Origin: an uncultured Burkholderiales bacterium
GTDB lineage: Bacteria; Pseudomonadota; Gammaproteobacteria; Burkholderiales; Usitatibacteraceae
NCBI GenBank assembly: GCA_964403515.1
Contig: CAYOGL010000022.1
Location: 1,078 to 65,077 of the forward strand
DNA length: 64,000 nucleotides
Direction of reading: 5' to 3'
Positions 1 to 64,000 of this stretch are shown here, piece after piece. The position numbers and the translations under genes are program-made. The notes under the pieces are model-generated. The model saw only the letters and a list, made by a program, of their open reading frames with translations. It was not told where the DNA came from and ran no database searches. Numbering within the stretch: position 1 is the first letter of the stretch; each line of letters begins with the position of its first letter.

Positions 1-3000
1 GATCAATCCACGACCGATCGCAATACTCCTGTTTCGGCGTTTCTCAACGGTTCCACCGCGGTGGCGGTGTCTGCTGGGGGCGCCCATACGTGCATCATCA
101 CGCCGGCCGGTGGTGTCCGCTGCTGGGGACGGAATAGCGAGGGCCAGCTTGGGGATGGCACTCTCGTCAGCAAGACCTCACCGGTCGATGTCGTGGGCCT
201 GGGCAGCGGCGTAGTTGCCATTGCATCTGCTTACTCCCACACGTGCGCATTGCTGGCAACTGGCAGCGTGAAATGTTGGGGATGGAACGGCGAAGGCGAG
301 CTCGGGAATGGCACGACGGTCTCGAGCCCGACGCCGGTTGATGTGTCCGGCCTTCCGGTGGTGGCCAGGATCGCCACCGGAGGCAACCATACGTGCGTCA
401 TCGCTTCGGATGCGACGGTAAGGTGCTGGGGCAGGAACACGGAGGGACAGCTTGGAGACGGTACGCGCACCAACCGCAGCGCGCCCGTCGCCATTGCGGG
501 CCTCGCCAATGTCGTCGCGATAGCGGGCGGCGGGTTTCACAGTTGCGCCGTCATCGTCGGAGGCGGCGTCCTTTGCTGGGGCGAGAACGATACGGGCAAG
601 ATCGGCGACGGCACCTATGCTTCCAAGACGATCCCCACGGTGGTGCTGACGGAGCGAGCCGCTCGCAATCTCGACGCGAACGACTGGTATCTCGATCTCG
701 ATCCCCTGAATGCGGCGACGATTCCCGCGACATTCCTCCCGAAGCTGATCGTGCAGTCGCAATTGTCCGGCCCGACGGCGAGCAGCTCTCTCGACGTTAC
801 CCTGAGCTATCGCGCGGCCGATTATGGACGAACGTTCAACCACTACGTCTTGGGACTCGTTCCACCTTCGTTCTTCAACCTCGTCAAAGCGGCGCCCGGC
901 ACTCCTCCCGTCGCGAAGATCGAAGCGAGCCTCAAGGCGGGCGAATCGCTGGTGCCCGTCCAGCTCATCCCGGGTGGATGGGCTTTGGTCGGAGGCACAC
1001 TCATCCCGTTGCTGCAGCAAACCGCAAGCTCGATCGGCGCGGGAATCGATGTGTTCCAAAACGTCGCGTTGCCCCAGATTCCCAGGGCCAGATTCTGCAT
1101 CGGGTACGGAGAATCAGTCGACGGAATGCTCGCTTCGCAACTGCTGAGTGAAGTCCTCTCATTGCCGGGCGCGACTGGGGCCAAGGCCGGGGCGCCTTGC
1201 GTGTTGTTCGGCGTCTATCTGGACGGGCCACCCGCCTCGCTTCTCGGCACCCCCGTGACCTTCAAGGCATCCGTAGTGGGTCTTGGTCCCACCGGTACGG
1301 TGCAGTTCAGCGACGGAGCGAGCGCGCTGCTCGCGCCGATCACGCTTGTCAAATCGAATGATCTGCTGAGCACGGCATCCATCACGACATCGAAGCTGAC
1401 GCTCGGGACGCACAGCATCGGCGCCAAGTATTCGGGGGACTTCATAAACAACTGGGGTCCAACCGTCGAGGTCATCCCACTCATTCACGAGGTCGAAACC
1501 GCGCCGACAGGCTCGAGTGTCGATCTCGCAGGTCCTGCGAGCTCGCGGCTCGGAAGCACGGTGTCATTCACGGCCACCGTCGTCGGCAACAACCCGACGG
1601 GCACGGTGCAGTTCAGCGACGATGGGACGACCCTCGGTGCGCCGCAACCGGTCGTCGACGGCGTTGCCACGCTGCGGACGGCGGGGCTCGGGACCGGATC
1701 CCATAGCATCGTCGCCGCATACTCCGGCGACAATCAGAACACGGCGAGCACTTCGTCCGCGCTGTCGCATACGGTCTACGCCGCAGTCTCTACGAAGGTC
1801 GGACTGAGCTCGACTCCGAACCCGTCGCTCGCCGGAGCGGGCGTGGCACTCACCGCAACCGTGTCGGGAGTCGTGCCGAGCGGTAGCGTGACGTTTCGCG
1901 AGGGGTCATCCGTGATCGGCACCGCGGCACTCAGCAATGGCACAGCCAGCTTGACGTGGACCTTTGGCAACGCGGGCCTGCACCTCATTACCGCCGAGTA
2001 CTCGGGTGACAATTCAGGGAACCTGCCCGCGACGAGCGCCGCGCTTGCACAGCAGGTGGTCGAAGCTGCGGCTCCCGCGACTTCCTCCACGAGCCTTACG
2101 TCGTCCAACAATCCTTCGAGCCTGACGCAGCCAGTGACTTTCACCGCGACCGTCACGGGTGCCGCGGGCATTGCCACCGGCATCATGGCCTTTGTCGACG
2201 GAGCAGGCGTCATTCCAGGTTGCCAGGCAGTTCCTCTTTCTGCAGGAACGGCCGTATGCACGACGGACGCCCTGTCGCAGGGAAGCCACTCGATCGTGGC
2301 GGTCTACTCGGGAAGCACGAGCTACGCGGGCGGGCCCTCGGATCTCCTGGCCCAGGACGTGAATGCAGGCTTCCAGTTGCTCACGCCGACGCCCTCGTCC
2401 CTCGACTTCGGCGGACAGTCGATCAGCACCACATCACCTCCGCTCACCGCAACCATCGCCAACACGTCACCCGCGAGCGTGGCAATTCTTGGCGTGTTCG
2501 TAGGACCCGGGTTTGCGCTGGCCTCCAACAACTGTTCCACGCTGGCTCCCGCCGCAACGTGCCAGGTTGCCCTGACGTTCACGCCGACTGCAGACGGGGC
2601 CATCGGTACTTTCCTGGGATTGAACTACGCCAACGGCGGCCCGACGGCGATCAAACTGGCCGGCACCGGCGAGCGCTCTCTCGTGACGCACTACTATCGC
2701 TCGATCCTTCGCCGCGCCCCCGACGACCCGGGCAAGGCCTTCTGGACGAGCGAAGCGGCGCGCATGCAGTCGCTCGGCGCGAACGTGAACGAGACCTGGT
2801 ATGCCATGTCGATGTCGTTCTACACCAGCGCGGAGTACGCCGGGTTCGCTCGCAGCGATTCGGACTTCGTCACCGATCTCTACGACACGTTCTTCAACCG
2901 GCCGCCCGATGGCGCAGGCCTCGCGTTCTGGGTCGGGCAACTGGGCTCCGGGCTGCCGCGCGAGGTGATGCTCGCGTCGTTCATGTTCTCGGGCGAGTTC

Positions 3001-3426
3001 ACGACTTTCACGCAGAACATATTCGGCAATACCGCCGCACGGGCGGAAATCAACGCGGTCGTCGACTTCTATCGCGGCGTGCTCGGCCGCCTGCCCGACG
3101 ATTCGGGATTCACGTTCTGGGTCGGGCAGTTCCGCGCCGCCCAATGCCAGGGCGCCGGCGCGGTGACGGCGCAGGCCGACGCGATCTCGAGCGCGTTCGT
3201 CAACGGCGGCGAATACGCGGGACGCAATCGCACGAACGCCCAGTACGTGGGGGACCTCTACAACGCGTTCCTGCGCCGCGGCGGCGACCTCGCAGGGGTC
3301 CGGTACTGGATCGGCCAGCTGGATTCGGGCGCGCAGACGCGAGAGCAATTGCGCCAGGCGTTCATAGCGAGCCCCGAGTTCAGCGCGAGCGTCAATGCGG
3401 TGGTCGCTCAAGGATGTCTGCAATAG
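1..3426 (+). CDS. Large surface/secreted protein, 5'-truncated: RCC1/BLIP-II-like repeats, unnamed beta domain, several bacterial Ig-like domains, ASH-like Ig domain, C-terminal DUF4214-like repeats
   Basis: Frame is open from base 1 (DQSTTDRNTPV...), so the true start lies upstream. Repeated xxGxxHTC...G.V.CWG.N..GQLG.G motifs; Ig repeats (VTFTATV...PTGTVQF.DG...LG.HSI.A.YSGD); terminal THYY..IL.R.PD..G..FW / DLYNAFLRR.GD..G..YW units. Confidence 0.88.
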   Translation, partial: DQSTTDRNTPVSAFLNGSTAVAVSAGGAHTCIITPAGGVRCWGRNSEGQLGDGTLVSKTSPVDVVGLGSGVVAIASAYSHTCALLATGSVKCWGWNGEGELGNGTTVSSPTPVDVSGLPVVARIATGGNHTCVIASDATVRCWGRNTEGQLGDGTRTNRSAPVAIAGLANVVAIAGGGFHSCAVIVGGGVLCWGENDTGKIGDGTYASKTIPTVVLTERAARNLDANDWYLDLDPLNAATIPATFLPKLIVQSQLSGPTASSSLDVTLSYRAADYGRTFNHYVLGLVPPSFFNLVKAAPGTPPVAKIEASLKAGESLVPVQLIPGGWALVGGTLIPLLQQTASSIGAGIDVFQNVALPQIPRARFCIGYGESVDGMLASQLLSEVLSLPGATGAKAGAPCVLFGVYLDGPPASLLGTPVTFKASVVGLGPTGTVQFSDGASALLAPITLVKSNDLLSTASITTSKLTLGTHSIGAKYSGDFINNWGPTVEVIPLIHEVETAPTGSSVDLAGPASSRLGSTVSFTATVVGNNPTGTVQFSDDGTTLGAPQPVVDGVATLRTAGLGTGSHSIVAAYSGDNQNTASTSSALSHTVYAAVSTKVGLSSTPNPSLAGAGVALTATVSGVVPSGSVTFREGSSVIGTAALSNGTASLTWTFGNAGLHLITAEYSGDNSGNLPATSAALAQQVVEAAAPATSSTSLTSSNNPSSLTQPVTFTATVTGAAGIATGIMAFVDGAGVIPGCQAVPLSAGTAVCTTDALSQGSHSIVAVYSGSTSYAGGPSDLLAQDVNAGFQLLTPTPSSLDFGGQSISTTSPPLTATIANTSPASVAILGVFVGPGFALASNNCSTLAPAATCQVALTFTPTADGAIGTFLGLNYANGGPTAIKLAGTGERSLVTHYYRSILRRAPDDPGKAFWTSEAARMQSLGANVNETWYAMSMSFYTSAEYAGFARSDSDFVTDLYDTFFNRPPDGAGLAFWVGQLGSGLPREVMLASFMFSGEFTTFTQNIFGNTAARAEINAVVDFYRGVLGRLPDDSGFTFWVGQFRAAQCQGAGAVTAQADAISSAFVNGGEYAGRNRTNAQYVGDLYNAFLRRGGDLAGVRYWIGQLDSGAQTREQLRQAFIASPEFSASVNAVVAQGCLQ

Positions 3427-3462
3427 CGGCTCGAGCGGCATGGACATTGCACCGGCAGATCC

Positions 3463-3849
3463 ATGCCGCACCCCATGCACCTCACCTTCTCCGATGCGGA
3501 AGGAAATACTCTCGTGAAGGGTCCCTACGAGAGATTTTTCCTCGAGGGCGAAACGTTGCGCGCGCAGAGTGGCGGCCCGCCGGTCGCGGTGCACGAGGAC
3601 CACTTCTGGCAGGTCGAAGGCAAGCGCTTCGGACGGTTCGATTGCGACTGCCACATCCGGATTCGGGTGACTCGCGTGGACGGCAAGCGCACCCGGTGCT
3701 ATGGACCCTACGCCAGCTTTTCAGCGCGCGACGGCATCGCCTTCGCGGACCACGAGGTGTTCGCGTTCGCGGATCGCTCGATCGGCGACTGGTACTGCCA
3801 TGCAGACGGCTTGCACTGGGCGACGCTGATCGTCGAATCGATCCATTGA
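3463..3849 (+). CDS. Hypothetical protein (128 aa) with an apparent internal duplication
   Basis: Compact ORF after the surface-protein stop; balanced composition; GPYxxF...[ED]G...W motif twice. Confidence 0.6.
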   Translation: MPHPMHLTFSDAEGNTLVKGPYERFFLEGETLRAQSGGPPVAVHEDHFWQVEGKRFGRFDCDCHIRIRVTRVDGKRTRCYGPYASFSARDGIAFADHEVFAFADRSIGDWYCHADGLHWATLIVESIH

Positions 3850-3972
3850 CGCGAATTCTTGCCGCCCATCCGGCTCGTGGATACAAGGAAGCCTAATGGC
3901 CGTGATGGTGGAGATGGAGCGCAGCCGCGTTCGCCGAGTGGTGCGGGGGCAGTTGATGCGCGGAGCAGCGAG

Positions 3973-4257
3973 CTACTGGAGCCTCATGTGCACGGCCCCC
4001 ACTTGATGTCCGAATCGCTCCAGCTCGTCCTTGAGGTCGGCGGCAAGACGCTCGGCGAGCGCCTTCGCCTCCTGTGCGCTCTTCGCCTTGCCGGTGCGAT
4101 TCTGGAATGTGGCCGCGCCACCTCCGGGCTCCGCGGGAAAGCCGGAAACGATGATCAGATGATCGCCGGCATCGGTCGGCTTGAGGATGCTCGCGTAGAT
4201 GTCGATGACCACGACCCGACCTCTGGGGGATATTGCGGGACTTGGGAAACGCCCCAC
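3973..4257 (-). CDS. Small hypothetical protein (true start probably downstream of the ORF-track start)
   Basis: Beta-beta-alpha-like sequence VVVIDIYASIL...HLIIVSGF...AQEAKALAERLAADLKDEL; alternative frames are R/P/G-rich shadows. Confidence 0.5.
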   Translation of the reverse strand: MGRFPSPAISPRGRVVVIDIYASILKPTDAGDHLIIVSGFPAEPGGGAATFQNRTGKAKSAQEAKALAERLAADLKDELERFGHQVGAVHMRLQ

Positions 4258-4373
4258 CGGCGTTCAGGCGAGTGCGTTTGGCATGCAGATGCGGATCGGT
4301 GGAGCGTACCGATGCACCGCCGCGCTTTCTGCAAACGATTGTCTCCGCGAGGGGCGGCTGATACAGCGCCGGG

Positions 4374-4688
4374 CTAGGCCCGCCGCAAGTCGACATCATC
4401 GTCCTTCCGGGCCCGAAGGCCCGCGAGCCGGTTGGCGGCCTTCGCGAAGAAGAACGCCATGCCGGCGATCAGGGGCCCGCATTCGTCGTCCTTGCCGAAC
4501 TGGCACCGGACGACGTCGAATGCGTACGAGGTGAGATCCGACGCCCTGGCGAGCTTGCGAGGACGGCAAGCGGACGGAAGCTGGTCGACCTCGAAGGAAT
4601 CGATGGCCGCGAGGAAGTCCTGCGCGACGGCGAGCACTTCGGTTTCCGTGTTCGCCTCATCGAGGCGATCGGCCCAGGTTCGGTGCAT
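4374..4688 (-). CDS. Small all-helical hypothetical protein, paralog of 53590-53946 and 53211-53519
   Basis: W.xRL.E..T..EV.AV...FLA..D..EV.QLP...RP shared with the 53.6 kb ORF. Confidence 0.8.
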   Translation of the reverse strand: MHRTWADRLDEANTETEVLAVAQDFLAAIDSFEVDQLPSACRPRKLARASDLTSYAFDVVRCQFGKDDECGPLIAGMAFFFAKAANRLAGLRARKDDDVDLRRA

Positions 4689-4897
4689 TGGTCTTCCTTC
4701 GGTGGGGCTGCGGATTGTCCCGGGGGACAAACGGTGCACACCCGAATTCGACGCAATTGCAGGAGCAACGGTCCTCGTCTGCCGGTCTTAGGCTACGCCC
4801 GCCCCGCTCCAGGCGGCAAGTCCTCGACTTCCCGCGGACTCTTCACCGGCTCGCGTTTTCCCCGCGGCTCGGCTATCACACCTGGGCCTCCTGGATG

Positions 4898-4944
4898 TTG
4901 ACAAGGATCAAAAGTAGCGCCATTGTCCAATCATTCGAATGATT
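4898..4944 (+). promoter_or_regulatory. Putative sigma70 promoter with overlapping 16-bp palindromic operator upstream of pfpI-msm
   Basis: TTGACA at 4898-4903, 17-bp spacer, weak -10 CATTGT at 4921-4926; perfect palindrome AATCATTCGAATGATT at 4929-4944. Confidence 0.6.
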
Positions 4945-4970
4945 CACCGTAGGGCCGGAAACTATTACTC

Positions 4971-5519
4971 ATGGGGGTCTCGATGGACTTGAGCGGGCGC
5001 CAGGCGGCAATCCTTGTGGAAAACCTTTACCAGGAAATGGAGGTCTGGGTGCCCTATTTCCGGCTGCGGGAAGCGGGCGCGAAAGTCACGCTCGTGGGCC
5101 CGAAGGCCGAGACCTACAAGTCGAAGCTCGGCTACCCGGCGGCGGCCGAGATCGGCGCGGACGAGGCAGCTGGCCAACGCTTCGATGCGCTCGTCATCCC
5201 CGGCGGCTATGCCCCCGATCTCCTGAGGACGAATGAACGCCTGGTGCAGATGGTGCGCTCGCACGTGCAATCCGGTGCGGTCGTCGCGGCCATTTGCCAC
5301 GGCACCTGGATGCTCGCCTCCGCCGATGTCCTGCGCGGCCGGCGGGCGACGGGCGCGACCCAGATCCGCGACGACGTACGGAACGCGGGAGCGACCTGGG
5401 TGGACCAGGCATCGGTGCGTGACGGCAATGTCATCACGTCGCGCAAGCCGGACGACCTTCCGGCGTTCTGCGCAGCCATCGTCGCTGCGTTGTCCGAAAA
5501 AGTCGCGGTTCCGGCCTGA
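4971..5519 (+). CDS. DJ-1/PfpI family (type 1 glutamine amidotransferase-like) protein
   Basis: LYQEME, FDALVIPGG, AICHG nucleophile elbow, ITSRKPDDLPAF. Confidence 0.93.
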   Translation: MGVSMDLSGRQAAILVENLYQEMEVWVPYFRLREAGAKVTLVGPKAETYKSKLGYPAAAEIGADEAAGQRFDALVIPGGYAPDLLRTNERLVQMVRSHVQSGAVVAAICHGTWMLASADVLRGRRATGATQIRDDVRNAGATWVDQASVRDGNVITSRKPDDLPAFCAAIVAALSEKVAVPA

Positions 5520-5544
5520 TGCCGGACGTGCGCCTGGAGGAAGC

Positions 5545-6828
5545 ATGAGCAGCGTATTGACCGACAAGCAGGCGGCGCCCGCCGACGGCGAAAGAGCCGC
5601 GACCTCGCGGACTCTCGAGCAGTGGACGCGCCGGCCGAATCTGCCGGACACCCACTACGTCGACACACTCGCGTACACCGATCCCGGGATCTTCGAGGAA
5701 GAGATCGACCGGATATTCCATCGCGTGTGGTTGCCGGTTTGCCACGAGAGCGAGCTGCCAGCGCCGTATGACTACCGCACGGCGGGCATTGCGGGTCGCA
5801 AGCCGATCGTCGTCGTCCGCGGCGCCGATGACCGGATCCGCACCTTCCTGAACGTCTGCCCCCATCGCGGCAACACCATCGTCCGCTCGCCTGCGGGGTC
5901 GCTGCTCAAGGCCGAACCGTCCGGGAACCCGAAGAACATGACGTGCATGTTCCACGGGTGGCAGTTCGACACGCAAGGCCGGTGCGTCGAGATTCCGCGC
6001 GAGCGCGCAGGCTATCAGGATCGACTTTGCAAGGCCGACGTGGGCCTGCGGGAACTGCGCACGGAAGTGGCGTATGGCGGCTTCGTCTGGGTGAACCTGG
6101 ACGAACGCTGCGAGCCGCTGGCCGATTACATCGCCGGAGCTTTCGACTTCCTGAAGACCGAGCTCGACTCGGAGCCGCTCGAGATCTTCCACTACCAGAA
6201 GGCGATCATCAGGACCAACTACAAGCTCTGGCACGAAACGAGCCGCGAGTTCTATCACGACTATCTGCACTATCACAACCGCGCGACGGGCATGCTGCAG
6301 AAGGGCTACTTCGATCGCAAATACCGGGTGTTCCCGAATGGTCATGCGGCGACGGGCCTGACCACCATCACCTACGACGCCTACGAAGGGAACAAGGACC
6401 GCGGGCTCACGTTCCCCGGCATGCCGAAGAACGGCTGGAAGCAGGTCAACATCTTTCCCGCCGCCACGTTCAGCCTGCGCGCCTCGTGCCTGCGGTTGAG
6501 CGTGATGACGCCGATCAGCGAGCGCGAAACGCTGATCGAGATCCGCGGGCTCGGCCTCAAGCGCGACACGCCATCCGAGCGTGAAGAGCGCATCGCCGAC
6601 CACGACACGATCTGGGGGCCCTTCGGGCGCAACCTGCACGAGGACCTCCTCGCCGTGCAGAACCAATCCATCGCCATGCGGACCGGCTCCGGAAGCAAGT
6701 ACGTGCTGATGGCGCGCGAGGAAAACGAAACGATCCACGACGAGATCGGCTTGCGCTCGTACTTCGCCGAGTGGTCGCGACGCATCGGCCGCAAGGCGAG
6801 CGATCCCCGGGGGGGCGGCGAGCGATGA
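5545..6828 (+). CDS. msmA: Methanesulfonate monooxygenase hydroxylase alpha subunit (Rieske oxygenase)
   Basis: Rieske motif CPH-X26-CMFH (spacer counted), the long spacer typical of MsmA; mononuclear Fe ligands EFYHDYLH and HEDL; GGAGG RBS before ATG 5545. Confidence 0.88.
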   Translation: MSSVLTDKQAAPADGERAATSRTLEQWTRRPNLPDTHYVDTLAYTDPGIFEEEIDRIFHRVWLPVCHESELPAPYDYRTAGIAGRKPIVVVRGADDRIRTFLNVCPHRGNTIVRSPAGSLLKAEPSGNPKNMTCMFHGWQFDTQGRCVEIPRERAGYQDRLCKADVGLRELRTEVAYGGFVWVNLDERCEPLADYIAGAFDFLKTELDSEPLEIFHYQKAIIRTNYKLWHETSREFYHDYLHYHNRATGMLQKGYFDRKYRVFPNGHAATGLTTITYDAYEGNKDRGLTFPGMPKNGWKQVNIFPAATFSLRASCLRLSVMTPISERETLIEIRGLGLKRDTPSEREERIADHDTIWGPFGRNLHEDLLAVQNQSIAMRTGSGSKYVLMAREENETIHDEIGLRSYFAEWSRRIGRKASDPRGGGER

Positions 6829-7361
6829 ACATCATGACGAACGACACCGCCTTGGCGCGCCGCGACGTCGGATACGAGACCCGGGACCGCGTGGCCGAGC
6901 TGATTTACGAAACGTGCATGGCGATGAACGCCGAGAAGTGGCACGAATTCCTGGCGGCTTGCGATCCAGGGGCGTTCCGCTACCGCATCATCAACTACAG
7001 CCCGGAAATCCGGCGCGAGCAGTGCTGGATGGATCGCGACTTCAAGGCACTGAAGAGCTTGCTCGACTTGCTGCCGCGGCACAACTCGGACCACTCGCCG
7101 TTGACCCGTCATGCCACGGTCTACAAGGTCGTCACGGGCCAGGTCCCGGACGAGCTATGCGCCACGACCCAGGTCGCCATCTACCGCACGCAGCTCGATG
7201 GAATGAACTCGCATTTCGACTCGGGGCGCACGGAGCTCTTCGCGATCGGCAGGTATGAGGACCGCATCCGCCTCGCCGAAGATGGCGGGCCCCGGCTCCT
7301 TGCACGCACCGTTGTCCTGGACACGCGCCAGATCGACATCGGCTCGCACGTTCCGCTCTGA
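6825..7361 (+). CDS. msmB: Methanesulfonate monooxygenase beta subunit
   Basis: ATGA overlap with msmA; ring-hydroxylase beta-subunit-like (NYSPEIR.EQ.W, GRYEDRI, LDTR..DIGSH.PL). Confidence 0.85.
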   Translation: MNIMTNDTALARRDVGYETRDRVAELIYETCMAMNAEKWHEFLAACDPGAFRYRIINYSPEIRREQCWMDRDFKALKSLLDLLPRHNSDHSPLTRHATVYKVVTGQVPDELCATTQVAIYRTQLDGMNSHFDSGRTELFAIGRYEDRIRLAEDGGPRLLARTVVLDTRQIDIGSHVPL

Positions 7362-7373
7362 GGGCCGCCGCCG

Positions 7374-7748
7374 ATGGCTTGGGAAAGATTGTGCAGGCTC
7401 GATGAGCTGGCTCCGGGCGATATGCGGCCGTTGTCGGCGCGCAACGTTCGCGTGGTACTCCTTCGCGGGGAGCAGGGATTCATGGTGATCCCGCCCTCCT
7501 GCCCGCACATGGCCAATGAGCTCGCCGAAGGGTTCTTCGACGGCTGCGTGCTCACGTGCAACAAGCATCTGTGGCAGTGGTCGGTGCCCGATGGATCACC
7601 CGTCGGCGAGGCGGAAGCGCCGCTCCTCGCATACGAGAGCGAGCTGCGCGATGGCGAAGTGTGGGTGAACGTCGAGCGCGAGCTCGCGTACGACCATGAG
7701 AAGTGCGCGTCGGTCGAGACCTGCCATGCCCCGGATTCGCCTCCATAG
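7374..7748 (+). CDS. msmC: Rieske ferredoxin
   Basis: CPH...LTCNKHLWQW Rieske motif; operon position. Confidence 0.85.
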   Translation: MAWERLCRLDELAPGDMRPLSARNVRVVLLRGEQGFMVIPPSCPHMANELAEGFFDGCVLTCNKHLWQWSVPDGSPVGEAEAPLLAYESELRDGEVWVNVERELAYDHEKCASVETCHAPDSPP

Positions 7749-8769
7749 CGCTGCAGCCTCGTGCTCGTTCGATTGCGGCGTGGACGAGCGCATCCTGCAT
7801 GCCGGGCTGGCCGCCGGCTTCGCTCTTCCGTACGAGTGCGCGAGCGGGACGTGCGGAAAATGCCGTGCGACCCTCGACGAAGGTGGCGTGCGCGACTTGT
7901 GGCCCGAAGCGCCCGGCCGCGAGAGCCTCGCCTCTTCCGGACGCCAACTCCTGATGTGCCAATCCGCGCCCACGGGCGATGTCGCCCTCGAGGTCGCGCG
8001 ATTGAACGCGACGAGCGAAGCGCGCCCGCGCCCCTGCCTCCGACGTGCCCTGCTCTCGTCGAGACGCATCCTGGCGGCGGATCTGACCGAGATCACGCTC
8101 GGCATCGATCAGCCACTCTCGTTCCTCGCCGGGCAATTCGTGCTGCTCGAAGTGCCGGGCGTGCAGGGCCCGCGCGCGTATTCGATGGTCAACTACGAGC
8201 CGTCGGCCCGTGAGCTCAGGCTGATCGTGCGCCACAAGCCGGGTGGCGGATTTTCCGAATGGTTGACGAGCGCCGCCCACGTCGGCGAGCCGCTCACGGT
8301 CTTCGGCCCTCTCGGCAATGCGTGCTTCGAGCCGGAGACCGCCAGCGACGTCGTGTGCATCGCAGGAGGCTCGGGCGTGGCAGGCATGCTGTCGATCATG
8401 CGAAGCGCCCTCTTCCATCGCCACCTCGAGCGGCATCGGGTCGACGTGTTCTTCGGGGTGCGAACCCCCAGGCACCTCTTCTATGCGGACGAGCTGGCGA
8501 AACTGAGCAGGATTGCAGGCCCGAACCTATGCGTGACCGTCGCGTTTTCGGATGAAGGTGGCGACGACGGCGTGGCTGGAACATATCCGGAGCTCGACTT
8601 CGAGCGTGGGCTCGTGCACGAGGTCGCGATTCTCCGCAAGAAGGATGAGCTGCGGCACGCCATGGCCTTCCTTGCCGGCCCGCCCGTCGCCGTCGACGCC
8701 GGCATTCGCAGCCTCGTGACCGTGGCACGCATGCCGCTTTCGAGGATCCGGTTCGACAAGTACTCGTAG
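7726..8769 (+). CDS. msmD: 2Fe-2S/FAD/NAD(P)H reductase of the monooxygenase
   Basis: YECASGTCGKC plant-type 2Fe-2S; RAYSM FAD motif; CIAGGSG NAD motif. Confidence 0.85.
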   Translation: MPRIRLHSAAASCSFDCGVDERILHAGLAAGFALPYECASGTCGKCRATLDEGGVRDLWPEAPGRESLASSGRQLLMCQSAPTGDVALEVARLNATSEARPRPCLRRALLSSRRILAADLTEITLGIDQPLSFLAGQFVLLEVPGVQGPRAYSMVNYEPSARELRLIVRHKPGGGFSEWLTSAAHVGEPLTVFGPLGNACFEPETASDVVCIAGGSGVAGMLSIMRSALFHRHLERHRVDVFFGVRTPRHLFYADELAKLSRIAGPNLCVTVAFSDEGGDDGVAGTYPELDFERGLVHEVAILRKKDELRHAMAFLAGPPVAVDAGIRSLVTVARMPLSRIRFDKYS

Positions 8770-8810
8770 CGATTCGCGCAGTTGCTCCCGTCACGCGTAA
8801 AGGAGGAGAC

Positions 8811-9776
8811 GTGAAGACATTGAGTTCATTCGCGGCGCTGGCGGTGGCAGCGCTGTTCTCCGCCGCCGTCATGGCCCAGCAATGGCCGCAGAAGGCCGTT
8901 CATTTCATCGTCCCTTTCGCGGCGGGCGGCGCAACGGATCTCGCCGCGCGAGTCCTGGGCGAGAAGCTCAGCAAGGTGTGGAACCAGCCCGTCGTGGTCG
9001 AGAACCGGCCCGGAGCGGGCGGTGCGATCGCGGCGACGGAGGCCGCGAGGGCGAGCCCCGACGGCTACACGCTCTTCTTTCCATCGGGCTCGGTGCTTAC
9101 GGCGAACCAGCACATCTATGCGAAACTCGCCTACGATCCGGACAAGGACTTCACTCCCGTGACGAAAGTCGTTTCGAGCCCGCAAGTGCTCGTCGTCCGG
9201 GCCGATTCGCCGTTCAAGACCGTCGGCGATCTGATCGCCGCCGCTCGCAAGCATCCCGGCAAATACACTTACGGGAACGCGGGCATCGGATCGCAGACGA
9301 ACCTCGCCGGCGAAGGCTTCGCGGCTGCGGCCAAGATCGACGTCGTGTCCGTTCCGTACAAGGGCGACCCTCCGGCGCTGAACGATCTGCTCGGCGGCAA
9401 CCTCAGCTACTGCGTTACAACGCTGTCTTCGGCCATTCCGCACGTGAAGGCGGGCCGTCTTCGAGCGTTGGGAGTCACCAGCGCGTCTTCCGTTCCACAG
9501 CTGCCGGACGTGCCACCCATCGGCGCCACCGTGCCCGGGTTCAGCAATCTCGGCTGGTTCGGCATCGTGGCTCCTGCCGGCACTCCGAAGGACATCATCG
9601 AGAAGGTCTATCGCGACACGAAGCAAGCGCTGGACGACCCGGCTTTCGGCGCGCGATTCGCCGCGTTGGGCCTTGCTCCGGTCGGCGACTCGCCGGACGA
9701 AATGGCGCAAGCGATGCTCGTCGAAAGCGACAATTACGCGAAGCTGGTCAAGGCGCGGCATCTGATGATCCACTGA
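8811..9776 (+). CDS. Bug/TctC tripartite tricarboxylate transporter substrate-binding protein
   Basis: Signal peptide; IVPFAAGGATD, VVVENRPGAGG, VPYKG, WFGIVAPAGTP. Confidence 0.93.
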   Translation: MKTLSSFAALAVAALFSAAVMAQQWPQKAVHFIVPFAAGGATDLAARVLGEKLSKVWNQPVVVENRPGAGGAIAATEAARASPDGYTLFFPSGSVLTANQHIYAKLAYDPDKDFTPVTKVVSSPQVLVVRADSPFKTVGDLIAAARKHPGKYTYGNAGIGSQTNLAGEGFAAAAKIDVVSVPYKGDPPALNDLLGGNLSYCVTTLSSAIPHVKAGRLRALGVTSASSVPQLPDVPPIGATVPGFSNLGWFGIVAPAGTPKDIIEKVYRDTKQALDDPAFGARFAALGLAPVGDSPDEMAQAMLVESDNYAKLVKARHLMIH

Positions 9777-9809
9777 GAAGCTTCCACCGGAATCGCCGCG
9801 AACCACCCC

Positions 9810-10547
9810 ATGCCCGAGATCGCGAATCCTCTCTACAAACACGTCAAGAATCGCATCGTCGAGTCGCTGCGAAAAGGCGACTGGAAGCCCGGGCAGATGC
9901 TGCCCAATGAATCGAGCCTCGCCGCGCTCTATGACGTCAGCATCTCCACGGTGCGCGCCGCTGTCGGCGAGCTGGCCCAAGCGGGACTCGTGCTGCGACG
10001 TCCGGGCCGGGGCACGTTCGTCGCCGTACATGGCGACGAAGACAGCGTCTATCGCTTTTTCAACGTGGTGCGCGACGGCGGCGACAAGGAGTTGCCGGTC
10101 AGCCAGTTGATCTCGCTTTCGAAATCCACCGCGGACGACGAGGCCGCGGATGCCCTGCAGCTGCCGCGATCGGGCGGAACCCCTGAAGTCTTCAGGATGC
10201 GCAACGTGTTGCGCATCGGAGAACTGCCTGTCGTCGTCTCCGACATCACGATACCCGTGCGATTGTTCAAGGGACTCGGCGTCAAGATGATCCGCGAGCA
10301 CGGCAAGACGCTCTATGCCCTGTTCCAGCAGCGGTTCGGCGTGACGATCGTGAGGATCCAGGAAGAGCTGAAGGCGATCCCCGCGGACGCTGCCGCGTGC
10401 GAGTACTTCGGCGTGAAGCCGAAAGATCCGGTCCTCGGGCTGAGGCGGATCGCCTATACGTTCAATGGCTTGCCCGTCGAGGTGCGCCAGAGCCGCATCG
10501 ACACGAGGTCGACGCATTATCGGTTCGCGCAGGGCGACGACATCTAA
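9810..10547 (+). CDS. GntR (HutC/UTRA-type) transcriptional regulator
   Basis: WKPGQMLPNESSLA...VSISTVRAA...RRPGRGTFV plus UTRA-like C-terminus. Confidence 0.92.
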   Translation: MPEIANPLYKHVKNRIVESLRKGDWKPGQMLPNESSLAALYDVSISTVRAAVGELAQAGLVLRRPGRGTFVAVHGDEDSVYRFFNVVRDGGDKELPVSQLISLSKSTADDEAADALQLPRSGGTPEVFRMRNVLRIGELPVVVSDITIPVRLFKGLGVKMIREHGKTLYALFQQRFGVTIVRIQEELKAIPADAAACEYFGVKPKDPVLGLRRIAYTFNGLPVEVRQSRIDTRSTHYRFAQGDDI

Positions 10548-10659
10548 TATCGGCGTCGCCCGCGAGTCATGAATCTGGCACTTTCCGCCCTGAAATCCCG
10601 CGCGGCGGCTTCGAGGCGGGCTAGAATGCAGCCGTCTCGCTCACCTGGAGGAGGGTGAA

Positions 10660-12249
10660 ATGAACGGACGCGGCAGGCTCGTCCGCGGCCTGGGTTTCGT
10701 CGTTCTTGCCATGGCGACGTTGCTCCCGGCCGCGGGTCTCGCGCAGCAGAAGGTCCTGAAGTTCATCCCGCAGGCGGACCTGCGGATCCTCGATCCCATC
10801 ACGACGACGGCGTACATCACCCGCAACCACGGGTACATGGTGTACGACACGCTCTTCGCGATCGACGCGAAATTCAACGTGCGGCCGCAGATGGTGGACA
10901 AGTACGAGGTGAGCGCCGACAAGCTCACGTACACCTTCACCCTGCGCGACGGGCTCAAGTTCCACGACGGGCAGCCGGTGCGATCCGCCGACTGCATCGC
11001 CTCCATCGAGCGCTGGGCGAAGCGCGACGCGCTGGGGCAGAAGCTCGCCGAGGCGACCGACGCGTGGAAGGCCGTGAACGACAAGACGTTCACGCTGCAT
11101 CTCAAGAAGCCGTTCGGGCTCGTGCTCGACGCGCTCGCCAAGCCCTCGTCCAACGTCCCGTTCATCATGCCCGAGCGGATCGCGAAGACCGATGCGTTCA
11201 CCAACATCACCGACGCGACCGGCTCCGGTCCCTTCAAGTTCGTGAAGGAGGAATGGGTCCCCGGCAACAAGGTCGTGTATGTGAAGAACACCGACTACGT
11301 GCCGCGCAAGGAGCCGCCCTCCTGGGCCTCGGGCGGCAAGGTCGTGAAGGTCGATCGCGTCGAATGGATCTACATTCCCGACTCGGCCACCGCGGCCGCC
11401 GCGCTGAACGCCGGGGAAGCCGACTGGTGGGAGCAGCTTCCGCCGGACCTCATTCCGGTCCTCGCTAAGAACAAGCAGATCAAGGTCGAGAACATCGATC
11501 CGCTCGGCTCGATGGGCGTGCTGCGCTTCAACTTCCTATTCCCGCCGTTCGACAACCAGAAGATGCGCCAGGCGATCCTCTACGTCCTCGACCAGAAGGA
11601 CTACGTGCTCGGGATCGCGGGCAGCATGAAGAACGGCCGCACGTGCTACTCGTACTTCACGTGCGGGACGCCGCTTTCGAGCGAGGTGGGCGCCGAGCCG
11701 ATGAAGGGCAAGCGCGACTTCGACAAGGCGAAGCAGCTCATCAAGGAAGCCGGCTACAAGGGCGAGAAGATCGTGATCATCTCCGCGACCGACCAGCCGA
11801 TCGTCCACTCGCAGACGCTCCTCACCGCCGAGCTGCTCAAGAAGCTCGGGCTGAACGTCGAGATCCAGGCGGGCGACTGGGGAACGCTCATTTCCCGGCG
11901 CGCGATGAAGAACCCGATCGACAAGGGCGGGTGGTCGATCTTCCACACCTGGCTCGTGGGACCCGACCTCACGTCGCCCGCGGTGAATTTCGCGATCCGC
12001 GGCTCGGGCGACAAGGCGTGGTTCGGATGGCCGAACGATCCCACGCTCGAGAAGCTGCGCGACGACTGGTTCGCCGCGACGGACCCCGCGGCCTCGAAGA
12101 AGGCGGCCGAAGCGGTGCAGAAGCGCGCGTTCGAGTTCGTGCCGTACGTGCCGACCGCCCAGTTCATCCTGCCCACCGCGTACCGCACGAATCTCAGCGG
12201 CGTCATCATCGCCCCGGTGACGTTCATGTGGAACGTCGAGAAGCACTAG
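10660..12249 (+). CDS. ABC transporter peptide/nickel-type substrate-binding protein
   Basis: DLRILDP, YDTLFAID, YTFTLRDGLKFHDG, GSGPFKF family-5 motifs; signal peptide. Confidence 0.93.
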   Translation: MNGRGRLVRGLGFVVLAMATLLPAAGLAQQKVLKFIPQADLRILDPITTTAYITRNHGYMVYDTLFAIDAKFNVRPQMVDKYEVSADKLTYTFTLRDGLKFHDGQPVRSADCIASIERWAKRDALGQKLAEATDAWKAVNDKTFTLHLKKPFGLVLDALAKPSSNVPFIMPERIAKTDAFTNITDATGSGPFKFVKEEWVPGNKVVYVKNTDYVPRKEPPSWASGGKVVKVDRVEWIYIPDSATAAAALNAGEADWWEQLPPDLIPVLAKNKQIKVENIDPLGSMGVLRFNFLFPPFDNQKMRQAILYVLDQKDYVLGIAGSMKNGRTCYSYFTCGTPLSSEVGAEPMKGKRDFDKAKQLIKEAGYKGEKIVIISATDQPIVHSQTLLTAELLKKLGLNVEIQAGDWGTLISRRAMKNPIDKGGWSIFHTWLVGPDLTSPAVNFAIRGSGDKAWFGWPNDPTLEKLRDDWFAATDPAASKKAAEAVQKRAFEFVPYVPTAQFILPTAYRTNLSGVIIAPVTFMWNVEKH

Positions 12250-12299
12250 CGATTGTCCGCACGAGCGCCGATCGCTAGCCGCCGCATCGGGAGCGGCGG

Positions 12300-13244
12300 A
12301 TGACGCGCTACGTCGTCCGCCGGCTCCTCTCGACCGTCGTGGTGATGGGCGTCGTGGCGTTCGTCGTCTTCTCGCTGCTCTACCTCACGCCCGGCGACCC
12401 GGCGGCGGTGATCGCGGGCGACATCGCGACCGACGAGGACATCCGCCGCATCCGCCTGCACCTCGGCCTCGACGATCCGTTCCTGGTGCGCTTCGGGCAC
12501 TGGGTATGGGGGCTGCTGCACGGCGACCTCGGGACCTCGATCTTCACCAACCTTCCCGTCGCGCACCTCATCGCCCAGCGCGTGGAGCCGACGCTCTCGC
12601 TCACGCTCTGCACGCTCGTGGTGTCGATCCTGGTCTCGATCCCGCTCGGCATGCTCGCCGCGGCGAAGGCCGGCACGTGGCTCGATCGCGGCGTCATGGC
12701 GTTCTCCGTGCTCGGATTCTCGATGCCGGTCTTCGTGATCGCCTATGCGCTGATCCTCACGCTGTCGGTGCGCTTCGAGATCCTGCCCGTGCAGGGGTAT
12801 CGCAGCTTCCACGAGGGCGTGTGGGAATGGCTGCGTCATCTCATCCTTCCCAGCATCGCGCTGGGCACCGTGTACATCGCGCTCATCACGCGCATGACGC
12901 GGGCGAGCATGCTCGACGTGCTCTCGCACGACTACATCCGCACCGCCGAGGCGAAAGGGCTCGCCCCCGGGCAGGTGCTGATCGGCCACGCGCTGAAGAA
13001 CGCGGCCATTCCCGTCGTGACCACGATCGGCGTGGGCGTGGCGCTGCTGATCAGCGGCGCGATCGTGACCGAGACGGTCTTCGCGCTCCCGGGGATCGGG
13101 CGGCTCACCGTGGATGCGATCCTGCGGCGCGACTACCCGGTGATCCAGGGCGTGACGCTCATCTTCTCGGCGATCTACGTGCTGGTGAACCTCGCCGTCG
13201 ACGTTTCGTACGTTTTCTTCGATCCGCGGGTGCGCTACACATGA
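12300..13244 (+). CDS. Peptide ABC permease (DppB/OppB-like)
   Basis: PGDPA, DYIRTAEAKGL EAA loop, ETVFALPGIG. Confidence 0.93.
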   Translation: MTRYVVRRLLSTVVVMGVVAFVVFSLLYLTPGDPAAVIAGDIATDEDIRRIRLHLGLDDPFLVRFGHWVWGLLHGDLGTSIFTNLPVAHLIAQRVEPTLSLTLCTLVVSILVSIPLGMLAAAKAGTWLDRGVMAFSVLGFSMPVFVIAYALILTLSVRFEILPVQGYRSFHEGVWEWLRHLILPSIALGTVYIALITRMTRASMLDVLSHDYIRTAEAKGLAPGQVLIGHALKNAAIPVVTTIGVGVALLISGAIVTETVFALPGIGRLTVDAILRRDYPVIQGVTLIFSAIYVLVNLAVDVSYVFFDPRVRYT

Positions 13245-14131
13245 GCACGGCGACGGTCGCACCCGAAGGGCTCACGGGTCGGTCGGTCTCGCCGACCTGG
13301 AAGCGGCTGCGCGACGCGTTCCGGCGCCACCCGACCGCGATCGTGGGCGCGGCAATCCTGCTCGCGATGATCGGCGCCGCGGTCTTCGCCCCATGGCTGC
13401 ACACCGTGGATCCGGAAGCGGTCTCGCCCATCAAGCGCATCCGTCCGCCCTCGGAGGTCGCCTGGTTCGGCACGGACATGCTCGGGCGTGATGTCTACAG
13501 CCGCGTGATCTACGGCGCGCGCGTCTCGCTCGAGGTGGGGCTCTCGGTCGCCCTCCTCTCGACCCTCGTCGGCCTCGCGATCGGCCTCGTCACCGGCTAC
13601 GTGCGCGTGCTCGACGCGCTCGTGATGCGCGTGATGGACGGGCTCATGTCGATTCCCTCGGTGCTGCTGGCGATCGCGCTCGTGGCGCTCACCAAGGCGA
13701 GCGTGGGGAACGTGATCGCCGCCATCGCGATCGCGGAGGCGCCGCGCGTCGTGCGGCTCGTGCGAAGCCTCGTGCTCACGCTGCGGGAGCAGCCCTACGT
13801 CGAGGCGGCGATCGCGGCCGGGACGCCGATGCCGAAGATCCTCGTTCGCCACCTGTTGCCGAACCTCGTGGCCCCGTTGCTCGTGCAGGGGACGTACGTC
13901 TGCGGCTCGGCGATGATCACCGAGGCGATCCTTTCGTTCATCGGTGCCGGCACGCCACCCAACATCCCGAGCTGGGGCAACATCATGGCCGAGGGTCGCA
14001 GCCTGGTGCAGATCGCGCCGCACCTGCTGCTCTATCCCGGGATCTTCCTGTCCGTGACCGTGCTCGCGGTGAACCTGCTGGGCGACGGCATGCGCGATGC
14101 GCTCGACCCGCGGCTCGCGCGGCGCATGTAG
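13241..14131 (+). CDS. Peptide ABC permease (DppC/OppC-like)
   Basis: [33 protein letters not shown]. Confidence 0.93.
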
Positions 14132-15166
14132 ATGAACGCGCCCGAGGCGAGCGTCGTCACGCCGGCCGGCGCCCTCCCCGGCGCCGCGCCGCTTCTCTCG
14201 GTCGAAGAGCTGAGGACGCACTTCTTCACGCGCGACGGCATCGTGCGGGCGGTGGACGGTGTGTCGTTCACGGTCGCGCGCGGCGAGACGCTCGCGATCG
14301 TGGGCGAATCCGGTTGCGGCAAGAGCGTGACCTCGCTCTCCATCCTGCGGCTGATCGCATCTCCGCCAGGGCGCATCGTGCACGGACGCGTGATGTTCGA
14401 AGGCCGCGACCTGCTGAAGCTGCCGGTGCCCGAGATGCGCCGCATCCGCGGCGACGCGATCTCGATGATCTTCCAGGAGCCGATGACCTCGTTGAACCCG
14501 GTGCTCACCATCGGCCGCCAGATCGCCGAGGTTCTCAAGCTGCACCGCGGTCTCTCGCGCGAGGACGCGGCGCGCCATGTGCTCGAGGCGCTGCGCCTCG
14601 TGCACATTCCAGAGCCCGAGCGGCGCATCCGCCAGTATCCGCACGAGCTTTCGGGCGGCATGCGCCAGCGGGTGATGATCGCGATGGCGCTCGCGTGCGA
14701 GCCGCGGCTGCTCATCGCCGACGAGCCGACCACCGCGCTCGATGTCACCATCCAGGCGCAGATCCTCGACCTCATGCGCGAATTGTCGAGCCGCACGGGT
14801 GCCGCCATCGTCCTCATCACGCACGACCTCGGCGTGGTCGCGGAGATGGCACAGCGCGTGGTCGTGATGTATGCCGGGCGCAAGGTCGAGGAAGCGCCGG
14901 TCCGCGACCTCTTCGCGCGCCCGCGGCATCCGTACACGCGCGGTCTCCTCGATTCCATGCCGAAGCTCAAGGCGGCCACGCGCGGGCAACGCCTCGTCGA
15001 AATCCCCGGCACCGTTCCTTCGCTCATGGAGCCGATTCCCGGCTGCCTCTTCGCGCCGCGCTGCCCGCTCGCCGCGGAGCGTTGCCGCCGCGAATCGCCG
15101 CCGCTCGAGGAGAAGGCGCCCGGCCACTCGGCCGCATGCTGGTTTTCGGAGCGGGTGACACCGTGA
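14132..15166 (+). CDS. Peptide ABC ATP-binding protein (DppD-like)
   Basis: GESGCGKS Walker [17 protein letters not shown]-terminal Cys motif. Confidence 0.94.
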
Positions 15167-16167
15167 GCGCCGCGCAACCGCTCCTCGAGGTCGCGCACCT
15201 CACCAAGCATTTCCCGGTGCGCGGCGGGCTCCTCGGGCGCGCGAGCGGCGAAGTGCACGCGGTCGACGACGTGAGCTTCGCGATCGGCGAGGGCGAGACG
15301 CTCGGGCTCGTGGGCGAAAGCGGCTGCGGGAAATCGACGCTCGGCAGGACCGTGCTGCGCCTGGTCGATCCGACGGCCGGCAGCATCCGCTGGCGCGGCG
15401 AGCCCATCGAAGGCCTGCACGGCGCGGCGATGCGCCCGTATCGGCGCCAGCTCCAGGCGGTTTTCCAGGACCCGTATGCGTCGCTGAATCCGCGCATGCG
15501 CGCCGCGGACATCGTCGCCGAGCCGATCCGCAATTTCGAAAGCGCACCGCGGGCGCAGGTGCTCGAGCGCGTGGCGTGGCTCTTCGAGCGCGTGGGCCTC
15601 AGGCCCGACCAGCTGGGCAAGTATCCCTACGAGTTCTCGGGCGGCCAGCGCCAGCGGCTCGGCATCGCGCGCGCCCTCGCCCCGCGGCCGCGGCTCATCG
15701 TCTGCGACGAGCCCGTGTCCGCGCTCGACGTCTCGGTGCAGGCGCAGGTCATCAACCTGCTCGTCGACCTGCAGCGGGAATTCGCGCTCTCGTACCTCTT
15801 CGTCGCGCACGACCTCGCGGTGGTCGAGCACATCAGCCATCGGGTCGCGGTGATGTACCTCGGGCGCATGGTGGAGCTCGCGGCGACGCGCGAGATCTTC
15901 GACCATCCCCTGCACCCGTACACCGAGGCGCTGCTCTCCGCCGTGCCCGTTCCCGATCCGACGGCGCGCAGGAAGCGCATCATCCTCGCGGGCGACGTGC
16001 CGAGCCCGATCAAGCCGCCCGCCGGCTGCCGCTTCCACACGCGTTGCCCCTACGCGTTCGATCGCTGCCGCAACGAGGAGCCGAAGCTGGTCGAGGTGGC
16101 GCCGCAGCACTACGCCGCCTGCCACCTGCGCGAGCCGGCCTCCGCGACCTCGAAGACCCCGGAGTAA
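15163..16167 (+). CDS. Peptide ABC ATP-binding protein (DppF-like)
   Basis: GTG start overlapping the previous stop; [31 protein letters not shown]. Confidence 0.92.
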
Positions 16168-16172
16168 GCGCC

Positions 16173-17648
16173 ATGCGCTTCGTCATCGCCCAGATGCAGC
16201 ACGAGACGAACACGTTCTCGCCCGTTCCCACGCCTTGGGAAGCGTTCGGCAACCATGGCCCGTCGATCGGGCGCGAGGCGCTCGAAGCGATCGAGGGCAC
16301 GCGCGTGCCGATGGCGGCGTTCATCGATCTCGCGCGCAGGCAAGGCGCGGAGATCGTGACACCGGTGGCCGCGTGGGCCAATCCGAGCGGACCGGTGGAC
16401 GCCGGGGCCTACGACCGGATCTGCACACTCGTGTGCGACGCAGTGCGCACGGGATGCGACGCGATATTCCTCGACCTGCACGGTGCGATGGTGGTCGATG
16501 GCCGCACCGACGACGGCGAAGGCACGTTGCTCGAGCGCATTCGCGCGATCGCACCGGACACGCCCATCGCCGTGTCGCTCGACCTGCACGCGAACGTGAC
16601 CGGCCGCATGGTGCGCAACTGCAATGTGATCGCGGGGTACAAGACGTATCCGCACGTCGATGGCTACGAGGCGGGCGAGCTTGCGGGCAGCATGCTGCTG
16701 CGCAAGCTGCGAGGCGAGATCGACCCCGTCATGGCATGGGGCAACCGGCCGCTCCTCGCCCACACGCTGCGCCAGAACACGAGTGAAGGCCCGATGCGCG
16801 ACTTCGTGGAAGCGGCCCGCGCGGCGGAGCGTCGCGGCATGCTCGCCGCGAGCGCGTTCGGCGGGTTCCAGCTCGCCGACATCCACGATGCGGGCGTGAG
16901 CGCCATCGTCGTGGCCGATCGCGATCGCGCCGCGGCGCAGGCCGCCTGCGACGCGATTCTCGATGCGGCGTGGCAGCGCAAGGAGGATTTCATCTACCGC
17001 GGCCGCGCCCTCGAAGAAGCGCTCGTCGAGGCGAAGCGCCTCGGAGAGCAAAGCGGCGGGCCGGTGCTGCTGCTCGATCACGCCGACAACTGCGCTTCGG
17101 GCGCGACGCAGGACACGATGCACGTCCTCGAGGCCGCGCTTCGCCTCGGCCTCGGCGGCATCGCGATGGGCCCGGTGCGCGATTCCGAGGCCGTGGCGCG
17201 CATGGTCGAAGCGGGCATCGGCAACCGCGTCACGTTGCCCGTCGGCGGCAAGGCGGACATGCCGGCGATCGGCCGCAAGGGCGAGCCGATGGAGCTCACC
17301 GGCGTCGTGCGCAACATCACCGACGGCGAGTACACGATCACCGGCCCGCAATTCACCGGCATGCGCTGCTACATGGGCAGGACCGCCGTGCTCGATACCG
17401 GGCGCGCGCAGATCGTCGTGACCGAGCGCAACCAGGAGCCGTGGGATCGCGGCGTCTTCGAGAGCGTCGGCATCCGCCCCGAGAAGCAGCGCTACCTGCT
17501 GCTCAAGTCGCGCATGTACTATCGCCCGGTGTTCCTGCCGATCGCCAAGGGCTCGGTGTTGTGCGACGGCGTGGGCGTGGCCTCCTCCGACTGGAAGCAG
17601 TTCGAGTACCGCAAGATCCGCCGCCCGATCTATCCGCTCGACGAATGA
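16173..17648 (+). CDS. M81 (MlrC-like) metallopeptidase
   Basis: QHETNTFSP, LDLHGAMV, SLDLHAN, YKTYPHVD. Confidence 0.92.
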   Translation: MRFVIAQMQHETNTFSPVPTPWEAFGNHGPSIGREALEAIEGTRVPMAAFIDLARRQGAEIVTPVAAWANPSGPVDAGAYDRICTLVCDAVRTGCDAIFLDLHGAMVVDGRTDDGEGTLLERIRAIAPDTPIAVSLDLHANVTGRMVRNCNVIAGYKTYPHVDGYEAGELAGSMLLRKLRGEIDPVMAWGNRPLLAHTLRQNTSEGPMRDFVEAARAAERRGMLAASAFGGFQLADIHDAGVSAIVVADRDRAAAQAACDAILDAAWQRKEDFIYRGRALEEALVEAKRLGEQSGGPVLLLDHADNCASGATQDTMHVLEAALRLGLGGIAMGPVRDSEAVARMVEAGIGNRVTLPVGGKADMPAIGRKGEPMELTGVVRNITDGEYTITGPQFTGMRCYMGRTAVLDTGRAQIVVTERNQEPWDRGVFESVGIRPEKQRYLLLKSRMYYRPVFLPIAKGSVLCDGVGVASSDWKQFEYRKIRRPIYPLDE

Positions 17649-19093
17649 CCATGGCCCAGCACGACCTCGTGATCCGCAATGCGACCGTCGTCGACGGCTC
17701 GGGAGCGCCACGGTACAACGCCGACATCGGCGTGCAGCGCGGCGTGATCTGCGCCATCGGCCGCGACTTGGCGCCGGGTTCGCACGAGATCGACGCCACG
17801 GGCCTCGTCGCAGCGCCGGGTTTCATCGATGCGCACACGCACGACGATCGGCTGATGCTTTCGGCGCCGGAGATGGCGCCCAAGGTGAGCCAGGGCGTCA
17901 CCACGGTCGTCGCGGGCAATTGCGGGATCTCGCTCGCACCCGCGCCGCACGGCATGGCGCGCCCCGTCACGCCACCGCTCGACCTGCTCGACGACGAGGG
18001 CTCGTGGTTCCGGTTTCCGACGTTCGGAGCCTACGTCGAGGCGCTGCACGCGAGCCCTGCCGCCACCAACTGCGCGCTCCTCGTCGGCCACAGCGCGCTT
18101 CGCCTCCAGACCGTTTCCGATGTGAACCGGCCCGCGACGGCCGCGGAACAGGCCGAGATGCGCGCTCTCGCGGATGAGGCGCTCGCGGCGGGCGCGATCG
18201 GCATCTCGACGGGGCTCTGGTACGAGCCCGCGCGCGCGGCGACGACCGAAGAGGTGATCGAGGTATGCCGCCCGCTTACCGCAAGAGGCGCGCTCTACTG
18301 CACCCACATGCGCGACGAGGCCGATGCGGTCACGGCCTCGCTGGAGGAAACCTTTCGCATCGGTCGCGAGCTCGGCGTGCGCGTAGTCATCTCCCACCAC
18401 AAGGTGGCGGGCGTGCGCAACCACGGGCGCTCGCGGGAAACGCTCGCCCTCATCGATCGATGCATGCGGGAACAACCCGTCGGGCTCGACTGCTATCCGT
18501 ACTGCGCATCGTCGACGATCCTCTCGTACGATCGCACGCTGGGTGCCTCGAAGACGCTGGTCACGTGGTCGCGACCGCATCCCGAATTCGCGGGCATGGA
18601 CGTCGAGGCGATCGCCGCGCGCATGGGCATGGGCGTGCGGGAAGCCGTCGAAGCGCTCCTTCCCGCCGGCGCGATCTACTTCTCGATGGACGAAGCGGAC
18701 GTGCAGCGCATCCTCGCCTTCCGCGACACGATGGTCGGCTCCGACGGGTTGCCGCACGACGCGGCCCCGCATCCGCGGCTATGGGGCACGTTTCCGCGCG
18801 TGCTCGGCCACTACGCGCGCGACGTGGGCCTCTTCTCGCTCGAGACCGCGGTGCACAAGATGACCGGCCTCACCGCGAAGACCTTCGGGCTCGAAGGGCG
18901 CGGGCTCATCGGAAAGGGCATGGCAGCGGACATCACGCTTTTCGATGCGCAAACAGTCGGCGATGCAGCGACGTTCGAGAAACCCATCAGCGCTGCGCGC
19001 GGGATCGAGACCGTGATCGTGAACGGGGAGATCGTGTGGCGGGACGGCCGGCCGACGGGCGCTCGGCCCGGGCGGGTGCTGGGCAGGGGTTAA
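17645..19093 (+). CDS. N-acyl-D-amino-acid deacylase (D-aminoacylase)
   Basis: APGFIDAHTHDD, GNCGISLAP, YCTHMRDE, GSDGLPH...HPRLWGTFPRVLG. Confidence 0.92.
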   Translation: MTMAQHDLVIRNATVVDGSGAPRYNADIGVQRGVICAIGRDLAPGSHEIDATGLVAAPGFIDAHTHDDRLMLSAPEMAPKVSQGVTTVVAGNCGISLAPAPHGMARPVTPPLDLLDDEGSWFRFPTFGAYVEALHASPAATNCALLVGHSALRLQTVSDVNRPATAAEQAEMRALADEALAAGAIGISTGLWYEPARAATTEEVIEVCRPLTARGALYCTHMRDEADAVTASLEETFRIGRELGVRVVISHHKVAGVRNHGRSRETLALIDRCMREQPVGLDCYPYCASSTILSYDRTLGASKTLVTWSRPHPEFAGMDVEAIAARMGMGVREAVEALLPAGAIYFSMDEADVQRILAFRDTMVGSDGLPHDAAPHPRLWGTFPRVLGHYARDVGLFSLETAVHKMTGLTAKTFGLEGRGLIGKGMAADITLFDAQTVGDAATFEKPISAARGIETVIVNGEIVWRDGRPTGARPGRVLGRG

Positions 19094-19147
19094 GAGCTCA
19101 CCGCATTCTGTCTGGGCCGGCCACCTGTCGCCGCATCAACTGAACTG

Positions 19148-19903
19148 TCATTGCCTCGAGGTCCTACGCCTGGTTGCTTGCTTCGTGGATGTTCGGCCCC
19201 TGCGAGCTTCCCCACGCTCGGATCGATGCGGCTTGGAAGAGGATTGCCGCCGCTCGATTTCGGCAAGGCCGGCCACGAGGTTCGTGAGGGAGAGCTCCCG
19301 CTGGGTGTGCTCGGCGGCCGAACCATCGCCCGATGCTATTGCCCTTACCAGCCGGCGCCAGTTGGCGAGCGATTCCTGACGGCGCTCGACGCCCGCCAGC
19401 CCCAATCGCGCATACCGCCCGAAACGCTGAGAGAACTCCTCGATGTAATGGGCGAGCTGCTGATTCTGCGAGAGCCGCGCTATCGTCGCCACCATCGCCG
19501 TGCTCGCCCGCGCATAAAGGATCCCATTGTCGGCAGCCTGCTCGAGCGCCTTCAGTCCCGCCCGCAGCTGCGCCAACTCCTCGGGCGTCAAAAGCTCGGC
19601 GCACCGTCGGGCTGCGAGGCCCAGCAGCGCCGCCCGCATCTCGAACAAGTCCTTGAGCTCCTTGGAAGAAAGCTCCGTCACCCGGGCGCCGTGCTGCGGC
19701 ACGATGTGCACCAAGCCGCGATGTTCGAGGATTCGCAGGCCCTCCCGGACGGTAGCCCGGCTTACACCGAACAACGCCGCCAGCTCGGTCTCCTTCAGCC
19801 GCTCTCCGGGCGCGTAGTGCTCCTCGACGATGCCGGCGCCGATGCGTTCCGCGATCTGCAGGGGCAACGTCGCAGTCAGCTTGGGGTTGAAGCGATAAGC
19901 CAT
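19148..19903 (-). CDS. GntR (FCD-type) transcriptional regulator, divergent from the carboxylase cluster
   Basis: YAPGERLKETELA..FGVSRATVREGLRILEHRGLV; start at MAYRF. Confidence 0.9.
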   Translation of the reverse strand: MAYRFNPKLTATLPLQIAERIGAGIVEEHYAPGERLKETELAALFGVSRATVREGLRILEHRGLVHIVPQHGARVTELSSKELKDLFEMRAALLGLAARRCAELLTPEELAQLRAGLKALEQAADNGILYARASTAMVATIARLSQNQQLAHYIEEFSQRFGRYARLGLAGVERRQESLANWRRLVRAIASGDGSAAEHTQRELSLTNLVAGLAEIERRQSSSKPHRSERGEARRGRTSTKQATRRRTSRQ

Positions 19904-19963
19904 GGTGGAGGTCGGGACGGGCGCGTGACATCGGCTCGTTTGATTGTCATTCCCACTTGCCAC

Positions 19964-19975
19964 AATGTCGACATT
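19964..19975. promoter_or_regulatory. Putative GntR/FadR-type operator
   Basis: Perfect palindrome AATGTCGACATT in the AT-richer divergent intergenic gap. Confidence 0.5.
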
Positions 19976-20084
19976 CCAATAGTATCGTTTCACGAGCTTC
20001 TTGTCGTTCCACGTTTCCATCCCAAGCCCCGGATCGCCATTCCCCGATGGCGAGCCCGCGCGCCGCAGATTGCAAGAGGACCAG

Positions 20085-20585
20085 ATGGGACTCACCCACG
20101 AAGACGTCGAGCGCATCCTGCGGATCATCGACGAATCGGGTTACAACGAAATCAGGATCGAATACGGCGACCTGAAGCTGCATGTGGTGCGCCAGGGAGC
20201 CGCGGCGGCGTCCCCCGCGCCCGATGCGACCGCGAGCGTTCCGGAGCAACGACGTTCATCCGGGCCGACCGCGCCGCAACCGACTCCCGCGGTCGAGACA
20301 AGGCAGGCAGCAAGTGTTTCCGCACTACCTCCGGGCGCCGTGGTGGTGCGCGCGCCGATGCTTGGAACCTTTTACCGGGCGCAGTCGCCAGGTAGCCCGC
20401 CTTTCGTCGAGGCGGGTTCCGAGGTGCGCGCCGACACGACCGTGTGCCTGATCGAGGTGATGAAGCTCTTCAACACACTGAAGGCCGGCGTCGAGGGCCG
20501 GGTGCTGCAGTTCCTGGTGGAAAACGGAAGCATGGTCGAATACGACCAGCCGCTCATCGTGATCGAGCCGAAGGCGAAAGAGTGA
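20085..20585 (+). CDS. Biotin carboxyl carrier protein
   Basis: VRAPMLGTFY, IEVMKLFN biotinylation motif. Confidence 0.93.
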   Translation: MGLTHEDVERILRIIDESGYNEIRIEYGDLKLHVVRQGAAAASPAPDATASVPEQRRSSGPTAPQPTPAVETRQAASVSALPPGAVVVRAPMLGTFYRAQSPGSPPFVEAGSEVRADTTVCLIEVMKLFNTLKAGVEGRVLQFLVENGSMVEYDQPLIVIEPKAKE

Positions 20586-21970
20586 TGTCCCGCATTCGTC
20601 GCGTGTTCGTGGCGAACCGCGGGGAAATCGCCGTACGCATCATCCGGGCCTGCAAGAAGCTCGGCCTCGAGACGGTCATCGGAATATCGACGGCGGACCG
20701 CTCTTCCCTCGGCGCGTCGCTCGCCGATCGAGCCGTGTGCATCGGGCCCGCGCCTGCGGCCGCGAGCTATCTGAACAAGGAGGCGCTCGTGCACGCCGCG
20801 GTCGGCACCGGGTGCGATGCCTTGCACCCCGGATATGGCTTCCTGTCCGAGCGCGCACCGTTCGAACGCCTGTGCAGCGAGAACGGTATTCGCTTCATCG
20901 GCCCTTCCGCGGCCGCCATCGATGCGATGGGCGACAAGCTGAACGCCATTGCAGCCGCGAAGAAACTCGCCGTTCCGACCGTGCCCGGCTCCGACAACGT
21001 CCCCTCGCCGGCCGAGGCGCTCGAGACCGGCGCACGGATCGGCTATCCGTTTCTCTTCAAGGCGCGGGCGGGCGGCGGCGGGCGCGGCATGCGCATCGTG
21101 CGCGAACCGGGAGACGTCGAAGCCGCCTTCGCCGGCGCGCGCGCGGAGGCGGGAGCCGCTTTCGGAAATGCCGAGCTCTACATCGAGAAGTACATCGAAA
21201 GCGCGCGCCACATCGAGATCCAGATCCTCGGAGACCAGCACGGCCATGTGATCCACCTGGGCGAGCGCGACTGCTCGGTGCAGCGCCGGCACCAGAAGCT
21301 GATCGAGGAAGCGCCCTCCGCCGTCATGACGCCGAAGCTGCGCCGCGCGATGGCCGATGCGGCCATGCGCCTCGCCGCGGGCCAGGGCTACGTCGGCGCG
21401 GGCACCGTGGAATTCATCTTCGATGCGAATACCGGGGAGTTCTATTTCCTCGAGATGAATACGCGCGTACAGGTGGAGCATCCCGTCACCGAGATGATCA
21501 CCGGCTTCGACATCGTGGCCGAGCAGATCCGCGTCGCCGAAGGCGACAGGCTGGCCAACGCCGGCCGCGAGCCTGAGTTGCGCGGCCATGCCATCGAGTG
21601 CCGCATCAACGCCGAGATTCCGGAGAACGACTTCATGCCCTCCCCCGGGCGGATCGGCGAATGGGAACCGCCCGAGGGCGACGGCATCCGCGTCGATACG
21701 CACTGCTACCCCGGCTACTTCGTGCCGCCGTTCTACGACTCGATGATCGCCAAGCTCATCGTCCACGACGCCGACCGCCGCAGCGCGCTGCGCAAGATGG
21801 ACGCCGCGCTCGCCTCGTTCCGCGCGACCGGAATCTCCACGACGATCGCCTTCCATCGGGCGGTCATCGCGCATCGGGATTTCCAGCTGGGCAGTGTCAC
21901 CACGAGCTGGCTCGAGCGCTCCTTCATGCCCGTGTACATGGCTCCCACGTCTTCCGAGGCTCCCGCATGA
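20585..21970 (+). CDS. Biotin carboxylase
   Basis: VANRGEIAVRI, HPGYGFLSE, GGGGRGM, EMNTRVQVEHPVTE, YDSMIAKLI. Confidence 0.95.
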   Translation: MSRIRRVFVANRGEIAVRIIRACKKLGLETVIGISTADRSSLGASLADRAVCIGPAPAAASYLNKEALVHAAVGTGCDALHPGYGFLSERAPFERLCSENGIRFIGPSAAAIDAMGDKLNAIAAAKKLAVPTVPGSDNVPSPAEALETGARIGYPFLFKARAGGGGRGMRIVREPGDVEAAFAGARAEAGAAFGNAELYIEKYIESARHIEIQILGDQHGHVIHLGERDCSVQRRHQKLIEEAPSAVMTPKLRRAMADAAMRLAAGQGYVGAGTVEFIFDANTGEFYFLEMNTRVQVEHPVTEMITGFDIVAEQIRVAEGDRLANAGREPELRGHAIECRINAEIPENDFMPSPGRIGEWEPPEGDGIRVDTHCYPGYFVPPFYDSMIAKLIVHDADRRSALRKMDAALASFRATGISTTIAFHRAVIAHRDFQLGSVTTSWLERSFMPVYMAPTSSEAPA

Positions 21971-23433
21971 AAACGATCGAGATCGTCGACACGACGCTGC
22001 GCGACGCGCACCAATGCCTCTGGGCGACTCGCATGACGACGGCGATGATGCTGCCCGTGGCCGAGCGCATGGACCGCATCGGCTTCCACGCGCTCGACTT
22101 CATGGGCATGATCCAGTTCGACGTGTGCGTGCGCTACCTCAAGGAGGATCCGTGGGAGCGCATCCGCCAGGTGCGTCGGCGCGTCACACGCACGCCGCTC
22201 AAGGCCGCGATCCGCAGCCGCAGTCTCGTCGGCTTCGACATGCTCGCGGAGGACGTCAACCTGCTCTGGGTCGAGCGCCTCGTCGCAAACGGCATCCGCC
22301 AAATCGTTGCGTTCGACGCGCTCGCGGATCTCGACAACATCGTTCCGCAGCTCCGGCATGCGAAGTCGCTCGGGGTGCGCCCGATCGGCGCGCTCGTGTT
22401 CTGCGAGAGCCCGGTGCATCCCGATTCGCTGTACGCGGCCAAGGCGAAGGAGCTCGTCGACCGCGCCGGCGTCGAGGCGATCATGATCAAGGATTCGGGC
22501 GGGCTGCTCACGCCGGATCGGATCCGTACCCTGGTGCCCGCGATGAAGGCCGCCATCGGCCCGGACATTCCCCTTCAGCTGCATAGCCACTGCATCACCG
22601 GGCTCGCGCCGCTCGTCTATCTCGAGGGCGTGAAGCACGGCGTCGACCAGGTCGACTGCGCGATCGATCCGCTCGCGAACGGCCCCGCGCAGCCGGCGAC
22701 GCAGACGATCGCCGCGAACCTGCGCGCCATGGGCTATGGAGTGGATGTCGATGACGTGCTGATCAGCGAGGTCGGCTCGCACTTCCGCGAAGTCGCGCGC
22801 CAGGAAGGCAAGCCCCTGGGCGTCCCGATGGCATACGACGCCTTCCACTACGAGCACCAGGTGCCCGGCGGCATGCTCACTAACCTCCACTTCCAACTGG
22901 AGCAAGCGGGCCTGCAGGACAAATACGAGCAGGTGCTCGCCGAGATCGCGCAGATCCGGCGCGAGCTGGGCTGGCCGATCATGGTCACGCCCTTCGCGCA
23001 GCTCGTGGCCACCCAGGCGGTGTTCAACGTCGTCCAGGACGAGCGCTACAAGGTCGTTCCCGACGAGGTGCGCAAGTACGCCCTCGGCTACTACGGGAAG
23101 CTCCTGGCGCCCGTCGAGCCGGACATCCTCGATCGCATCATCGCGAACAGCTCGTCGAGCATTCCGCTGCATCCCGAGCCGCCGGCGCCGGCGGTCGAGG
23201 CGCTGCGTCGCAAATATCCGGGCGCCACTGACGACGAGCGCCTCTTGCGCTTCATGTTCGCCGGCTCGCAGGTCGACGACATGCTCGCCGCCGGACCGAT
23301 GAAGACGGAATACGCGTTCCAGCAGCCCCTCGCCGAGCTGCTCCAGGGGCTGGCGAAACGCCCGAAGCTCGCGCGCGTGAGCATCCGGAAACACGACTTC
23401 ACCCTCGAGCTTTCGCATGACGGTGCTCGATAG
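21967..23433 (+). CDS. Pyruvate carboxylase/oxaloacetate decarboxylase-type carboxyltransferase, no biotinyl domain
   Basis: DTTLRDAHQ, IKDSGG, LHSH, QVPGGM, MVTP..Q.V.TQA. Confidence 0.9.
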   Translation: MKTIEIVDTTLRDAHQCLWATRMTTAMMLPVAERMDRIGFHALDFMGMIQFDVCVRYLKEDPWERIRQVRRRVTRTPLKAAIRSRSLVGFDMLAEDVNLLWVERLVANGIRQIVAFDALADLDNIVPQLRHAKSLGVRPIGALVFCESPVHPDSLYAAKAKELVDRAGVEAIMIKDSGGLLTPDRIRTLVPAMKAAIGPDIPLQLHSHCITGLAPLVYLEGVKHGVDQVDCAIDPLANGPAQPATQTIAANLRAMGYGVDVDDVLISEVGSHFREVARQEGKPLGVPMAYDAFHYEHQVPGGMLTNLHFQLEQAGLQDKYEQVLAEIAQIRRELGWPIMVTPFAQLVATQAVFNVVQDERYKVVPDEVRKYALGYYGKLLAPVEPDILDRIIANSSSSIPLHPEPPAPAVEALRRKYPGATDDERLLRFMFAGSQVDDMLAAGPMKTEYAFQQPLAELLQGLAKRPKLARVSIRKHDFTLELSHDGAR

Positions 23434-25573
23434 CATGCAACCGGCGGCGCGCAGCCGCGCGCCCGATCTCGACCGCCTGTTCGACCCGCGTGGCATCGCG
23501 GTGGTCGGCGCCTCTTCCGACCTCGGGCGCATCGGCGGCCAGCCGATCTTCGCGCTCTCGGAATTCGGATACACCGGCGGCATCTACCCCATCAATCCGA
23601 AGTATCCGGAGATCAAGGGACTCGCCTGCTATCCCGGCATCCAGGCGGTGCCGGATCCGTGCGACGTCGCGCTCATCGCCGTGCCCGCGAAGGCGGTGCC
23701 CGGTGCCATCATCGATTGCGGCAAGCGGGGCATCCCGTTCGCCGTCGTGCTGAGCGCCGGATTTCGCGAGGTGCGTGGCGGGGCCGAGATGCAGCGCCAG
23801 CTCGACGCGGCGATCGCGGAATCGGGCGTGCGCGTGGTCGGCCCGAATTGCCAGGGCCTGCTCAACATCCAGAAGGACGTCTATTGCGGCTTCGGGGCGC
23901 CGTTCCAGTACCGACACCCCAACGCGGGCAGCGTCGCGCTCGTCACGCAGAGCGGGGGCTTCGGTTACGCCGTGCTCGGATTGGCCGAGGCCGCGGGCCT
24001 TGCGTTCAACTGCGTCGTGTCGACGGGCAACGAGACGGACATCGATACGCTCGATCTCATCGACTACCTGCTCGATCGCGACAACGTCGAGGTGGTCGCG
24101 ACGTACATGGAAGGCGTGCGGGACGGCCGTCGCCTGCTCGCCCTCGGCGAGAAGGCGCGCCGCCTCGGCAAGCCGATTGCCGTCTGGAAGGTGGGCAACT
24201 CGCGGACCGGACAGGCGGCCGCCGCCTCGCACACCGCGAACCTTTCCGCGGGTTACGAGCTTTACCGCGCGGCCTTCGACCATCCCGGGTTCGTGCTGGT
24301 GCGCGACGTCGATGACCTTGTCGACGTCGCGAAGGGCTTCCTGCATCGGCGCCAGCCGAAGGGCAACCGGGTCGGAGTGATCTCGATTTCCGGAGGGGCC
24401 GGCGTGCTCCTCGCCGATCGGTGCGAGGAACTCGGCCTGGCTCTGCCGTCGCTCTCCGAAAGCTCGTCCGCGGAGCTGCGCTCGTTCATGCCCGAGTTCG
24501 CGAGCATCGCGAATCCCATCGACGTGACGGCGCAGATCTTCAACGAGCTGCCCATGTTCCGACGCGTGCTCGATACGGTGCTCGCCGATCCGCAGATCGA
24601 CCAGGTCATCGTGTACAACGCGTCGATCCAGGGCGCGACCGCGCAGCGCCTGGCCGATGAGCTGGCTGACATCTCGAAACGCACCGACAAGCCGATGCTG
24701 ATCGGCTCGAGCGCACCGCCGGGCAAAGCGAGCGCTGCCCTCGACACGCTCGCGAAGGCGAACCTGCCGTGCTATCCGACGCCCGGGCGTGCGGCCGCGG
24801 CGGCCGCCGCGCTGAATGTCTTCTGGAGCCGCACGGTGCGCGCGGCCGGACAGGCTCCCATGCGCCCTATCGCGAAAGCAGCGATCCCGACGGGTGTCGG
24901 CCCACTGGGCGAGCACGACTCGAAGCAGTGCCTGCTCGCCTACGGCATTCCGGTCGTGCGCGAGGTGCTGCTCGGCGTCGACGAGGCGCTCGCGTTGAAT
25001 GCGCCACCGCTGCCCTTCCCGCTCGTCGCGAAGATCGATTCGCCCGATCTTCCGCACAAGTCGGAGGCGGGAGCCGTCCGCGTGAACATCACCTCGATCG
25101 AGGAGCTGCGCAGCGCCGTGCGTGAGATGCTCGCTTCGGCGCAGGCCTATCGTCCGGGAGCGCGCATCGCGGCGATCTCGCTGCAGGAGATGGCCAAAGG
25201 CATGGAGGTGCTCGCGGGCGCCGTGAACGATCCCTACTTCGGGCCGGTGATCGCGTTCGGCCTCGGTGGCGTGTTCACGGAGGTCCTGCACGAGGTCGTG
25301 CACGAGTTCGCGCCGTTCGACGAGCAGGCGGCGCGCGAGATGATCCGCCGCAGCCGCGGTGCCGCCCTCTTCGAGGGTGTTCGCGGAATGCCGGCGCTCG
25401 ACCTCGATGCAACCGCCGCCTTGCTCGCGCGACTTTCCTGGCTCGCCGCCGATCACGCCGATCGCATTGCGGAGATCGACGTGAACCCCGTGTTCGTGCG
25501 GCCGAAGGGCCAAGGCGTCGTGGCTGCGGACGCACTCGTGGTGATGCGCGACCCGAACGAGGGCAAACGATGA
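23417..25573 (+). CDS. ADP-forming acyl-CoA synthetase (acetate-CoA ligase family, fused alpha-beta)
   Basis: IAVVGAS, VVGPNCQG, AAASHTA phospho-His, HKSEAGAV ATP-grasp. Confidence 0.92.
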   Translation: MTVLDSMQPAARSRAPDLDRLFDPRGIAVVGASSDLGRIGGQPIFALSEFGYTGGIYPINPKYPEIKGLACYPGIQAVPDPCDVALIAVPAKAVPGAIIDCGKRGIPFAVVLSAGFREVRGGAEMQRQLDAAIAESGVRVVGPNCQGLLNIQKDVYCGFGAPFQYRHPNAGSVALVTQSGGFGYAVLGLAEAAGLAFNCVVSTGNETDIDTLDLIDYLLDRDNVEVVATYMEGVRDGRRLLALGEKARRLGKPIAVWKVGNSRTGQAAAASHTANLSAGYELYRAAFDHPGFVLVRDVDDLVDVAKGFLHRRQPKGNRVGVISISGGAGVLLADRCEELGLALPSLSESSSAELRSFMPEFASIANPIDVTAQIFNELPMFRRVLDTVLADPQIDQVIVYNASIQGATAQRLADELADISKRTDKPMLIGSSAPPGKASAALDTLAKANLPCYPTPGRAAAAAAALNVFWSRTVRAAGQAPMRPIAKAAIPTGVGPLGEHDSKQCLLAYGIPVVREVLLGVDEALALNAPPLPFPLVAKIDSPDLPHKSEAGAVRVNITSIEELRSAVREMLASAQAYRPGARIAAISLQEMAKGMEVLAGAVNDPYFGPVIAFGLGGVFTEVLHEVVHEFAPFDEQAAREMIRRSRGAALFEGVRGMPALDLDATAALLARLSWLAADHADRIAEIDVNPVFVRPKGQGVVAADALVVMRDPNEGKR

Positions 25574-25953
25574 GCGAGAAGCTGTCTCCCCACGCTTCTT
25601 ATGTCGAGCATTGCCGCCGCGGGGAGCTCGCCTACCAGGTGCGAACGTCCGACGGGAAGGCGGTGTTCCCGCCGCGGGTCATGGCACCCGGTACGGGCGG
25701 TGCGCTCGATTGGCGAATCAGCACCGGCCTCGGCACCGTGTACGCGACGACGACGCTTCACCGCAAAGGAGAAAGCCCGTACAACGTCGCGCTGGTCGAT
25801 CTCGACGAAGGCATCCGCATGATGAGCCGCGTCGAGGAGGCCGCGCCTGACGCGGTCGCCGTCGGCATGCGCGTGAAGGTGCGCTTCCGCGCCGGTGAAG
25901 GCGACGAGCCGCCCTATCCCGTCTTCGTTCCGGCGAGCGCCGCAGGCGATTGA
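25570..25953 (+). CDS. DUF35-type OB-fold protein with degenerate zinc ribbon
   Basis: GTVYATT, PYNVALVDLDEGIRMMSRV, VGMRVKV; Zn cysteines absent. Confidence 0.88.
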   Translation: MSEKLSPHASYVEHCRRGELAYQVRTSDGKAVFPPRVMAPGTGGALDWRISTGLGTVYATTTLHRKGESPYNVALVDLDEGIRMMSRVEEAAPDAVAVGMRVKVRFRAGEGDEPPYPVFVPASAAGD

Positions 25954-25958
25954 GACCG

Positions 25959-27116
25959 ATGCCGACCCGCGGAAGCGCAGCCATCATCGGAGTCGCCGAA
26001 TCGGACCTCGGCCAGGTCGCCGCCGGCATGACGCCGGCGGATCTCATGGCCCAGGCGGTCGAGGCGGCGCTCGCCGATTGCGGGCTGCGGCTGGACGACG
26101 TGGACGCCGTCTTCGCGGCCGCCACGCAGATGAACATGCCGGTGCTGAATCTGTGCGAGTACCTCGGCATCCAGCCGCGCTACATGGACGGCACGCACAT
26201 CGGGGGCGCATCGTTCCTTTCGCACGTCGCGCATGCGCAGGCTGCGCTCGAGGCGGGCGCCTGCAAGGTCGCGGTGATCGCGTATGGCAGCACGCAGCGG
26301 ACCGCCGGACGTTCGAACGCGGCGCCGCAGGAGATCATCCCGTACGAGGCGCCCTATCGCCCGATGCTGCCGGTCACCGCGTATGCGCTCGCTGCCTCGC
26401 GCCACATGGCGCAGTTCGGGACGACGCGCGAGCAGCTGGCGAGCGTCGCCGTCGCGGCTCGCGAATGGGCGCTCATGAACCCGAAGGCCTGGGAGAAGAA
26501 GCCGCTTACCGTGGAGCAGGTCCTCGCTGCTCCGATGATCGCCTCCCCGCTCACGGTGCGCGATTGCTGTCTCGTCACCGACGGCGGCGGAGCCATCGTG
26601 ATGACGGCCGCGAAGGATGCGAAGCGCGGGAAGAAGGCGCCCGCCTACGTGCTCGGCGTGGGAGAGGCTGCGACCCATCGGCACATCACGTCGATGCCCG
26701 ACCTCACGGTCACCGCGGCTCGCGTCTCCGGCGAGCGCGCGTTCGCCATGTCGGGTCTCGCTCCGAAGGACGTCGACGTGGCCGAGCTCTACGATGCGTT
26801 CACGATCAACACCCTCCTCTTCCTCGAAGACCTGGGCTTCTGCGCGAAGGGTGAAGGTGGCCGCTTCGTCGAGGGCGGGCGCATTGCTCCCGGCGGGGAG
26901 CTGCCGGTGAACACGAACGGCGGCGGGCTCTCGTACTGCCACCCGGGGATGTACGGCATCTTCCTGCTCATCGAGGCCGTGCGGCAAATTCGCGGCGAAT
27001 GCGGCGAGCGCAACGTGCGCGGCTGCGAGGTGGCGCTCGCGCACGGCAACGGCGGCGTGCTCTCGAGCCAGGCGACGGTGATATTGGGAGCGCCGGGCAC
27101 CGTCTCCGCGCACTAA
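25959..27116 (+). CDS. Thiolase-fold (SCP2/Ltp2-like) protein
   Basis: AAIIGVAE, CCLVTDGGGAIV, ELYDAF, NTNGGGLSYCHPG. Confidence 0.9.
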   Translation: MPTRGSAAIIGVAESDLGQVAAGMTPADLMAQAVEAALADCGLRLDDVDAVFAAATQMNMPVLNLCEYLGIQPRYMDGTHIGGASFLSHVAHAQAALEAGACKVAVIAYGSTQRTAGRSNAAPQEIIPYEAPYRPMLPVTAYALAASRHMAQFGTTREQLASVAVAAREWALMNPKAWEKKPLTVEQVLAAPMIASPLTVRDCCLVTDGGGAIVMTAAKDAKRGKKAPAYVLGVGEAATHRHITSMPDLTVTAARVSGERAFAMSGLAPKDVDVAELYDAFTINTLLFLEDLGFCAKGEGGRFVEGGRIAPGGELPVNTNGGGLSYCHPGMYGIFLLIEAVRQIRGECGERNVRGCEVALAHGNGGVLSSQATVILGAPGTVSAH

Positions 27117-27137
27117 AGCGCCGCAAAAGGAGAAACC

Positions 27138-27716
27138 ATGGAGTCCAGCGTCCAAGCCAAGATCAACCGCCACCCGGCGGTGCGGGCACTGCATGCCGCG
27201 CGCGTGCGCCTGTACCAGGGCCTCGAGGCGGTCATCTTCGTCCTGGTGCTGATGATCCTCGGGTTCGTCTTCACGCAGGTCTTCACGCGCTACGTCCTGC
27301 ACACGCCGGTGAACTGGCTCGAGGAGGCGGCGCGCATGACGCTGGTGTGGCTGGTGATGCTCGGGGCGGCCGTCGCCGCCGAGCGGCGCGAGCACTACGT
27401 GATCAACGTCATCACGCTGCAGCTGCCGCGGCAGATCGCCCTCGTCCTCCTGATCATGACCAACCTGCTCGCCGTCGTCTTCCTGGCCATTCTCACGGTC
27501 AAGGGCTTCGAGTATTTCCGCAGCGGCATGGCCAGCTATTACGTCTCGCTCAACGTGCCCCGCGGCTACATCTACATCGCCGTGCCGATCGGGTCGATCC
27601 TCATGGCCTTCAGCCTCGTGACGCAATCGATCGAGGCCTGGTTCGCTCCCGAGACGGTCGAAAGCGCCAAGCCGGGCGGAGCGAATCCCGACGTCCCCAC
27701 CTTCTCGCACGAATAG
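27138..27716 (+). CDS. TRAP transporter small permease (DctQ)
   Basis: QVFTRYV, WLEEAAR, four TM segments. Confidence 0.9.
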   Translation: MESSVQAKINRHPAVRALHAARVRLYQGLEAVIFVLVLMILGFVFTQVFTRYVLHTPVNWLEEAARMTLVWLVMLGAAVAAERREHYVINVITLQLPRQIALVLLIMTNLLAVVFLAILTVKGFEYFRSGMASYYVSLNVPRGYIYIAVPIGSILMAFSLVTQSIEAWFAPETVESAKPGGANPDVPTFSHE

Positions 27717-27730
27717 ACGCGGAGACGGCC

Positions 27731-29011
27731 ATGACTTGGATCCTCATCCTGATGCTCGTCCTGTTCTTCGCCGCCATGCCGATCGTGTTCGCGGTGGGGC
27801 TGGTCAGCACGATCTACGCCGCCTACGTCGCCGACGTTCCGCTCTCGATCGTTCCCCAGCAGCTCATTTCCGGCATCGACAGCTTCGTGCTGCTCGCGAT
27901 CCCGCTCTTCCTGCTCACCGGCGGCATCATGGGCGAGGCCGGCATCACGCAGCGGCTGCTGCGCTTCAGCGAGGCGCTGGTCGGCTGGATGCGTGGCGGC
28001 CTCGGGCAGGTGAACGTCCTCACCAACGTCTTCATGGCCGGGATCTCCGGCTCGGGGCTGGCCGACGCGGCCGCCACCGGCAGCGCGCTCATCCCTCTCA
28101 TGGAGAAGCGCGGTTACTCGACTGCCTTCGCCGCGGCCGTTACCGGAGCCGCCTCGTGCATCGGCCCGATCATCCCGCCCAGCATCATCATGGTGGTCAT
28201 CGGCGGCCTCACCTCGGCCTCGGTCGGACGCATGTTCCTCGGCGGCATCGTTCCCGGGCTCATCCTCGGCCTCGCCTTCGGCGTCTGCGTCTACGTCACC
28301 TCGCGCAAGCGCGGCTATCCGAAGGGCAGCATGGTGGGCTGGCGGGAGCTCGCCGCGAGCTTCTGGTCGGCGCTTCCCGCGCTCGGTCTCCCGGTGATCA
28401 TCATCGTCGGCATCCTGAGCGGTGCTTTCACTCCCACGGAAGCCGCGGCCGTGGCATGCGTCTACACGATCATCTTCGGCCTCATCTACCGCGAGCTCAC
28501 GTGGCGCGCATTCTATCGAGGCGTGATCGCCGTGGGGACGGCCACCGGCACGATCATGTTCATCGTCGGAATCTCCGCCATATTCGGCTGGATCCTGGTC
28601 TCGGAGCAGGTCGGCGAAAACCTCGCGGCATGGCTGCTTCACCTCACGCACAATCCCACGTACATGATGTTCCTCATCACGACGGCCCTGCTGCTGCTCG
28701 GCTGCCTGGTCGACGTGATGGCATTGCTCATCCTCACGGTGCCGATCATGATGCCGCTCGTGCAGACGCTGGGCATCGATACGGTGCACTTCGGCGTGAT
28801 CGCGACGATCGCGCTCACGACCGGGCTGATCACGCCGCCATTCGGGCTGAGCATGTTCCTGATGTGCAGCATCAGCGGCTGCACGATCGAGGAGTTCGCG
28901 CGCGAGGTGTGGCCGTACGTGATCGCGATCATCGTCGGCCTCGTTCTCTTCATCGTGTTTCCGCAGCTCGTGGTGTGGGTTCCCAACACCATCATGGGTC
29001 AAGCGAAATGA
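27731..29011 (+). CDS. TRAP transporter large permease (DctM)
   Basis: LLAIPLF, GISGS, GPIIPPSI, FTPTEAA, TPPFG. Confidence 0.94.
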   Translation: MTWILILMLVLFFAAMPIVFAVGLVSTIYAAYVADVPLSIVPQQLISGIDSFVLLAIPLFLLTGGIMGEAGITQRLLRFSEALVGWMRGGLGQVNVLTNVFMAGISGSGLADAAATGSALIPLMEKRGYSTAFAAAVTGAASCIGPIIPPSIIMVVIGGLTSASVGRMFLGGIVPGLILGLAFGVCVYVTSRKRGYPKGSMVGWRELAASFWSALPALGLPVIIIVGILSGAFTPTEAAAVACVYTIIFGLIYRELTWRAFYRGVIAVGTATGTIMFIVGISAIFGWILVSEQVGENLAAWLLHLTHNPTYMMFLITTALLLLGCLVDVMALLILTVPIMMPLVQTLGIDTVHFGVIATIALTTGLITPPFGLSMFLMCSISGCTIEEFAREVWPYVIAIIVGLVLFIVFPQLVVWVPNTIMGQAK

Positions 29012-29096
29012 GCGCGGCGCTTCCGACGTGCCCGGACGCCGCCGCCAACGCACAGGCACAGACATTCCCGGGCCATCGATAAACGAGGAGGATCAG

Positions 29097-30110
29097 ATGT
29101 CGAGAGCATTGAAGTGGACTGCAACGCTCGTTCCGATCGCGGCATTGCTGGCGGCACCCCTCGCGCGGGCCGCCGACGCGATCCCCGAGCTGAAGATGCG
29201 CATCGCCGATTCCTACACCGCGGACATGCCATCGGGCATCGCGTTCCAGCACTTCGCCAAGCGCATCTCCGAGCTTTCCGGCGGCAAGATGACGGCGCGC
29301 ATCTATCCGGGCGGGACGCTCTATTCCGAGGACAAGGGCATCCAGGGCGTGCTCGACGGGACGGTCGACATGGCGCTCGCAAGCGCGGCCAACCACAGCC
29401 CGTTCACCAAGGTGTGGCGCGTGATCGAGGCGCCCTACCTCTTCGACAGCAACCAGCAGTTCCGCGACGTCATCATCCATGGAGACGTCGGCAAGGAGCT
29501 GCGCAAGCGCGCGGAGAAGGACCGACTCGTCCCGCTCATGATCTTCGAGACGGGCGGCATGCGCATCGTCGGCACGAACAAGCCGATCCATACGCCGGAG
29601 GATCTCGCGAACGCCAAGATCCGGGTGCCGCAATCGCCGGTGCCGCTCGCGTTCTGGAAGGCGGAGGGCGCGAATCCCACGGTCGTGCCGTGGGGCGAGA
29701 CCTACCTCGCGCTCGCCTCGAAGACGGTGGACGGGCTGGACGCGAGCTGGCTCTCCTGGCCGCTCGCGAAGCTGTGGGAGGTGACGAAGTACATCACGCC
29801 CGTGGGCTACTCATCGACCTCCTCGGTCGTCGACGTGTCGACCAAGTGGTGGGCCGAGCGCACGCCCAAGCAGAAGGAGATCATCCTGCAGGCGGCGAAG
29901 GAGGCCGAGGACGTCGCCATCCAGGAGGAGGACAAGTGGGAAAAGAAGGCCCGCGAGATGTGCATCAAGAACGGCATGACGATGATCGATCCCACGGCGC
30001 AGCAGATGGACGAGTGGCGCAAGAAGGGCCGTTCCACGTGGGCTACGCTCCCGGACGTCTCGCAGGCGGACCTCAAGCGGATCGCGTCGCTCAACCACAT
30101 CAAGATGTAG
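29097..30110 (+). CDS. TRAP substrate-binding protein (DctP)
   Basis: Signal peptide, [25 protein letters not shown]. Confidence 0.92.
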
Positions 30111-30138
30111 CGCGCGAGGCGATGGGCAAGCCACTGGC

Positions 30139-30879
30139 ATGACCAAGATCGCAGTGGTGACGGGGGCGGCCTCCGGGCTCGGCTTCGCCATCGCCGCGCG
30201 CCTGGCGCGCGACGGGTGTGCGCTGGTCATGGCCGACCTCGACGCGGCCGCTGCGGAAGCGCGCGCCTCGGAGCTTAGTGCGCGAGGTTTCGAGGCGATC
30301 GCCAACCGGCTGGACGTCACGCGGCCCGCGGATGTGTCGAAGGTGGTCACAACGGTGACAGACCGCTTCGGTCGCATCGATCTCCTCGTGAACAACGCGG
30401 GCGTGCTCGGCCCCTGCGTTTCCCTGGTCGAGGTGACCGACCGCGACATCGCGCAGGTGCTCGACGTGAACGTGAAGGGTGTCGTCCACTGCCTGCGGGC
30501 CGTGCTGCCGGTGATGCTGCGGCAGAAATCCGGCGCGATCGTGAACATCGCATCGACCGCCGCGAAGGAAGGTCCTGCCCTCATGTCGCTCTATGCGGCG
30601 AGCAAGGGCGCGGTCGTCGCGCTCACGAAGTCGGCCGCGCGGGAGACGGTGTCTTCTGGCATCCGCGTGAACTGCGTGACACCCACGCTCATCGGCGAGA
30701 CCGGAATGGAGAAGGCGATGCCCGACCACTTCCGCGAGAACTCGATCCGCCAGATCCCGATGGGCCGGCCGGGCAAGCCGGACGAAGTCGCTGCGGTCGT
30801 CGCATTTCTCCTCTCCGACGACGCGAGCTTCGTCACCGGCCAGTGCTACGACGTGAGCGGCGGCCGATCAACCTGGTAG
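30139..30879 (+). CDS. SDR oxidoreductase
   Basis: [17 protein letters not shown]. Confidence 0.94.
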
Positions 30880-30890
30880 CCCATGCGAGC

Positions 30891-31691
30891 ATGAATTCCG
30901 ATCCGCAAGCCGATGTTCTCCCCTCTCCCGAAACCGTGCGCAGCCAGTTCGATCTGGGCGGCAGCATCGCGCTCGTCACCGGCGCCGGCAGCGGCCTGGG
31001 ACGCGCGATCGCATGGGGTTTGGCATGCCATGGGGCGGATCTCGTCATCGCCGATCTCGACGCCAATGCCGCCTCGCGGGTAGCCGACCAGATAAGGGCC
31101 CTTGGACGTCGCGCACTCGCGATCGCCGTCGACGTGACCGACGAGGGGCAGGTCGAGGACATGGTTTCGCGCTCCCTGCGTGAGTACGGACGCATCGATA
31201 TCAGCGTGAACAATGCGGGCAACAATTGCCGCAAGCCGATCCTGGAGATGTCGGCGCAGGAGTTCGACCGAGTGGTGGACGTCCATCTGCGCGGAACGTT
31301 TCTGTGCGCACGCGCCGTCGGCCGCAGCATGGTGGAGCGGGGCAAGGGAAAGATGATCAACCTCGCCTCGATCATGGGACATGTCGGCGCTCCCGCGATC
31401 GGGCCGTATGCGGCGGCTAAAGGTGGAATCCTGCAGCTCACCAAGGTGCTCGCCCTGGAATGGGCGCCTTATAACGTACAGGTCAACGCGCTCTCACCGG
31501 CGCACTTCGACACGGCTCTCACTCGCCAGCATAGCCCCGAGATGCGAGCCGCGATAATGGAAGAAAACCCGCAGCGCCGATTCGCCTCGCCTGCAGAACT
31601 TATCGGCGCGGCCGTGCTGTTGGCCTCTCCCGCATCGAGTTTCATCACGGGTACATCCCTCCTGGTCGACGGCGGTTGGACCGCGCGCTGA
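30891..31691 (+). CDS. SDR oxidoreductase (gluconate 5-dehydrogenase-like)
   Basis: TGAGSGLG, NNAG, YAAAK. Confidence 0.93.
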   Translation: MNSDPQADVLPSPETVRSQFDLGGSIALVTGAGSGLGRAIAWGLACHGADLVIADLDANAASRVADQIRALGRRALAIAVDVTDEGQVEDMVSRSLREYGRIDISVNNAGNNCRKPILEMSAQEFDRVVDVHLRGTFLCARAVGRSMVERGKGKMINLASIMGHVGAPAIGPYAAAKGGILQLTKVLALEWAPYNVQVNALSPAHFDTALTRQHSPEMRAAIMEENPQRRFASPAELIGAAVLLASPASSFITGTSLLVDGGWTAR

Positions 31692-31713
31692 GCGCTGACC
31701 GGATCGGCGACGC

Positions 31714-32457
31714 ATGGCAAACGGTATCGAAGGCAAGGTCGTCGTCATCACAGGCGCCAGCAGCGGGCTCGGAGAGGCGGCAGCTCGCCTGCTCTCGAGA
31801 GAAGGCGCGATCGTGGTCCTCGGGGCCCGGCGCGTGGATCGTCTGCGCAGCATCGTGGCTCAGCTCTGCGCGAACGATCGCAAGGCGCTCGCGTTCGAAA
31901 CCGACGTCACCCGATTCGAGCAGGTCAAGCGCCTCGTCGACGGGGCCGTGGACGCTTTCGGCCGCATCGACGTCATGGTCAACAACGCGGGACTCATGGC
32001 GCACTCGCTACTCGAGCGCGTGAAGATCGCCGATTGGGACCGCATGATCGACGTGAATCTTCGCGGCGTGCTGCACGGGATCGCCGCGGCGCTGCCGCAG
32101 ATGCAACGGCAGCGCTCGGGCCACATCATCAACGTCTCGTCGATCTCCGGCCACAAGGTGCGTCCGACCACTGCGGTCTACGCGGCGACGAAGCACGGCG
32201 TTCGAGCGATCACCGAAGGGCTGCGGCAGGAAGTCAAACCGTACAACATCCGGACGACGGTGATCTCTCCGGGCGCCGTCGACAGCGAGTTGCCCCAAGG
32301 GCTCACGGAACCCGATATCGCCGACAAGATGCGCAAGCTCTACGAGATCGCCTTGCCCGCCGAATCGTTTGCACGCATGGTCGCGTTCGCGATCAGCGAG
32401 CCCGAAGACGTCGACGTGAACGAGATCGTATTCCGGCCGACGCGGCAGGAGCTGTAG
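31714..32457 (+). CDS. SDR oxidoreductase (YdfG/clavaldehyde dehydrogenase-like)
   Basis: [25 protein letters not shown]-terminus. Confidence 0.93.
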
Positions 32458-32558
32458 GGAAGCGAGCTGGCCGGTGTCCAATCGGAGGTTCGGGCGCGGC
32501 GTGCGCGTCGTGCTGGGGCGGGGCTAGAGAGGATAGTTCCGGCGAGTGCCCAGCGCGA

Positions 32559-33140
32559 TCAAGGCGAGAACAGCTCGTCCACCGCGACCACGATTGCGGG
32601 CAAGGCAGCGCATGCGACGCGCTGGCCACTCCGCACACAGGACGTCTCGCCGTAGCCGCTCTCGCTCGGCGTGCGAAAGACGTGTATGGCGCGACTGTTC
32701 ACGTCCACGACCCAGAGCTCCGCGATGCCGCAACGCGCATAAAGCGCCGCCTTCCTTCCGAGGTCGAACGCGAGCGTCGTGTCGGCGACCTCGACGACGA
32801 GATGGACATCCGCCGCCTGCGGATGCGAGCTCGCATAGTCGTCGGCGCGTGGCCTGAGGAGCGCCAGATCCGGCTGGGGCACCGAGAGATTCGAGATGAT
32901 GACCGGATTCTGCACGGCGACGACGGCCGTATTGCCCGCGCGCTGGACCAACAGCCGTGTCAACTTGTTGACGCACCCGGCGTGCGGGCTGCCGATCGGC
33001 GCCATCTCGATGATCTCCCCTTCGATCAACTCGAGCCGGGCCTCGGGCGCAAACACGCCCGCTTCGCCCATGCGGAGGTACTCCGCGGCGCTGATCGGGT
33101 GCTTCTGGGGGTGATCGAGAAGTGCGCTCATTGCGGACAT
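32559..33140 (-). CDS. Uma2-family PD-(D/E)xK endonuclease-like protein
   Basis: ELIEGEIIEMAP, PQPDL, LVVEVA, YARCGIAELWVVD. Confidence 0.9.
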   Translation of the reverse strand: MSAMSALLDHPQKHPISAAEYLRMGEAGVFAPEARLELIEGEIIEMAPIGSPHAGCVNKLTRLLVQRAGNTAVVAVQNPVIISNLSVPQPDLALLRPRADDYASSHPQAADVHLVVEVADTTLAFDLGRKAALYARCGIAELWVVDVNSRAIHVFRTPSESGYGETSCVRSGQRVACAALPAIVVAVDELFSP

Positions 33141-33188
33141 CGTACTGCCGGCTCCATGCTGCATCAACGCGGGGTCGGCGGCGGTCGT

Positions 33189-33848
33189 TTACGGGCCGAA
33201 CGTCGTGCCGTGCTCTTGCGCGACCTGCCTCAACGCCTGCTCATAGCGCTCCGGCGGCTGCGCGCCTTCGAGCGCGTACTTGTCCTCGACGATCACTAGC
33301 GGCACGCCGGACACTCCCCGCTGCAGCCAGTAGCGCTCTCGTTCACGAACCTCCGGCTCGAACTCGCGGCTTTCGAGGACCGACCGGGCGCGTGCCGAAT
33401 CGAGACCGACCGCGCCGGCGAGCTCCATGAGGACATCGGGCGCCGCGGGATTGCGTCCTTCGCCGTGATACGCGCGAAGCAGCGCACGCTCGAGCGGCAA
33501 GGCGCGACCCTCGAGACCCGCCCAGTGCAGCATTCGGTGAGCGTCGAAGGTGTTCCATACGTGCTTGCGATCCCCGAACTTGAAGCCCACCGCCGCCCCG
33601 CTTTGGCGGATGCGTGCCTGGGTCTGCGCGATCTGCCCGGGCGTGCGACCGTACTTGCGCGCGAGGTACGGCACCACTTCCGTTCCTTCCGGGCCCATGT
33701 CGGGATTGAGCTCGAAGGGCTCGATGTGCACCGTGGTTTCGATTTCACCGCCGATGCGCGCGAGTGCCTGGTCGAGTGACGCAAGTCCGATGGCGCACCA
33801 CGGGCAAGCGACGTCGGAGATGAAGGACAGATTGAGGTGTGGTTTCAT
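33189..33848 (-). CDS. DsbA/FrnE-like oxidoreductase
   Basis: SDVACPWCAIG, NTFDAHR, GVSGVP. Confidence 0.92.
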   Translation of the reverse strand: MKPHLNLSFISDVACPWCAIGLASLDQALARIGGEIETTVHIEPFELNPDMGPEGTEVVPYLARKYGRTPGQIAQTQARIRQSGAAVGFKFGDRKHVWNTFDAHRMLHWAGLEGRALPLERALLRAYHGEGRNPAAPDVLMELAGAVGLDSARARSVLESREFEPEVRERERYWLQRGVSGVPLVIVEDKYALEGAQPPERYEQALRQVAQEHGTTFGP

Positions 33849-33948
33849 TGTCGCACCGATCGGCCGGCCGTCCTCGACGTATCGACCAGGATGAGCCAAG
33901 ATTGACGCGGGTTGCAGATCGCGTCTCGCACACTACCACGGAGATTTC

Positions 33949-34389
33949 ATGAGCGATCGAGTCGTGAAAGTCGGCCAGCTGGAGATCCGCTATCTCGTCG
34001 ATGGCGCGCAAGAGCGCGGATTGGGCGTGTTCGAACTGACGATCCCTCCCGGTTCGAACGTTCCTCCGCCCCACAGCCACAGCAAAAACGAGGAGTGCGT
34101 CTACGTGCTGGAAGGCGTGCTGCGGTACTCGGTCGACCAGGAGACCCGCGACCTGAAGGCTGGGGAGTGGATGTCGACGCCGCGAGGATCGGTGCACGCC
34201 TTCAGCAACCCCGGCTCGGAGACCGCACGCGCGCTCGTCATGCTCACACCGGATATCGGCGAGCAATATTTCCGCGACGTCGCAGCCGTCGTCGGCGCCG
34301 GCGGGCCGCCCGACCGGGCGAAGCTCCTCGAGGTGATGGGTCGATACGGCTTGGTCGCGGCCGCACCCAAGCAAGCGGCGCATGGCTGA
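33949..34389 (+). CDS. Cupin domain protein
   Basis: PPPHSH...EECVYVLEG, PRGSVHAFSN. Confidence 0.92.
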   Translation: MSDRVVKVGQLEIRYLVDGAQERGLGVFELTIPPGSNVPPPHSHSKNEECVYVLEGVLRYSVDQETRDLKAGEWMSTPRGSVHAFSNPGSETARALVMLTPDIGEQYFRDVAAVVGAGGPPDRAKLLEVMGRYGLVAAAPKQAAHG

Positions 34390-34424
34390 AGCGGTCGATC
34401 GATATCGATCGGATCGATAAGTCC

Positions 34425-34516
34425 CGTCTCCCCGGGGGTTGCGAATCGCGCTGAGGCTGATCCTCGCGCCGATTCGTTGCGAGCGCTAAAGCCAAGCGCT
34501 CGCGACCGCCGGCTCG
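34425..34516 (+). repeat. Structured repeat, copy 1: degenerate tRNA-Glu 3' end followed by two hairpins
   Basis: Aligns with 41264-41352; hairpin TTGCGAGCGCT-AAAGCCA-AGCGCTCGCGA at 34477-34505. Confidence 0.85.
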
Positions 34517-34682
34517 CGCGATTCACTCTCGGTGTCTGAGCCGCCGCATTCCGCGAAGAGACTCACGCGCTTCGACAACCCCAACAGCGCGGTGTCTCGC
34601 GATACGGGACAGCCAATTTCCCGTTGACATCCCGTTCGATTGCGGCGCTAGATGAGTTCTACTAACGAGACGGTGTCTCTCT

Positions 34683-35498
34683 ATGCGGGACGAGCTCAAA
34701 AGCCTGGATCGAGGACTGCGGGTGCTCACGGAGCTCGCGCAATCGAAGCAGCCGCTCGGCGTGCGAGAGCTGGCCCGACGACTCGCCATCGACCGCAGCA
34801 CCGTGCAGCGGTGCCTGACGACCTTGAAGTCACGCGGGTTCGTGCGGCAGGACGCGAGGTCGCGCGGGTATGAGTTGGGATACGCCTCACGCGCGCTCGC
34901 CGCCTCCATCGCGACTACCGACGATCTGATTGCCGCGAGCGAAGGCCCGATGAGGGCATTGGCAGCCGCCGCTGGCGAGACGATCTGCCTGAACGTCCGC
35001 GAAGACGGCTGGCGCGTGCTCCTCTTCCAGGTCGAGAGCGATCAGCCGCTGCGCTATTCCATCAAGCTCGGCCAGCGCTACCCGCTGCATTGCGGCGCGG
35101 CCAGCAAGGTGCTCGTGGCGTTTCTTCCCGAGGAGGAATTCGCGGCGTTGCGCGGCGAAATTGACTCGAACTGGAAGAGCCTCACGCAAGCCACCCCCGC
35201 GAGCTGGCGCCAGTTCGAGCGCGCGCTCGCGGAGATCAGGGCGAACGGCTACGCGGTGACGCGAGGTGAGACTGTCGCAGGCGTCGTGGGCATCGCAGCT
35301 CCGGTCCGTGATGCGTCCGGCCGCGTCTTGGCAGCCCTGGGCGTGTACGGCCCCGAGATCCGTCTTGGACCCACCCGCGTCAGGCAACTCATCCCGCGCG
35401 TGAAGAAAGCAGCATCGGAGATTTCCATGGCCCTGGGCGCGCAGGCCCAGCGGCCCGGGAAGGCAGTGAAACGTGAACTCTTATATGCGGAGGCTTGA
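34683..35498 (+). CDS. IclR family regulator
   Basis: KSLDRGLRVL, RSTVQRCL, LHCGAASK, GVVGIAAPV. Confidence 0.94.
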   Translation: MRDELKSLDRGLRVLTELAQSKQPLGVRELARRLAIDRSTVQRCLTTLKSRGFVRQDARSRGYELGYASRALAASIATTDDLIAASEGPMRALAAAAGETICLNVREDGWRVLLFQVESDQPLRYSIKLGQRYPLHCGAASKVLVAFLPEEEFAALRGEIDSNWKSLTQATPASWRQFERALAEIRANGYAVTRGETVAGVVGIAAPVRDASGRVLAALGVYGPEIRLGPTRVRQLIPRVKKAASEISMALGAQAQRPGKAVKRELLYAEA

Positions 35499-36353
35499 AT
35501 GGCAAAGGAAAGCGTCATCGAAAGGACTTCGGACGTCACGCGGCACGCCAAGAGCGGGGGCGGCCGCCTGATCGAAAAGGCGGGACGGATGGTGCTCACG
35601 GACATCATCTACCGCAAGGATGGGCCGATCGCCCGCATCACGCTGAATCGCCCGCAGGTGCGCAACGCCTTCACATACGAGACGCAGAAACAGCTGCGCG
35701 AGATCTGGAAGGACTTCGACAAGGATCCGGATCTGCGCGTCGCGATCCTGAACGGCAATGGAGCTGCATTCTGCGCCGGCGTCGACATGAACAAGGAAAC
35801 GGTGCTGAGCCACGGCGAATTCCATTCCGACGGCGTCGTCTACTTCGACCTCGACTACTACTCGAAGCCGATCATCGCTGCCATACATGGAGCGGCGGTC
35901 GCGGGCGGATGCAGCCTGGCGCTGGGCGCCGATGTCGTGATCGCGGCGGAGGGAACGAAGATCGGCTATCCGCAGACGCGCTTCGGCTTCATGGCGGGCG
36001 GAGAGGGGCAGGTGCGCTTCTATCACCTGTCACCCAACCTGTGCCGCTGGTACATGATGTCCGGCGAGCTTCTGAGCGCCGAAGAAGCGTACCGGATCGG
36101 CATGATCCTGGAGGTCGTGTCGCAGGAGCGGCTGCTCAAGCGCGCCGACGAGCTCGCGCAAAAGCTGCTCGATTGCTCGCCGCTGGCCGTGAAGTACACG
36201 AAGGAATCGCTCGTCGCGGTGGAAGGCGTGCCGATGTACGAGGGCTATCGGCGCTCGCGCATCGTCTGCAACAAGTACTACGAGACGGAGGACTACCAGG
36301 AAGGCGTTCGCGCATTCGTCGGCAAGCGCAAGCCGGTGTTCAAGGGCCGCTGA
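35499..36353 (+). CDS. Enoyl-CoA hydratase/isomerase family protein
   Basis: ITLNRPQVRNA, AFCAGVDM, KPIIAAIHG..AGG. Confidence 0.92.
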   Translation: MAKESVIERTSDVTRHAKSGGGRLIEKAGRMVLTDIIYRKDGPIARITLNRPQVRNAFTYETQKQLREIWKDFDKDPDLRVAILNGNGAAFCAGVDMNKETVLSHGEFHSDGVVYFDLDYYSKPIIAAIHGAAVAGGCSLALGADVVIAAEGTKIGYPQTRFGFMAGGEGQVRFYHLSPNLCRWYMMSGELLSAEEAYRIGMILEVVSQERLLKRADELAQKLLDCSPLAVKYTKESLVAVEGVPMYEGYRRSRIVCNKYYETEDYQEGVRAFVGKRKPVFKGR

Positions 36354-36362
36354 GGCGCGGTC

Positions 36363-37478
36363 GTGGACTTGCGCGAATGCGAAGGTAAGCAGCTCCTCGC
36401 GAGGTACGGCATCGCCGTGCCTCGCGGGGCGATCGCCCGTACGCCGGACGACGCTGCGGCCATCCAGCGCGACCTCGGCACGCGGGTCGTGTTGAAAGCG
36501 CAAGTTCTCGCGGGCGGACGGGGCAAGGCAGGACTCGTTCAGGTGGCGGAGCCGAGCGAGGTGCAGCGGGTGGCCGAAACGCTGCTCGGCGCCCGGCATC
36601 GAGGCGAGCGCATCGGCGCCATCCTCGTGGAAGAGGCGCTCTCGCCTAGGGCCGAGTGCTATGCCTGCGTCGTGCTCGATACGTCATCGCGTACCCGGAA
36701 GCTCTTCGTATCGATCGAGGGCGGCGTCGACGTCGAGGCGCACCGCGATGCCGTGCGATCGATTGCATTCACGCGGAAGAGCCGCCCGCCCGCCGACGAG
36801 CTCCAGAAAACCTGGCGAGGCCTCGGCTGCGCCGTCGGAAGCGAAACCGCGCTCGCCACGTTCACCGAAAAACTCGTCGAGTGCTTCATCGAGACCGGCG
36901 CTCGGCAGGTCGAGGTGAATCCGGCGGGACTCGACGCGCGACGAGTCATCGCGATGGACTCGAAGGTCGTGGTCGAAGACAACGCCGAGCTGCCGATCGA
37001 GCGGCTCGACGCAGGCGACGCGGGTCTTGAAGACGAAGGCCGCTCGCTGGGGCTTCCGATGGTGCTGCTTGGAGGAAAGATCGGCGTCATCACGAGTGGC
37101 GCGGGCCTCGGGCTCGCCACCGTCGACACCATCTCCGCATGCGGTTCATCGGCCGCGAACTTCCTGGATCTCGGCGGCGGCGCGAGCGCCGAGCGCATGA
37201 AAACGGCCATCGATCTCGTGCGCCGCGTTCCGGGGGTGCAGGCGATCTTCGTGAACGTGCATGGCGGGCTCAACGACTGCATGCTGCTCGCCGAGGGCGT
37301 GCTCGCGTCGGGCGCAGCCGAGATCATGCCGGTGCTCGTCCGTATGTCCGGTTACCGGGCGCCCGAGGCGCGGGCGCTGCTGCAGTCGCGCGGTGTTCGC
37401 CATGCGGGCGTCGATCCGATGGACGAGTGCGTCGCATCGCTCGCCGCGGCACTGGCGCCGGCGGCCGTGTCCGCATGA
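36363..37478 (+). CDS. Succinyl-CoA synthetase beta-like ATP-grasp subunit (divergent)
   Basis: MDLRECEGKQLL, KAQVLAGGRGKAG, SGAGLG, ANFLDLGGG. Confidence 0.88.
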   Translation: MDLRECEGKQLLARYGIAVPRGAIARTPDDAAAIQRDLGTRVVLKAQVLAGGRGKAGLVQVAEPSEVQRVAETLLGARHRGERIGAILVEEALSPRAECYACVVLDTSSRTRKLFVSIEGGVDVEAHRDAVRSIAFTRKSRPPADELQKTWRGLGCAVGSETALATFTEKLVECFIETGARQVEVNPAGLDARRVIAMDSKVVVEDNAELPIERLDAGDAGLEDEGRSLGLPMVLLGGKIGVITSGAGLGLATVDTISACGSSAANFLDLGGGASAERMKTAIDLVRRVPGVQAIFVNVHGGLNDCMLLAEGVLASGAAEIMPVLVRMSGYRAPEARALLQSRGVRHAGVDPMDECVASLAAALAPAAVSA

Positions 37479-38371
37479 ATCCGCTTGCCCTGCTCCACGC
37501 CTCCACGCCGATCGTGCTTCAGGGCATCTCCGGCCGGCAGGGGCGGGTGCAGGTGATGCGGCTGCTGCAGAGCGGCACGCGAGTAGTTGCCGGCGTGGCG
37601 CCTGGGCATGGTGGCGAGACCATCGAAGGTGTCCCCGTCTTCGATGGAATGAAGCAAGCGGTCGATGAGACGGGAGCCCGGGTGGCGATGATCATGGTTC
37701 CCCCACGCGCAGCGCCCGAAGCGGTGATTGAAGCGATCAGCGCACGAATGCGCCTCATCGTGCTCGTCACCGAGCATATCGCCGCCCAGACCGCCCTTGA
37801 CCTCGTTGAAGAGGCGCGCGCGAACGGTAGTTGTCTGATCGGGCCGAATACCGCCGGACTGATCCTTCCGGGACGCGTCAAGATCGGCATCATGGCCCAC
37901 GAGATGTACATGTCTGGTGCAATGGCGCTGCTCTCGCGTAGCGGCACGCTGATGAGCGAGGTCGCGCACCAGCTCAAGAATGCTGGTGTCGGCCAATCGG
38001 TCTGCATCGATATCGGCGGCGATCCGATCGTGGGGCACGGATTCGCGGAAGTGCTCGGCTGGCTCCGGAGCGATGGCAAAACGAAAGCCGCGGCCATACT
38101 GGGGGAGATCGGCGGGCGGCAGGAGCACGAGGCGTGTCAACACCTGCGGGACGCGGGCCTGCCCTTCCCGATCTACGGTCTCGTCGTCGGTCATGCCGCG
38201 CCCGACGGCAGACGCATGGGCCACGCCGGCGCGCTCATCGAAGGTGAAGCGAGCACGGCACGCTCGAAAACGGCAGCGTTCGAACAGCTTGGAATCAGGA
38301 CCGCAGCCACCGTGGATCAGCTCGTGCGCCGGATTCGGCGAGATCTTGCGGAAGCGGAGGTTGCGGCATGA
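37475..38371 (+). CDS. Succinyl-CoA synthetase alpha-like subunit (divergent)
   Basis: QGISG, IGPNTAG, SRSGTL, IGGDP, RMGHAGA phospho-His. Confidence 0.9.
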   Translation: MNPLALLHASTPIVLQGISGRQGRVQVMRLLQSGTRVVAGVAPGHGGETIEGVPVFDGMKQAVDETGARVAMIMVPPRAAPEAVIEAISARMRLIVLVTEHIAAQTALDLVEEARANGSCLIGPNTAGLILPGRVKIGIMAHEMYMSGAMALLSRSGTLMSEVAHQLKNAGVGQSVCIDIGGDPIVGHGFAEVLGWLRSDGKTKAAAILGEIGGRQEHEACQHLRDAGLPFPIYGLVVGHAAPDGRRMGHAGALIEGEASTARSKTAAFEQLGIRTAATVDQLVRRIRRDLAEAEVAA

Positions 38372-39246
38372 ATGCCGCGGCGGCTGCATTCGTCGCCACG
38401 CGCGAGCTCGGTCTTCACGTCTACGGGCACTTGCTGGGAATCTGGTGCGAGGCCGTGAATGCGAAGACTTGCGAAGCGACCATGGCGAATGCCGCGCATT
38501 GTCTCGACGAGCGCGGCCTGCCTGCCATCGGCGCTCTCGCCACGCTGGGCGACATGGCGATGCAGACGGCGCTGCTCGCGACGTATCCGGGACAGCGACT
38601 CGCGACGAGGAATATCACCGTCCGCCGCTTCGTGACCGAGCCTTGTTCCGACATCCATGCGACCGCCAGAGCTTTGTGCAGCCTGGCGAAGTATGCGGCG
38701 GCGGAGACGCTCTTTTCGGGCGATTCCGGCGCCCCCCTCGCTCACGCGACCGCCACATTCGTTCCCGTTCGCCCGCCGCGCGGCTGGCAGCCGCTTCCGT
38801 GGGAGCTCGGAAAAGGCCGCCCCACCTCCCGCGAGACCGAGTCGTCGCTGAATCTGAGCGCCGATGAACGAGCCGCCTCCGACGCGCTGCAACGCGTGCT
38901 CGAGCGAGCCGACGTTCGCTACGCCGATTTGCTGGGGTTAGGCGATAAGGGCCTCGCTGGCGAAAGCTGCCGATGGCCGCTGCAGGAACATCTTCTGAAC
39001 CGGGCGAAGGAAGCGCAGGGCGGCGCCATCTTCGGCGCACTCGCCGAGCGATCTCGCCGATTAGCCCCCGACTCCGCCGTCACGCGCGAACACACAACGA
39101 TCTATTTCCGGCCGGCCATGACCGACCTGACGATCGATGCGCGCATCGTGCGCGCGGGCAGGCGGTTCGTGGCGACGACGGCAAGCGCCGTGGACGAGGA
39201 AGGCGAGCTCGTCGCAACCGCGTGGAGTGAGTTCACGGTCGAGTGA
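38368..39246 (+). CDS. Double hot-dog fold thioesterase-like protein
   Basis: Two PaaI-like halves (ATLGDMAM; QGGAIFG...ARIVRAGRRF). Confidence 0.75.
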   Translation: MNAAAAAFVATRELGLHVYGHLLGIWCEAVNAKTCEATMANAAHCLDERGLPAIGALATLGDMAMQTALLATYPGQRLATRNITVRRFVTEPCSDIHATARALCSLAKYAAAETLFSGDSGAPLAHATATFVPVRPPRGWQPLPWELGKGRPTSRETESSLNLSADERAASDALQRVLERADVRYADLLGLGDKGLAGESCRWPLQEHLLNRAKEAQGGAIFGALAERSRRLAPDSAVTREHTTIYFRPAMTDLTIDARIVRAGRRFVATTASAVDEEGELVATAWSEFTVE

Positions 39247-39311
39247 GCCAGGGAGAAGAAAAGGAACGTTCGCATATGAGTTGAGCCGAGCACGGCCGGC
39301 TGGAGGGGAAC

Positions 39312-40286
39312 ATGATGAGGCTCTTTGGCAGAATCATTGCTGCGTCGACGGTCGTCGCATGCGCAATCGGCATCTGTTTCGGCGACGAGCCGTATCCGAG
39401 TCGACCCGTGCACATTCTCGTGCCGTTCACCGCGGGGACCAACGCCGATCTTGTCGCGCGCATGTATGCCGATCGCTTGAGCCAGCGGCTCGGACAATCG
39501 TTCGTCGTCGAGAACCGGCCCGGCGCCGGCGGCGTGGTGGCCGCCGTAACACTCCTCGCTGCGCCGGCCGACGGCTACACGGTCATGTTCGTATCCTCGG
39601 CGCACGCCGTGAATCCCAGCTTCTACAAGAAGCTGCCTTATGACACGCTCGCCGACTTTTCCGGAGTCGCGCTCGTCGGCAGCTCGCCCACGGTGCTCGT
39701 GGTGAGTCCTGCGCTCGGCGCCAGGACGCAGACCGATTTCGTGAAACTGGTCTCCGCGAATCCGGGCAAGCTCAACTTCGGCTCGGCCGGCATTGGCAGC
39801 GCGACGCATCTGGCGTGCCAGGCGTTTCTCGACGACGCGCATCTGGACATGGTGCACGTGCCGTACAAAGGGGTGCAGGAAATCCTCACGGATCTCATGG
39901 GCGGACGACTGCAGCTTGGATGTCCGCCGGTGGGACTCGCCGCGCCGCAAGTGAAGGCCGGTCGACTGCTCGCTCTTTCGATCATGAGCGACAAGCGCAG
40001 TCCGCTTCTGCCCGATGTGCCGACGAGCGCCGAGGCGGGACTCGACGGAGCGGACTTCGGCATCTGGTACGGGATGGTCGCTTCGAGCAAGACGCCGAAG
40101 CCAATTCTCGAGCGGCTCGCGAACGCCGTGTCGGAAGTCTCGAAGGAGCCGCAGCTGCAAGAGACGATGCTCAAGCAGGGTGTCGTGCCTCAGTTCGTCG
40201 CGCTCACGAGCTTTGATGCGTTCATCAAGAGCGACATCGCGCGATTCCACAAGATGGTCGCCGAGCCGATCGCCAGTCTGAAATGA
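39312..40286 (+). CDS. Bug/TctC substrate-binding protein
   Basis: VPFTAG..AD, VENRPGAGG, VHVPYKG. Confidence 0.93.
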   Translation: MMRLFGRIIAASTVVACAIGICFGDEPYPSRPVHILVPFTAGTNADLVARMYADRLSQRLGQSFVVENRPGAGGVVAAVTLLAAPADGYTVMFVSSAHAVNPSFYKKLPYDTLADFSGVALVGSSPTVLVVSPALGARTQTDFVKLVSANPGKLNFGSAGIGSATHLACQAFLDDAHLDMVHVPYKGVQEILTDLMGGRLQLGCPPVGLAAPQVKAGRLLALSIMSDKRSPLLPDVPTSAEAGLDGADFGIWYGMVASSKTPKPILERLANAVSEVSKEPQLQETMLKQGVVPQFVALTSFDAFIKSDIARFHKMVAEPIASLK

Positions 40287-40378
40287 GCGGTGGGATTGCG
40301 AATCGTACGCGGGCCGTGGCAGCAACGAAGAGCGCGTCTACTTGCTAAAAGGCGTGCTCCCGACGCCAATAATGGCGT

Positions 40379-40888
40379 ATGGCGTACTTCCTCTGCACCG
40401 AGCGGCTCGGCTTCCGTCACTGGTCCGACAGCGATTTCGAGCTCGCCATGGCGCATTGGGGCGACCCGGAGGTGACGCGGCTCATCGACTTGCGCACACC
40501 GCTCGGCCCCGAGCAGGTGCAGGAGCGACTCGACACTGAGATCGCCAACCAGAGGTTCTACGGCATGCAGTACTGGCCGATGTTCGCCCTCGAAGACGGG
40601 TCGCATGTCGGTTGCTGCGGGTTGCGGCCGCGCGCCAAGCGCGTGCACGAGCTCGGGTTCCACGTTCGCTCGAGGCTGTGGCGCAACGGTTACGCCTTCG
40701 AGGCGGCACGGGCGGTCGCCGCGTACGCCTTCGATGCGCTCGGAGCAAGCGAGCTCGTCGCGGGCCACCATCCGCGCAATGCCGCGTCTCGACGCGTGCT
40801 CGAGAAGCTCGGCTTTGAATTCGTGCGGGAAGAGTTCTACGCGCCGACCGGGCTGCGACATCCTTCCTACGTTCTTCGCGCCAAGTGA
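40379..40888 (+). CDS. GNAT N-acetyltransferase (RimJ/RimL type)
   Basis: TERLGFR, VGCCGL, ELGFH...WRNGYAFEAA, N.ASRRVLEKLGF. Confidence 0.93.
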   Translation: MAYFLCTERLGFRHWSDSDFELAMAHWGDPEVTRLIDLRTPLGPEQVQERLDTEIANQRFYGMQYWPMFALEDGSHVGCCGLRPRAKRVHELGFHVRSRLWRNGYAFEAARAVAAYAFDALGASELVAGHHPRNAASRRVLEKLGFEFVREEFYAPTGLRHPSYVLRAK

Positions 40889-40948
40889 GCTATTCGCCGG
40901 CGTTCGAACGGGACTCGATTGTGTGATCTCGACGTTCTTGCCGGACGC

Positions 40949-41194
40949 TCACGCCTTCGTTTTCGGCTTGCGGCCGGGCGTCGGCGGGGGGACGAAACCC
41001 GAGATGCGGCCTTGCCAGGCTTCGATCTGGCGCCCGTTCTCGAACTGGATCGTCCTGCACACGACGGCCTCGTGGCTTTCGGCCAGGGCGGCGAGGTGCT
41101 GCCTCACCGTGGCGAGCGGCACGCGCAGCTCCTTGGCGATCTCGAGGTCCAAGCGCTGGCCATGCTTCTTCAGGCACTGCAGGGTTTCGGTCAT
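40949..41194 (-). CDS. Small winged-helix-like protein
   Basis: LKKHGQRLDLEIAKELRVPLATVRQHL HTH pattern; basic tail PGRKPK. Confidence 0.75.
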   Translation of the reverse strand: MTETLQCLKKHGQRLDLEIAKELRVPLATVRQHLAALAESHEAVVCRTIQFENGRQIEAWQGRISGFVPPPTPGRKPKTKA

Positions 41195-41263
41195 GGGTGC
41201 TGTCCTCGAGGTGAAAAGATTGAAATCGGGTCGTGCGAGCGAAAATCAATGGCGCAAGTTGAA

Positions 41264-41352
41264 TCCCCACGGGGATTGCGAATCGCGCTGCGACTGATCC
41301 TCGCGCGATTCGTCCGAAGCGCCAAAGCCAGGCGCTTCGGACCGCCGGCCCG
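41264..41352 (+). repeat. Structured repeat, copy 2: 14-bp exact match to the tRNA-Glu 3' region plus two hairpins
   Basis: TCCCCACGGGGATT equals 44131-44144; hairpin TCCGAAGCGCC-AAAGCCA-GGCGCTTCGGA at 41313-41341. Confidence 0.85.
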
Positions 41353-41436
41353 AGAGAAACTGGGCTGGGCCGGCGTCCAATCGCAGGCTCGTGCCGAACG
41401 CCTGCGAGTGTCGAACCTTCATCGATCCTCATCGTG

Positions 41437-41502
41437 CGTGGGGACCGTACAAATGCAAACGGCCCGCTGCAGCGTGCCGTGTGCATTTGTGGCGTCCCCA
41501 CG
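41437..41502. repeat. 66-bp imperfect palindrome whose right arm is the att-like tRNA-Glu copy
   Basis: 27-bp arms 41437-41463 and 41476-41502 (4 mismatches) around a CGCTGCAGCG palindromic centre. Confidence 0.85.
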
Positions 41503-41597
41503 GCGATCGGACGAAAACCCCAGAACACCAATGCTACGGGGCACAACAGTCTTTCAAATTCAAAGACTTCGCCGCCGGGCTTAAGTATTTAATTATA

Positions 41598-41825
41598 CTA
41601 CTTAAGAAGCTCCCAAGCACCCACTTTTAGTGCAGTAGCGAGCTTGTGGATGTTTTCCAGCGATATGTTCCGTTCGCCACGCTCGACTTGGCCGACATAG
41701 CTCCTATCAAGTCCGCAATTCAGCGCGAGTTGCTCCTGGGAAAAGCCCGCACCAAGTCGGAGTTCACGAACCCGATCCCCAAAGGCTTTCCGTACTCTTG
41801 CCTGCCATTTGTCAGGCTTCTGCAA
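41598..41825 (-). CDS. XRE/HTH_3 regulator (controller-protein-like)
   Basis: FGDRVRELR...SQEQLA...LDRSYVGQVERGERNISLENI.KLA.AL. Confidence 0.92.
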   Translation of the reverse strand: MQKPDKWQARVRKAFGDRVRELRLGAGFSQEQLALNCGLDRSYVGQVERGERNISLENIHKLATALKVGAWELLK

Positions 41826-41927
41826 GATAAGCGCCTGAGCTGAAAAGCGCTCATCGTCGCCGCCAGATGCCTATAGTTCCACGGACTTTAAGTACCAATT
41901 TTGTCCGGCCGGCTGCAGAATGTGTGG

Positions 41928-42101
41928 ATGAAGCGACCCCGTCTCCTGTCGATCACATCCATCGGGAAGCCGGATTACGAGCTTGCCGCTCAGGGGCTGG
42001 CACCACTCTTTGCGCGCTTCCTCAAAAAGCGCCAGGCCAAAGCGAAGACGAAGGTTCTAAGGTTTCAAGAGCGTCTCAACCACCGACAGGGACGATCGTA
42101 A
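41928..42101 (+). CDS. Possible small basic protein divergent from the XRE gene
   Basis: 57-aa ORF with an amphipathic helix (YELAAQGLAPLFARFLKK); no recognisable family. Confidence 0.35.
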   Translation: MKRPRLLSITSIGKPDYELAAQGLAPLFARFLKKRQAKAKTKVLRFQERLNHRQGRS

Positions 42102-42124
42102 GCCGCTCAGCCAAATAACCGCAG

Positions 42125-43042
42125 CTATTTAACTAATTCCCTCGCCCATAGCGACGCAGTGGTCTGCGATGTGACCTGCTCAATTCGTAGCAACAGATCA
42201 CGACGTCTTATGCATTCATTGATGAAGGACGTGATGCGGCTCTGCTCGATTCGCTCAGCGACGTTTGTGCCGGTTCCAGCCGCATCAGGGATAACGGCTT
42301 GAGACCAATTGAGCGTCATGCCAAGGGAGTCGTTCCATCTAAAGTGACTCGTTGATGTACCACCCAAAGCGGTAACGAAGTCAAAGAACACCAACATTCC
42401 GGATTGCAAGGTCTCAAGCGGAATAGTACTGAACAGGCGCACGCACATCGTCTCGATTGCGAAGGACCGCATCTGAGTTGGTGGTGCGAGGTTGGCGTTC
42501 CACGCCTTCAATAGCTTGACCAGCGGCTTGAACTTCCCGCCCGATCGCTGATTCACCTGAGTTGCCAATTGCGCGTGAATGGCTGGCGCGGAAAGGAGCC
42601 ACTTGTTTTCATTCTTGTCGGGTATCCAAAGAAAACTAGCCCTTTCGTGAGGAACCGCGGGCACCACATCGATATTCAGGTGATACAACTGCAAACGGAC
42701 CGATCTTCTTTGCCCGAACACCGAGCTTACCGGATACCGATATCGGATCGCATTCGCGAATGTGTCAAGCACTTGTTCCGGAAACGCTGCGCTTGTGCCG
42801 ACAGGTGTGGGCCACTTTCGAATATCAATGGTGAAGATGATGTCAACATCATCTATCGGCCGGATCGCCGTATCCCTCGAATAGCTTCCGCTCAGGAAAC
42901 TGCCAGTAATGCGATCGCCAATCTGCCCTGTGTTCAGCAGGTCACGGAGATTTCTTTGGCTGCCGCTAGCGGCTTCCTTCTGCAGGGCACTAGGCTCATA
43001 CGCTCCAACGACATTCCAGAGATACGTCTCAACGGAGGCCAT
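42125..43042 (-). CDS. cGAS/DncV-like nucleotidyltransferase (CD-NTase/SMODS family)
   Basis: FLSGSYSRDTAIRPIDDVDIIF (hGS-x-DhD), third acid in NIDVVPA, LVKLLKAWN, RSFAIE, IPD...TNVA C-lobe motifs. Confidence 0.9.
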   Translation of the reverse strand: MASVETYLWNVVGAYEPSALQKEAASGSQRNLRDLLNTGQIGDRITGSFLSGSYSRDTAIRPIDDVDIIFTIDIRKWPTPVGTSAAFPEQVLDTFANAIRYRYPVSSVFGQRRSVRLQLYHLNIDVVPAVPHERASFLWIPDKNENKWLLSAPAIHAQLATQVNQRSGGKFKPLVKLLKAWNANLAPPTQMRSFAIETMCVRLFSTIPLETLQSGMLVFFDFVTALGGTSTSHFRWNDSLGMTLNWSQAVIPDAAGTGTNVAERIEQSRITSFINECIRRRDLLLRIEQVTSQTTASLWARELVK

Positions 43043-43919
43043 TGACGCCCTCGGCGAACACTCTCGCGCGACGGTTTAGGACCTGTGTCTGCGCTAGTAG
43101 CTGAGCGGGGAAATTGACCGGCACAAACCATAGGAATCCGGACAATATTTCTAGCTCAGGCGCGCCTAGTCTTATTTCTTTCGCGTCGTGCGAGTACGTG
43201 TAGACCAATAGCGGGACAGGTGGCGACTTTTGCTTTAACTGCTCGACGGCCGCAGCAAGGACGCGTCTGCCTTCATCGGTGCCGTCAAACGAAAGAATGC
43301 ACAAGTTGGCAGAGCCAACGGAGAACATCTCACCGGCAGGCGGCGTAACGATATTCAAGTTCATAACGCCTGCCGAACGAAGCGCTACCTGTTCCTCTTC
43401 AAACCTGCCGCTACCCTCCGGCATGATCCAAACAACCTGTGCACTCTTGAAAGCTGCAAGGTCATCGATTTGCTCCTGAAGGTCCTGCGTCTTTTGCCGA
43501 AGCCTAACCGCCTCTCTCTCTACAACTTCCTGTGCGAGCGCATCAAAGCGCTCTCCCATTGTCTTCCGGAATTCTCGATGAGTTCTGCCAAAGAAATAGA
43601 CGAAGAGGATCGCTGCAAAGCTCAAGACCGCGACGCCAACGCCAACGAGAGAACTGAAGATCGTTATCGCTCGGTCAACCGTTTGGTTGACGCTAGAAAA
43701 TTGCCGATCTGATTGGCGCTCGAGTATTTGGCGCTCTTCACCAAGCGCCTTCCGATAGGCGTCGAAGGAGACGATGCCAGGCTGCTGATCACTTGCACCT
43801 GAGCTCGCGGACTGTGGATTTGTTGCTTGCGTAGCAACCGGCGGTGTGCGCGATGCAACCGGAAGGGCTAACGATGCAGTAACGACCGCGATTAGTGCGA
43901 GGCCTCTTCTTGGTCTCAT
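43029..43919 (-). CDS. Membrane protein: signal peptide, periplasmic coil, 1 TM, cytoplasmic coiled coil, alpha/beta (Rossmannoid/receiver-like) domain
   Basis: MRPRRGLALIAVVTASLALP; TM IFSSLVGVGVAVLSFAAILFVYFF followed by GRTHREFRK; heptads; strands VVWIM, CILSF, LLVYT; 14-nt overlap with the CD-NTase start. Confidence 0.85.
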   Translation of the reverse strand: MRPRRGLALIAVVTASLALPVASRTPPVATQATNPQSASSGASDQQPGIVSFDAYRKALGEERQILERQSDRQFSSVNQTVDRAITIFSSLVGVGVAVLSFAAILFVYFFGRTHREFRKTMGERFDALAQEVVEREAVRLRQKTQDLQEQIDDLAAFKSAQVVWIMPEGSGRFEEEQVALRSAGVMNLNIVTPPAGEMFSVGSANLCILSFDGTDEGRRVLAAAVEQLKQKSPPVPLLVYTYSHDAKEIRLGAPELEILSGFLWFVPVNFPAQLLAQTQVLNRRARVFAEGVNGLR

Positions 43920-44066
43920 TTTTTCTCCCCCGTTGACGCGAATTCTATCTCCGCTTGATATCGGGAAGTCCAGAAGCCACCGACTGACAACGCGCGGCGC
44001 TGCTCGCTGCTCAGTGCGAGTTAGAGCACGATCAAATATCGCGGAATCGTTCTGGGGTTGGCGTCG

Positions 44067-44099
44067 AAAAAAAAGGGTTAGCTTGTCAGCTAACCCTTT
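44067..44099 (-). terminator. Rho-independent terminator downstream of tRNA-Glu
   Basis: GGGTTAGC-N6-GCTAACCC stem with an 8-nt A tract on + (U tract on -). Confidence 0.85.
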
Positions 44100-44125
44100 G
44101 TCTCAATGCTGGATTTCTAGAAGAG

Positions 44126-44201
44126 TGGCGTCCCCACGGGGATTCGAACCCCGGTTATCGCCGTGAAAGGGCGGTGTCCTAGGCCTCTAGACGATGGGGA
44201 C
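44126..44201 (-). tRNA. tRNA-Glu (anticodon TTC)
   Basis: GTCCCCA/TGGGGAC acceptor stem, CT-TTC-AC anticodon loop, GGTTCGAATCC, encoded CCA; 76 nt. Confidence 0.97.
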
Positions 44202-44242
44202 AAAGAAAACGGGAGCTAGAGGGCTCCCGGTTCCTGAAAACT

Positions 44243-44318
<76 letters not shown>

Positions 44319-44338
44319 GCACCGAGTCGAAGATTATA

Positions 44339-45724
44339 TCAGCCCCCGCCGGCCCGTTCCAGCCGTTCCAGCACCACTTCCTTCCTCAGGGCGGCGGCGA
44401 TGGCGTCGATCGCCGGGGTCTGGCCCTGCCCCGTCACCGCGACCCGGAACGGCATCATCACCTGCGGCGCCTTGACGTCCATCGCCTTCACCGTCTGCTT
44501 GAGCACGCCGCTCACCGCCATGGCGGTCCAGTCCGGCAGCGCGCGCAGCGCGGGCACCAGCTCGCGCAGCACGCTCTTGCCGCCGTCGCCGAGGTGATCG
44601 CGCGCGAGCGCGGCATCGGGATGCGCCGGTTGGGCCATCGAGACGAGGAAGCGCTCGTGGTCGGCGAGCACCTGGAACTTGGCGCGGCCGGCGGCCGTCA
44701 TGGCGACCGGATCCATCACCGACGCGACGAACTTGTAGACCTCGGGCTTCTCGCGCTCGAGCATCGCGGCGAGGTCCGCGTCGGAAATGCGCCGCAGGTA
44801 CTCGCCGTTCAGCCAGCGCAGCTTCTCCGGGTCCCAGCGCGCGGGCGATTTGCTCACGTGCTCGAGATCGAACCACTCGACCAGCTGCGCGCGCGAGAAG
44901 ATCTCCTCGTCGCCATGCGACCAGCCGAGCCGCGCGAGATAGTTGACCATCGCGTCGGGTAGAAAGCCGTCCTCCTTGTACTGCATCACGCTCACCGCCC
45001 CGTGGCGCTTCGACAGGCGCTGCCCGTCGTGGCCGAGGATCATCGGCACGTGGCCGAAGAGCGGCAGCTCCGCGCCGAGCGCGCGATACAGGTTGATCTG
45101 GCGCGGCGTGTTGTTCACGTGGTCGTCGCCGCGGATCACGTGGCTCATCGCCATGTCGATGTCGTCGACGACGACGCCGAAGTTGTAGGTGGGCACGCCG
45201 TCGGTGCGCAGCAGCACGAGGTCGTCGAGCTCCTCGTTGGCGACGGTGATCGGTCCCTTCACGATGTCGTTCCAGCTCACCTCGCCCTCGAGCGGGTTCT
45301 TGAAGCGCAGCACCGGGGTCACGCCCGCGGGGGGCGTCTCCTTCGAATCGCGCCAGCGCCGGTCGTAGCGCGGCTTCTCCCCGCGCGCGATCTGCGCCTC
45401 GCGCATCGCCTCGAGCTCCTCCTTCGACGTGTAGTCCCGGTACGCGAGGCCCTTCGCGAGGAGCTGCTCGCCCACCTCGCGATAGCGCTCCAGCCGCTTC
45501 ATCTGGAAGAACGGGCCCTCGTCCCAGTCGAGGCCGAGCCAGTGCATCGCGTCGAAGATCGCCTGCTCAGATTCCTGCGTGGAGCGCTCGAGGTCGGTGT
45601 CCTCGATGCGCAGGATGAACTTGCCGCCGTGGCGCCGCGCGTATGCCCAGTTGAAGAGCGCGGTGCGCGCGCCGCCGAGGTGCAGATAGCCGGTCGGGCT
45701 CGGTGCGAAGCGGGTGCGGATCAT
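44339..45724 (-). CDS. gltX: Glutamyl-tRNA synthetase
   Basis: RTRFAPSPTGYLHLGGARTAL (HIGH), RLSKRHGA (KMSKS), IRGDDH. Confidence 0.97.
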   Translation of the reverse strand: MIRTRFAPSPTGYLHLGGARTALFNWAYARRHGGKFILRIEDTDLERSTQESEQAIFDAMHWLGLDWDEGPFFQMKRLERYREVGEQLLAKGLAYRDYTSKEELEAMREAQIARGEKPRYDRRWRDSKETPPAGVTPVLRFKNPLEGEVSWNDIVKGPITVANEELDDLVLLRTDGVPTYNFGVVVDDIDMAMSHVIRGDDHVNNTPRQINLYRALGAELPLFGHVPMILGHDGQRLSKRHGAVSVMQYKEDGFLPDAMVNYLARLGWSHGDEEIFSRAQLVEWFDLEHVSKSPARWDPEKLRWLNGEYLRRISDADLAAMLEREKPEVYKFVASVMDPVAMTAAGRAKFQVLADHERFLVSMAQPAHPDAALARDHLGDGGKSVLRELVPALRALPDWTAMAVSGVLKQTVKAMDVKAPQVMMPFRVAVTGQGQTPAIDAIAAALRKEVVLERLERAGGG

Positions 45725-45847
45725 CGGAGGCGGCGGGGAAATCGACATTCTACGATTTCGGCGCCACACGCATTGCCGCCGCCGGCGCGCTAACGCCCCG
45801 CGGGCCGCCCGTCGCGCGGGCCGGCTCTGGTAAAATAGTCATTTCCC

Positions 45848-45922
45848 GGGTCGTTAGCTCAGCGGTAGAGCACTCCCCTCACACGGGAGGGGCCACTGGT
45901 TCGATCCCAGTACGACCCACCA
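45848..45922 (+). tRNA. tRNA-Val (anticodon CAC)
   Basis: GGGTCGT/ACGACCC acceptor stem, CTCCC-CTCACAC-GGGAG anticodon arm, GGTTCGATCC, CCA; 75 nt. Confidence 0.95.
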
Positions 45923-46016
45923 GGATTCCGCCGGGCCGCATCGCGAGGTGCGGCCCGCTGCATTTCCGGCTCCGGTACAATGAAAGCTTGCTCAACCCAT
46001 CGAAAGGAGGTGATCC

Positions 46017-46106
46017 GTGAGATCTCGAACCCATGATGTCGCCGTTGCAGCCGGGGCGGTTCTCCCCGCGGTCACCACCGTGGAAAGCATCGCCCGCACG
46101 CTCTGA
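46017..46106 (+). CDS. Candidate 29-aa small protein MRSRTHDVAVAAGAVLPAVTTVESIARTL
   Basis: GTG start directly after AAAGGAGGTGATCC (46003-46016); upstream TACAAT; downstream terminator. Confidence 0.5.
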   Translation: MRSRTHDVAVAAGAVLPAVTTVESIARTL

Positions 46107-46128
46107 CTGCAAGGGCGTTGGGTTTGCG

Positions 46129-46160
46129 AAAAGGCCGGCCGCGCGCCGGCCTTTTCTTTT
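46129..46160 (+). terminator. Rho-independent terminator
   Basis: AAAAGGCCGGC-CGCGC-GCCGGCCTTTT followed by CTTTT. Confidence 0.88.
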
Positions 46161-46296
46161 GCGCGAACCGCGCGCCGTCCGAACGGACTAAGTAATGCGC
46201 GCGGGTCCCCCGGGAAGCGTCTCCCGGGAAGGAATTGCACGCGCGCAGCGCCGCCGGGCACCGCCTGGACGAGCCAACGTGCAAGGGAGAACAGCC

Positions 46297-48669
46297 ATGA
46301 AAGGTACGTCGCTCCTCGCCGCGGTCGCCGCGTTCGCGGTCCTCACGCTGCACGCGCAGCAAGGTCCGGGACCTTTCGATGCCCTCGCGCCGCAGCTCGG
46401 GCCCGCGCCGTGGCGCGACCCGTCCCTGCCGCCGCCACCGCCGCGGGCGCTGCCCAAGGCCACCATCGCAGTCCCGGCGATCGACACGACGAACCAGGGC
46501 GCGGTCATCGCCGCGTACAACACGTACTTCAACGTCTCCGCGCCGCCGCTCGGGTTCACCGGCTCGGTGAGCGCATGCAATCCCGGCGCGATCTCGGTCG
46601 CCTACCAGAACTGGATGATGGCGCGCCTGAACTTCCTGCGCGCGATGGCGGGCGTGGCGGGCAACGTCGCGCTCGACACGTCGCTCAACGCGCAGGAGCA
46701 GGCGGCCGCGCTGATCATGTCGGCGAACGGCACCCTCACGCATTTCCCGGCGAGCACGATGACGTGCTGGACGCAGGCCGGATACAACGGCGCGAGCTCG
46801 TCCAACCTCGCCGAGCTGAACCAGTACTTTCCCGACCCGGTTCCGCTGTACATGGCCGATTACGGAACCGGCAACCAGATCGCCGGCCATCGGCGCTGGA
46901 TCCTGAATTCGCCGCAGACGAGCTTCGCCATCGGCCAGGTCACCGGCGGCGCGGTCTTCGACGCGAACGCGCTCTACGTCTTCGGATTCACCGGGACGGG
47001 CTCGGCGCCGAACGGCATTCCGTGGCCGCCGCGCGGCTACGTGCCCATGTCGCTCATCCCGTTCGCGTTCGGCAGCGATTCGCCGCGCTGGTCGTTCGGG
47101 CTGCCCGGCGCGGACTTCACGAACGCGACCGTCACGATGACGGTGAACGGCGCGCCGCTCGCCGTCAACGTCGTCTCGCGCACGGACAACGGCTACGGCG
47201 ACAACACGCTCGTGTGGGAGCTTCCGAGCGCCTACACGGTCGTCAAGAACAGCGTCTACAACGTCACGATCAACGGCATCGCGAACGCCTCGCCCACGAG
47301 CTTCACGTACCAGGTCCTGCCGTTCGATCCCGCCGACGTCCCGCTGGTCGGCCTCACGGTGACGCTCTTCGGCGCCGGCAACGGCTCGGTCACGTCGAAC
47401 CCCTCGGGCATCAGTTGCGGCGCGACCTGCACGACGAACGTGGCCTCGGGCTCGACGGTCACGCTCACCGCGAACCCGGTATCCGGCAACGTCTTCGCGG
47501 GATGGAGCGGCGCTTGCTCCGGCACGGGTGCGTGCACGGTCAAGCCGACCGCAGCCACGAACGTGGGCGCGACGTTCGTGCCGGCCGCTTCCACGGCGAC
47601 GCTCTATGCGGTGCCGCCCTCGATCGATTTCGGCGGCCAGTCGATGGCGACGACCTCGTTTCCGGTCGCGATCACCGTCACGAACGCCGGCGGCCAATCG
47701 GCGACCGTGAGCGGCGTCACCATCACCAACGCGCAATTCGCCCAGACCAACAACTGCGCGACGCTCGCGAGCGGCGCGAGCTGCATCGTGAACGTCACCT
47801 TCACGCCTGCCGTGGGCAGCGGCGCGCTGTTGTCGACCGTCGCCACGAGCGGGACGCTTTCCATCGCGAGCAACGCGACCGGCAGCCCGAACGCGGTGAC
47901 GCTCGCCGGCACCGCGGAGAAGTCGCTCATCACGCATTACTACCAGGGCATCCTCGGTCGCGCCCCGGACAGCGGCGGCAACACGTTCTGGCAGGGCGAG
48001 ACGACGCGCATCGCCAACCTCGGCGCGAACATCAACGAGACGTGGTACGTGCTCGCGATCACGTTCTTCAACAGCGCCGAGTACCTGGCCAGGAACCGCA
48101 CCGACGCGCAGTTCGTGACCGACCTCTACAACACCTTCTTCGGACGGGCGCCCGACGCCTCGGGGCTGAGCTACTGGACCGGGCAGCTCGCGTCGGGCAT
48201 GCCGCGCGAGGTCCTGCTCGCATCCTTCATGTTCTCGACCGAGTTCACCACGTTCACCCAGGGCATCTTCGGCAACACGGGCGTGCGCGCCGAGATCAAC
48301 GCGGTGGTCGACTTCTACCGCGGCCTCCTCGCCCGCCTGCCCGACGATTCGGGATTCACTTTCTGGGTCGGGCAGTTCCGCACCGCGCAGTGCCAGGGCG
48401 CGGGCGCCGTGGACGCGCAGGCCGATTCGATCTCGAGCGGCTTCATCAACGGCGCCGAATACGCGGGACGCAACCGCACCAACGCGCAGTACGTCGGCGA
48501 CCTCTACAACGCGTTCCTGCGCCGCGGCGGCGATCTCGCCGGCGTGCAGTACTGGATCAGCCAGCTCGATTCGGGTGCGCAGACGCGCGACCAGCTGCGC
48601 CAGGCGTTCATCGCGAGCCCCGAGTTCCAGAGCCGCGTCTCCGCGATCATCGCGCAGGGCTGCATGTAG
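46297..48669 (+). CDS. Secreted protein: CAP/SCP-like domain, InlB-B-like repeat, ASH-like Ig domain, DUF4214-like C-terminus
   Basis: Signal peptide; LNFLRAMAG...LTHFP...GHRRWILN (CAP); G.GSVTSNPSGISCG...VTLTANP..G..F.GWSGAC; shared C-terminal module. Confidence 0.88.
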   Translation: MKGTSLLAAVAAFAVLTLHAQQGPGPFDALAPQLGPAPWRDPSLPPPPPRALPKATIAVPAIDTTNQGAVIAAYNTYFNVSAPPLGFTGSVSACNPGAISVAYQNWMMARLNFLRAMAGVAGNVALDTSLNAQEQAAALIMSANGTLTHFPASTMTCWTQAGYNGASSSNLAELNQYFPDPVPLYMADYGTGNQIAGHRRWILNSPQTSFAIGQVTGGAVFDANALYVFGFTGTGSAPNGIPWPPRGYVPMSLIPFAFGSDSPRWSFGLPGADFTNATVTMTVNGAPLAVNVVSRTDNGYGDNTLVWELPSAYTVVKNSVYNVTINGIANASPTSFTYQVLPFDPADVPLVGLTVTLFGAGNGSVTSNPSGISCGATCTTNVASGSTVTLTANPVSGNVFAGWSGACSGTGACTVKPTAATNVGATFVPAASTATLYAVPPSIDFGGQSMATTSFPVAITVTNAGGQSATVSGVTITNAQFAQTNNCATLASGASCIVNVTFTPAVGSGALLSTVATSGTLSIASNATGSPNAVTLAGTAEKSLITHYYQGILGRAPDSGGNTFWQGETTRIANLGANINETWYVLAITFFNSAEYLARNRTDAQFVTDLYNTFFGRAPDASGLSYWTGQLASGMPREVLLASFMFSTEFTTFTQGIFGNTGVRAEINAVVDFYRGLLARLPDDSGFTFWVGQFRTAQCQGAGAVDAQADSISSGFINGAEYAGRNRTNAQYVGDLYNAFLRRGGDLAGVQYWISQLDSGAQTRDQLRQAFIASPEFQSRVSAIIAQGCM

Positions 48670-48678
48670 CAGCGCGGC

Positions 48679-48705
48679 CGGGGCGAAGCCCGTCGCTTCG
48701 CCCCG
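48679..48705. terminator. GC hairpin between convergent surface-protein genes
   Basis: CGGGGCGAAGC-CCGTC-GCTTCGCCCCG; no clear U tract. Confidence 0.5.
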
Positions 48706-48767
48706 CCGCCTTTCGCGTCGAGACCCCTACCGCCGATCGCGCGCGCGTCGAAGCGTGACGCCGGCGA

Positions 48768-51700
48768 TCAGTGCAGGCACCCCTGTGCGACCACGGCTTG
48801 CACGCGCGCCTGGAATTCCGGGCTCGCGATGAAGGCCTGGCGCAGCTGCTCACGCGTCTGCGCCCCTGAAGCGAGCTGGTTGATCCAGTACTGCACGCCG
48901 GCGAGATCGCCTCCCCGCCGCAGGAACGCGTTGTAGAGGTCGCCGACGTACTGCGCGTTCATGCGCGCGCGGGCGGCGTACTCGGCGCTGTTCAGGAACG
49001 CGCCCGAGATCGAGTCGACCTGCGCGTAGACCTGGCCCGGCCCCTGGCACTGCGCCGTACGGAACTGCTGCAGCCAGTACGTGAAGCCCGTGCTTTCCGG
49101 CAGGCGCCCGAGCAGCCCGCGATAGAAGTCCGTGACCACGTTCGCCTCGGCACGCGCCGAGCTCGCACCGAAGATGCCCTGGGTGAACGACTGGAACTCC
49201 GAGGAGAACATGAACGAGGCGAGCACGACCTCGCGCGGCATGCCGGCGCCGATCTGTCCCACCCAGTAGCTCGAGCCGCCAGCATCCGGCGGCCGGTTGA
49301 AGAACGTGTTGTACAGGTCGGCCACGAACCCGGTGTCGTCCCGCTGGAAGCCCACGTATTCCGCGCTCGTGAAGAACGCCATCGCCATCGCGTACCAGGC
49401 TTCGTTCACGTTCGCGCCGAGCGATTGCATGCGGGTCGCCTCGCCCGACCAGAAGCTCTTGCCTGGCGCATCCGGGTCGCGTCGAAGAATCGCCTGGTAG
49501 TAGTGCGTGACGAGGGATTTCTCGCCGATGCCGTTCAGCGCGATGTAGGTCGGACCGCCGCCGGCGTAGGCGACGACGAGAGAGCCGACCACCGAGCCGT
49601 CGGCGTTCGGCGTGAACGTGAGCGCCACGATGCAGCTCGCGCCCGGCGCCAGCACCGCGTTGGCGCAAGTCGAGCTCGCGATGGCGAAGCCGGCGGTCGT
49701 CGTGACGCCGGTCACCGTGACCGTGCCAGCGGAGGTGTTCGTGAGCGTGACGGACCGGGTGCCGGTCGTCGTATTCATCGACTCGGCGCCGAAATCGAGC
49801 GCCGCGAGCGCGGTCGTGAGCAACTGCACGACGATCGGGCCGTTCACCTGCACGGTCACGCCCGATGTCGTGGCGGCGTTCTGCCCATCGCCGGAGTACG
49901 CCGCGCTGATCGAATGGGCGCCGACCGAAAGCGACGACAGCGTGAGCGACGCCTGCCCCGCCGCGAGGCTCGCCGTGCCGAGCACGGTGCCGCCCTCGCT
50001 GAACGTGATCGTGCCCGTCGGCGCATTGCCCGTGACGGTAGCGGTGAAGGTCACGGCGGCCCCGAGAACCGACGGGTTGCGGTCGGCGGTGAGCGTGAGG
50101 ATCGCGCCCGTCATCACCTGGTGCGAGACCGTGTTCGAATTCGCGGCGCTGTTGCCGGCGTCGCCGGAATACGCCGCGGTGATCGAGTGCAGGCCGGGCG
50201 CGAGCGAAGCGCTGGAGAAGGTCGCGACGCCATTGGCGAGCGCGACCGCGCCGCCGAGGCTCGCGCCGCCGTCGGCGAACTGCACGGTGCCGCCCGGGTT
50301 GCTTCCCACGACGGTCGCGGTGAACGTGACGCTCGTGCCCTGCATCGAGTTGGCCGGGCCGGCGAGCGAGACGACCGGATTCACCGGGGCACTCGCGCTC
50401 GGCTGCGTGGGCGGAAGACACGTGGTGCTGCCGCCGGGGATGGTCGCCGCGCAGCGGCTGTTCGAGACGTCGAGCGATTGCGAGCCGTCGGTGCCCGTGC
50501 CCACGCAGAAGGTGGAGCCCGCCACGTTGTTCGCGAGCACGTTGTTCAGCAGGTTCACGGTCTGCGAGGCGGACGAAGTCACGTTGTTCGTGTACGCGCC
50601 GAGCTGCGACGCCGACACCTGCTGCGGCTGGCCCGACGCGTTGAGTTGCACGAGCACGCAGCCGCCGCTGTCCTTCATCCGCAGGGCGGCGCCCTTCAGC
50701 ACCGAAGCCGGCGCGTAGCCGTAGACGAAGATCGGGTGACCCGCGTCCTGCGCGCGGAACTGCACGCTCGCCTTCACGTCGACCACGGCGGTCGAGGCGT
50801 TGCCCTGCGCGGCGAGCAGGTACGGCGGGATCTTGGTGACCGGGATCGATTCGGCGCTCGCCGGGTCGAGGTCGAGGAACCAGTCGTTGGTCGCGATCGT
50901 GCCGGCGCCGCCGTCGCGCACCGTCACGCTCGAGACGATCTGGTCGGCGAACGTGCCGTTGCCCAGCGCGCCACCGCTGTTGCCGCCCCAGCAGTAGACG
51001 ACCCCGCCGGTCGTCTTCGCGCACGTGTGGAACTTGCCGCCCGCGATCGCGTTGATGCCCGGCGGCAACGCGGCGACCTGCATCGGCGTGGCGCTCGAGG
51101 AGACCGTGTCGTTGCCAAGCTGGCCGCGGGTGTTGTTGCCCCAGCAGTAGACGCTGCCGCTCGAGGTGAGCGCACATGCGTGGAACTGTCCCGCGGTGAT
51201 CGCGACGACGTTGGAAAGCCCGGTCACGCGCACCGGCGTCGAGCGGTCCGTCGTCGTGCCGTCGCCCACGCGGCCGTCGGGGTTGAAGCCCCAGCACATC
51301 ACGTTGCCCGACTGCACCGCGCACGCGAAGTACGCGCCGAGCGCGATCGAGCTCACGCCGCTCGCGAGCCCGCTCACCGCCACCGGCGTCCTGCTCGTGA
51401 TCGTCGTGCCGTTGCCGAGCTGCCCGTTGTCGTTGCGGCCCCAGCAGTGCACGCCGCCCGCGGTATCGAGCGCGCACGAGTCGTAGAACTCCGCCGCGAC
51501 CGCCTTGATGCCCGATCCGAGGCCGGCCACGGGCACCGGCGTGTAGCTCGCGACGAGCGTGCCGTCGCCCAGCTCGCCGAAGTCGTTGTCGCCCCAGCAC
51601 AGCGCCGCGCCCGCGCTCGTCACGCCGCACGTGTGATAGAAGCCCGAGGCGATCGCGGTGAACGTGTTGCCGCCCAGCACGGCCACGGGCGTGACGCTCG

Positions 51701-53186
51701 GCGAATAGTCGCCCGCACCGAGTTGTCCCTGGCCGCCCTCGCCCCAGCAATACGCGGCGCCGGTTCCGAGGATCACGCACGTATGCGCCATGCCGGTGGT
51801 GAGCTGCGTGGCGGCCGACGGCAGACCCGCGACGGCGACCGGTGTGGCCACGCTCACCGCGCGGCCGTTTCCGAGCTGCGTGTTGCGATCGTCGCCCCAG
51901 CAAAAGCCGTCACCCGCGACGGTGACCGCGCAGCTGTGATAGCCGCCCGTGCCGATCGAGGAGATGGAGCCGGCCACACCGACCGGAGTCGTGTTGTACC
52001 CGCCCGTGCTGGCATTGGAGAGCTGCCCGTGGCCGTTGTCGCCCCAGCACCACATGTCGCCGATGCTCGTGAGCACGCACGTGTGGTTCTCCCCCGCGCT
52101 GATGTCGACCGCCGACGCGATGCCGCTCACGAAGACCGGCGTGAGGCTGTTGGTCGTGGCGGCGTTTCCGAGCTGGCCCACGTCGTTGATGCCCCAGCAT
52201 TGCACCCGCCCGTCAGTCTCGACCGCGCAGGTGTGCTGGTCGCCGGTGGCGATCGCGATCGCGGCGCCCGCGAGCCCGGCGACCTTGACGGGGACCGTGC
52301 TGTCGGTCGTGGCGGCGTTGCCGAGCTGTCCGAAATCGTCGTGGCCCCAGCAATAGACGGCGCCGCCGCCCAGGATGGCGCACGTGTGATCCGAGCGCGC
52401 CGAGAGCGCGATCGCGGGGCCGGGCAACGTGACGTTCACCGCCGAGCTGCTGTCGACCGTCGTGCCGTTGCCGAGCTGTCCATGGTCATTCTGTCCCCAG
52501 CACTGCACGCCGCCCCCGGGCGCGATGATGCAGGTGTGGTGCTCGCCCGTGGCGACCGCCGTGGCGGCCGACCAGTCGGTCGTGTAGTCGCCTGCCGCCG
52601 GCTGCAGTCCCCAGCAGCTCACGAACGAACCGTAGAAGAGCACGCACGTATGCCCGCCTCCCGCGGCGAGCGCGGTCACGCCGTACGTCGCGCTGAGGGC
52701 CGGAACCGCGATGGAGCTGTTCGCGTCGTTGCCGCTGTTCAGCTCGCCCACGCCGTTCTCGCCCCAGCACATCACGCTGCTGTCGCTGGTCACCGCGCAC
52801 GTGTGGTACGTGCCCCCCGCGATCACGACCGGATTCGACAATCCGACGACCTGCGCAGGCACATCGCTCATCAGGTCGTCGCCGCTGCCGAGCACGCCCG
52901 AGCGGTTCTCGCCCCAGCAACGCGCCTGCCCCGACGTGTCGAGCGTGCAGGTGTGGATGTCGCCGGCGGCGATGGCGGGCGCGATGGCCGCGAATGCGCC
53001 CGGCGCAAGGGCGAGCAACGCCGCGGCGAGCAGCGCTCGCGCGACGTGCAGCGCGCGCGCCCCGACCGGCCGCGCGAAGGATGCGTTAGCCCTGCTTCCT
53101 GCCAAGGAAGCCTCCTCCCTGAAGGATTCCCGTCTTGTCGTGTCGGGGCACGGTGCCCCGATCGGATTTTGCGCCCGAACCGTCAA
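48768..53186 (-). CDS. Large secreted RCC1-repeat/Ig-like/ASH-like/DUF4214-like protein (exact start uncertain)
   Basis: Hydrophobic h-region ALLAAALLALAPGAFA; about 13 HTC...CWG.N..GQLG repeats; two Ig domains; shared C-terminal module. Confidence 0.88.
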   Translation of the reverse strand: MTVRAQNPIGAPCPDTTRRESFREEASLAGSRANASFARPVGARALHVARALLAAALLALAPGAFAAIAPAIAAGDIHTCTLDTSGQARCWGENRSGVLGSGDDLMSDVPAQVVGLSNPVVIAGGTYHTCAVTSDSSVMCWGENGVGELNSGNDANSSIAVPALSATYGVTALAAGGGHTCVLFYGSFVSCWGLQPAAGDYTTDWSAATAVATGEHHTCIIAPGGGVQCWGQNDHGQLGNGTTVDSSSAVNVTLPGPAIALSARSDHTCAILGGGAVYCWGHDDFGQLGNAATTDSTVPVKVAGLAGAAIAIATGDQHTCAVETDGRVQCWGINDVGQLGNAATTNSLTPVFVSGIASAVDISAGENHTCVLTSIGDMWCWGDNGHGQLSNASTGGYNTTPVGVAGSISSIGTGGYHSCAVTVAGDGFCWGDDRNTQLGNGRAVSVATPVAVAGLPSAATQLTTGMAHTCVILGTGAAYCWGEGGQGQLGAGDYSPSVTPVAVLGGNTFTAIASGFYHTCGVTSAGAALCWGDNDFGELGDGTLVASYTPVPVAGLGSGIKAVAAEFYDSCALDTAGGVHCWGRNDNGQLGNGTTITSRTPVAVSGLASGVSSIALGAYFACAVQSGNVMCWGFNPDGRVGDGTTTDRSTPVRVTGLSNVVAITAGQFHACALTSSGSVYCWGNNTRGQLGNDTVSSSATPMQVAALPPGINAIAGGKFHTCAKTTGGVVYCWGGNSGGALGNGTFADQIVSSVTVRDGGAGTIATNDWFLDLDPASAESIPVTKIPPYLLAAQGNASTAVVDVKASVQFRAQDAGHPIFVYGYAPASVLKGAALRMKDSGGCVLVQLNASGQPQQVSASQLGAYTNNVTSSASQTVNLLNNVLANNVAGSTFCVGTGTDGSQSLDVSNSRCAATIPGGSTTCLPPTQPSASAPVNPVVSLAGPANSMQGTSVTFTATVVGSNPGGTVQFADGGASLGGAVALANGVATFSSASLAPGLHSITAAYSGDAGNSAANSNTVSHQVMTGAILTLTADRNPSVLGAAVTFTATVTGNAPTGTITFSEGGTVLGTASLAAGQASLTLSSLSVGAHSISAAYSGDGQNAATTSGVTVQVNGPIVVQLLTTALAALDFGAESMNTTTGTRSVTLTNTSAGTVTVTGVTTTAGFAIASSTCANAVLAPGASCIVALTFTPNADGSVVGSLVVAYAGGGPTYIALNGIGEKSLVTHYYQAILRRDPDAPGKSFWSGEATRMQSLGANVNEAWYAMAMAFFTSAEYVGFQRDDTGFVADLYNTFFNRPPDAGGSSYWVGQIGAGMPREVVLASFMFSSEFQSFTQGIFGASSARAEANVVTDFYRGLLGRLPESTGFTYWLQQFRTAQCQGPGQVYAQVDSISGAFLNSAEYAARARMNAQYVGDLYNAFLRRGGDLAGVQYWINQLASGAQTREQLRQAFIASPEFQARVQAVVAQGCLH

Positions 53187-53210
53187 CGGCTCAAATCCGG
53201 GCGAGCCGCC

Positions 53211-53519
53211 TTATGCGGGGGGCGTGTGCGCCTCGATCTGCACCAGGCGGTTCGCCGCGGCCACGAGAGCGGCGGTCACCTCGCGCAGCAACGCGCGGGC
53301 CTCGCCTCCGCCCCCGAAGCGCAGCTCCTCGCGCACCAGGGCCACCGCCGCCGCCTCGACACCGAGATGCGCGCGCAGCAGCAACGCCTGGCAAGGGACC
53401 GGCAGGCGCGCGAGCTGCGCGCCGGGAATGGCGTTCACGTATTCGCGCACGAGACGCGACACGGCTTTCTGGTTGCGAGCCGCGTGCAGCTGCTCGCGCA
53501 TGCGCTGGAGACGATCCAC
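53211..53519 (-). CDS. Small helical hypothetical protein (family of 4374-4688)
   Basis: REQL..A.....V..LVREYV..I....LARLP..C; ends AAANRL. Confidence 0.75.
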   Translation of the reverse strand: MDRLQRMREQLHAARNQKAVSRLVREYVNAIPGAQLARLPVPCQALLLRAHLGVEAAAVALVREELRFGGGGEARALLREVTAALVAAANRLVQIEAHTPPA

Positions 53520-53589
53520 GAGGGGCTTCCCATGGAAAGCGCGCCGCTGCGGCGGGAGTGCCGCGTCATTGTGCGTTCGAGCCCAGCTG

Positions 53590-53946
53590 TCAGGCGCTGG
53601 AGCCGGTTTCGCGCTCGATCGCGAGGCGTTGCTCGTCGATCTGCACGATGCGCAGTGCCGCCTTGGTGAGGAAGCTGCTCACGCGATGGAGCACGGGCTG
53701 CGACTTCGCGTCGCCGCTGTACGCGTGGGCCAGCTTGAGGGCGTAATAGACGACGTTCCGGGCGTTGCCGATCGCGGACGGCCGCAGGCCTTCGGGCAGC
53801 TGGGCGACCTCGTGCGCATCGAGCCGCGCGAGGAACTCGCGCGTCACCGCCGCGACTTCGCGAGCGGTGGCCACCTCGTTCAGGCGCCCCTGCCAACCCA
53901 CGAGCGACGGGCTGGCTTCCGCATGCGTTGTGATCGGGGTGTCCAT
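53590..53946 (-). CDS. Small helical hypothetical protein (family of 4374-4688)
   Basis: WQGRLNEVATAREVAAVTREFLARLDAHEVAQLP..LRP; FLTKAALRI. Confidence 0.8.
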   Translation of the reverse strand: MDTPITTHAEASPSLVGWQGRLNEVATAREVAAVTREFLARLDAHEVAQLPEGLRPSAIGNARNVVYYALKLAHAYSGDAKSQPVLHRVSSFLTKAALRIVQIDEQRLAIERETGSSA

Positions 53947-54079
53947 GACGATGATGGCGGCTTCGACTCAGGCTCCATCATGTCGAATCGCCGCGTGCCG
54001 GTATGTCGGCGCCGCGTGCGCGCAAATGTCGGCTTGCGCCTACGCCATTCGGCGCACGGCGCGAGCGCACTCCGGGATA

Positions 54080-55102
54080 ATGTCGGCCATGGCCACCCTG
54101 CCCGATGCGTCCGCCGCGCTCGAGGACGCGCTCTCGCGCATGCATCTGCTCGCGCCCGGCGAGCGGGCGCGCCTGGTGCCCCTCGAAGGCGGCGTCTCCT
54201 CCGAGATCTACCGCGTGGAGCTGCGCACCGGGCCCGTCTGCGTGAAGCGCGCGCTCCCGCGGCTCAAGGTCGCCGCCGAGTGGCATGCGCCCGTCGAACG
54301 CAACCGCTGGGAAGTGCTCTGGATGCGCACCGCCGCTGCGATCGTGCCCGAGTTCGTGCCGAAGGTGCTGGGCGACGATGCCGCCACCGGCTCCTTCGCG
54401 ATGGAGTACCTCGAGCCGCGCGACCACCCGAACTGGAAGTCGCTGCTGCGCGACGGGACCATCGATGCGCGGGTCGCAGCCGAGGTCGCGCGCCGCCTGG
54501 TGCGGGTGCACGCGGCCACCGCGGGAGATGCGCACATCGCGCTGCGCTTCGCGACGGATTCGATCTTCCACGCGATCCGGCTCGAGCCCTACCTGCTCGC
54601 CACCGCCGCGCGCCACCCCGATCGCGGCGACGCGCTGCGAGCGCTCGCTGCGACCACCGCTTCCACGCGGCTCGCGCTCGTGCACGGCGACGTGAGCCCG
54701 AAGAACGTGCTCGTGGGGCCGCGGGGCCCGATCCTGCTCGACGCCGAGTGCGCCTGGTACGGCGATCCCGCTTTCGATCTCGCGTTCTGCCTGAACCATA
54801 TGCTGCTCAAGTGCGCGTGGCGCCCGCAGTGGCGCGACCGCTACCTCGAATGCTTCGACGCGCTCGCGCACGACTATCTCGCGGGCGTCACGTGGGAGGC
54901 GGCCGCGCGCATCGAGTCGCGCACCGCGCGCCTGCTGCCGGGGCTCTTCCTCGGCCGCGTCGATGGGAAGTCGCCGGCCGAATACCTGACCGGCGAGCGC
55001 GATCGCGACCGCATCCGGCGCGTGGCGCGCGCCCTGCTCGTCGATGCGCCCGAGCGCCTGGGCGAGGTGCGCGATGCATGGCGCGCGGAGCTGATGCGAT
55101 GA
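54080..55102 (+). CDS. APH/choline kinase-like phosphotransferase
   Basis: LEGGVSSEIYRV, CVKRA, HGDVSPKNVL, LLDAECAWYGDPAFD. Confidence 0.9.
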   Translation: MSAMATLPDASAALEDALSRMHLLAPGERARLVPLEGGVSSEIYRVELRTGPVCVKRALPRLKVAAEWHAPVERNRWEVLWMRTAAAIVPEFVPKVLGDDAATGSFAMEYLEPRDHPNWKSLLRDGTIDARVAAEVARRLVRVHAATAGDAHIALRFATDSIFHAIRLEPYLLATAARHPDRGDALRALAATTASTRLALVHGDVSPKNVLVGPRGPILLDAECAWYGDPAFDLAFCLNHMLLKCAWRPQWRDRYLECFDALAHDYLAGVTWEAAARIESRTARLLPGLFLGRVDGKSPAEYLTGERDRDRIRRVARALLVDAPERLGEVRDAWRAELMR

Positions 55103-56382
55103 GCACCGCCGACATCGTCGAGGTGAAGGGACGGCGCGTGTGGGATTCGCGCGGGCGGCCCACGGTCGAGGCGCAAGTGCGGCTCGCCGGTGGCGCGGTC
55201 GGCCGGGCCATCGCGCCGGCCGGCGCCTCGCGCGGCAGCCGCGAGGCCGTCGACCTGCGCGACGGCGGCGCTCGCTTCGGCGGGCTGGACGTCGAGCACG
55301 CCTTGGGCCACGTGAACGGCGAGATCGCACGCCTCCTCGTGGGTCGTGACGCACGCCAACAGCAAGCGATCGATGCCGCGCTCGCCGCGCTCGACGGCAC
55401 CGAGCCCCTCTCGCGCCTCGGCGGCAACGCGGTGATCGCCGCTTCGATGGCGGTGCTGCACGCGGCGGCCGGCGCGCACGGCGAGCCGCTGTGGCGCCAT
55501 CTCGCGCAGGGCCGCGCCGTGCGCCTGCCGATGCCCGAGATCCAGGTCTTCGGCGGCGGCGCGCACGCGGGGCGGCGCGTCGACGTGCAGGACTTCATGG
55601 TCGTGCCGATCGGCGCGCGCACGTTCGCCGAGGCGCTCGCGATCACCGCCGAGGTCTACCGCGCCGCGGGCGAGCTCATGGCGCAAGCCGGGCGCCTGCA
55701 GGGCGTGGCCGACGAAGGCGGCTACTGGCCCGCGTTCGATCGCAACGAGGACGCGCTCGAGATGCTGGTGCGCGCGATCGAGGCGGCGGGATTCGTGCCC
55801 GGCGAGCAGGCCGCCATCTCGCTCGACATCGCCGCCTCGGAATTCGGCGCGAACGGCCGCTATCGCTTCGAGGGCCGCGACCTCGACCGCGACGCGCTCG
55901 CGGCGCTGCTGCTCGGCTGGATCGAGCGCCATCCGATCGTGAGCGTCGAGGATCCGCTCGCGGAGGACGATGCCGAGGGGCTCGCGCGCTTCACCGCGGC
56001 GTGCGGGGAGCGCGTGCAGGTCGTCGGCGACGACTTCCTGGTCACGAACGCGCGGCGCATCGGGGAAGCCGCGGGCGCGGGCGCGTGCAACACGGCGCTC
56101 ATCAAGCCGAACCAGGCGGGCACGATCAGCGCGACGCGCGCCGCGGTCGAGGCCGCACGCGCGGCACGCTGGCGCACGATCGTCTCCGCGCGCTCGGGCG
56201 AGACCGAGGACGTCACCATCGTGCACCTCGCCGTCGGCTGGGATGCGGGCCAGCTCAAGGTCGGCAGCTTCGCCCGCTCCGAGCGCATGGCCAAATGGAA
56301 CGAAGGCCTGCGCATCGAGGAAGCCCTCGGCGCCGATGCGCGCTTCGCGGACTGGAGATCGCTAGCGAGGGGAGTTAGGTAA
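55099..56382 (+). CDS. eno: Enolase homolog (divergent paralog)
   Basis: DSRGRPTVE, GAS, DEGG, LDIAASE, EDP, GDD, LIKPNQ, RSGETED; ATGA overlap with the kinase. Confidence 0.88.
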   Translation: MSTADIVEVKGRRVWDSRGRPTVEAQVRLAGGAVGRAIAPAGASRGSREAVDLRDGGARFGGLDVEHALGHVNGEIARLLVGRDARQQQAIDAALAALDGTEPLSRLGGNAVIAASMAVLHAAAGAHGEPLWRHLAQGRAVRLPMPEIQVFGGGAHAGRRVDVQDFMVVPIGARTFAEALAITAEVYRAAGELMAQAGRLQGVADEGGYWPAFDRNEDALEMLVRAIEAAGFVPGEQAAISLDIAASEFGANGRYRFEGRDLDRDALAALLLGWIERHPIVSVEDPLAEDDAEGLARFTAACGERVQVVGDDFLVTNARRIGEAAGAGACNTALIKPNQAGTISATRAAVEAARAARWRTIVSARSGETEDVTIVHLAVGWDAGQLKVGSFARSERMAKWNEGLRIEEALGADARFADWRSLARGVR

Positions 56383-56394
56383 ACGAAAAGCCAG

Positions 56395-56438
56395 GGAACC
56401 ACAGATGAACACAGATATCTGTGTTCATCTGTGGTTCC
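56395..56438. repeat. Perfect 44-bp palindrome between convergent genes
   Basis: GGAACCACAGATGAACACAGAT followed immediately by its exact reverse complement. Confidence 0.95.
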
Positions 56439-56463
56439 AACGCCTTTTGCTCGCGTCACTCCC

Positions 56464-57141
56464 TCACTCGATGAGGCGATGCTTCATCGCGTAGTGGACG
56501 AGGTCCACGTTGGTGTGCAGGCCGAGCTTCTTGAGGATGCGCCCGCGATAGGTGCTCACGGTCGAGGGTGAGAGGCGCATCTCCTCGGCGATCTGGTGCA
56601 GGGTCTTGCCCGAGGCGAGCAGCCACATCACGCGGTACTCGCGGTCGGAGAGCCGCTCGTGCGGCGGCCGCTCCTGCTCGGGCGTGAGCCGCGAGGCCAG
56701 CTTCTCCGCGAGCGTCGGGCTCACGTAGCGCCCGCCCGTGGCGACCTTCTTCACCGCCGCGGTGAGCTCCTCGGGCGCGCTCTCCTTGGAGATGTAGCCC
56801 GCAGCGCCCGCCTTCAGCGCGCGCAGCCCGTGCGGATCCTCGGGATAGATGCTCAGGATCAGCACCGGCCGGTCCGGGTAGTCGTGCTTCACCTCGGACA
56901 GCAGCTCGACCCCGCCGCGGCCGGGCATCGAGTAGTCGAGGACCGCGACGTCCCAGTCGACCTGGTGGGCGACGTCGAACGCTTCGTCGCCGTCGCGCGC
57001 CTCCGCGACCACGTTCACCTCCGGGTCGGAGTTGAGCATCTGCTTGAGTCCCTGGCGCACGACCGGATGGTCGTCGGCGATGAGCACCTTCACGGGATGG
57101 CCCGCGGTGCCGTGCATTACGGAGGAGGATGCGAAGCTCAT
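56464..57141 (-). CDS. NarL/LuxR-family response regulator
   Basis: VLIADDHPVVR, VLDYSMP, LSDREYRV, STVSTYR.RILKKL. Confidence 0.95.
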   Translation of the reverse strand: MSFASSSVMHGTAGHPVKVLIADDHPVVRQGLKQMLNSDPEVNVVAEARDGDEAFDVAHQVDWDVAVLDYSMPGRGGVELLSEVKHDYPDRPVLILSIYPEDPHGLRALKAGAAGYISKESAPEELTAAVKKVATGGRYVSPTLAEKLASRLTPEQERPPHERLSDREYRVMWLLASGKTLHQIAEEMRLSPSTVSTYRGRILKKLGLHTNVDLVHYAMKHRLIE

Positions 57142-57143
57142 AG

Positions 57144-58277
57144 TCAGGCGTGGAACACCGTTTGTTGTTGGATCATTGGAATCGTCACGGAGACCTGCGT
57201 CCCCTTGCCCTCCTCGCCTTGCACGTCGAGCGTGCCCGCGAAGGGCAGCACGCGCTCCTTGAGCCCGAGGAAGCCCAGCGAGGTCGGGCTCTCGAACTCG
57301 GCGGGCTTGATGCCCCGCCCGTTGTCCTCCACCGTGAGGCACAGGGTCCGGTCCTCGGACTCCCGCAGCTTCACGTCCACCCGCGTCGCGTTCGCGTGGC
57401 GCGCGACGTTGGTGAGCAGCTCCTGGAAGATCCGGAAGATCGCCGTGGAGCGTTCCTTGTCCGGATCGACGAAGCGTGGCGGCAACTCGACATGGCAACG
57501 GATTCCCGTGCGCCGCTGGAACTCCCGTGCCTGCCACTCGATGGCGGCCGCGAGCCCGATCTCGTCGAGCACCTCCGGCCGCAGCCCGGACGCGATGCGC
57601 CGGACGGAATTGATGATGCGATCGATCGCCTGCGACATCGCGTGCGTCTTCTCGGCCACCGCGGCCGCGTCGTCGACGCCGTGGCCCTTGGCGAAGGAAG
57701 CGATGTCGTACTTGAGCCCGGTGAGCGCCTGGCCCAGCTCGTCGTGGATCTCGCGCGCGATGTGGATGCGCTCTTCCTCGCGCACGCTCTGCAGGTGGGC
57801 GGCGAGCGCGCGCAGGTTCTCCTCGGAAGTGCGCAGCCGCTGCTCGGTCAGCGCCCGTTCGGCCAGCTCGGCGTTCAGCATGCGGTTCATGTCGTGCAGT
57901 CCGATGAAGATCGACAGCTTCGAGCGCAGCACCTCGGGGATCACGGGCTTCACCATGTAGTCCACGGCGCCGGCCTCGTAACCGCGGAACATGGAGAGAA
58001 CGTCCTCCTGGGCCGCCGTCATGAAGATGATCGGCGTGTATTGCGAGCGCTTGCGTTCGCGGATGAGCCGGGCGGTGGTGAACCCGTCGATGCCCGGCAT
58101 CTTCACGTCCATGAGGATCGCGGCGAAGTCCTCCTCGAGCACGCAGCGCAGCGCCTCCTCGCCCGAGTGCGCCTTCACCAGGCGCGTGCCGAGGTTGGCG
58201 AGGATCCCCTCGAGGGCCATCAGGCTTGCGGGATCGTCATCCACCATGAGGATGCTCGTCTGCGGGAAACCCGCCAT
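57144..58277 (-). CDS. Cytoplasmic histidine kinase with N-terminal receiver (HisKA_3 type)
   Basis: ILMVDDD, LMDVKMP; EERIHIAREIHDELGQ.LT; QELLTNVARHA; EDNGRG. Confidence 0.93.
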   Translation of the reverse strand: MAGFPQTSILMVDDDPASLMALEGILANLGTRLVKAHSGEEALRCVLEEDFAAILMDVKMPGIDGFTTARLIRERKRSQYTPIIFMTAAQEDVLSMFRGYEAGAVDYMVKPVIPEVLRSKLSIFIGLHDMNRMLNAELAERALTEQRLRTSEENLRALAAHLQSVREEERIHIAREIHDELGQALTGLKYDIASFAKGHGVDDAAAVAEKTHAMSQAIDRIINSVRRIASGLRPEVLDEIGLAAAIEWQAREFQRRTGIRCHVELPPRFVDPDKERSTAIFRIFQELLTNVARHANATRVDVKLRESEDRTLCLTVEDNGRGIKPAEFESPTSLGFLGLKERVLPFAGTLDVQGEEGKGTQVSVTIPMIQQQTVFHA

Positions 58278-58279
58278 GG

Positions 58280-58975
58280 TCAGTCGGCGAGGACGAGGAG
58301 CGAGTAGCCGCCGAGGACGCGGGCGGCGAGGTCGGCGTTCAGCGCGTAGAGCGCCTGGCGCGGCCCCTTCAGCAGGCGCGTCTTCCACCCGAGGCCCGGC
58401 AGGTCCGTGCGCCCCGAGGTGTAGCAGTGGTCGATCACGCGATAACCGGTGTCCGCGAGCGTCGCGAGCGCGGTCTCCTTGCAGAAGTGGTGGATGTGGC
58501 CGACGGCACGGCGCTGCTCGAGCAGCGGCCGCCCGCGCGCGACCATGAGCGCGGACAGCTCGAGCGGGATGTGGAAGACCTTGTGCGCCGCCTTGGTCTT
58601 CAGCCGGCGCAGGAAGGAGAAATAGTCCTCGACGTGCTCGAACACGTCGATCGCCATCGCGACGTCGAAGCGCTCGGAGTCGTCGAACACGTTGCCGAGG
58701 CGGAACTCCAGGTTGCCCCCCGCCTTCGGCGCGCACAGCGAGTACGCCTGGGGCGAGATCTCGTAGCCGACGAAGCGGGTCGTGGGCGCGAGCTCCTCGG
58801 CGAGGTGCACGAGGATCTCGCCCGCGCCGCAGCCCACCTCGCAGACGCTCGCGGGCGCGATGCGGTTGCGCTCGAGGAGGCGCGCGATGTGGCCCGCCTT
58901 CCACGCCGAGTCGCCCGCGTGCCATCGCGGGTTGTTCCGCAGGTAAGTCCCGTCGCTGTAGATCGTCGCCATCAT
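58280..58975 (-). CDS. Class I SAM-dependent methyltransferase
   Basis: VCEVGCGAG, FVGYEIS, DVFEHVED. Confidence 0.9.
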   Translation of the reverse strand: MMATIYSDGTYLRNNPRWHAGDSAWKAGHIARLLERNRIAPASVCEVGCGAGEILVHLAEELAPTTRFVGYEISPQAYSLCAPKAGGNLEFRLGNVFDDSERFDVAMAIDVFEHVEDYFSFLRRLKTKAAHKVFHIPLELSALMVARGRPLLEQRRAVGHIHHFCKETALATLADTGYRVIDHCYTSGRTDLPGLGWKTRLLKGPRQALYALNADLAARVLGGYSLLVLAD

Positions 58976-59113
58976 CCGGTTCCTTGGGCCATTCCACACT
59001 CGAATGCTTCGCGCGGCGATGACAGTCTATGAAAGGAGGATTGCACTGATTCGGGGAGCGCTCCTAGTTCCCTAAGACTACAAAGGCGTCGGGCGCCAGC
59101 CACGCGCGCGAAG

Positions 59114-59138
59114 AAAAAAAGGCCCCTCGCGGGGCCTT
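59114..59138 (-). terminator. Rho-independent terminator
   Basis: A7-GGCCCC-TCGC-GGGGCC-TT. Confidence 0.8.
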
Positions 59139-59183
59139 CGGGTCGGTCTGGCGTCAGCGACTGCATCGACGCCGCGACACGAT

Positions 59184-59657
59184 TCAGTTCACGGCGATGA
59201 TCCGTCCGGGGGCCCGCACGGCGGCCTGCGCCGGCGTCGCGAGACGGTCCACGGTGAAGCTGCGCGCGGAGCTCGCCTGCGAGGCGCCTTCCACGCGCAC
59301 GGTCCAGCGATAATCGCCCGGCGGCAGCGGCCGTTGCCACGCGAGCGAGTTGCTGCGCGTGGAGCGCGTCTCCACGTGCCCGTCGGGGAAGGTGAGCGCG
59401 ATCGAATAGCCGCGCGCGCCGTCCTGCGCGGGCCAGCTGAAATCGGGAGCCGGCGCGAGGAGCGAGGCGCAGTCGACCGGGCGCACCAGCGCGAGCGGAT
59501 CGGACGCGACCAGCATGTCGTGCTGCTCGCCGCAGCCTTGCGCATGCGCGTTGGCCATCCACAGCGCCGCCCCGACGAGCAGCACCGTCGAGCCGATGAT
59601 GAAGCGCGCGCGGCGTGCCTCGAGACTGCGAGCCGGGACGGTGAGCGATCGGCGCAT
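59184..59657 (-). CDS. Exported hypothetical protein with a single Ig/FN3-like module
   Basis: Hydrophobic h-region ending AHA; PDFSWP...Y...; LPPGDYRWTVRV. Confidence 0.7.
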   Translation of the reverse strand: MRRSLTVPARSLEARRARFIIGSTVLLVGAALWMANAHAQGCGEQHDMLVASDPLALVRPVDCASLLAPAPDFSWPAQDGARGYSIALTFPDGHVETRSTRSNSLAWQRPLPPGDYRWTVRVEGASQASSARSFTVDRLATPAQAAVRAPGRIIAVN

Positions 59658-60020
59658 GGGGTTCTCCTGGGAAGCGTGGCGACGCGACCTCCCAAGCAAG
59701 GCCGGTGCCATTCATGCAATGTCCTTGTGCGTCAGGCGCTTGGCGATCGCGATGCGATTCGCGTCCGCATCGCGTGTAGCGCGTGGGTGACGCGCAATGT
59801 CGATCGCACGCGCAATTGCCGTAGGGAATACCCGCGGCGCGTCGGAAGGCGCCTACGCGCTGTAGCCGCGGCACGACAACGATGCGGCCGCCGATGACGT
59901 TCCGCGTCAACATGGAGCCACGACCGCGCCTCGCGCGCCTCCCCGCGTCGCCGCGCGACGACAGCGGCCCGGAACCAAGCGCGGCGCCGCGAAGTCACTC
60001 GGTGGCGTCGGGAACGTCCC

Positions 60021-60749
60021 ATGGCCGAGAACGAAGAACGGAAGCTGCGCAACGAAGAGGAGAACCCCGCCGACGAATGGCGGCGTCTCGTGGCGGAGCT
60101 TTTCGGCACGTTCGCGCTCGTGCTCTTCGATGCGGGCGCGAAGGTCGCGGACACGATGAGCGGCGACATGCCGGCGGCGGCGCAGGCGCTGGTGGCCGGC
60201 CTCGTGGTCGCGTCGATGATCTATGCCATCGGCCACCGCTCCGGCGCCCACATCAATCCCGCGGTCACCTTCGGCTTCGCCCTGCGCGGCGTGTTTGCAT
60301 GGCGGCGCGTGCCCGGCTACGTCATCGCGCAGCTCATCGGGGCGCTCATCGCCGCGGCGGTGCTGCGCGCGCTCTTCGGCGACGAGGAGCATCTGGGCGC
60401 CACGCTTCCGCAGGACTCCGCGACGCTCGCGCTCGCCATGGAAGTGCTGCTCACGATCCTGCTGGTCTCGGTGATCCTCGGCACCTCGAACCGCCATCGC
60501 ATGATCGGGCCGAACGCGGCGATCGCCGTCGGCGCGACGATCATCGCGTGCAACATCTTCGGCCGCGGCGTGAGCGGCGCCTCGATGAATCCCGCGCGCT
60601 CGCTCGGCCCCGCCATCGTGAGCGCAACGTTCGACGGCTGGTGGGTCTACGTCGTGGGCCCGCTCGTGGGCGCCGCGATCGCCGTCGGGCTCGCCTTCCT
60701 CATCCATGGCGCGCAGAAGACCGACGAGGCGAAGGCCGCGAAAGGCTGA
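60021..60749 (+). CDS. Aquaporin (MIP family)
   Basis: SGAHINPAVT and SMNPARSLGPA. Confidence 0.95.
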   Translation: MAENEERKLRNEEENPADEWRRLVAELFGTFALVLFDAGAKVADTMSGDMPAAAQALVAGLVVASMIYAIGHRSGAHINPAVTFGFALRGVFAWRRVPGYVIAQLIGALIAAAVLRALFGDEEHLGATLPQDSATLALAMEVLLTILLVSVILGTSNRHRMIGPNAAIAVGATIIACNIFGRGVSGASMNPARSLGPAIVSATFDGWWVYVVGPLVGAAIAVGLAFLIHGAQKTDEAKAAKG

Positions 60750-60767
60750 GCGCGCCACGGTCGCCGG

Positions 60768-62024
60768 CTACGGGGCGGCGCCGCGTTCGCGGGGCACCGC
60801 GCGCGTCGCGGTGGGCCAGAGCGCGCGATACGCCGCGCGCAGCTTCGGGATCTCGTAGCGCCACTCGAGCTCGTTCTCGACGCGGCGGCGCCCGTACGCG
60901 CCCATGGCGGCGCGGCGCCCGGGATCGTCGACCAGCTCGAGGATCCTGGCCGCCATGTCCGCCGGGTCGTTGCGCCGCGCGTAGAGCGAGGCCTCCTGCG
61001 CGGAGAAGCGCCCCTCGGTGAGGTCGAACTGCACGATCGGCTTGCCGAGCGCCATGTACTCCATGATCTTGTTCATGGTCGACTTGTCGTTCATGTCGTT
61101 CGCGACGTCCGGGTTCACGCACACGTCGGCGGTGTTCAGCATCGCGAGCAGCTGCGCGTCGGGCACGCGCCCGGTGAAGGTCACGTAGTCGGCCACGCCG
61201 AGCTCGGCCGCGAGCGCGCGCATCTCCTCCAGCGAGGTGCCGCCGCCGACGAGCCCGAAGTGCACGTCGGTGCGCCCGTGATCGTGGACGATCGCGCGCA
61301 CCGCTTGCAGCAGCAGGTCGATGCCCTCCTGGCGCCCCATCACGCCGACGTAGCCCACCAGGTGCTTGCGTCCGCGCTTCAGCGCCGGGTCCGGGGGCAC
61401 GATCTTCAGCCGCTCGAGGCTCGGGCCGCTGCGCACGACGAACACGCGGTCCGGTTCCATGCCGCCGCGCTCGATCGCGATCCTGCGGTACGACTCGTTG
61501 GTCGCGATCGAGACGTCGGCCGTCCTGAACGTGAGCCGCTCGAACAGCACCATCAGCTTCCAGAAGAAATCGCGCCGGCCGAACTTCGCCTCGTAGAGCT
61601 CCGGGTTGATGTCGTGGTGGTCGAAGACGAACTTCTTGCCGAAGAGCTTGAAGAACCCGCCGATCAGGAAGAAGAGGTCCGGCGGGTTGCACGCGTGGAT
61701 CACGTCGAAGCCGCGCGTGAAGAGCACGCGCCAGCACAACGCGAACGTGTGGAAGAGCGCCGAGCCATACTCGACGAGGTAGCCCAGAGCGCCCTCGGCC
61801 TCGACCGGCAGGTCGTAGCGGTAGATCGCGATGCCGTCGATCTCCTCGAAGTAGCTCTCGCAGCCCTTGCCCGTCGGGCAGATGATCGAGACCGCGTAAC
61901 CCGCGTCGCGCAGGCACGTCGCCTCCTGCCACACCCGCCGGTCGAACGGGCTCGGCAGGTTCTCGACGAGGATGAGGACGCGCTTGGCGATCTTCACGGC
62001 CGGCTCACCAGCAGATTCCGTCAT
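60768..62024 (-). CDS. Glycosyltransferase family 4
   Basis: VENLPSPFDRRVWQEA, HACNPPD, NKIMEYMALGKPIV. Confidence 0.93.
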   Translation of the reverse strand: MTESAGEPAVKIAKRVLILVENLPSPFDRRVWQEATCLRDAGYAVSIICPTGKGCESYFEEIDGIAIYRYDLPVEAEGALGYLVEYGSALFHTFALCWRVLFTRGFDVIHACNPPDLFFLIGGFFKLFGKKFVFDHHDINPELYEAKFGRRDFFWKLMVLFERLTFRTADVSIATNESYRRIAIERGGMEPDRVFVVRSGPSLERLKIVPPDPALKRGRKHLVGYVGVMGRQEGIDLLLQAVRAIVHDHGRTDVHFGLVGGGTSLEEMRALAAELGVADYVTFTGRVPDAQLLAMLNTADVCVNPDVANDMNDKSTMNKIMEYMALGKPIVQFDLTEGRFSAQEASLYARRNDPADMAARILELVDDPGRRAAMGAYGRRRVENELEWRYEIPKLRAAYRALWPTATRAVPRERGAAP

Positions 62025-63315
62025 AGACGCCGGCCACGCTGCGGGTATCGGTGATGCGGACGAGGTCGACGATCTGCTGGCTCTCGCGCAGCCGCGACGG
62101 GATGTCGCGGAACTCCGGCGAGCCGTTGCCGACGACCAGCGTGTCGGCGTGCTCGAGCACCTCGTCGATCGAGCCGACCATCAGCTTCGAGATGTGCGGG
62201 ATGTGGTTGAGGATGTAGTCGCGGTTGGCGCCGTGGATCGCCGCCATGCGCACGTTGCTGTCGTAGATCCTGAGGTCGTAACCCTTGCCGATCAGGTGCT
62301 CGACCAGCTCGACGATCGGGCTCTCGCGCAGGTCGTCGGTGCCCGCCTTGAAGCTGAAGCCGAGCACGCCGACCTTCTTGCTGCCCTTGTCGATCACCGC
62401 CTGGATGCCGCGCTCGACCTGGTGGTCGTTCGACGGCAGGATCGCGTCGATGATCGGCACCTTCACGTCGAGGAGCTTGGCCTTGTACGAGAGCGCGCGC
62501 ACGTCCTTCGGCAGGCACGAGCCGCCGAAGGCGAAGCCGGGCTTCAAGTAATACGCCGAGAGATTGAGCTTGGTGTCCTGGCAGAAGATGTCCATCAGCT
62601 CGTGGCTGTCGAGCCCGAGCGCCTTGCAGATGTTGCCGATCTCGTTGGCGAACGCGACCTTGAGCGCGTGCCACGTGTTGTCGGCGTACTTCACCATCTC
62701 CGCGGTCTCGCAATCGGTGCGGATCACCGGGCCGGGAATGCCCTCGTAGAGCTTCGCGACCACGTCGCCGCTCGCGCGGTCGAGCTCGCCGATCACGGTC
62801 TTGGGCGGATGGAAGTAGTCGTGCACCGCGGTGCCCTCGCGCAGGAACTCGGGGTTCAGCGCGACGCCGAAGTCGTCGCCCGCCTTCAGGCCGGAGGACT
62901 GCTCGAGCGCGGGGATCACGACCTGGCGCATCGTCCCGGGCAGCATCGTGCTGCGCACGACGACGGTGTGGCCGGCATGCGTCTTCAGGCCCTCGCCGAT
63001 CTGCTCGCACACGCGCCGCACGTACCTGAGGTCGATGTGGCCGTTGCCGAGGCTCGGCGTGCCGACGCAGATGAGCGAAAGGTCGGTGTGGCGGACCGCT
63101 TCCTGCACGTCGGTGGTCGCCCGCAGGCGCCCCTCGGCCACGGCGCGGGCGATGATGTCGCCGATGTCGCGCTCGATGATCGGCGTCTTGCCCGCGTTGA
63201 TCAGGTCGACCTTCGCCTGCTGGGGATCGACGCCGATGACTTCGTGACCTTGCTTGGCGAGGCAGCCGGCCGACACCGCGCCGACGTAGCCGAGGCCCAT
63301 GATGCTGATCTTCAT
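62005..63315 (-). CDS. UDP-glucose/GDP-mannose 6-dehydrogenase family
   Basis: GLGYVG, NPEFLREG, FGGSCLPKD, FKAGTDDLRESP. Confidence 0.95.
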   Translation of the reverse strand: MKISIMGLGYVGAVSAGCLAKQGHEVIGVDPQQAKVDLINAGKTPIIERDIGDIIARAVAEGRLRATTDVQEAVRHTDLSLICVGTPSLGNGHIDLRYVRRVCEQIGEGLKTHAGHTVVVRSTMLPGTMRQVVIPALEQSSGLKAGDDFGVALNPEFLREGTAVHDYFHPPKTVIGELDRASGDVVAKLYEGIPGPVIRTDCETAEMVKYADNTWHALKVAFANEIGNICKALGLDSHELMDIFCQDTKLNLSAYYLKPGFAFGGSCLPKDVRALSYKAKLLDVKVPIIDAILPSNDHQVERGIQAVIDKGSKKVGVLGFSFKAGTDDLRESPIVELVEHLIGKGYDLRIYDSNVRMAAIHGANRDYILNHIPHISKLMVGSIDEVLEHADTLVVGNGSPEFRDIPSRLRESQQIVDLVRITDTRSVAGVYDGICW

Positions 63316-63505
63316 TCTTGCGGCTCCGGGAGGGGGAAAGCGATCGAAGCCCAGAATGCGCGGCGCACTTGACCGCCTATCCTCCGCCGCGCGCACCGCG
63401 CGTAGTCCGCTTGGAGGGCGGCTGTCTTCAGTCTTCGAGTGGCTTGCCGGACGGCGGCGACACGAGGCCGGAGGGAGTCATGCGGAGAAAGAACGTCGGA
63501 ACCAA

Positions 63506-63529
63506 GGATGAACACAGATGAACACAGAT
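63506..63529. repeat. Second occurrence of the GATGAACACAGAT motif (tandem, single arm)
   Basis: GGATGAACACAGATGAACACAGAT; shares ACAGATGAACACAGAT with the 56.4 kb palindrome. Confidence 0.8.
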
Positions 63530-63594
63530 AAGACCAAACCTTCAGGTCTCTGCGAGGGGCGGCATCGCGAGCGCGTAGAGAAAAAGTCCCTCCC

Positions 63595-64000
63595 TCAGCA
63601 CTCGATGGTCGTCGAGAGCGCACACGCGCCCGTGATGGTGGCGCCCCAGGCGATGGTGGTGGTCTTGTGCTTCACGTCGAAGCGCCGCGAGACCCAGCCG
63701 CCGACGGGATCGGTGCTGCCGTTCAGGAGGCGCACCTGCGCGCCGGGCAGCGTCGGCCATGCGAGGCGCAGCTTCCGGCCGGCGCGCTCGAGCGCCACGC
63801 CGCCCTCGATCGGCGTGACGACGCACTCCTCGTGGCAGTGGAAGAAGAGCTCGACGAAGTGCTCGCCCTGCATCTCCAGCCGGTCGACCACCTGGATGCG
63901 CCGCTCGTCCTTGTCGAGCATGATGCGGCGCCGGTGGGTGACCGGATCGGCGAGCGCGCGGTAGCCGTCGTGCCACCCCTCGAAGACGTCCTCCTCCGGC
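63595..64000 (-). CDS. Heparinase II/III-like protein, C-terminal part (5' end beyond the window)
   Basis: FEGWHDGY....PVTHRRRI...VVDRL...ELFFH; frame open to the window edge; polysaccharide-cluster context. Confidence 0.7.
   Translation of the reverse strand, partial: PEEDVFEGWHDGYRALADPVTHRRRIMLDKDERRIQVVDRLEMQGEHFVELFFHCHEECVVTPIEGGVALERAGRKLRLAWPTLPGAQVRLLNGSTDPVGGWVSRRFDVKHKTTTIAWGATITGACALSTTIEC

Follow-up and report, generated by a model that had tools for sequence, protein, structure and literature searches.

Gene organization of the locus

The window analysed here is the whole stretch of 64,000 nucleotides, and all coordinates are window coordinates, with gene calls from Pfam and NCBIfam profile scans (Table 1). 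It holds a real, self-contained operon of 11-13 genes, a catabolic unit centred on a three-subunit biotin carboxylase. The scans bore out the gene list of a preliminary description for positions 19148-31691, namely a GntR regulator, biotin carboxyl carrier protein (BCCP), biotin carboxylase (BC), carboxyltransferase (CT), ligase, DUF35 protein, thiolase-fold protein, TRAP transporter and two SDRs. Both SDRs are present, but the count was one short, as a third follows 22 nt after the second. This SDR 3 lies outside the block conserved in a sister species (G018), where the match ends at query position 12546 (window 31693).

Table 1. Genes and predicted control elements of the operon
Feature	Coordinates	Strand	Evidence
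FCD-type GntR transcription regulator, divergent from the operon	19148..19903	-	PF00392, PF07729
Sigma-70-like promoter, TTGCCA-17-TAGTAT, palindrome inside spacer	19957..19985	+	Consensus match only
Perfect 12-bp palindrome AATGTCGACATT, core TGTCGACA	19964..19975	.	Predicted GntR operator
BCCP, AccB-type, 166 aa	20085..20585	+	TIGR00531 128.6 bits (cut-off 115.2), PF00364
BC, ATP-grasp, 461 aa	20585..21970	+	PF00289, PF02786, PF02785; NF006367 637 bits (cut-off 597)
CT, PycB/OadA/5S type, no biotinyl domain, 488 aa	21967..23433	+	PF00682 (HMGL-like), PF02436 (PYC_OADA)
Fused alpha-beta ADP(NDP)-forming acyl-CoA synthetase (ACS), 718 aa	23417..25573 (start maybe 23435)	+	PF13380, PF13607, PF19045, PF13549
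DUF35 OB-fold protein, no zinc ribbon, 127 aa	25570..25953	+	PF01796 only; single Cys
SCP2-thiolase-fold protein without both catalytic cysteines	25950..27116	+	PF22691, NF004811
TRAP small permease DctQ	27138..27716	+	PF04290
TRAP large permease DctM	about 27731..29011	+	PF06808; TIGR00786 394 bits
TRAP solute-binding protein DctP	about 29097..30110	+	PF03480; NF037995
SDR 1, FabG/glucose-1-dehydrogenase-like	30139..30879	+	PF13561, PF00106; NF005559 235 bits (cut-off 215)
SDR 2, closest to gluconate/hexonate dehydrogenases	about 30891..31691	+	Profile scans; PDB 4ibo E 2.5e-55
SDR 3	31714..32457	+	PF00106

The BCCP gene, which encodes an EVMKL biotinylation motif, has AAGAGGA 5 nt ahead of its ATG. 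It overlaps the BC gene by 1 nt (TGATG), BC overlaps CT by 4 nt (ATGA), CT and ACS overlap by 17 nt or abut, and the ACS/DUF35 and DUF35/thiolase-like junctions overlap by 4 nt each. The translational coupling described earlier is reflected in these overlaps of 1-17 nt at the junctions checked, from BCCP through the thiolase-like gene.

The palindrome AATGTCGACATT is probably the GntR operator, judging from where it occurs. The window contains it once, against 0.06 expected copies, and the 4.98-Mb genome exactly twice, each time adjoining a member of a pair of GntR paralogs. The second paralog (72% identity, G000:C4:118377-119045) has a site of matching layout, in which the palindrome stands between TTGCCT and TGGTAT. 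The palindrome is also found in a metagenome contig (L141) with a 93% identical CT, again between BCCP and a divergent GntR ortholog (70% identity). The palindromic operator proposed earlier gains from its single occurrence in the window, its pairing with GntR genes and its conservation in L141.

Characteristics of the carboxyltransferase

The best solved matches of the CT are OadA (2nx9, E 2.8e-87) and PycB (5ks8, E 1.3e-85). It contains RDAHQ, HSH and IKDSGG motifs and retains R12, D13, Q16, R83, K175, H206, H208 and T305, the complete catalytic set of pyruvate carboxylase (PC). Since R12, Q16, R83 and T305, which bind or activate pyruvate in PC, are all kept, pyruvate or another 2-oxo acid may be the substrate. 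However, these residues do not specify pyruvate, because relatives have up to 5 paralogs per genome (G091) and all 12 family sequences aligned (alignment A1) keep them too. The substrate-lining segment RGQNxxGY, common to the OadA, PycB and 5S sequences aligned with the CT, is changed to RS(K/R)SxxGF (RSRSxxGF), with one basic residue gained. KDS in place of KDM, once taken as a hallmark, is not one, as the third position is S, A or P within the family.

In a quick-search tree with only two outgroup sequences, the BCCP-less CTs all fall on a single branch, separate from OadA and PC (SH-aLRT 100, length 2.3); it includes the window CT as well as those of the Acv/Hpe-like, kinase-linked clusters L091, L092, L101 and L102. 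The CT is not an ordinary or housekeeping pyruvate carboxylase with unconserved neighbours: it groups with three-subunit CTs, and its block is kept in G018. Nor do PC-type carboxyltransferases act on 2-oxo acids in general, as the preliminary description had assumed, since HpeCBA carboxylates 4-phospho-acetophenone (PMC9618137).

Ligase and thiolase-fold protein

The ACS matches ADP-forming 3-hydroxypropionate-CoA ligase (E 7e-103) and 4-hydroxybutyrate-CoA ligase (E 1e-99) in PDB. In two loci (L008 and L027), an ortholog of 55-63% identity separates BCCP from BC, which suggests that the ligase acts on the carboxylase product; ACS orthologs elsewhere are not beside CT genes.

The thiolase-fold protein has Gly86 where a true thiolase (from L091) has Cys, while the YDAF motif is present and the thiolase His (His331) is kept. 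With residue roles taken from PMC12329534, Ala occupies the position of the Sal catalytic acid Cys304, and the alignment with Ltp2 Tyr344 is equivocal. The protein is probably a Sal/Ltp2-like acyl-CoA C-C lyase. Because both catalytic cysteines are missing and the Sal/Ltp2 Tyr motif is present, retro-aldol cleavage is probable rather than thiolysis, and a thiolytic final step is improbable, as the nucleophile position holds Gly. The chemistry may also differ from both classical thiolysis and aldol cleavage of the Sal type. Orthologs elsewhere adjoin hydratases, including ECH and MaoC, and AcnX in L166 and L168.

Conservation and neighbourhoods of related loci

The block from BCCP to SDR 2 has 74-76% nucleotide identity in G018, where it is inserted between an ACC-type CT gene and a second BC gene; the counterparts of these two genes are adjacent in the present genome (contig C39). 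The block moves as a unit and occupies a different chromosomal place in G018. Searches of 26 other genomes of the genus found it in one, and the operon and its CT are accessory; among about 340 genus and order genomes, the exact module was found only in this genome (G000) and G018.

The core recurs in an unrelated low-GC lineage. L166 and L168 (34% GC) contain CoA-transferase A/B, BCCP, CT, BC, a cysteine-less thiolase-like protein, DUF35, SDR, AcnX and TRAP genes, in a different order and with the CoA-transferase replacing the ligase, and this functional set was assembled independently. The neighbours are conserved together in G018 and, as regards the core, in these two loci. In addition, L133 carries BC, CT (66% identity), DctQMP (50-64%) and SDR with no genes between, so transporter, SDR and carboxylase are linked; its DctP, directly after the CT, is an ortholog with 56-57% identity. 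The nearest solved relative of the window DctP is 4p47 (E 3e-40).

Among the related loci, 67 have 4 kb or more of sequence on either side. In 33 of these, a gene for beta-keto-acid or CoA-dependent C-C cleavage (BKACE, PcaIJ/PcaF-type, ADP-forming ligase or DUF35/thiolase-like) lies within 8 kb, compared with about 7% of random 17.5-kb windows of this single genome. BKACE occurs in 9 of the first 80 loci. PcaI/PcaJ-family transferase genes adjoin the carboxylase in L053, and carbonic anhydrase does so in L093. In L040, a thiolase of 688 bits (PcaF equivalog cut-off 597) is near an AtoE-like transporter and is preceded by two weak PcaI/PcaJ CoA-transferase-family matches (about 46 bits, under the family cut-offs).

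Proposed pathway and alternative explanations

We propose an accessory, GntR-repressed catabolic pathway in which an imported hydroxy or oxo acid is oxidised, carboxylated, CoA-activated and cleaved, a reading that we judge about evenly balanced between right and wrong. This order, also that of the preliminary description, fits best. The TRAP transporter, whose protein families are clear, would import an organic acid, and an SDR would convert its secondary alcohol to a ketone. BCCP, BC and CT, of an evident enzyme class, would add a carboxyl group, with ATP and bicarbonate, to the carbon beside the carbonyl of the presumed substrate, giving a beta-keto dicarboxylate. As the arrangement of the genes in this operon, L008 and L027 suggests, the ADP-forming ligase would then form the CoA thioester of the carboxylated product. 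Finally, the cysteine-less thiolase-fold protein and its DUF35 partner would break a C-C bond and release acetyl-CoA or another short acyl-CoA. Most likely, the FabG-like SDR reduces the 3-oxo group first, so that Sal/Ltp2-type retro-aldol cleavage, not thiolysis, would follow. Since no hydratase is found in the operon, the 3-hydroxyacyl-CoA for an aldolase would depend on this assumed SDR step. This logic agrees with that of the aryl-methyl-ketone pathways Xcc, Hpe and Acv, except that the operon has neither kinase nor phosphatase; the substrate's own carboxylate would serve as anionic handle. PcaIJ/PcaF-type genes in sister clades suggest, as an example and lead only, a keto acid of levulinate type (4-oxopentanoate, giving 3-oxoadipate).

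The order may instead be reversed, which we regard as unlikely: an imported 3-hydroxy acid, for example a tertiary-alcohol or beta-branched one, would be CoA-activated and split by the aldolase into acetyl-CoA and an otherwise inert ketone, which would then be carboxylated, and housekeeping enzymes would finish the beta-keto acid. The aldolase features of the thiolase-like protein agree with this, as do the makers of 3-hydroxy acids or 3-hydroxyacyl-CoAs (ECH, MaoC, AcnX) adjoining its orthologs, and a pathway that ends in a beta-keto acid would fit the ScoAB/PcaIJ-type transferases and the AcnX dehydratase/hydratase of L166 and L168. However, the conserved SDRs would have no role, L133 joins TRAP, SDR and carboxylase directly without ligase or lyase, and the ligase position in L008 and L027 suggests action on the carboxylase product.

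A split pyruvate carboxylase or plain 2-oxo acid enzyme is quite improbable. It could supply oxaloacetate beside a lyase giving pyruvate and acetyl-CoA, or oxaloacetate could pass through malate and malyl-CoA to glyoxylate and acetyl-CoA by means of the SDR, ligase and lyase. The pair of ADP-forming ligase and retro-aldol lyase does parallel malate thiokinase and malyl-CoA lyase, the conserved PC residues and the best solved matches point the same way, and no full-length, canonical PC was found in the genome. Against this, the genome has a PEP carboxylase, the operon was not found in 25 of the 26 other genus genomes searched, and an oxaloacetate product leaves the BKACE and PcaIJF-type neighbours unexplained; the several paralogs of relatives, the family-wide retention of the PC residues in the alignment, the altered RGQNxxGY segment and the grouping of the CT with ketone carboxylases also disagree.

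We see little chance that independent modules with different substrates (carboxylase; ligase, DUF35 and thiolase-like protein; TRAP and SDRs) were recently juxtaposed: BCCP-BC-CT and ACS-DUF35-THL are far commoner separately than together, but stop/start overlaps run across the first six genes, the whole block is kept at another place in G018, and an equivalent set was assembled independently in the 34%-GC lineage. A pathway for aryl methyl ketones (hydroxyacetophenone or acetovanillone) of the Hpe/Acv/Xcc type is hardly credible, in spite of the shared three-subunit family and BCCP-BC-CT order and the DUF35 and thiolase genes directly after CT in the kinase-linked Rhodococcus cluster L091, because profile scans of the operon detected neither a PEP-utilising or Tm-1-like kinase nor a HAD/Tyr phosphatase, the CT is only 37-41% identical to those of Acv/Hpe-like clusters, K175 and T305 are replaced by Glu and Gly in L091, which also has a true Cys thiolase, and the TRAP transporter suggests a carboxylate substrate.

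Comparison with known systems

Like PycB (5ks8), OadA (2nx9) and 5S (1rqb), the window CT combines TIM-barrel HMGL-like and PYC_OADA domains with RDAHQ, a carbamylatable Lys in KD(x), HxH, an R621-equivalent Arg and the catalytic Thr. Unlike them, it has no fused biotinyl domain, carries RSRSxxGF and KDS for RGQNxxGY and KDM, and shows an accessory, multi-paralog distribution with catabolic neighbours.

The steroid side-chain aldolases Sal-Shy(DUF35) (9myr) and Ltp2-ChsH2(DUF35) (6ok1) share with the thiolase-fold protein the SCP2-thiolase fold, the nucleophile-position Gly, the Tyr in a YDxF/Y motif and a DUF35 partner. The differences are Ala for Cys304 of Sal, the retained thiolase His (CHPG), a DUF35 protein without the zinc finger, and an operon without hydratase partner or steroid genes; these structures score only 152-189 bits with the thiolase-fold protein as query, against 392 bits for the uncharacterised 4u4e. 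Benzoylsuccinyl-CoA thiolase BbsAB (7pxp) and the L091 pair likewise join DUF35 to an SCP2-type thiolase fold and cleave bulky or charged 3-oxoacyl-CoA, and in L091 the pair directly follows a three-subunit carboxylase. However, BbsB and L091 have HDAF in place of YDAF, and L091 keeps the nucleophilic Cys.

Acetone and acetophenone carboxylases (AcxABC/ApcABCDE) follow a generally known route similar to the proposed one, from secondary alcohol to ketone, ATP-dependent carboxylation, beta-keto acid, CoA ester and cleavage, but are non-homologous, biotin-independent enzymes of hydantoinase type. Their metabolic logic is also discussed in PMC9618137.

The closest systems are the three-subunit biotin carboxylases for aryl ketones described in 2022, HpeCBA of Rhodococcus rhodochrous GD02 (PMC9618137) and AcvCDE of Sphingobium sp. 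SYK-6 (bioRxiv 10.1101/2022.04.28.489975), together with XccBCA of Aromatoleum aromaticum EbN1. They share a separate AccB-type BCCP, a BC, a BCCP-less PycB-type CT, the BCCP-BC-CT order and a CT branch apart from OadA and PC. Their beta-keto acid product is then CoA-activated and cleaved, as is proposed for the window, so the pathway is not the undescribed orphan that it had been called. The overall design is already known, but no description is known of this kinase-free and probably non-aromatic form or of what it acts on. Besides the missing phenol kinase and phosphatase, the window operon differs in an ADP-forming ligase in place of an AMP-forming, acetoacetyl-CoA-synthetase-like one, in its cysteine-less thiolase-like lyase, and in TRAP uptake and SDRs, which suggest that the hydroxy or oxo acid is aliphatic.

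Operon organization and a predicted operator

The genes that a preliminary description had listed from the sequence were all recovered by Pfam and NCBIfam scans: a divergent GntR regulator, the carrier (BCCP), biotin carboxylase (BC) and carboxyltransferase (CT) of a split biotin-dependent enzyme, a fused ADP-forming ligase, a DUF35 protein, a thiolase-fold protein, a TRAP transporter and two SDRs. A third SDR comes after these two. Successive genes among the first six of the operon abut or overlap. The G+C content of the region is 66–68%, as in the surrounding DNA, and many spurious ORFs in the ORF listing overlap the real genes.

Features of the operon and of the adjoining DNA
Feature	Position	Strand	Basis or remark
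Amidohydro_3-family metallohydrolase	16970-19093	+	NF006560, 168 bits, below cut-off
FCD-type GntR	19148-19903	-	Pfam/NCBIfam
Palindrome AATGTCGACATT	19964-19975		perfect, intergenic
AccB-type BCCP	20085-20585	+	Pfam/NCBIfam
Biotin carboxylase (BC)	20585-21970	+	Pfam/NCBIfam
CT, HMGL-like and PYC_OADA, without biotinyl domain	21967-23433	+	Pfam/NCBIfam
Fused ADP-forming acyl-CoA synthetase (ACS)	23417-25573	+	Pfam/NCBIfam
DUF35 OB-fold protein	25570-25953	+	Pfam/NCBIfam
SCP2-thiolase-fold protein	25950-27116	+	Pfam/NCBIfam
DctQ, DctM, DctP	27138-30110	+	Pfam/NCBIfam
SDR1	30139-30879	+	Pfam/NCBIfam
SDR2	about 30891-31691	+	Pfam/NCBIfam
SDR3	31714-32457	+	22-nt gap after SDR2

The metallohydrolase gene, whose annotated start is probably too far upstream, is convergent with GntR, with 55 nt between its end and the stop codon of GntR; it is not conserved beside the operon in the sister species (G018).

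The regulator contains wHTH and FCD domains, and an inverted repeat with a TGT-n-ACA core is found in the predicted promoter of the operon. A palindromic operator had been proposed for this divergent GntR, and as a predicted site it is confirmed. The palindrome lies inside the spacer of a promoter-like TTGCCA-17-TAGTAT element and occurs once in the window (0.06 copies expected by chance) and exactly twice in the whole 4.98-Mb genome (G000). The second copy occupies the same promoter position beside a GntR paralog of 72% identity on contig C4, and another stands between a divergent GntR (70% identity) and BCCP in L141, a contig of metagenomic origin with a CT that shares 93% identity with that of the window. 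Because the palindrome is rare in the genome, accompanies both GntR paralogs and is conserved in L141, its designation as the predicted GntR operator is well supported. It was further found in L155 and L195, which contain GntR orthologs of 58–60% identity, and in L164.

The C4 paralog and the one ThDP enzyme gene from which it diverges lie at G000:C4:118377-120812 (locus L117:8360-10812). This enzyme is closest to sulfoacetaldehyde acetyltransferase (Xsc)/acetolactate synthase (435 bits, below the cut-off of 620), and its gene may share regulation with the operon of the window.

The thiolase-fold protein and the proposed pathway

The best solved match of the thiolase-fold protein is the uncharacterised 4u4e, followed by CtSal (9myr), TcLtp2 (6ok1) and BbsB (7pxp). 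Its Gly86 aligns with the nucleophilic Cys of a PcaF-type thiolase and of the true thiolase in a kinase-linked Rhodococcus cluster (L091), and the C-terminus reads HGNGG instead of CxG, so the second catalytic Cys is absent as well, while the thiolase His is retained within SYCHPG. Ordinary thiolysis is rejected because both catalytic cysteines are absent. A YDAF motif (Y281) replaces HDCF and aligns with Tyr302 of Sal and Tyr294 of Ltp2, at a position that is His in BbsB and in true SCP2-type thiolases.

With residue roles taken from PMC12329534, the protein resembles Sal and Ltp2, which are DUF35-partnered steroid side-chain aldolases, in its Gly at the nucleophile position (G86) and its Tyr in the YDxF/Y motif (Y281). 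The position of the acid Cys304 of Sal is Ala283 here, and the Tyr344 region of Ltp2 aligns with SYCHPG, where the alignment is ambiguous. The adjacent DUF35 OB-fold protein contains one Cys and no zinc ribbon, with no PF12172 match in the Pfam scan, whereas the DUF35 partners of Sal and Ltp2 have a Cys4/Cys3His zinc finger. In the order, orthologous ligase-DUF35-thiolase-like modules are located beside crotonase/MaoC hydratases, acyl-CoA dehydrogenases, AMP-forming ligases and AcnX. Since the catalytic Cys is missing, the Gly and Tyr are of Sal/Ltp2 type and orthologs are linked with hydratases, we read the protein as a predicted acyl-CoA C-C lyase. A retro-aldolase acting on 3-hydroxyacyl-CoA is more likely than a thiolase, and its chemistry may be new.

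In the best reading, to which we give an even chance, the TRAP system would import a hydroxy or oxo acid, an SDR would oxidise it, BCCP, BC and CT would carboxylate the oxo acid to a beta-keto diacid, the ADP-forming ligase would make the CoA ester of this diacid, a FabG-like SDR would reduce the ester, and a retro-aldol step would then free acetyl-CoA. This reading has a role for every conserved gene and no missing enzyme. The interpretation in the preliminary description is supported in part: its pathway logic holds, but the last step is probably not thiolysis, with Gly86, YDAF and HGNGG in place of the catalytic cysteines. For DctP, SDR1, SDR2 and the ligase, the nearest solved structures indicated no substrate and yielded only generic hints, namely isethionate-binding and unnamed DctP-family proteins, gluconate dehydrogenases and hydroxy-acid CoA ligases. 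A reversed order, in which the lyase acts first and the released ketone is carboxylated afterwards, agrees with the hydratase and AcnX gene contexts but leaves the SDRs idle, and we consider it unlikely.

Family and active site of the carboxyltransferase

At E <= 0.001 the CT has more than 7,800 relatives in the database. Among the 120 best relatives listed, lengths are mostly 483–496 residues, with the source names “oxaloacetate decarboxylase alpha” or “pyruvate carboxylase subunit B”. With one genome per species, 552 matching stretches were confirmed in Beta-, Alpha- and Gammaproteobacteria, Actinomycetota and others, and of the best 80 loci about 50 have BCCP and BC next to the CT gene.

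The closest solved structures are V. cholerae OadA (E ~1e-87) and M. flagellatus PycB (E ~1e-85), and the metal, carbamyl-lysine, substrate-arginine and catalytic-threonine positions are all kept. The catalytic set of PC/OadA/5S is complete (R12, D13, H15, Q16, R83, K175, H206, H208 and T305); we take the substrate Arg and the catalytic Thr to be R621 and T882 in RePC numbering. The motifs RDAHQ, HSH and IKDSGG, noted earlier for this CT, were all found. RGQNLLGY, common to the aligned OadA, PycB and 5S, is changed to RSRSLVGF, and the family consensus is RSKSLxGF, in which the second position beyond the substrate arginine gains a basic residue. KDM of the pyruvate-family CTs becomes KDS, at a position where the residue following KD varies among family members. 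No PF00364 biotinyl domain was detected in the CT by the Pfam scan.

Given these active-site residues, the enzyme could also be a split carboxylase for pyruvate or another 2-oxo acid that supplies a malyl-CoA-like sequence, but we regard this as improbable. All 12 family sequences in our alignment (A1), which share 65–86% identity with the CT of the window, have the PC-type catalytic residues, so residue conservation alone cannot mean pyruvate. A housekeeping pyruvate carboxylase is rejected, since PEP carboxylase is encoded in the genome and the operon is present in only 1 of 26 other genomes of the genus (G018), in line with the earlier claim of a non-housekeeping enzyme. Two unpublished genomes, G001 and G229, contribute to the genome counts only, and none of the claims depends on them specifically. 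No full-length PC was found in the window's genome by tblastn, and its only two PYC_OADA genes are both of the split type. The second one forms a BCCP-CT pair (G000:C7:96823-98806; locus L096:6677-10968), 46% and 41% identical to the window's BCCP and CT, with NMT1-type ABC transporter genes downstream and no adjacent BC, and it probably borrows BC from elsewhere.

The CT family grows by local duplication, and metagenome contig Ga0082335_1004778 (L140) contains 4 CT paralogs (61–63% identity to the window's) within 9 kb, together with 2 BCCP genes and a TctC gene. Tandem CT pairs occur in L007, L025 and L187-L191, and genomes of one other family of the same order hold up to 5 CT paralogs with 62–72% identity.

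In a tree of 90 CT sequences, built by a quick tree search with two outgroups only, the BCCP-less CTs form one long branch (SH-aLRT 100) apart from OadA and the PC CT domain. The branch includes 4 plasmid clusters with kinase, three-subunit carboxylase and phosphatase, as in Acv/Hpe, although these Acv/Hpe-like rows were picked by gene content and not by identity to HpeB. The CTs of the window and G018 make up their own deep branch inside the three-subunit family. Because of the branch shared with Acv/Hpe-like CTs and the Acv/Hpe literature, the window enzyme is, judging by sequence, a member of the three-subunit ketone-carboxylase family at the superfamily level.

Gene neighbourhoods of the CT family

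Neighbours were clustered over 80 genome loci by ORF calling and BLAST clustering, and the commonest clusters were annotated. BKACE, IclR regulators, TctC receptors, NMT1-type ABC transporters and GGT-like proteins are frequent, and MmgE/PrpD with an ACC-type CT is another frequent set. An ortholog of the window ligase (55–63% identity) lies between BCCP and BC in L008 and L027. On Caballeronia sp. NK8 plasmid pNK84 (L093, NZ_AP024328.1), a CT of 60% identity occurs with AccB and AccC, and the neighbours are carbonic anhydrase, a DUF485 gene, a BioA-like aminotransferase and an acetoacetate-decarboxylase-family gene.

A beta-keto-acid or CoA cleavage gene lies within 8 kb in 33 of 67 loci having at least 4 kb on both flanks, versus 7% of random 17.5-kb windows of G000, a rough baseline from one genome. 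Mainly for this reason, a beta-keto acid is proposed as the carboxylase product; the predicted carboxylation of a methyl ketone to such an acid has the support of context, from BKACE, PcaIJF-type, ligase and DUF35/thiolase-like genes. In one CT clade, the partners are PcaI/PcaJ-family CoA-transferase subunits and a thiolase. For example, the Chromohalobacter thiolase (L040) scores 688 bits, above the PcaF equivalog cut-off of 597, and is preceded by 2 genes that match the PcaI/PcaJ CoA-transferase family weakly (~46 bits, below cut-off), with an AtoE-like transporter upstream. From these PcaIJF-type neighbours, 3-oxoadipate as product, and hence levulinate as substrate, is suggested for this clade as no more than a lead.

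A different, strongly conserved cluster type is found in Bordetella bronchiseptica (L061, NZ_CP124610.1), L032, L038 and L039, and in many metagenome contigs (L148, L155-L159, L162-L164, L167, L182, L184). This PrpD-type cluster contains MmgE/PrpD, BCCP, a CT with RDAQQ, Amidohydro_2, a PRISE-like reductase, GntR(UTRA), BC, an ACC-type CT and an ACS-like ligase, often together with TRAP genes. Its two types of CT thus have a single BC and a single BCCP in common.

Conservation of the operon as a unit

In G018 the BCCP-to-SDR2 block is colinear, with 74–76% nucleotide identity, and is located (L094:8987-18999, L095:1-7309; G018:C16) with an ACC-type CT gene on one side and a second BC gene on the other. 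The G018 operon therefore holds two CT types and two BCs; a family III CoA-transferase is also among the flanking genes. In G000, those flanking genes form an uninterrupted operon with their own GntR and the family III CoA-transferase (G000:C39:5380-13187), and therefore the block moves as a unit. On account of this separate intact operon, the ACC-type CT is rejected as a pathway member.

Metagenome contig L118 has the same order as G018 and, being ~97% identical to it, is not independent support. Independent support comes from two metagenome contigs of 34% GC, L166 (201-14232) and L168 (3392-17517), with GntR(UTRA), CoA-transferase A and B, BCCP, CT (51–52%), BC, a cysteine-less thiolase-like protein (48–50%), DUF35, SDR, two AcnX (aconitase X) subunits, DctPQM and a beta-hydroxyacid dehydrogenase. 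At another locus (L133), BC, CT (66%), DctQMP (50–64%) and SDR occur with ligase and lyase absent between them, an order that links the carboxylase with the transporter and an SDR. The module in its exact form is nevertheless rare: of 300 genomes sampled from the order, 22 have ligase orthologs, and these never stand beside close CT homologs. A chance juxtaposition of independent modules is judged very unlikely. AcnX is also found near ligase/thiolase-like modules in L097 and L106.

Significance and comparison with known ketone carboxylases

Together with the kinase-free CT clade, which covers hundreds of species, the operon might represent an undescribed degradation of aliphatic oxo acids, a proposal that we put at somewhat under an even chance. 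In this route, a PC-type active site would carboxylate a keto acid other than pyruvate, e.g. levulinate to 3-oxoadipate, and the CoA ester would next be cleaved by a new lyase, a cysteine-less and zinc-free thiolase-fold/DUF35 pair. If true, this would carry biotin-dependent ketone carboxylation beyond lignin-derived aryl ketones and into the general catabolism of organic acids. The database labels here are pyruvate carboxylase subunit B, oxaloacetate decarboxylase alpha, AccB/AccC and acetyl-CoA acetyltransferase, and all four are probably functionally wrong. Identifying the substrate of a kinase-free, TRAP-linked member would add a second class of substrates to those of the biotin-dependent ketone carboxylases, define a CO2-consuming catabolic step for use in pathway prediction and engineering, and give the widespread cysteine-less thiolase-like/DUF35 pair a reaction.

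The design, called undescribed in the preliminary description, is preceded by the Acv, Hpe and Xcc pathways, the known three-subunit aryl methyl ketone carboxylase systems. The Acv CT is PycB-like and the Acv genes are ordered BCCP-BC-CT (bioRxiv 10.1101/2022.04.28.489975), while HpeCBA was shown to carboxylate 4-phospho-acetophenone and 4-phospho-acetovanillone, with a CoA synthetase and a cleavage enzyme following as proposed steps (PMC9618137). The members of the CT family known to be characterised all act on aryl ketones, which are also the subject of every paper found on the family, and our literature search returned none on a levulinate carboxylase or a biotin ketone carboxylase with BKACE/DUF35.

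Like Acv, the window operon has a separate BCCP and BC and a BCCP-less PycB-type CT, and its BCCP-BC-CT order matches SLG_06520-06500. However, its CT is only 37–41% identical to the Acv/Hpe-like CTs, and the partner kinase and phosphatase of Acv, Hpe and Xcc are absent: Pfam and NCBIfam scans of 19148-32457 found no PEP-utilising, Tm-1-like, HAD or phosphatase genes. With neither kinase nor phosphatase, an Hpe-type aryl ketone pathway is scarcely credible and is rejected. The operon stands beside the Xcc, Hpe and Acv pathways as a new version of their design that lacks the kinase, and its substrate is probably aliphatic and carboxylated.

Follow-up and report, generated by a model that had tools for sequence, protein, structure and literature searches.

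Is the DNA beside the tRNA-Glu gene of an uncultured Burkholderiales bacterium assembled by a recombination system of its own, or do the structured repeats found there simply record where foreign segments have arrived? The window, i.e. the whole 64,000-nt stretch that was analysed, carries two such repeats at gene junctions, which a preliminary description had read as the ends of elements serially integrated at tRNA-Glu. Our best explanation, held with moderate confidence, is that the repeat (hereafter E) is a folded, genus-restricted non-coding element at a tRNA-Glu integration hotspot, and that its copies mark junctions through the attachment sequence that they contain or adjoin.

Two copies of a structured element

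The pair of approximately 90-bp repeats first described is real: 34425-34516 and 41264-41352 are 81% identical over 95 nt (BLASTN), and are the only copies retrieved by BLASTN in the source genome (G000; 4.98 Mb, 150 contigs). Their start does derive from the 3' region of tRNA-Glu, as TCCCCACGGGGATT occurs genome-wide, at one mismatch or fewer, only at 41264 and in tRNA-Glu at 44131; when a 1-nt indel is allowed, the match extends through CGAA. The 11-bp stem with its AAAGCCA loop was likewise found as described, the copies differing at five pairs, four of them by double (compensatory) changes and one by T.G to C-G. However, the length had been understated: the complete copy spans approximately 41262-41445 and includes two more hairpins and an inverted copy of the tRNA end. 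The parts are as follows.

41278..41417, minus strand: core of copy 2 with its left junction (covariance model, 200 bits; covariation; fold z-score -5.5)
41417-41411, minus strand: GGTTCGA of copy 2
41410-41378, minus strand: hairpin hp4 of copy 2
41375-41343, minus strand: hairpin hp3 of copy 2
41341-41313, minus strand: hairpin hp2 of copy 2, invariant loop TGGCTTT
41312-41279, minus strand: hairpin hp1 of copy 2
41278, minus strand: junction C of copy 2
41262..41277, minus strand: s3' of copy 2, AATCCCCGTGGGGAtt (tRNA-Glu T-loop 3' half, T-stem, acceptor 3' strand), its CCA end decayed
41418..41445, minus strand: a3', decayed inverted copy of the tRNA-Glu 3' end (GTCCCCACG...; alignment A3), pairing with s3' to close the element in the minimum free energy fold
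34425..34516, minus strand: copy 1, right half only (covariance model, 67 bits; alignments)
within 34425..34516, minus strand: remnant of the hp3 3' arm of copy 1, CCGGCGG
34477-34505, minus strand: hp2 of copy 1
34441-34476, minus strand: hp1 of copy 1
34425-34440, minus strand: decayed s3' of copy 1

The covariance model matched nothing else in the window. Intact versions of a3' (TGGCGTCCCCACGGGGTAC..) exist in relatives (G030, L118, L125). The hp2 of copy 1 is of a 'GCGAG' type shared with G008_a, L128 and L130, and differs from the type of copy 2.

The complete unit in relatives

We assembled approximately 45 copies of E from Usitatibacter-like congeners and soil metagenomes. On the tRNA-sense strand (minus in the window), the full unit runs from tRNA-Glu through a terminator, an inverted copy of the tRNA 3' end and the core to a direct tRNA-end copy (s3'). 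The core consists of four hairpins (approximately 135 nt), preceded by GGTTCGA and followed by AATCCCCGTGGGGACGCCA; as these two sequences flank the hairpins, the core sits within the T-loop of a tRNA-Glu 3' fragment, its position in the T-loop (TTCGA | AAT) being exact. Direct TTCG(A)CAA-like repeats lie at each core junction, and in G012 and L130 a clean anticodon-arm-to-T-loop fragment of tRNA-Glu is joined straight onto the core. Most units have the inverted copy, often degenerate (88.5% pairing in helix 1, where U.G pairs are numerous); it decays freely, as does the outer s3', while the core is kept.

The commonest state is one complete unit directly after the tRNA-Glu terminator, with no cargo. 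Tandem units of tRNA end, terminator and E were found in L138, G024, L122 and L137, and at least eight genomes or contigs have half copies or tandem units at the borders of variable cargo. Examples are G000_c1, G024_b, G008_b, L131, L123 and the second E piece of G016 (E'); in G004, a toxin-antitoxin pair lies inside E. Left halves end and right halves begin around hp3, although the break points are not exact and scatter over approximately 13 nt. Islets start after s3' in six cases (L131, L118, L125, L113, L138, G024).

E is restricted to one soil betaproteobacterial genus: 12-13 of 46 congeners have it (one or two copies each), none of the 24 genomes drawn from other families of the order does, and 185,579 species genomes gave a single extra match. 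The suggested tie to tRNA-Glu, as opposed to a genome-wide REP, holds, with two copies in the genome and the tRNA-Glu 3' end 140-190 nt upstream of hp2 in 12 of the 16 metagenome copies (those with enough flank). No Rfam family matched (Rfam 15, cmscan, 30000-47000, E<=1); the same search returned only three tRNAs and two sub-threshold chance matches elsewhere.

Covariation, strand and transcription

Compensatory change keeps the stems of E. In alignment A5 (40 copies), 95.5% of stem cells are paired and double changes occur at 26 of the 45 pairs (113 such cells), versus 31-43% paired and 9-20 double-change cells in controls with slid partners; a MAFFT-only alignment (A3) gave 15 pairs with double changes, and hp4 without a broken pair. 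The core diverges by approximately 19%, similarly to the neighbouring HTH gene (approximately 81% versus 83% identity), so that pairing has been maintained despite turnover.

The proposal that wobbles favour folding of the plus strand rested on one pair of copy 1 and did not survive: 40 copies give 39 G.T versus 12 A.C on the minus (tRNA-sense) strand, in a count that is uncorrected for phylogeny and uses an alignment that had itself been fitted to the sense-strand model. The two strands fold nearly equally well (-103 and -99 kcal/mol). E is present in five metatranscriptome assemblies (X6, X21, X22, X23, X24), whose contigs cover 41264-41417 at a depth of 2-4 without strand; in X6, the rest of 24101-44100 has no assembled sequence at 95% identity or more. 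These contigs could stem from read-through of the very active tRNA operon, and DNA carry-over is a possible source as well. Intrinsic-terminator prediction called none of hp1-hp4, which are devoid of T-tracts; the sole call near E is a weak six-pair stem at 41271-41253.

A probable integration hotspot at tRNA-Glu

44126..44201, minus strand: tRNA-Glu(UUC) (ARAGORN; Rfam tRNA, 56 bits)
41508..44125: integrase-less low-GC islet with XRE HTH, SMODS cyclase and 296-aa membrane protein, inserted at the 3' end of tRNA-Glu (Pfam PF18144, PF01381)
41481..41507, minus strand: displaced, partly degenerate tRNA-Glu 3'-end copy, TGGCGTCCCCACGG then cGATcGgAC, distal direct repeat of the islet
41454..41480, minus strand: palindrome with homology to the terminator of the tRNA operon in relatives, forming with its flanks a 66-bp palindrome (41437-41502)

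The 3' end of this tRNA-Glu, the sole tRNA-Glu gene in the assembly and 100% identical in every congener where it was found, is the attachment site of the hotspot. The 2.6-kb CBASS-type islet next to it has a GC content of 53% versus 65% and is bounded by a direct repeat (41481-41507 versus 44126-44152), TGGCGTCCCCACGG occurring in the genome only in the 41481..41507 copy and in the tRNA; in G016, which has no SMODS islet, 40962-41507 is contiguous with tRNA-Glu, leaving an empty site. Islets of relatives at this locus, carrying toxin-antitoxin or defence genes, are bounded by tRNA-Glu fragments of 16-19 nt or approximately 55 nt, and the families with clear ends show a bare 16-19-nt tRNA core with different arms and no hairpins. 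Together with the half and tandem copies at cargo, these islets bear out the idea of serial accretion at tRNA-Glu.

The reported lack of a recombinase was confirmed and extended. No tyrosine recombinase is present on the contig of the window, and neither the window nor the examined islets of relatives hold an integrase gene. PF00589 was found in the source genome only on C43 (XerD), C6 and C8 (adjoining tRNA-Met), its recombinases being XerC, XerD and one tRNA-Met-linked integrase, and was absent near E in nine other genomes.

Scraps, cargo and the HTH neighbour

40292..40305, minus strand: 14-nt scrap located 5 nt past the stop codon of TctC, comprising the end of the hp1 3' arm and the first part of s3'
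32467..32495, minus strand: left-half scrap (hp4 3' arm, GGA, hp3 5' arm), directly after an SDR stop codon
33909..33923: claimed scrap, indistinguishable from chance
34517..40291, plus strand: cargo with IclR regulator, enoyl-CoA hydratase, two-subunit CoA ligase, thioesterase-like protein and TctC binding protein (Pfam)
40949..41194, minus strand: 81-aa winged-helix/HTH gene, conserved downstream of tRNA-Glu in the genus

Two of the three shorter pieces said to lie at other junctions stand up to chance: the exact 14-mer at 40292-40305 (0.05 matches expected) and the piece near 32467, where 32469-32488 agrees with 41368-41387 at 18 of 20 positions (0.01 expected). The third (33909-33923, 13/15) is at chance level, with 0.83 matches expected. 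A second piece of E also follows the HTH gene in G016, G012 and G008.

Regarding the cargos presented as unrelated, the identities of Uma2, DsbA, cupin, IclR cluster, TctC, GNAT and HTH hold, and the DNA of the IclR cluster has no match in any of the 45 congeners compared (45/45). The HTH gene, however, is not cargo: it is an ancestral neighbour of tRNA-Glu, kept in genomes without E too.

Origin of the E copies

Under the explanation that we favour, E would be a single-stranded molecule that folds, the simplest candidate being an RNA produced from or behind the tRNA operon. Several islet families would recombine with the 16-26-nt tRNA-end sequence, for which the s3' of E itself would offer a second attachment site. 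The terminator-E unit would have been multiplied, split and scattered by successive integrations at these two sites, by unequal recombination between the direct repeats, by import of foreign alleles of the locus and by deletions. In the window, the outcome would be a complete ancestral copy 2 displaced 2.6 kb by the CBASS-type islet, a right half of another E lineage (copy 1) behind the IclR cluster, and two scraps. A model of E as a passive landmark does not explain its precise placement in the T-loop or the TTCG(A)CAA-like junction repeats. Break points around hp3 and tandem units would be the pattern expected of a mobile unit, or of a recombination site inside E; hairpins of E as sites read by a recombinase are hypothetical.

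A less probable reading, which we consider possible but doubtful, is that E forms the end, or attachment arm, in a family of non-autonomous integrative elements of the T-loop class; with catalysis in trans, these would integrate either at the 3' end of tRNA-Glu or at the s3' of a previous unit. The unit order, proposed with the same reserve, would then be tRNA-end core, terminator, inverted core, hp4-hp3, cargo, hp2-hp1. Its site might be duplex DNA, or else a single strand folded so that the inverted and direct tRNA-end copies pair and imitate the target (compare CTX phage and integron attC), and the cargo-less 135-300-nt form would be a miniature version. The Williams 2002 classification of tRNA integration sites reportedly includes a T-loop sublocation class, and the identity block TTCG(C)AATCCCCGTGGGGACGCCA fits it. 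Also consistent with this reading are the direct repeats at both core junctions, the two left contexts of one core junction (the inverted copy, and the anticodon-arm fragment of G012 and L130), the tandem units, the left and right halves flanking cargo, and the origin of copies 1 and 2 from different E lineages; the succession of direct repeat, hairpin spacer, inverted repeat, body and direct repeat is the order that integration of a folded hairpin site would leave. Yet none of approximately 15 genomic copies adjoins a recombinase, the source genome has none for tRNA-Glu, and copies are mostly single, cargo-less and syntenic. Insertion in the T-loop as seen would leave the tRNA not rebuilt. 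The inverted copy and the outer s3' decay while the core is kept, and therefore the supposed folded mimic of the target is not under selection. Tandem units can be explained by unequal crossing-over of 19-26-nt repeats with no element-specific enzyme, half-copy break points are inexact, and no circles or empty sites of E units were observed.

It is unlikely, in our estimation, that E is the working end of an undescribed kind of integrase-less cassette system on a tRNA scaffold, whose units, with their hairpins and paired tRNA-end copies folded as ssDNA (or acting through an RNA), would be serially inserted into the T-loop or 3'-end sequence of tRNA-Glu by a trans-acting enzyme; the analogy to integron attC or REP drawn in the preliminary description is a possibility. 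If true, defence, toxin-antitoxin and catabolic cargo would be assembled beside a tRNA gene by a functional analogue of attC/CTX-type folded-site recombination.

We give little credence to E regulating the 81-aa HTH gene in cis, as its 5' leader or as a regulatory RNA lying between it and the tRNA terminator. In G000, G016, G069, L126 and L139, E does stand directly upstream of this gene and on its strand, and a common segment of approximately 60 nt comes after E. In genomes without E, the gene starts 20-25 nt past the tRNA terminator, which leaves no room for a promoter, and its expression therefore depends on what lies there. However, E is downstream of the gene in G012 and G008, many contigs have islets or terminators after E instead, no sigma-70-like promoter is predicted in 40850-41650, and the gene persists where E is missing.

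That E copies are neutral scars of old att sites, with accidental palindromes or ordinary terminators for hairpins, is very unlikely: scar-like behaviour is seen in the decayed flanks of tRNA origin and in the scraps (40292, 32467), but the covariation counts (95.5% of stem cells paired at approximately 19% divergence, 26 pairs doubly changed) contradict this reading for the core, and its hairpins are without T-tracts. Least credible of all is that an HUH enzyme moves E to TTCGA targets as a hairpin element of REP/BIME type or of IS200/IS605 descent (PATE), which would fit the subterminal hairpins at both ends, the PATE-typical size, the lack of terminal inverted repeats of its own, the left flank TTCGA and the right end ..TTCGCA, but which is nearly excluded by copy number, since a 5-nt target would scatter copies genome-wide, whereas this genome has two and all of the approximately 45 copies lie in the tRNA-Glu T-loop context.

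Comparison with known systems

Like REP/BIME sequences and IS200/IS605 PATEs, E is short, hairpin-rich, non-coding and intergenic, but each genome has only one or two copies of it, always at a single locus. REP/BIME with RAYT is characterized by tens to hundreds of dispersed copies, against two in 4.98 Mb here and one or two per congener, and PATEs by many target sites, so that both assignments were rejected. As in tRNA-like RNAs (the tRNA-like domain of tmRNA, YrlA), ends derived from the acceptor and T-arm enclose a large structured insert; in contrast, the insert of E is in the T-loop, its tRNA-like ends are decayed in many copies, and it matches no Rfam entry. If E is an RNA, it represents a new tRNA-derived motif whose expression is easily tested.

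Compensatorily maintained structured repeats at cargo borders recall integron attC sites and suggest recognition of a folded single strand. Unlike an integron, the locus has no IntI, attI or Pc, sequence is conserved and not structure alone, and most copies lack cargo; an integron cassette array was ruled out, as cargo lies on both strands, including a six-gene cluster with its own IclR regulator, and there is no IntI. The folded attP of CTX phage (XerCD) shares with E inverted target copies split by a short hairpin-forming spacer, and the integrated order of repeat, spacer, inverted repeat, body and repeat; the target of E is, however, a tRNA end and not dif, phage genes are absent and the inverted copy decays. 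Should E be a recombination module, it would reveal the way in which defence and toxin-antitoxin islets without an integrase are reshuffled beside a tRNA gene.

Island accretion at tRNA genes is ordinary. Tandem accretion of genomic islands and CIMEs is documented at tRNA and tmRNA genes, e.g. at Klebsiella Asn tDNAs (PMC4891358) and in the Dehalococcoides ssrA islands (PMC3146451), and is covered by reviews on ICEs and IMEs (PMC5812530, PMC5704250). As in such islands, tRNA 3'-end direct repeats bound successive foreign segments at the E locus, several integrase classes use one gene (16-19-nt, approximately 23-nt and approximately 55-nt repeats), the decayed islets have no integrase, and a relative has the empty site. 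Terminator-E units and cargo are likewise flanked by tRNA-end repeats, with no recombinase linked, and might be CIMEs. Unlike those islands, the locus has no linked integrase, an inverted tRNA-end copy accompanies the module, and a covarying four-hairpin module is welded to one repeat class, in the T-loop. What is new is thus a strongly covarying, unannotated motif of approximately 135 nt, found only inside a tRNA-Glu T-loop remnant at the hotspot, where it recurs as whole, half and tandem copies; its covariance model (R1) or the hp2 pattern provides a handle to locate this hotspot in soil metagenomes.

Copies and distribution of the element

The repeat, a structured non-coding element called E here, has a canonical unit that reads, on the tRNA-sense strand (the minus strand of the window), tRNA-Glu, an intrinsic terminator, a3' (an inverted copy of tRNA nucleotides ~51–76, often decayed), a short loop, GGTTCGA, the core and s3' (a direct copy of the tRNA-Glu 3' end). 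The core runs CA, hp4, GGA, hp3, G, hp2, hp1, C, and is followed by AATCCCCGTGGGGACGCCA (s3'). TTCG(A)CAA-like repeats flank it at both junctions. In the congener genome G012 and at locus L130 the core is preceded by a clean tRNA-Glu fragment, from the anticodon arm to TTCGA, which places the ~135-nt core precisely within the T-loop of a 3' fragment of tRNA-Glu. The 66-bp palindrome at 41437–41502 arises because tRNA end, terminator and inverted copy a3' follow one another. In two metagenome copies, L128 (4804–5045) and L120, an additional hairpin-forming stretch of ~45 nt is inserted in the hp4 loop (..tctccctt..gagaggg..) and resembles a small repeat element lodged within E.

The two copies named in the preliminary description are genuine and form the sole such pair in the whole genome (BLASTN: 81% identity over 95 nt, the rest being noise). 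A covariance model, made after this step, scored 200 bits at 41259–41454 (copy 2) and 67 bits at 34422–34619 (copy 1), both on the minus strand, with no further match in the window. The proposed kinship with tRNA-Glu also held, as TCCCCACGGGGATT, common to repeat and tRNA, has just two sites in the genome when up to one mismatch is allowed, one at 41264 and the other within the tRNA; so did the account of the hp2 stem, whose two versions differ at five pairs, by four double changes and one change from T.G to C-G. Among the shorter pieces reported at gene junctions, the exact 14-mer at 40292–40305 (0.05 expected by chance) and the one near 32467 (18/20 matches at 32469–32488; 0.01 expected) were upheld, whereas that at 33909–33923 is no better than chance (0.83 expected). 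E has no Rfam match, which rejects a known RNA family, and ARAGORN calls neither a tRNA nor a tmRNA pseudogene there. Copy 1 has an hp2 of the ‘GCGAG’ type, as in G008_a, L128 and L130, and is 81% identical to copy 2 and 86% to G008_a; being no nearer to copy 2 than to G008_a, it is therefore of an old or imported lineage.

Other repeats lie elsewhere in the window. On the minus strand, 50940–52980 contains eight to ten tandem units of ~150 nt that have diverged from one another (..CCCCAGCA..GCGCACGTGTG..) and probably encode a repeat protein with ~50-aa units; a 47-nt repeat ending in GATGAACACAGAT occurs at 56370–56416 and 63473–63529, with GATGAACACAGAT tandemly doubled at the second site; and a 300-nt direct repeat (2851–3150 and 48097–48396; 80% identity, 45 kb apart) probably reflects paralogous genes.

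E was found in 12–13 of 46 congeners, at one or two copies per genome. It was absent from a sample of 24 genomes belonging to other families within the order, and 185,579 species genomes yielded a single extra metagenome-assembled genome that has it. Scanning metagenomes with a pattern that includes the hp2 loop added 27 copies from soil and rhizosphere. Sixteen metagenome copies had sufficient sequence upstream, and in 12 of these the tRNA-Glu 3' end lay 140–190 nt before hp2; the whole tRNA-Glu was present in eight of those 12.

Structural conservation and strand

For 23 complete copies aligned by MAFFT alone, RNAalifold derived a consensus in which 15 pairs have double changes; hp4 contributes seven such pairs and has none broken. 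This agrees with 40 copies aligned by fitting to the model, in which standard pairs occupy 95.5% of stem cells and double changes affect 26 of 45 pairs (113 cells); none of 500 shuffles attained these figures, and slid partners gave 31–43% pairing and 9–20 cells. A BLAST identity of 94–97% over 117 nt had made E a candidate for slower evolution than its neighbour genes; this was rejected, since the whole core averages ~81% identity between genomes versus ~83% for the adjacent gene encoding an 81-aa winged-helix protein (HTH gene; 40949–41194, minus strand). The sequence therefore turns over with the stems preserved, and the signal in E is one of retained pairing rather than of slow evolution. 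The alignment shows no variation in the hp2 loop (TGGCTTT), in metagenome copies partly by selection, as their search pattern contains it; the hp3 loop (CCCAGCTTCTCT) is largely conserved, and the junction TTGGACG is invariant or nearly so. Decay affects a3' and the outer half of s3' in many copies.

Folding of the plus strand, as first proposed, was not borne out. On the tRNA-sense strand G.T wobbles exceed A.C mismatches by 39 to 12 (24 to 11 in hp4–hp1), an excess that, in a count ignoring phylogeny and model bias, points to folding of the minus strand; in silico, both strands fold about equally well.

The tRNA-Glu hotspot and its neighbourhood

Features of the tRNA-Glu hotspot in the window and of its cargo in relatives
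44126–44201, minus strand: tRNA-Glu(UUC), behind gltX and tRNA-Ala
41508–44125: low-GC islet encoding an XRE HTH protein, a SMODS (CD-NTase-like) cyclase and an unannotated 296-aa membrane protein
L086 11341–12440 (G004): Phd and a zeta-like P-loop kinase
L019 10490–11160 (G024): PIN-like toxin and its antitoxin
L138 401–3763: AAA ATPase and S8 peptidase (subtilase)
L131 10911–11963: PIN_8 protein

The tRNA-Glu at 44126–44201 is the only tRNA-Glu gene of the assembly (150 contigs, 4.98 Mb). The stretch 41508–44125 has a GC content of 53% versus ~65% in its surroundings and has TGGCGTCCCCACGG at its two borders (41481 and the tRNA end), and in the congener G016 the homologue of 40962–41507 abuts tRNA-Glu directly. 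Accordingly, 41508–44125 is an islet that entered at the 3' end of the tRNA and displaced the ancestral flank, which consists of copy 2 and the HTH gene. Islets of other congeners span 0.7–14 kb, are bordered by 16–19-nt repeats (CCCCGTGGGGACGCCA) or by tRNA 3'-half fragments of up to ~55 nt, and in relatives often carry toxin–antitoxin or defence-like cargo. Upstream of tRNA-Ala in G012, the 3' half of tRNA-Glu recurs as an inverted 48-nt copy beside a small gene (L016 9199–9246), which further points to recombinase traffic on either side of the two tRNA genes.

The cargos had been taken as unrelated genes brought in between repeats. For the IclR cluster this stands, as it is missing from 45 of 45 congeners at the DNA level. 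The HTH gene is not cargo: it comes after tRNA-Glu in the majority of congeners, E-less ones among them. Its sequences, ~80–86% alike in a star-like pattern, are too short to resolve gain or loss of E. In E-less genomes (G061, G025, G022) it starts just 20–25 nt past the tRNA-Glu terminator, leaving no space for a promoter, so that its expression may rely on tRNA-operon transcripts that read through the terminator. The DsbA-family gene (33189–33899) has 75–79% DNA identity to its counterparts in most congeners, where it lies hundreds of kb from tRNA-Glu, and its position between pieces of E here suggests relocation; its synteny was set aside as evidence, since this core gene has differing neighbours across the genus.

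Pieces of the element at cargo borders

Single resident units of E occur beside halves and tandems. Right halves (hp3 3' arm, hp2, hp1, s3') follow unrelated DNA in copy 1 of the window, G004, G008_b, G024_b and L131; left halves (terminator, a3', hp4, hp3 5' arm) precede it in G016 past the HTH gene, in the second copy of L123 and in G028, and the piece at 32467 is of this type. Tandem units of tRNA end, terminator and E were seen in L138, G024, L122 and L137, and in G004 a toxin–antitoxin pair (zeta/Phd) lies between a3' and hp2. Two islet families start directly after s3' (L131, L118, L125, L113, L138, G024), so that s3' serves as a secondary attachment site. Where islet ends can be recognised, the arms differ and only the 16–19-nt core is used.

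No integrase was found in any islet examined, in the window or in relatives, nor near E across 10 genomes. Of tyrosine recombinases, the window's own genome has only XerC, XerD and one integrase adjoining tRNA-Met; the best PF00589 score, from a 431-aa open frame on contig C43, proved to be XerD.

Possible transcription

Strandless contigs from five metatranscriptomes (soil or mine-drainage) cover 41264–41380/41417 at 87–100% identity and a depth of 2–4. In one assembly (X6), the rest of 24101–44100 remained unassembled at ≥95% identity, which suggests that E RNA is more abundant than neighbouring mRNAs. Such contigs could derive from read-through of the tRNA operon, and DNA carry-over is possible. 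As an abundance yardstick tmRNA was uninformative, because conserved tmRNA segments of all bacteria pile up.

Origin of the element

We give an even chance to E being a resident, structurally selected, probably transcribed element that came from a tRNA-Glu 3' fragment and that hotspot traffic copies, splits and scatters, hence its pieces at junctions. Copying, splitting and scattering would proceed by integration at either the tRNA end or s3', unequal exchange between the 16–26-nt repeats, allele import and deletion.

The main rival, which we consider rather unlikely, sharpens the earlier proposal of serially integrating non-autonomous elements: E would be the arm of a non-autonomous integrative unit of the T-loop class, possibly a folded single strand. 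Break points clustering near hp3, tandem units, one junction in two different left contexts and the order ‘repeat, hairpin, inverted repeat, body, repeat’ speak for it; however, E is without any linked recombinase, most copies are cargo-less and syntenic, and the inverted copy decays.

Less likely are a leader of the HTH gene, neutral scars, or a REP or PATE; as for a genome-wide REP, both BLASTN and the covariance model rule it out, with two copies only.

What the first reader, a model, noticed from the sequence alone, without database searches (positions are those of the whole stretch)
42125..43919. Atypical CBASS-like system: CD-NTase coupled to a periplasm-spanning coiled-coil/alpha-beta membrane protein in a tRNA islet
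Seen: a two-gene unit with a 14-nt overlap in a low-GC islet flanked by a tRNA-Glu 3' duplication. Gene 2 has all three catalytic acids and the C-lobe motifs of CD-NTases. Gene 1 lies upstream and has a signal peptide, about 60 periplasmic residues with a coil, one TM with a positive-inside flank, a cytoplasmic coiled coil, and a ~130-aa alpha/beta domain ending PLLVYTY...RL...L.....VNFPAQLL. Knowledge: canonical CBASS effectors are patatin, Cap4/Cap5 nuclease-SAVED, TIR-STING/SAVED, or 2TM/4TM pore formers, usually with optional Cap2/Cap3 or Cap7/Cap6; none is recognisable here. From memory there is a bioinformatically defined NARF ('nucleotidyltransferase-associated Rossmannoid fold') family that this domain may match; I have not verified this and know of no functional study. 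Inference: either a membrane effector gated by the cyclic nucleotide binding the Rossmannoid domain, or the reverse, a trans-envelope sensor that activates the cyclase on phage adsorption or injection. Best candidate for an undescribed system in this window.
Basis: partly seen in the sequence, partly recalled or inferred. Interest (0 to 1): 0.88.

Follow-up and report, generated by a model that had tools for sequence, protein, structure and literature searches.

The report
CBASS cyclase with receiver-fold membrane effector
A small mobile islet next to a tRNA gene carries a two-gene anti-phage-type alarm module, a cGAS-like signal-making enzyme plus a rare membrane protein whose relatives also sit beside type III CRISPR systems, which makes that protein a likely, still untested, signal-triggered membrane killer.

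Summary
Two minus-strand genes overlap by 14 nt: 43029-43919 (296 aa) and 42125-43042 (305 aa). They lie in a 2.6-kb low-GC islet bounded by a direct repeat of the tRNA-Glu 3' end. The islet is absent from 30 related genomes.

Gene 2 is a SMODS/CD-NTase. Its nearest solved relatives are CdnD/CdnC enzymes; the best match makes cA3.

Gene 1 has a signal peptide, a short periplasmic helix, one TM segment, an amphipathic cytoplasmic helix and a C-terminal domain. That domain is a degenerate receiver (REC) fold. It is not CARF, SAVED, STING or TIR, and no 'NARF' family could be found.

Gene 1 belongs to a rare family (113 clusters at 50% identity) with no Pfam or NCBIfam model. I found 11 loci with the same effector-then-cyclase pair. 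Six other members sit in type III CRISPR loci, and the two contexts interleave on the tree. The family weakly matches PADLOC's type III accessory membrane models and fits the published, untested description of Cam2.

Best reading: a type I CBASS-like module whose cyclic oligonucleotide, probably a trinucleotide, gates this membrane effector. The reverse 'envelope sensor' idea is disfavoured. It is a new variant of a known kind. Nothing here is tested experimentally.

The parts
43029..43919 (-). Gene 1: 296-aa bitopic membrane protein, the putative cyclic-oligonucleotide-gated effector (Cam2-like family).
   Evidence: ORF. The family has 113 clusters. AF2 mean pLDDT is 87. 11 SMODS-paired and 6 type III CRISPR-linked relatives were found.
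43851..43919 (-). Gene 1 residues 1-23: Sec-type signal peptide (n-region MRPRRG, h-region LALIAVVTASLAL, small residues at 18-22). Whether it is cleaved is inferred.
   Evidence: Hydropathy and family N-termini with classic AxA|Q sites, for example SVNA|Q, SIA|Q, ESA|Q, IYA|Q. AF2 helix 3-17.
43671..43850 (-). Gene 1 residues 24-83: periplasmic part. It has a disordered Pro/Ser/Thr-rich linker, then an amphipathic helix with the family motif E62-R63-x2-L66-E67-x-Q69-x2-R72.
   Evidence: pLDDT is below 50 for 28-50, and the helix starts at 52. R63, L66 and Q69 are conserved in 81-85% of 59 members, in both CBASS- and CRISPR-linked ones. Hydrophobic periodicity is 3.6.
43590..43670 (-). Gene 1 residues 84-110: single transmembrane helix, followed by a positive-inside cluster (R112, H114, R115, R118, K119).
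   Evidence: Kyte-Doolittle maximum at 81-99. A second hydrophobic segment at the same place appears in every family member. It is part of the continuous AF2 helix 52-158.
43446..43589 (-). Gene 1 residues 111-158: cytoplasmic amphipathic helix that links the TM segment to the sensor domain. A coiled coil is inferred.
   Evidence: AF2 helix. Conserved hydrophobic positions 117, 121, 125, 133, 140, 144, 147, 151, 154 and 157 show 3-4 spacing.
43032..43445 (-). Gene 1 residues 159-296: degenerate receiver (REC)-fold domain, the putative nucleotide sensor. Conserved residues are W164, G184, D/N205, S210, Y240, T241, N269 and P271, at the C-terminal ends of the beta strands.
   Evidence: AF2 domain model: pLDDT 86.9, pTM 0.82. 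Foldseek top hits are receiver domains: 4qpj_D, AmiR, AdeR, PhoB, VbrR. hhalign against REC: 75%, E 2.5e-5. The REC phospho-Asp aligns with S210 and T87 with T241. No Pfam Response_reg hit.
42125..43042 (-). Gene 2: 305-aa minimal CD-NTase (SMODS) with G52-S53, D65-x-D67 and D125. It is translationally coupled to gene 1 by a 14-nt overlap.
   Evidence: Pfam SMODS 6.3e-24, PADLOC Cyclase 1e-38, NCBIfam CBASS_cyclase_b 2e-37 (129 bits, below the 200-bit cut-off). Nearest PDB chains: B. cereus CdnD 9sa4 at 7.9e-22, then 6p8u/6p82 at 1e-15 and 7ljl. It is the only SMODS gene in the genome.
41598..41825 (-). 75-aa Xre/C-protein-like HTH gene, 300 bp downstream of the cyclase inside the islet. It may be an islet or operon regulator. 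Its link to the pair is unproven.
   Evidence: Pfam HTH_3 1.5e-14. PADLOC Control_protein 2e-23 and capH 1.3e-12. HTH_3 genes also lie near the pair in three other loci.
44124..44144 (.). Proximal direct repeat, which is the true 3' end of tRNA-Glu (att-like).
41488..41508 (.). Distal direct repeat, GTGGCGTCCCCACGGCGAT, a degenerate copy of the tRNA-Glu 3' end. It marks the far border of the 2.6-kb islet.
   Evidence: Alignment with the empty site of G002.
44126..44201 (-). tRNA-Glu(ttc), the integration target.
   Evidence: ARAGORN.
44072..44099 (-). Terminator-like hairpin just after tRNA-Glu, at the islet's proximal end. It would insulate the operon from tRNA read-through.
   Evidence: a 12-bp stem followed by a T run.

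Best explanation
This is a self-contained two-gene defence module of the CBASS type I kind (cyclase plus effector, no Cap2/Cap3 or HORMA/TRIP13). It was acquired on a small islet inserted at the 3' end of tRNA-Glu.

On phage infection, by an unknown trigger, the CD-NTase makes a cyclic oligonucleotide. The product is most likely a cyclic trinucleotide such as cA3. This signal binds the cytoplasmic receiver-fold domain of the membrane protein, probably in an oligomer. The change passes along the continuous amphipathic helix that runs from the cytoplasm through the membrane into the periplasm. The inner membrane is then opened or disrupted, which causes depolarisation, growth arrest or death, and loss of phage yield.

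The same effector family is used as an accessory effector by type III CRISPR-Cas systems. It is therefore a portable 'signal in, membrane damage out' module, like NucC or TIR-SAVED.

Shown here: the gene structure, the CD-NTase identity and catalytic motifs, the REC-like fold without a phospho-acceptor Asp, the conserved pairing, the dual CBASS/CRISPR context and the islet insertion.

Inferred only: the defence function, the ligand identity, binding by the REC-like domain, oligomerisation, pore formation and signal-peptide cleavage.
For: (1) Gene 2 is a CD-NTase with intact catalytic motifs.
(2) The pair is conserved in 11 independent loci. The effector is always immediately 5' of the cyclase: the window (-14 nt), P0002's contig (-14), L001, L002, L007 (0), L018/19 (-4), L020/21 (+9), L025 (-8), L048, L049 (+1) and L050.
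(3) Six other family members lie in type III CRISPR loci: L008, L011/12, L013, L014/15, L022 and L026. In L013 the Cas10 has GGDD and shows no HD in its first 60 residues, and the contig annotation lists no other recognisable effector.
(4) On the family tree the two contexts interleave. Well-supported branches force at least two switches. The sensor-domain residues W164, G184, S210, Y240, T241, N269 and P271 are shared by both groups.
(5) The C-terminal domain has a REC fold with the phospho-Asp replaced by Ser, so it is not a two-component receiver.
(6) The nearest solved cyclases are CdnD/CdnC-type. The best hit is B. cereus CdnD, which makes 3',3',3'-cA3 (PMC13424991). Cam2 was independently predicted to be cA3-activated (PMC11229360).
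(7) The genome has one SMODS gene and no Cas10, so the adjacent cyclase is the only candidate signal source.
(8) The contexts are mobile or defence-related: a tRNA islet here; Tn7-like transposon cargo beside a Schlafen-like gene in L049; next to PDC-S18, a RelE/HTH pair, a ResIII helicase and a ubiquitin-like E1/E2 set in L007.
Against: There is no experimental evidence for any member of this effector family, including Cam2. Nucleotide binding by a REC fold has never been demonstrated.

The clade assignment of the cyclase rests on nearest PDB neighbours at only 1e-15 to 1e-22, not on a phylogeny. The NCBIfam CBASS cyclase models score below their cut-offs (129 against 200 bits).

The cA3-making cyclases I could check work with accessory proteins: B. 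cereus CdnD is part of a type II system with Cap2/Cap3 (PMC13424991). From my own knowledge, CdnC/CdnD-type enzymes are usually regulated by HORMA/TRIP13 or Cap2/Cap3. No such genes are in this islet.

The conserved periplasmic motif has no role in a simple cytoplasmic-signal model. The hhalign REC match is only moderate (75%), and the Foldseek E-values are weak (about 1e-3).
Confidence: 0.68

Rival explanations
1. Reverse wiring. The bitopic protein is a trans-envelope sensor that detects phage adsorption, injection or envelope damage through its periplasmic helix. It then activates the cyclase through the receiver-like domain. The cyclic nucleotide acts on a target encoded elsewhere.
For: The periplasmic helix carries the best-conserved motif of the N-terminal half (R63, L66, Q69), and the effector model does not explain it. 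Tight translational coupling would suit a stoichiometric complex.
Against: The same family sits in type III CRISPR loci, where infection is sensed by crRNA and no envelope sensor is needed. The module would then have no effector: no other gene is conserved with the pair in the 11 loci. The genome holds no second SMODS gene and no Cas10; other known nucleotide-effector families were not searched genome-wide.
Confidence: 0.07
2. Inverted (guard, Panoptes-like) logic. The cyclase makes its nucleotide constitutively, and this holds the membrane effector shut. Phage sponges or nucleases that deplete the signal then release the effector.
For: It is a minimal two-gene unit with no visible activator or accessory regulator for a cyclase whose checked relatives use accessories. 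A precedent exists in a membrane effector held off by a decoy nucleotide (Panoptes, PMC12657218).
Against: From my own knowledge, Panoptes uses an mCpol-type cyclase and a 2TM-SAVED effector, not a SMODS CD-NTase. In type III CRISPR loci cOA is made only on target recognition, so CRISPR-linked relatives must be activated by ligand, not inhibited. The shared pocket residues suggest the same logic in both contexts.
Confidence: 0.07
3. It is not a defence system. It would be a housekeeping or envelope-stress second-messenger pair in which the nucleotide regulates a membrane function such as transport or cell-envelope homeostasis.
For: There is no direct evidence of anti-phage function. Receiver-like domains are general signalling modules.
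Against: It is strain-specific and absent from 30 relatives. It is horizontally acquired at a tRNA, with low GC. It rides on a Tn7-like element and sits in defence islands elsewhere. Relatives are embedded in CRISPR-Cas operons.
Confidence: 0.05
4. It is an inactive relic: the last cargo of a decayed integrative element that has lost its integrase, and no longer expressed or functional.
For: No integrase or other island genes remain in the 2.6 kb. The distal repeat is degenerate (71%). No sigma-70-like promoter was found by the simple scan. Expression could not be tested.
Against: Both ORFs are intact. Every family-conserved residue and catalytic residue is present except D205, which is N here. 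The RBS and the translational coupling are preserved.
Confidence: 0.08

Closest known systems
Type I CBASS with a membrane effector (Cap15/S-2TM-beta-barrel, Cap14 2TM-SAVED, TM-STING, and the catalogue classes '1TM/2TM/4TM')
   Same: It is a two-gene cyclase plus membrane-effector operon without Cap2/Cap3 or HORMA/TRIP13. The cyclase is a SMODS CD-NTase, and the context is mobile or a defence island.
   Different: The sensor domain has a REC fold. It is not SAVED, STING or a beta-barrel. The protein has a signal peptide and a conserved periplasmic helix (type I bitopic topology). The window protein hits no PADLOC CBASS effector model, and only 2 of 59 family members touch the '1TM' model PDLC00664, at 0.003. 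Gene order is effector first.
Cam2, CRISPR-associated membrane protein 2 (Hoikkala et al. 2024, PMC11229360). It is a bioinformatic prediction only.
   Same: It has an N-terminal TM helical part and a C-terminal REC-like domain without a partner kinase. It was predicted to be a cA3-activated membrane effector. CRISPR-linked members of the family found here sit in type III loci, one of them with a cyclase-positive Cas10 that lacks an evident HD motif. That is the type of locus from which Cam2 was defined.
   Different: The window gene is paired with a CD-NTase, and its genome has no Cas10. A CD-NTase association is not mentioned in the Cam2 passages of that paper that I read. The paper's Cam2 passages do not mention a signal peptide or periplasmic motif.
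Cam1, Csx23, CRISPR Cap1 and Chp1 (cA4-gated type III CRISPR membrane effectors; PMC10808066, PMC11014256, PMC12642688, bioRxiv 10.64898/2026.08.05.743128)
   Same: These are TM helices fused to a cytoplasmic cyclic-oligoadenylate sensor. The oligomer opens or depolarises the membrane on ligand binding. This is the mechanistic template used here.
   Different: Their sensors are CARF, CARF-like or a Csx23-specific fold. There were no Pfam or PADLOC CARF hits and no such structures among the Foldseek hits. Their ligand is cA4, whereas a trinucleotide is inferred here.
NucC, TIR-SAVED and SAVED-CHAT (effectors shared between CBASS and type III CRISPR)
   Same: One effector family serves both a CD-NTase and a Cas10 signal generator. 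For NucC and SAVED-CHAT the shared ligand is cA3 (PMC11229360).
   Different: Those are soluble enzymes (nuclease, NADase, protease) with solved ligand complexes. This one is a membrane protein with an unproven sensor.
CdnD/CdnC-type CD-NTases (B. cereus CdnD 9sa4; 6p8u and 6p82; 7ljl cAAG synthase)
   Same: These are the best sequence matches among solved structures, with the same GS...DxD...D core. They are trinucleotide synthases.
   Different: Similarity is only 1e-15 to 1e-22 and covers the N-terminal 200 residues. B. cereus CdnD works with Cap2/Cap3 (PMC13424991), and no accessory gene is present here. At 305 aa this enzyme is at the small end of the family.

Membership tests
CBASS (type I) | CD-NTase/SMODS cyclase with GS...[DE]x[DE]...[DE] catalytic residues | tested here: met
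   Pfam SMODS 85.5 bits against a cut-off of 26.5. PADLOC Cyclase 1e-38. G52-S53, D65, D67 and D125 are present and conserved in the partner cyclases.
CBASS (type I) | Effector gene in the same operon, conserved with the cyclase | tested here: met
   11 loci hold the same adjacent pair, with a gap of -14 to +25 nt.
CBASS (type I) | No Cap2/Cap3 (E1/E2/JAB) or HORMA/TRIP13 accessory genes in the operon | tested here: met
   The islet 41509-44123 holds only the HTH gene, the cyclase and the effector.
CBASS (type I) | Effector belongs to a recognised CBASS effector or sensor family (patatin, Cap4/Cap5, NucC, TIR, SAVED, STING, Cap15, SLATT, catalogued TM classes) | tested here: not met
   There is no Pfam, NCBIfam or PADLOC CBASS-effector hit for the window protein. 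The only hit is PADLOC C3a59 (a type III CRISPR accessory model) at E 0.01. PDLC00664 '1TM' is hit by 2 of 59 members at 0.003.
CBASS (type I) | Cyclase-dependent anti-phage protection | not testable with these tools
   This needs a phage challenge of the cloned pair in a laboratory host.
Cam2 (type III CRISPR membrane effector) | N-terminal TM helical region plus C-terminal REC-like domain, with no partner histidine kinase | tested here: met
   AF2 models and Foldseek. hhalign against REC. No kinase gene is in the islet.
Cam2 (type III CRISPR membrane effector) | Encoded in a type III CRISPR-Cas locus with a cyclase-active Cas10 | tested here: not met
   The window genome has no Cas10, and the partner is a CD-NTase. 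The feature is met by six relatives of the same family. The L013 Cas10 has GGDD.
Cam2 (type III CRISPR membrane effector) | Match to the authors' Cam2 HMM or sequences | not testable with these tools
   The HMMs are on GitHub/Figshare only, and no sequence is in the held supplements.
Canonical response-regulator receiver (Pfam PF00072) | Acidic pocket and phospho-acceptor Asp at the end of beta3, Thr/Ser at beta4, Lys at beta5 | tested here: not met
   No PF00072 hit. In the hhalign register the phospho-Asp column is S210 and the Lys column is V268, next to the conserved N269. Only the beta4 Thr (T241) is kept.
CARF / SAVED / STING / TIR sensor or effector domains | Profile or fold match to the domain | tested here: not met
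   No Pfam or PADLOC hit to these domains. None is in the top 50 of the domain-only Foldseek search. A single TIR chain (TcpB, TMt 0.54) appeared in the full-length search.
CD-NTase clade C/D (trinucleotide synthases) | Phylogenetic placement within the clade, and a cyclic trinucleotide product | tested here: inconclusive
   The nearest solved chains are CdnD/CdnC-type: 9sa4 at 7.9e-22, 6p8u/6p82 at 1e-15, 7ljl at 5e-8. A CdnE-type chain scores 7e-3. No reference tree was built, and the product is unknown.
CapH/CapP-regulated CBASS | CapH HTH repressor together with a CapP metallopeptidase next to the operon | tested here: not met
   The HTH gene 41598-41825 hits capH at 1.3e-12 but hits R-M control proteins better (2e-23). 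No CapP-like gene is in the islet.
   Full-text search of 8.4 million papers found no such term. No Pfam or NCBIfam model matches the domain.

The most novel reading that the evidence does not exclude
The degenerate receiver (REC) fold of this family is a genuinely new class of cyclic-oligonucleotide receptor, probably for a cyclic trinucleotide, outside CARF, SAVED, STING and the Cap15 barrel. It gates an unusual signal-peptide-processed, single-pass coiled-coil membrane effector. The conserved polar periplasmic helix of that effector (E62/R63/E67/Q69/R72) would form part of the gate or pore. The whole module has been exchanged at least twice between CD-NTase operons and type III CRISPR-Cas loci.
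Probability: 0.38. Interest if true: 0.75.

Novelty: new variant of a known kind. Interest (0 to 1): 0.57.

Why it matters
If the reading is right, three things follow.

1. It gives independent genomic support for the untested prediction that Cam2-type TM-REC proteins are cyclic-trinucleotide-activated effectors. Here the same family is hard-wired to a CdnD/CdnC-like cyclase, not to Cas10.
2. It would add the receiver domain, the most common bacterial signalling fold, to the short list of cyclic-oligonucleotide sensors.
3. It offers a compact, experimentally tractable two-gene system (1.8 kb) for asking how a ligand bound in the cytoplasm opens a single-pass membrane protein, and what the conserved periplasmic segment does.

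Practically, current defence catalogues would call this locus an orphan cyclase. PADLOC has no CBASS effector model for this protein, and Pfam and NCBIfam have none at all. The family alignment made here could close that gap.

Tried and rejected
- Word-indexed homologue searches found almost nothing: 3 proteins each. The exhaustive profile search was needed.
- The three Methanosarcina 'hits' (L003-L005) cover 60 residues at 29% identity. In L005, the one I checked, the match is out of frame with the ORF there, so I treated all three as chance.
- tblastn against plasmids and a viral-contig scan found no relative.
- A search for the PADLOC CBASS '1TM' effector model PDLC00664 in 401 genomes found nothing, including the controls. 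It therefore gave no comparison set.
- PDB sequence searches with the effector profiles gave only noise-level hits such as FrzS receiver, KcsA and designed Rossmann folds. Foldseek against the viral library gave only generic flavodoxin-like folds.
- The third gene seen after the cyclase in two relatives is a separate candidate system in L007, PADLOC PDC-S18 at 4e-133. The 342-aa gene on P0002's contig could not be read. No remnant of the L007 gene is in the window.
- Cyclase and effector pairwise identities do not correlate across six pairs (r = 0.02). This is too few pairs, all at similar distances, to test co-evolution.
- The 'NARF' recollection was rejected: no literature and no model.
- NCBIfam has no model for any of the 59 members.
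Full report
OBSERVATION

Gene 1 is 43029..43919 (296 aa) and gene 2 is 42125..43042 (305 aa). They overlap by 14 nt. A GGGGGAG ribosome-binding motif precedes the gene 1 ATG.

The segment 41500-44250 has 53-56% G+C against 63-71% on both sides. tRNA-Glu(ttc) lies at 44126-44201 and tRNA-Ala at 44243-44318, both on the minus strand. The 3' end of tRNA-Glu (44124-44144) is repeated at 41488-41508, with a further partial copy at 41257-41277.

I tested the islet idea directly. The 2.6-kb segment is absent from all 30 related genomes searched, 18 of them in the same genus. In one same-genus genome (G002) the small wHTH gene that corresponds to window 40956-41194 lies 218 bp from tRNA-Glu. In the window the distance is 2.9 kb. 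So this is an insertion at the tRNA 3' end, bounded by the direct repeat GTGGCGTCCCCACGG(C/G)GAT. No integrase is left.

THE CYCLASE

Gene 2 matches Pfam SMODS (6.3e-24, well above the cut-off) and PADLOC 'Cyclase' models (best 1e-38). It also matches NCBIfam CBASS_cyclase_b (2e-37, 129 bits), though this is below the 200-bit equivalog cut-off. G52-S53, D65-x-D67 and D125 are present and are conserved in five partner cyclases from other loci.

Among solved structures the best matches are:
- B. cereus CdnD (9sa4, 7.9e-22);
- 6p8u/6p82 (1e-15), which from my own knowledge are the CdnD/CdnC structures of the HORMA-type systems;
- the cAAG synthase 7ljl/7d48 (5e-8).

A CdnE-type chain scores only 7e-3. 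B. cereus CdnD makes 3',3',3'-cA3 (PMC13424991). A cyclic trinucleotide product is therefore my inference. No reference phylogeny was built and no product is known.

THE MEMBRANE PROTEIN

No Pfam or NCBIfam model matches gene 1. PADLOC gives only a weak hit (E 0.01, residues 200-276) to 'C3a59, trans-membrane'.

Word-indexed searches found just two relatives. An exhaustive profile search of 1.84 billion cluster representatives found 113 clusters (72 at E <= 1e-10). Most full-length ones are about 255-340 aa with the same layout.

AlphaFold2 on a 59-member alignment gave a confident model with mean pLDDT 87:
- an N-terminal hydrophobic helix (3-17);
- a disordered Pro/Ser-rich stretch (28-50);
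- one uninterrupted helix 52-158;
- an alpha/beta domain 161-294.

Hydropathy places the single TM segment at about 84-110, followed by a cluster of basic residues. Most family N-termini are textbook Sec signal peptides with AxA|Q sites. The mature protein is therefore predicted to be type I bitopic: about 60 periplasmic residues, one TM segment, and a cytoplasmic C-terminus. Both the periplasmic and the cytoplasmic parts of the long helix have a hydrophobic stripe with about 3.6-residue periodicity. This fits an oligomeric coiled coil that continues through the membrane, which is an inference.

WHAT THE C-TERMINAL DOMAIN IS

Foldseek with the full model gave only weak, generic three-layer alpha/beta hits. 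I therefore modelled the last 150 residues alone from 13 locus-derived sequences (pLDDT 86.9, pTM 0.82) and searched again.

The top of the list is now dominated by receiver domains. It includes 4qpj_D (TM 0.63), AmiR, AdeR, Rcp1, WspR, PhoB, MicA, XynC, VbrR, YycF, HemR and MtrA. No CARF, SAVED, STING or TIR structure is in the top 50.

A profile-profile comparison of the family's C-terminal domain with 40 receiver domains from this same genome gave 75% probability (E 2.5e-5) over 103 columns, in the expected register. The phospho-acceptor Asp column is S210, the beta4 Thr is kept (T241), and the beta5 Lys-Pro-Phe aligns with V268-N269-F270.

The family-wide conserved residues are W164, G184, D205 (N in the window), S210, Y240, T241, N269 and P271. 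They all sit at the C-terminal ends of the strands, on the face that forms the active site in true receivers. So the domain is a degenerate, non-phosphorylatable REC fold with a conserved pocket.

GENOMIC CONTEXT OF THE FAMILY

This is the most informative result. I found eleven independent loci with the same pair, effector immediately followed by a SMODS cyclase of about 305 aa:
- the window;
- P0002's metagenome contig, also with a 14-nt overlap;
- Roseateles saccharophilus DSM 654 (L001) and a betaproteobacterial MAG (L002);
- L007, L018/19, L020/21 and L025;
- L048, L049 and L050.

Junctions range from -14 to about +25 nt. No third gene is conserved. The gene after the cyclase in L007 is a separate candidate defence gene, PADLOC PDC-S18 at 4e-133, and there is no remnant of it in the window.

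The neighbourhoods are mobile or defence-rich. In L049 the pair is the first cargo behind Tn7-like TnsB/C/D genes and is followed by a Schlafen-AlbA_2 gene. In L007 it lies between a ResIII helicase, PDC-S18, a RelE/HTH pair and a ubiquitin-like E1/E2 set.

Six other family members lie inside type III CRISPR-Cas loci: P0020, P0030, P0050, P0067, P0074 and P0080. They sit directly after Cmr/RAMP genes or next to Cas6 or RT-Cas1. In L013 the Cas10/Cmr2 has a GGDD cyclase motif and shows no HD in its first 60 residues. The contig annotation lists no other recognisable effector.

31 of 59 members hit PADLOC C3a59. 20 hit C3a55, and 20 hit 'Mem_02, membrane protein (2TM) with a globular domain'. 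All three sit among PADLOC's type III CRISPR accessory models.

On a maximum-likelihood tree the CD-NTase-linked and CRISPR-linked members interleave, and well-supported branches force at least two switches of partner. The pocket residues and the periplasmic motif are shared by both groups. The window's genome has one SMODS gene and no Cas10.

INTERPRETATION

A protein family that is exchanged between two unrelated cyclic-oligonucleotide generators is most simply the receiver of that signal, that is, an effector. In one context the generator is the only conserved partner. In the other context the sensing of infection is done by crRNA.

The architecture matches the published, purely bioinformatic description of Cam2 (Hoikkala et al. 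2024, PMC11229360). That description is an N-terminal TM region plus a C-terminal REC-like domain in type III loci, with no kinase, predicted to bind cA3 because of co-occurrence with NucC and SAVED-CHAT. I could not test sequence membership because no Cam2 sequence or HMM is available here. The link is therefore 'fits the description', not 'is a member'.

The CdnD/CdnC-like partner found here is independent circumstantial support for a trinucleotide ligand. The mechanistic template comes from Cam1, Csx23, CRISPR Cap1 and Chp1. In these, cA4 binding to a cytoplasmic sensor oligomer opens or depolarises the membrane (PMC10808066, PMC11014256, PMC12642688). By analogy, ligand binding to the REC-like domains would be transmitted along the continuous helix to the TM bundle.

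The conserved polar periplasmic motif (E62, R63, E67, Q69, R72) remains unexplained. It may be an oligomerisation cap, a gate or a pore vestibule.

RIVALS

The rivals are reverse wiring (0.07), Panoptes-like inverted logic (0.07), non-defence signalling (0.05) and an unexpressed relic (0.08). None is excluded experimentally.

COMPARISON AND NOVELTY

As a system this is CBASS type I in layout and in its cyclase. It fails one membership feature: its effector is not in any recognised CBASS effector family or catalogue model, so PADLOC would report an orphan cyclase.

Earlier notes of this scan report other CBASS operons with small receiver-like membrane effectors that are shared with type III CRISPR and classed as '1TM'. 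I treated these as leads only. Here the '1TM' model PDLC00664 is touched by just 2 of 59 members at 0.003 and not by the window protein. So this is at most a distant relative of that class, and it is distinguished by the signal peptide and periplasmic helix.

No paper in the searchable library reports an experiment on a REC-fold cyclic-nucleotide effector, or a CD-NTase-Cam2 pairing.

I rate it a new variant of a known kind. It is of moderate-to-good interest mainly because it makes the 'REC domain as cyclic-oligonucleotide receptor' hypothesis directly testable in a 1.8-kb two-gene unit.

Noticed in passing
window 41598-41825 (-): A 75-aa Xre-type HTH gene inside the islet, 300 bp downstream of the cyclase. 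Its best PADLOC hits are R-M 'control proteins' (2e-23) and capH (1.3e-12), yet the islet holds no R-M genes and no CapP. HTH_3 genes also lie near the pair in three other loci (P0002's contig, L018, L020).
   Followed up: partly
window 40949-41194 (-): An 81-aa winged-HTH-like ORF (weak HTH_40/HTH_20 hits). It is conserved at 86% DNA identity next to tRNA-Glu in G002 but absent at that site in G004. It may be the remnant of an older insertion at the same tRNA.
   Followed up: partly
window 34425-34516 and 41264-41352: Two copies of a 90-95-bp element, about 85% identical. Each begins with a look-alike of the tRNA-Glu 3' end (TCCCCACGGGGATT). One copy sits just outside the islet's distal repeat. 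This was already flagged by another first-stage note, and I only confirmed the alignment.
   Followed up: partly
L049 116-8999 (metagenome contig Ga0179594_10000045): The effector-cyclase pair is the first cargo behind Tn7-like transposition genes (Mu-transposase C, TniB/AAA_22, TnsD/TniQ). It is followed on the other strand by a weakly DUF5677-like gene and a Schlafen AlbA_2 gene, so the module appears to travel as Tn7-like cargo.
   Followed up: partly
L007 155-10034: A defence island surrounds the pair: a 941-aa ResIII helicase, a full-length PADLOC PDC-S18 gene (4e-133), a RelE-like/HTH pair and a Multi_ubiq/Prok-E2/ThiF (ubiquitin-like conjugation) set.
   Followed up: partly
L014 3119-5024, L015 1635-3540, L026 1783-3749: In three type III-B loci with RT-Cas1, a 167-182-aa gene with a faint or weak RDD-family hit lies upstream of the RT gene and downstream of the family member (with one small ORF between them in L026). 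It may be a second conserved membrane component of these CRISPR loci.
   Followed up: no
L002 7878-9729 (MAG CAWDWW010000025.1): Both the effector and the cyclase are split into two ORFs each by frameshifts in this MAG. This is either assembly error or real decay, and I could not distinguish the two.
   Followed up: no
L003-L005 (Methanosarcina contigs): tblastn matches to the last 60 residues of the effector at 29% identity. In L005, the one checked, the match is out of frame with the ORF there. I treated all three as chance.
   Followed up: yes
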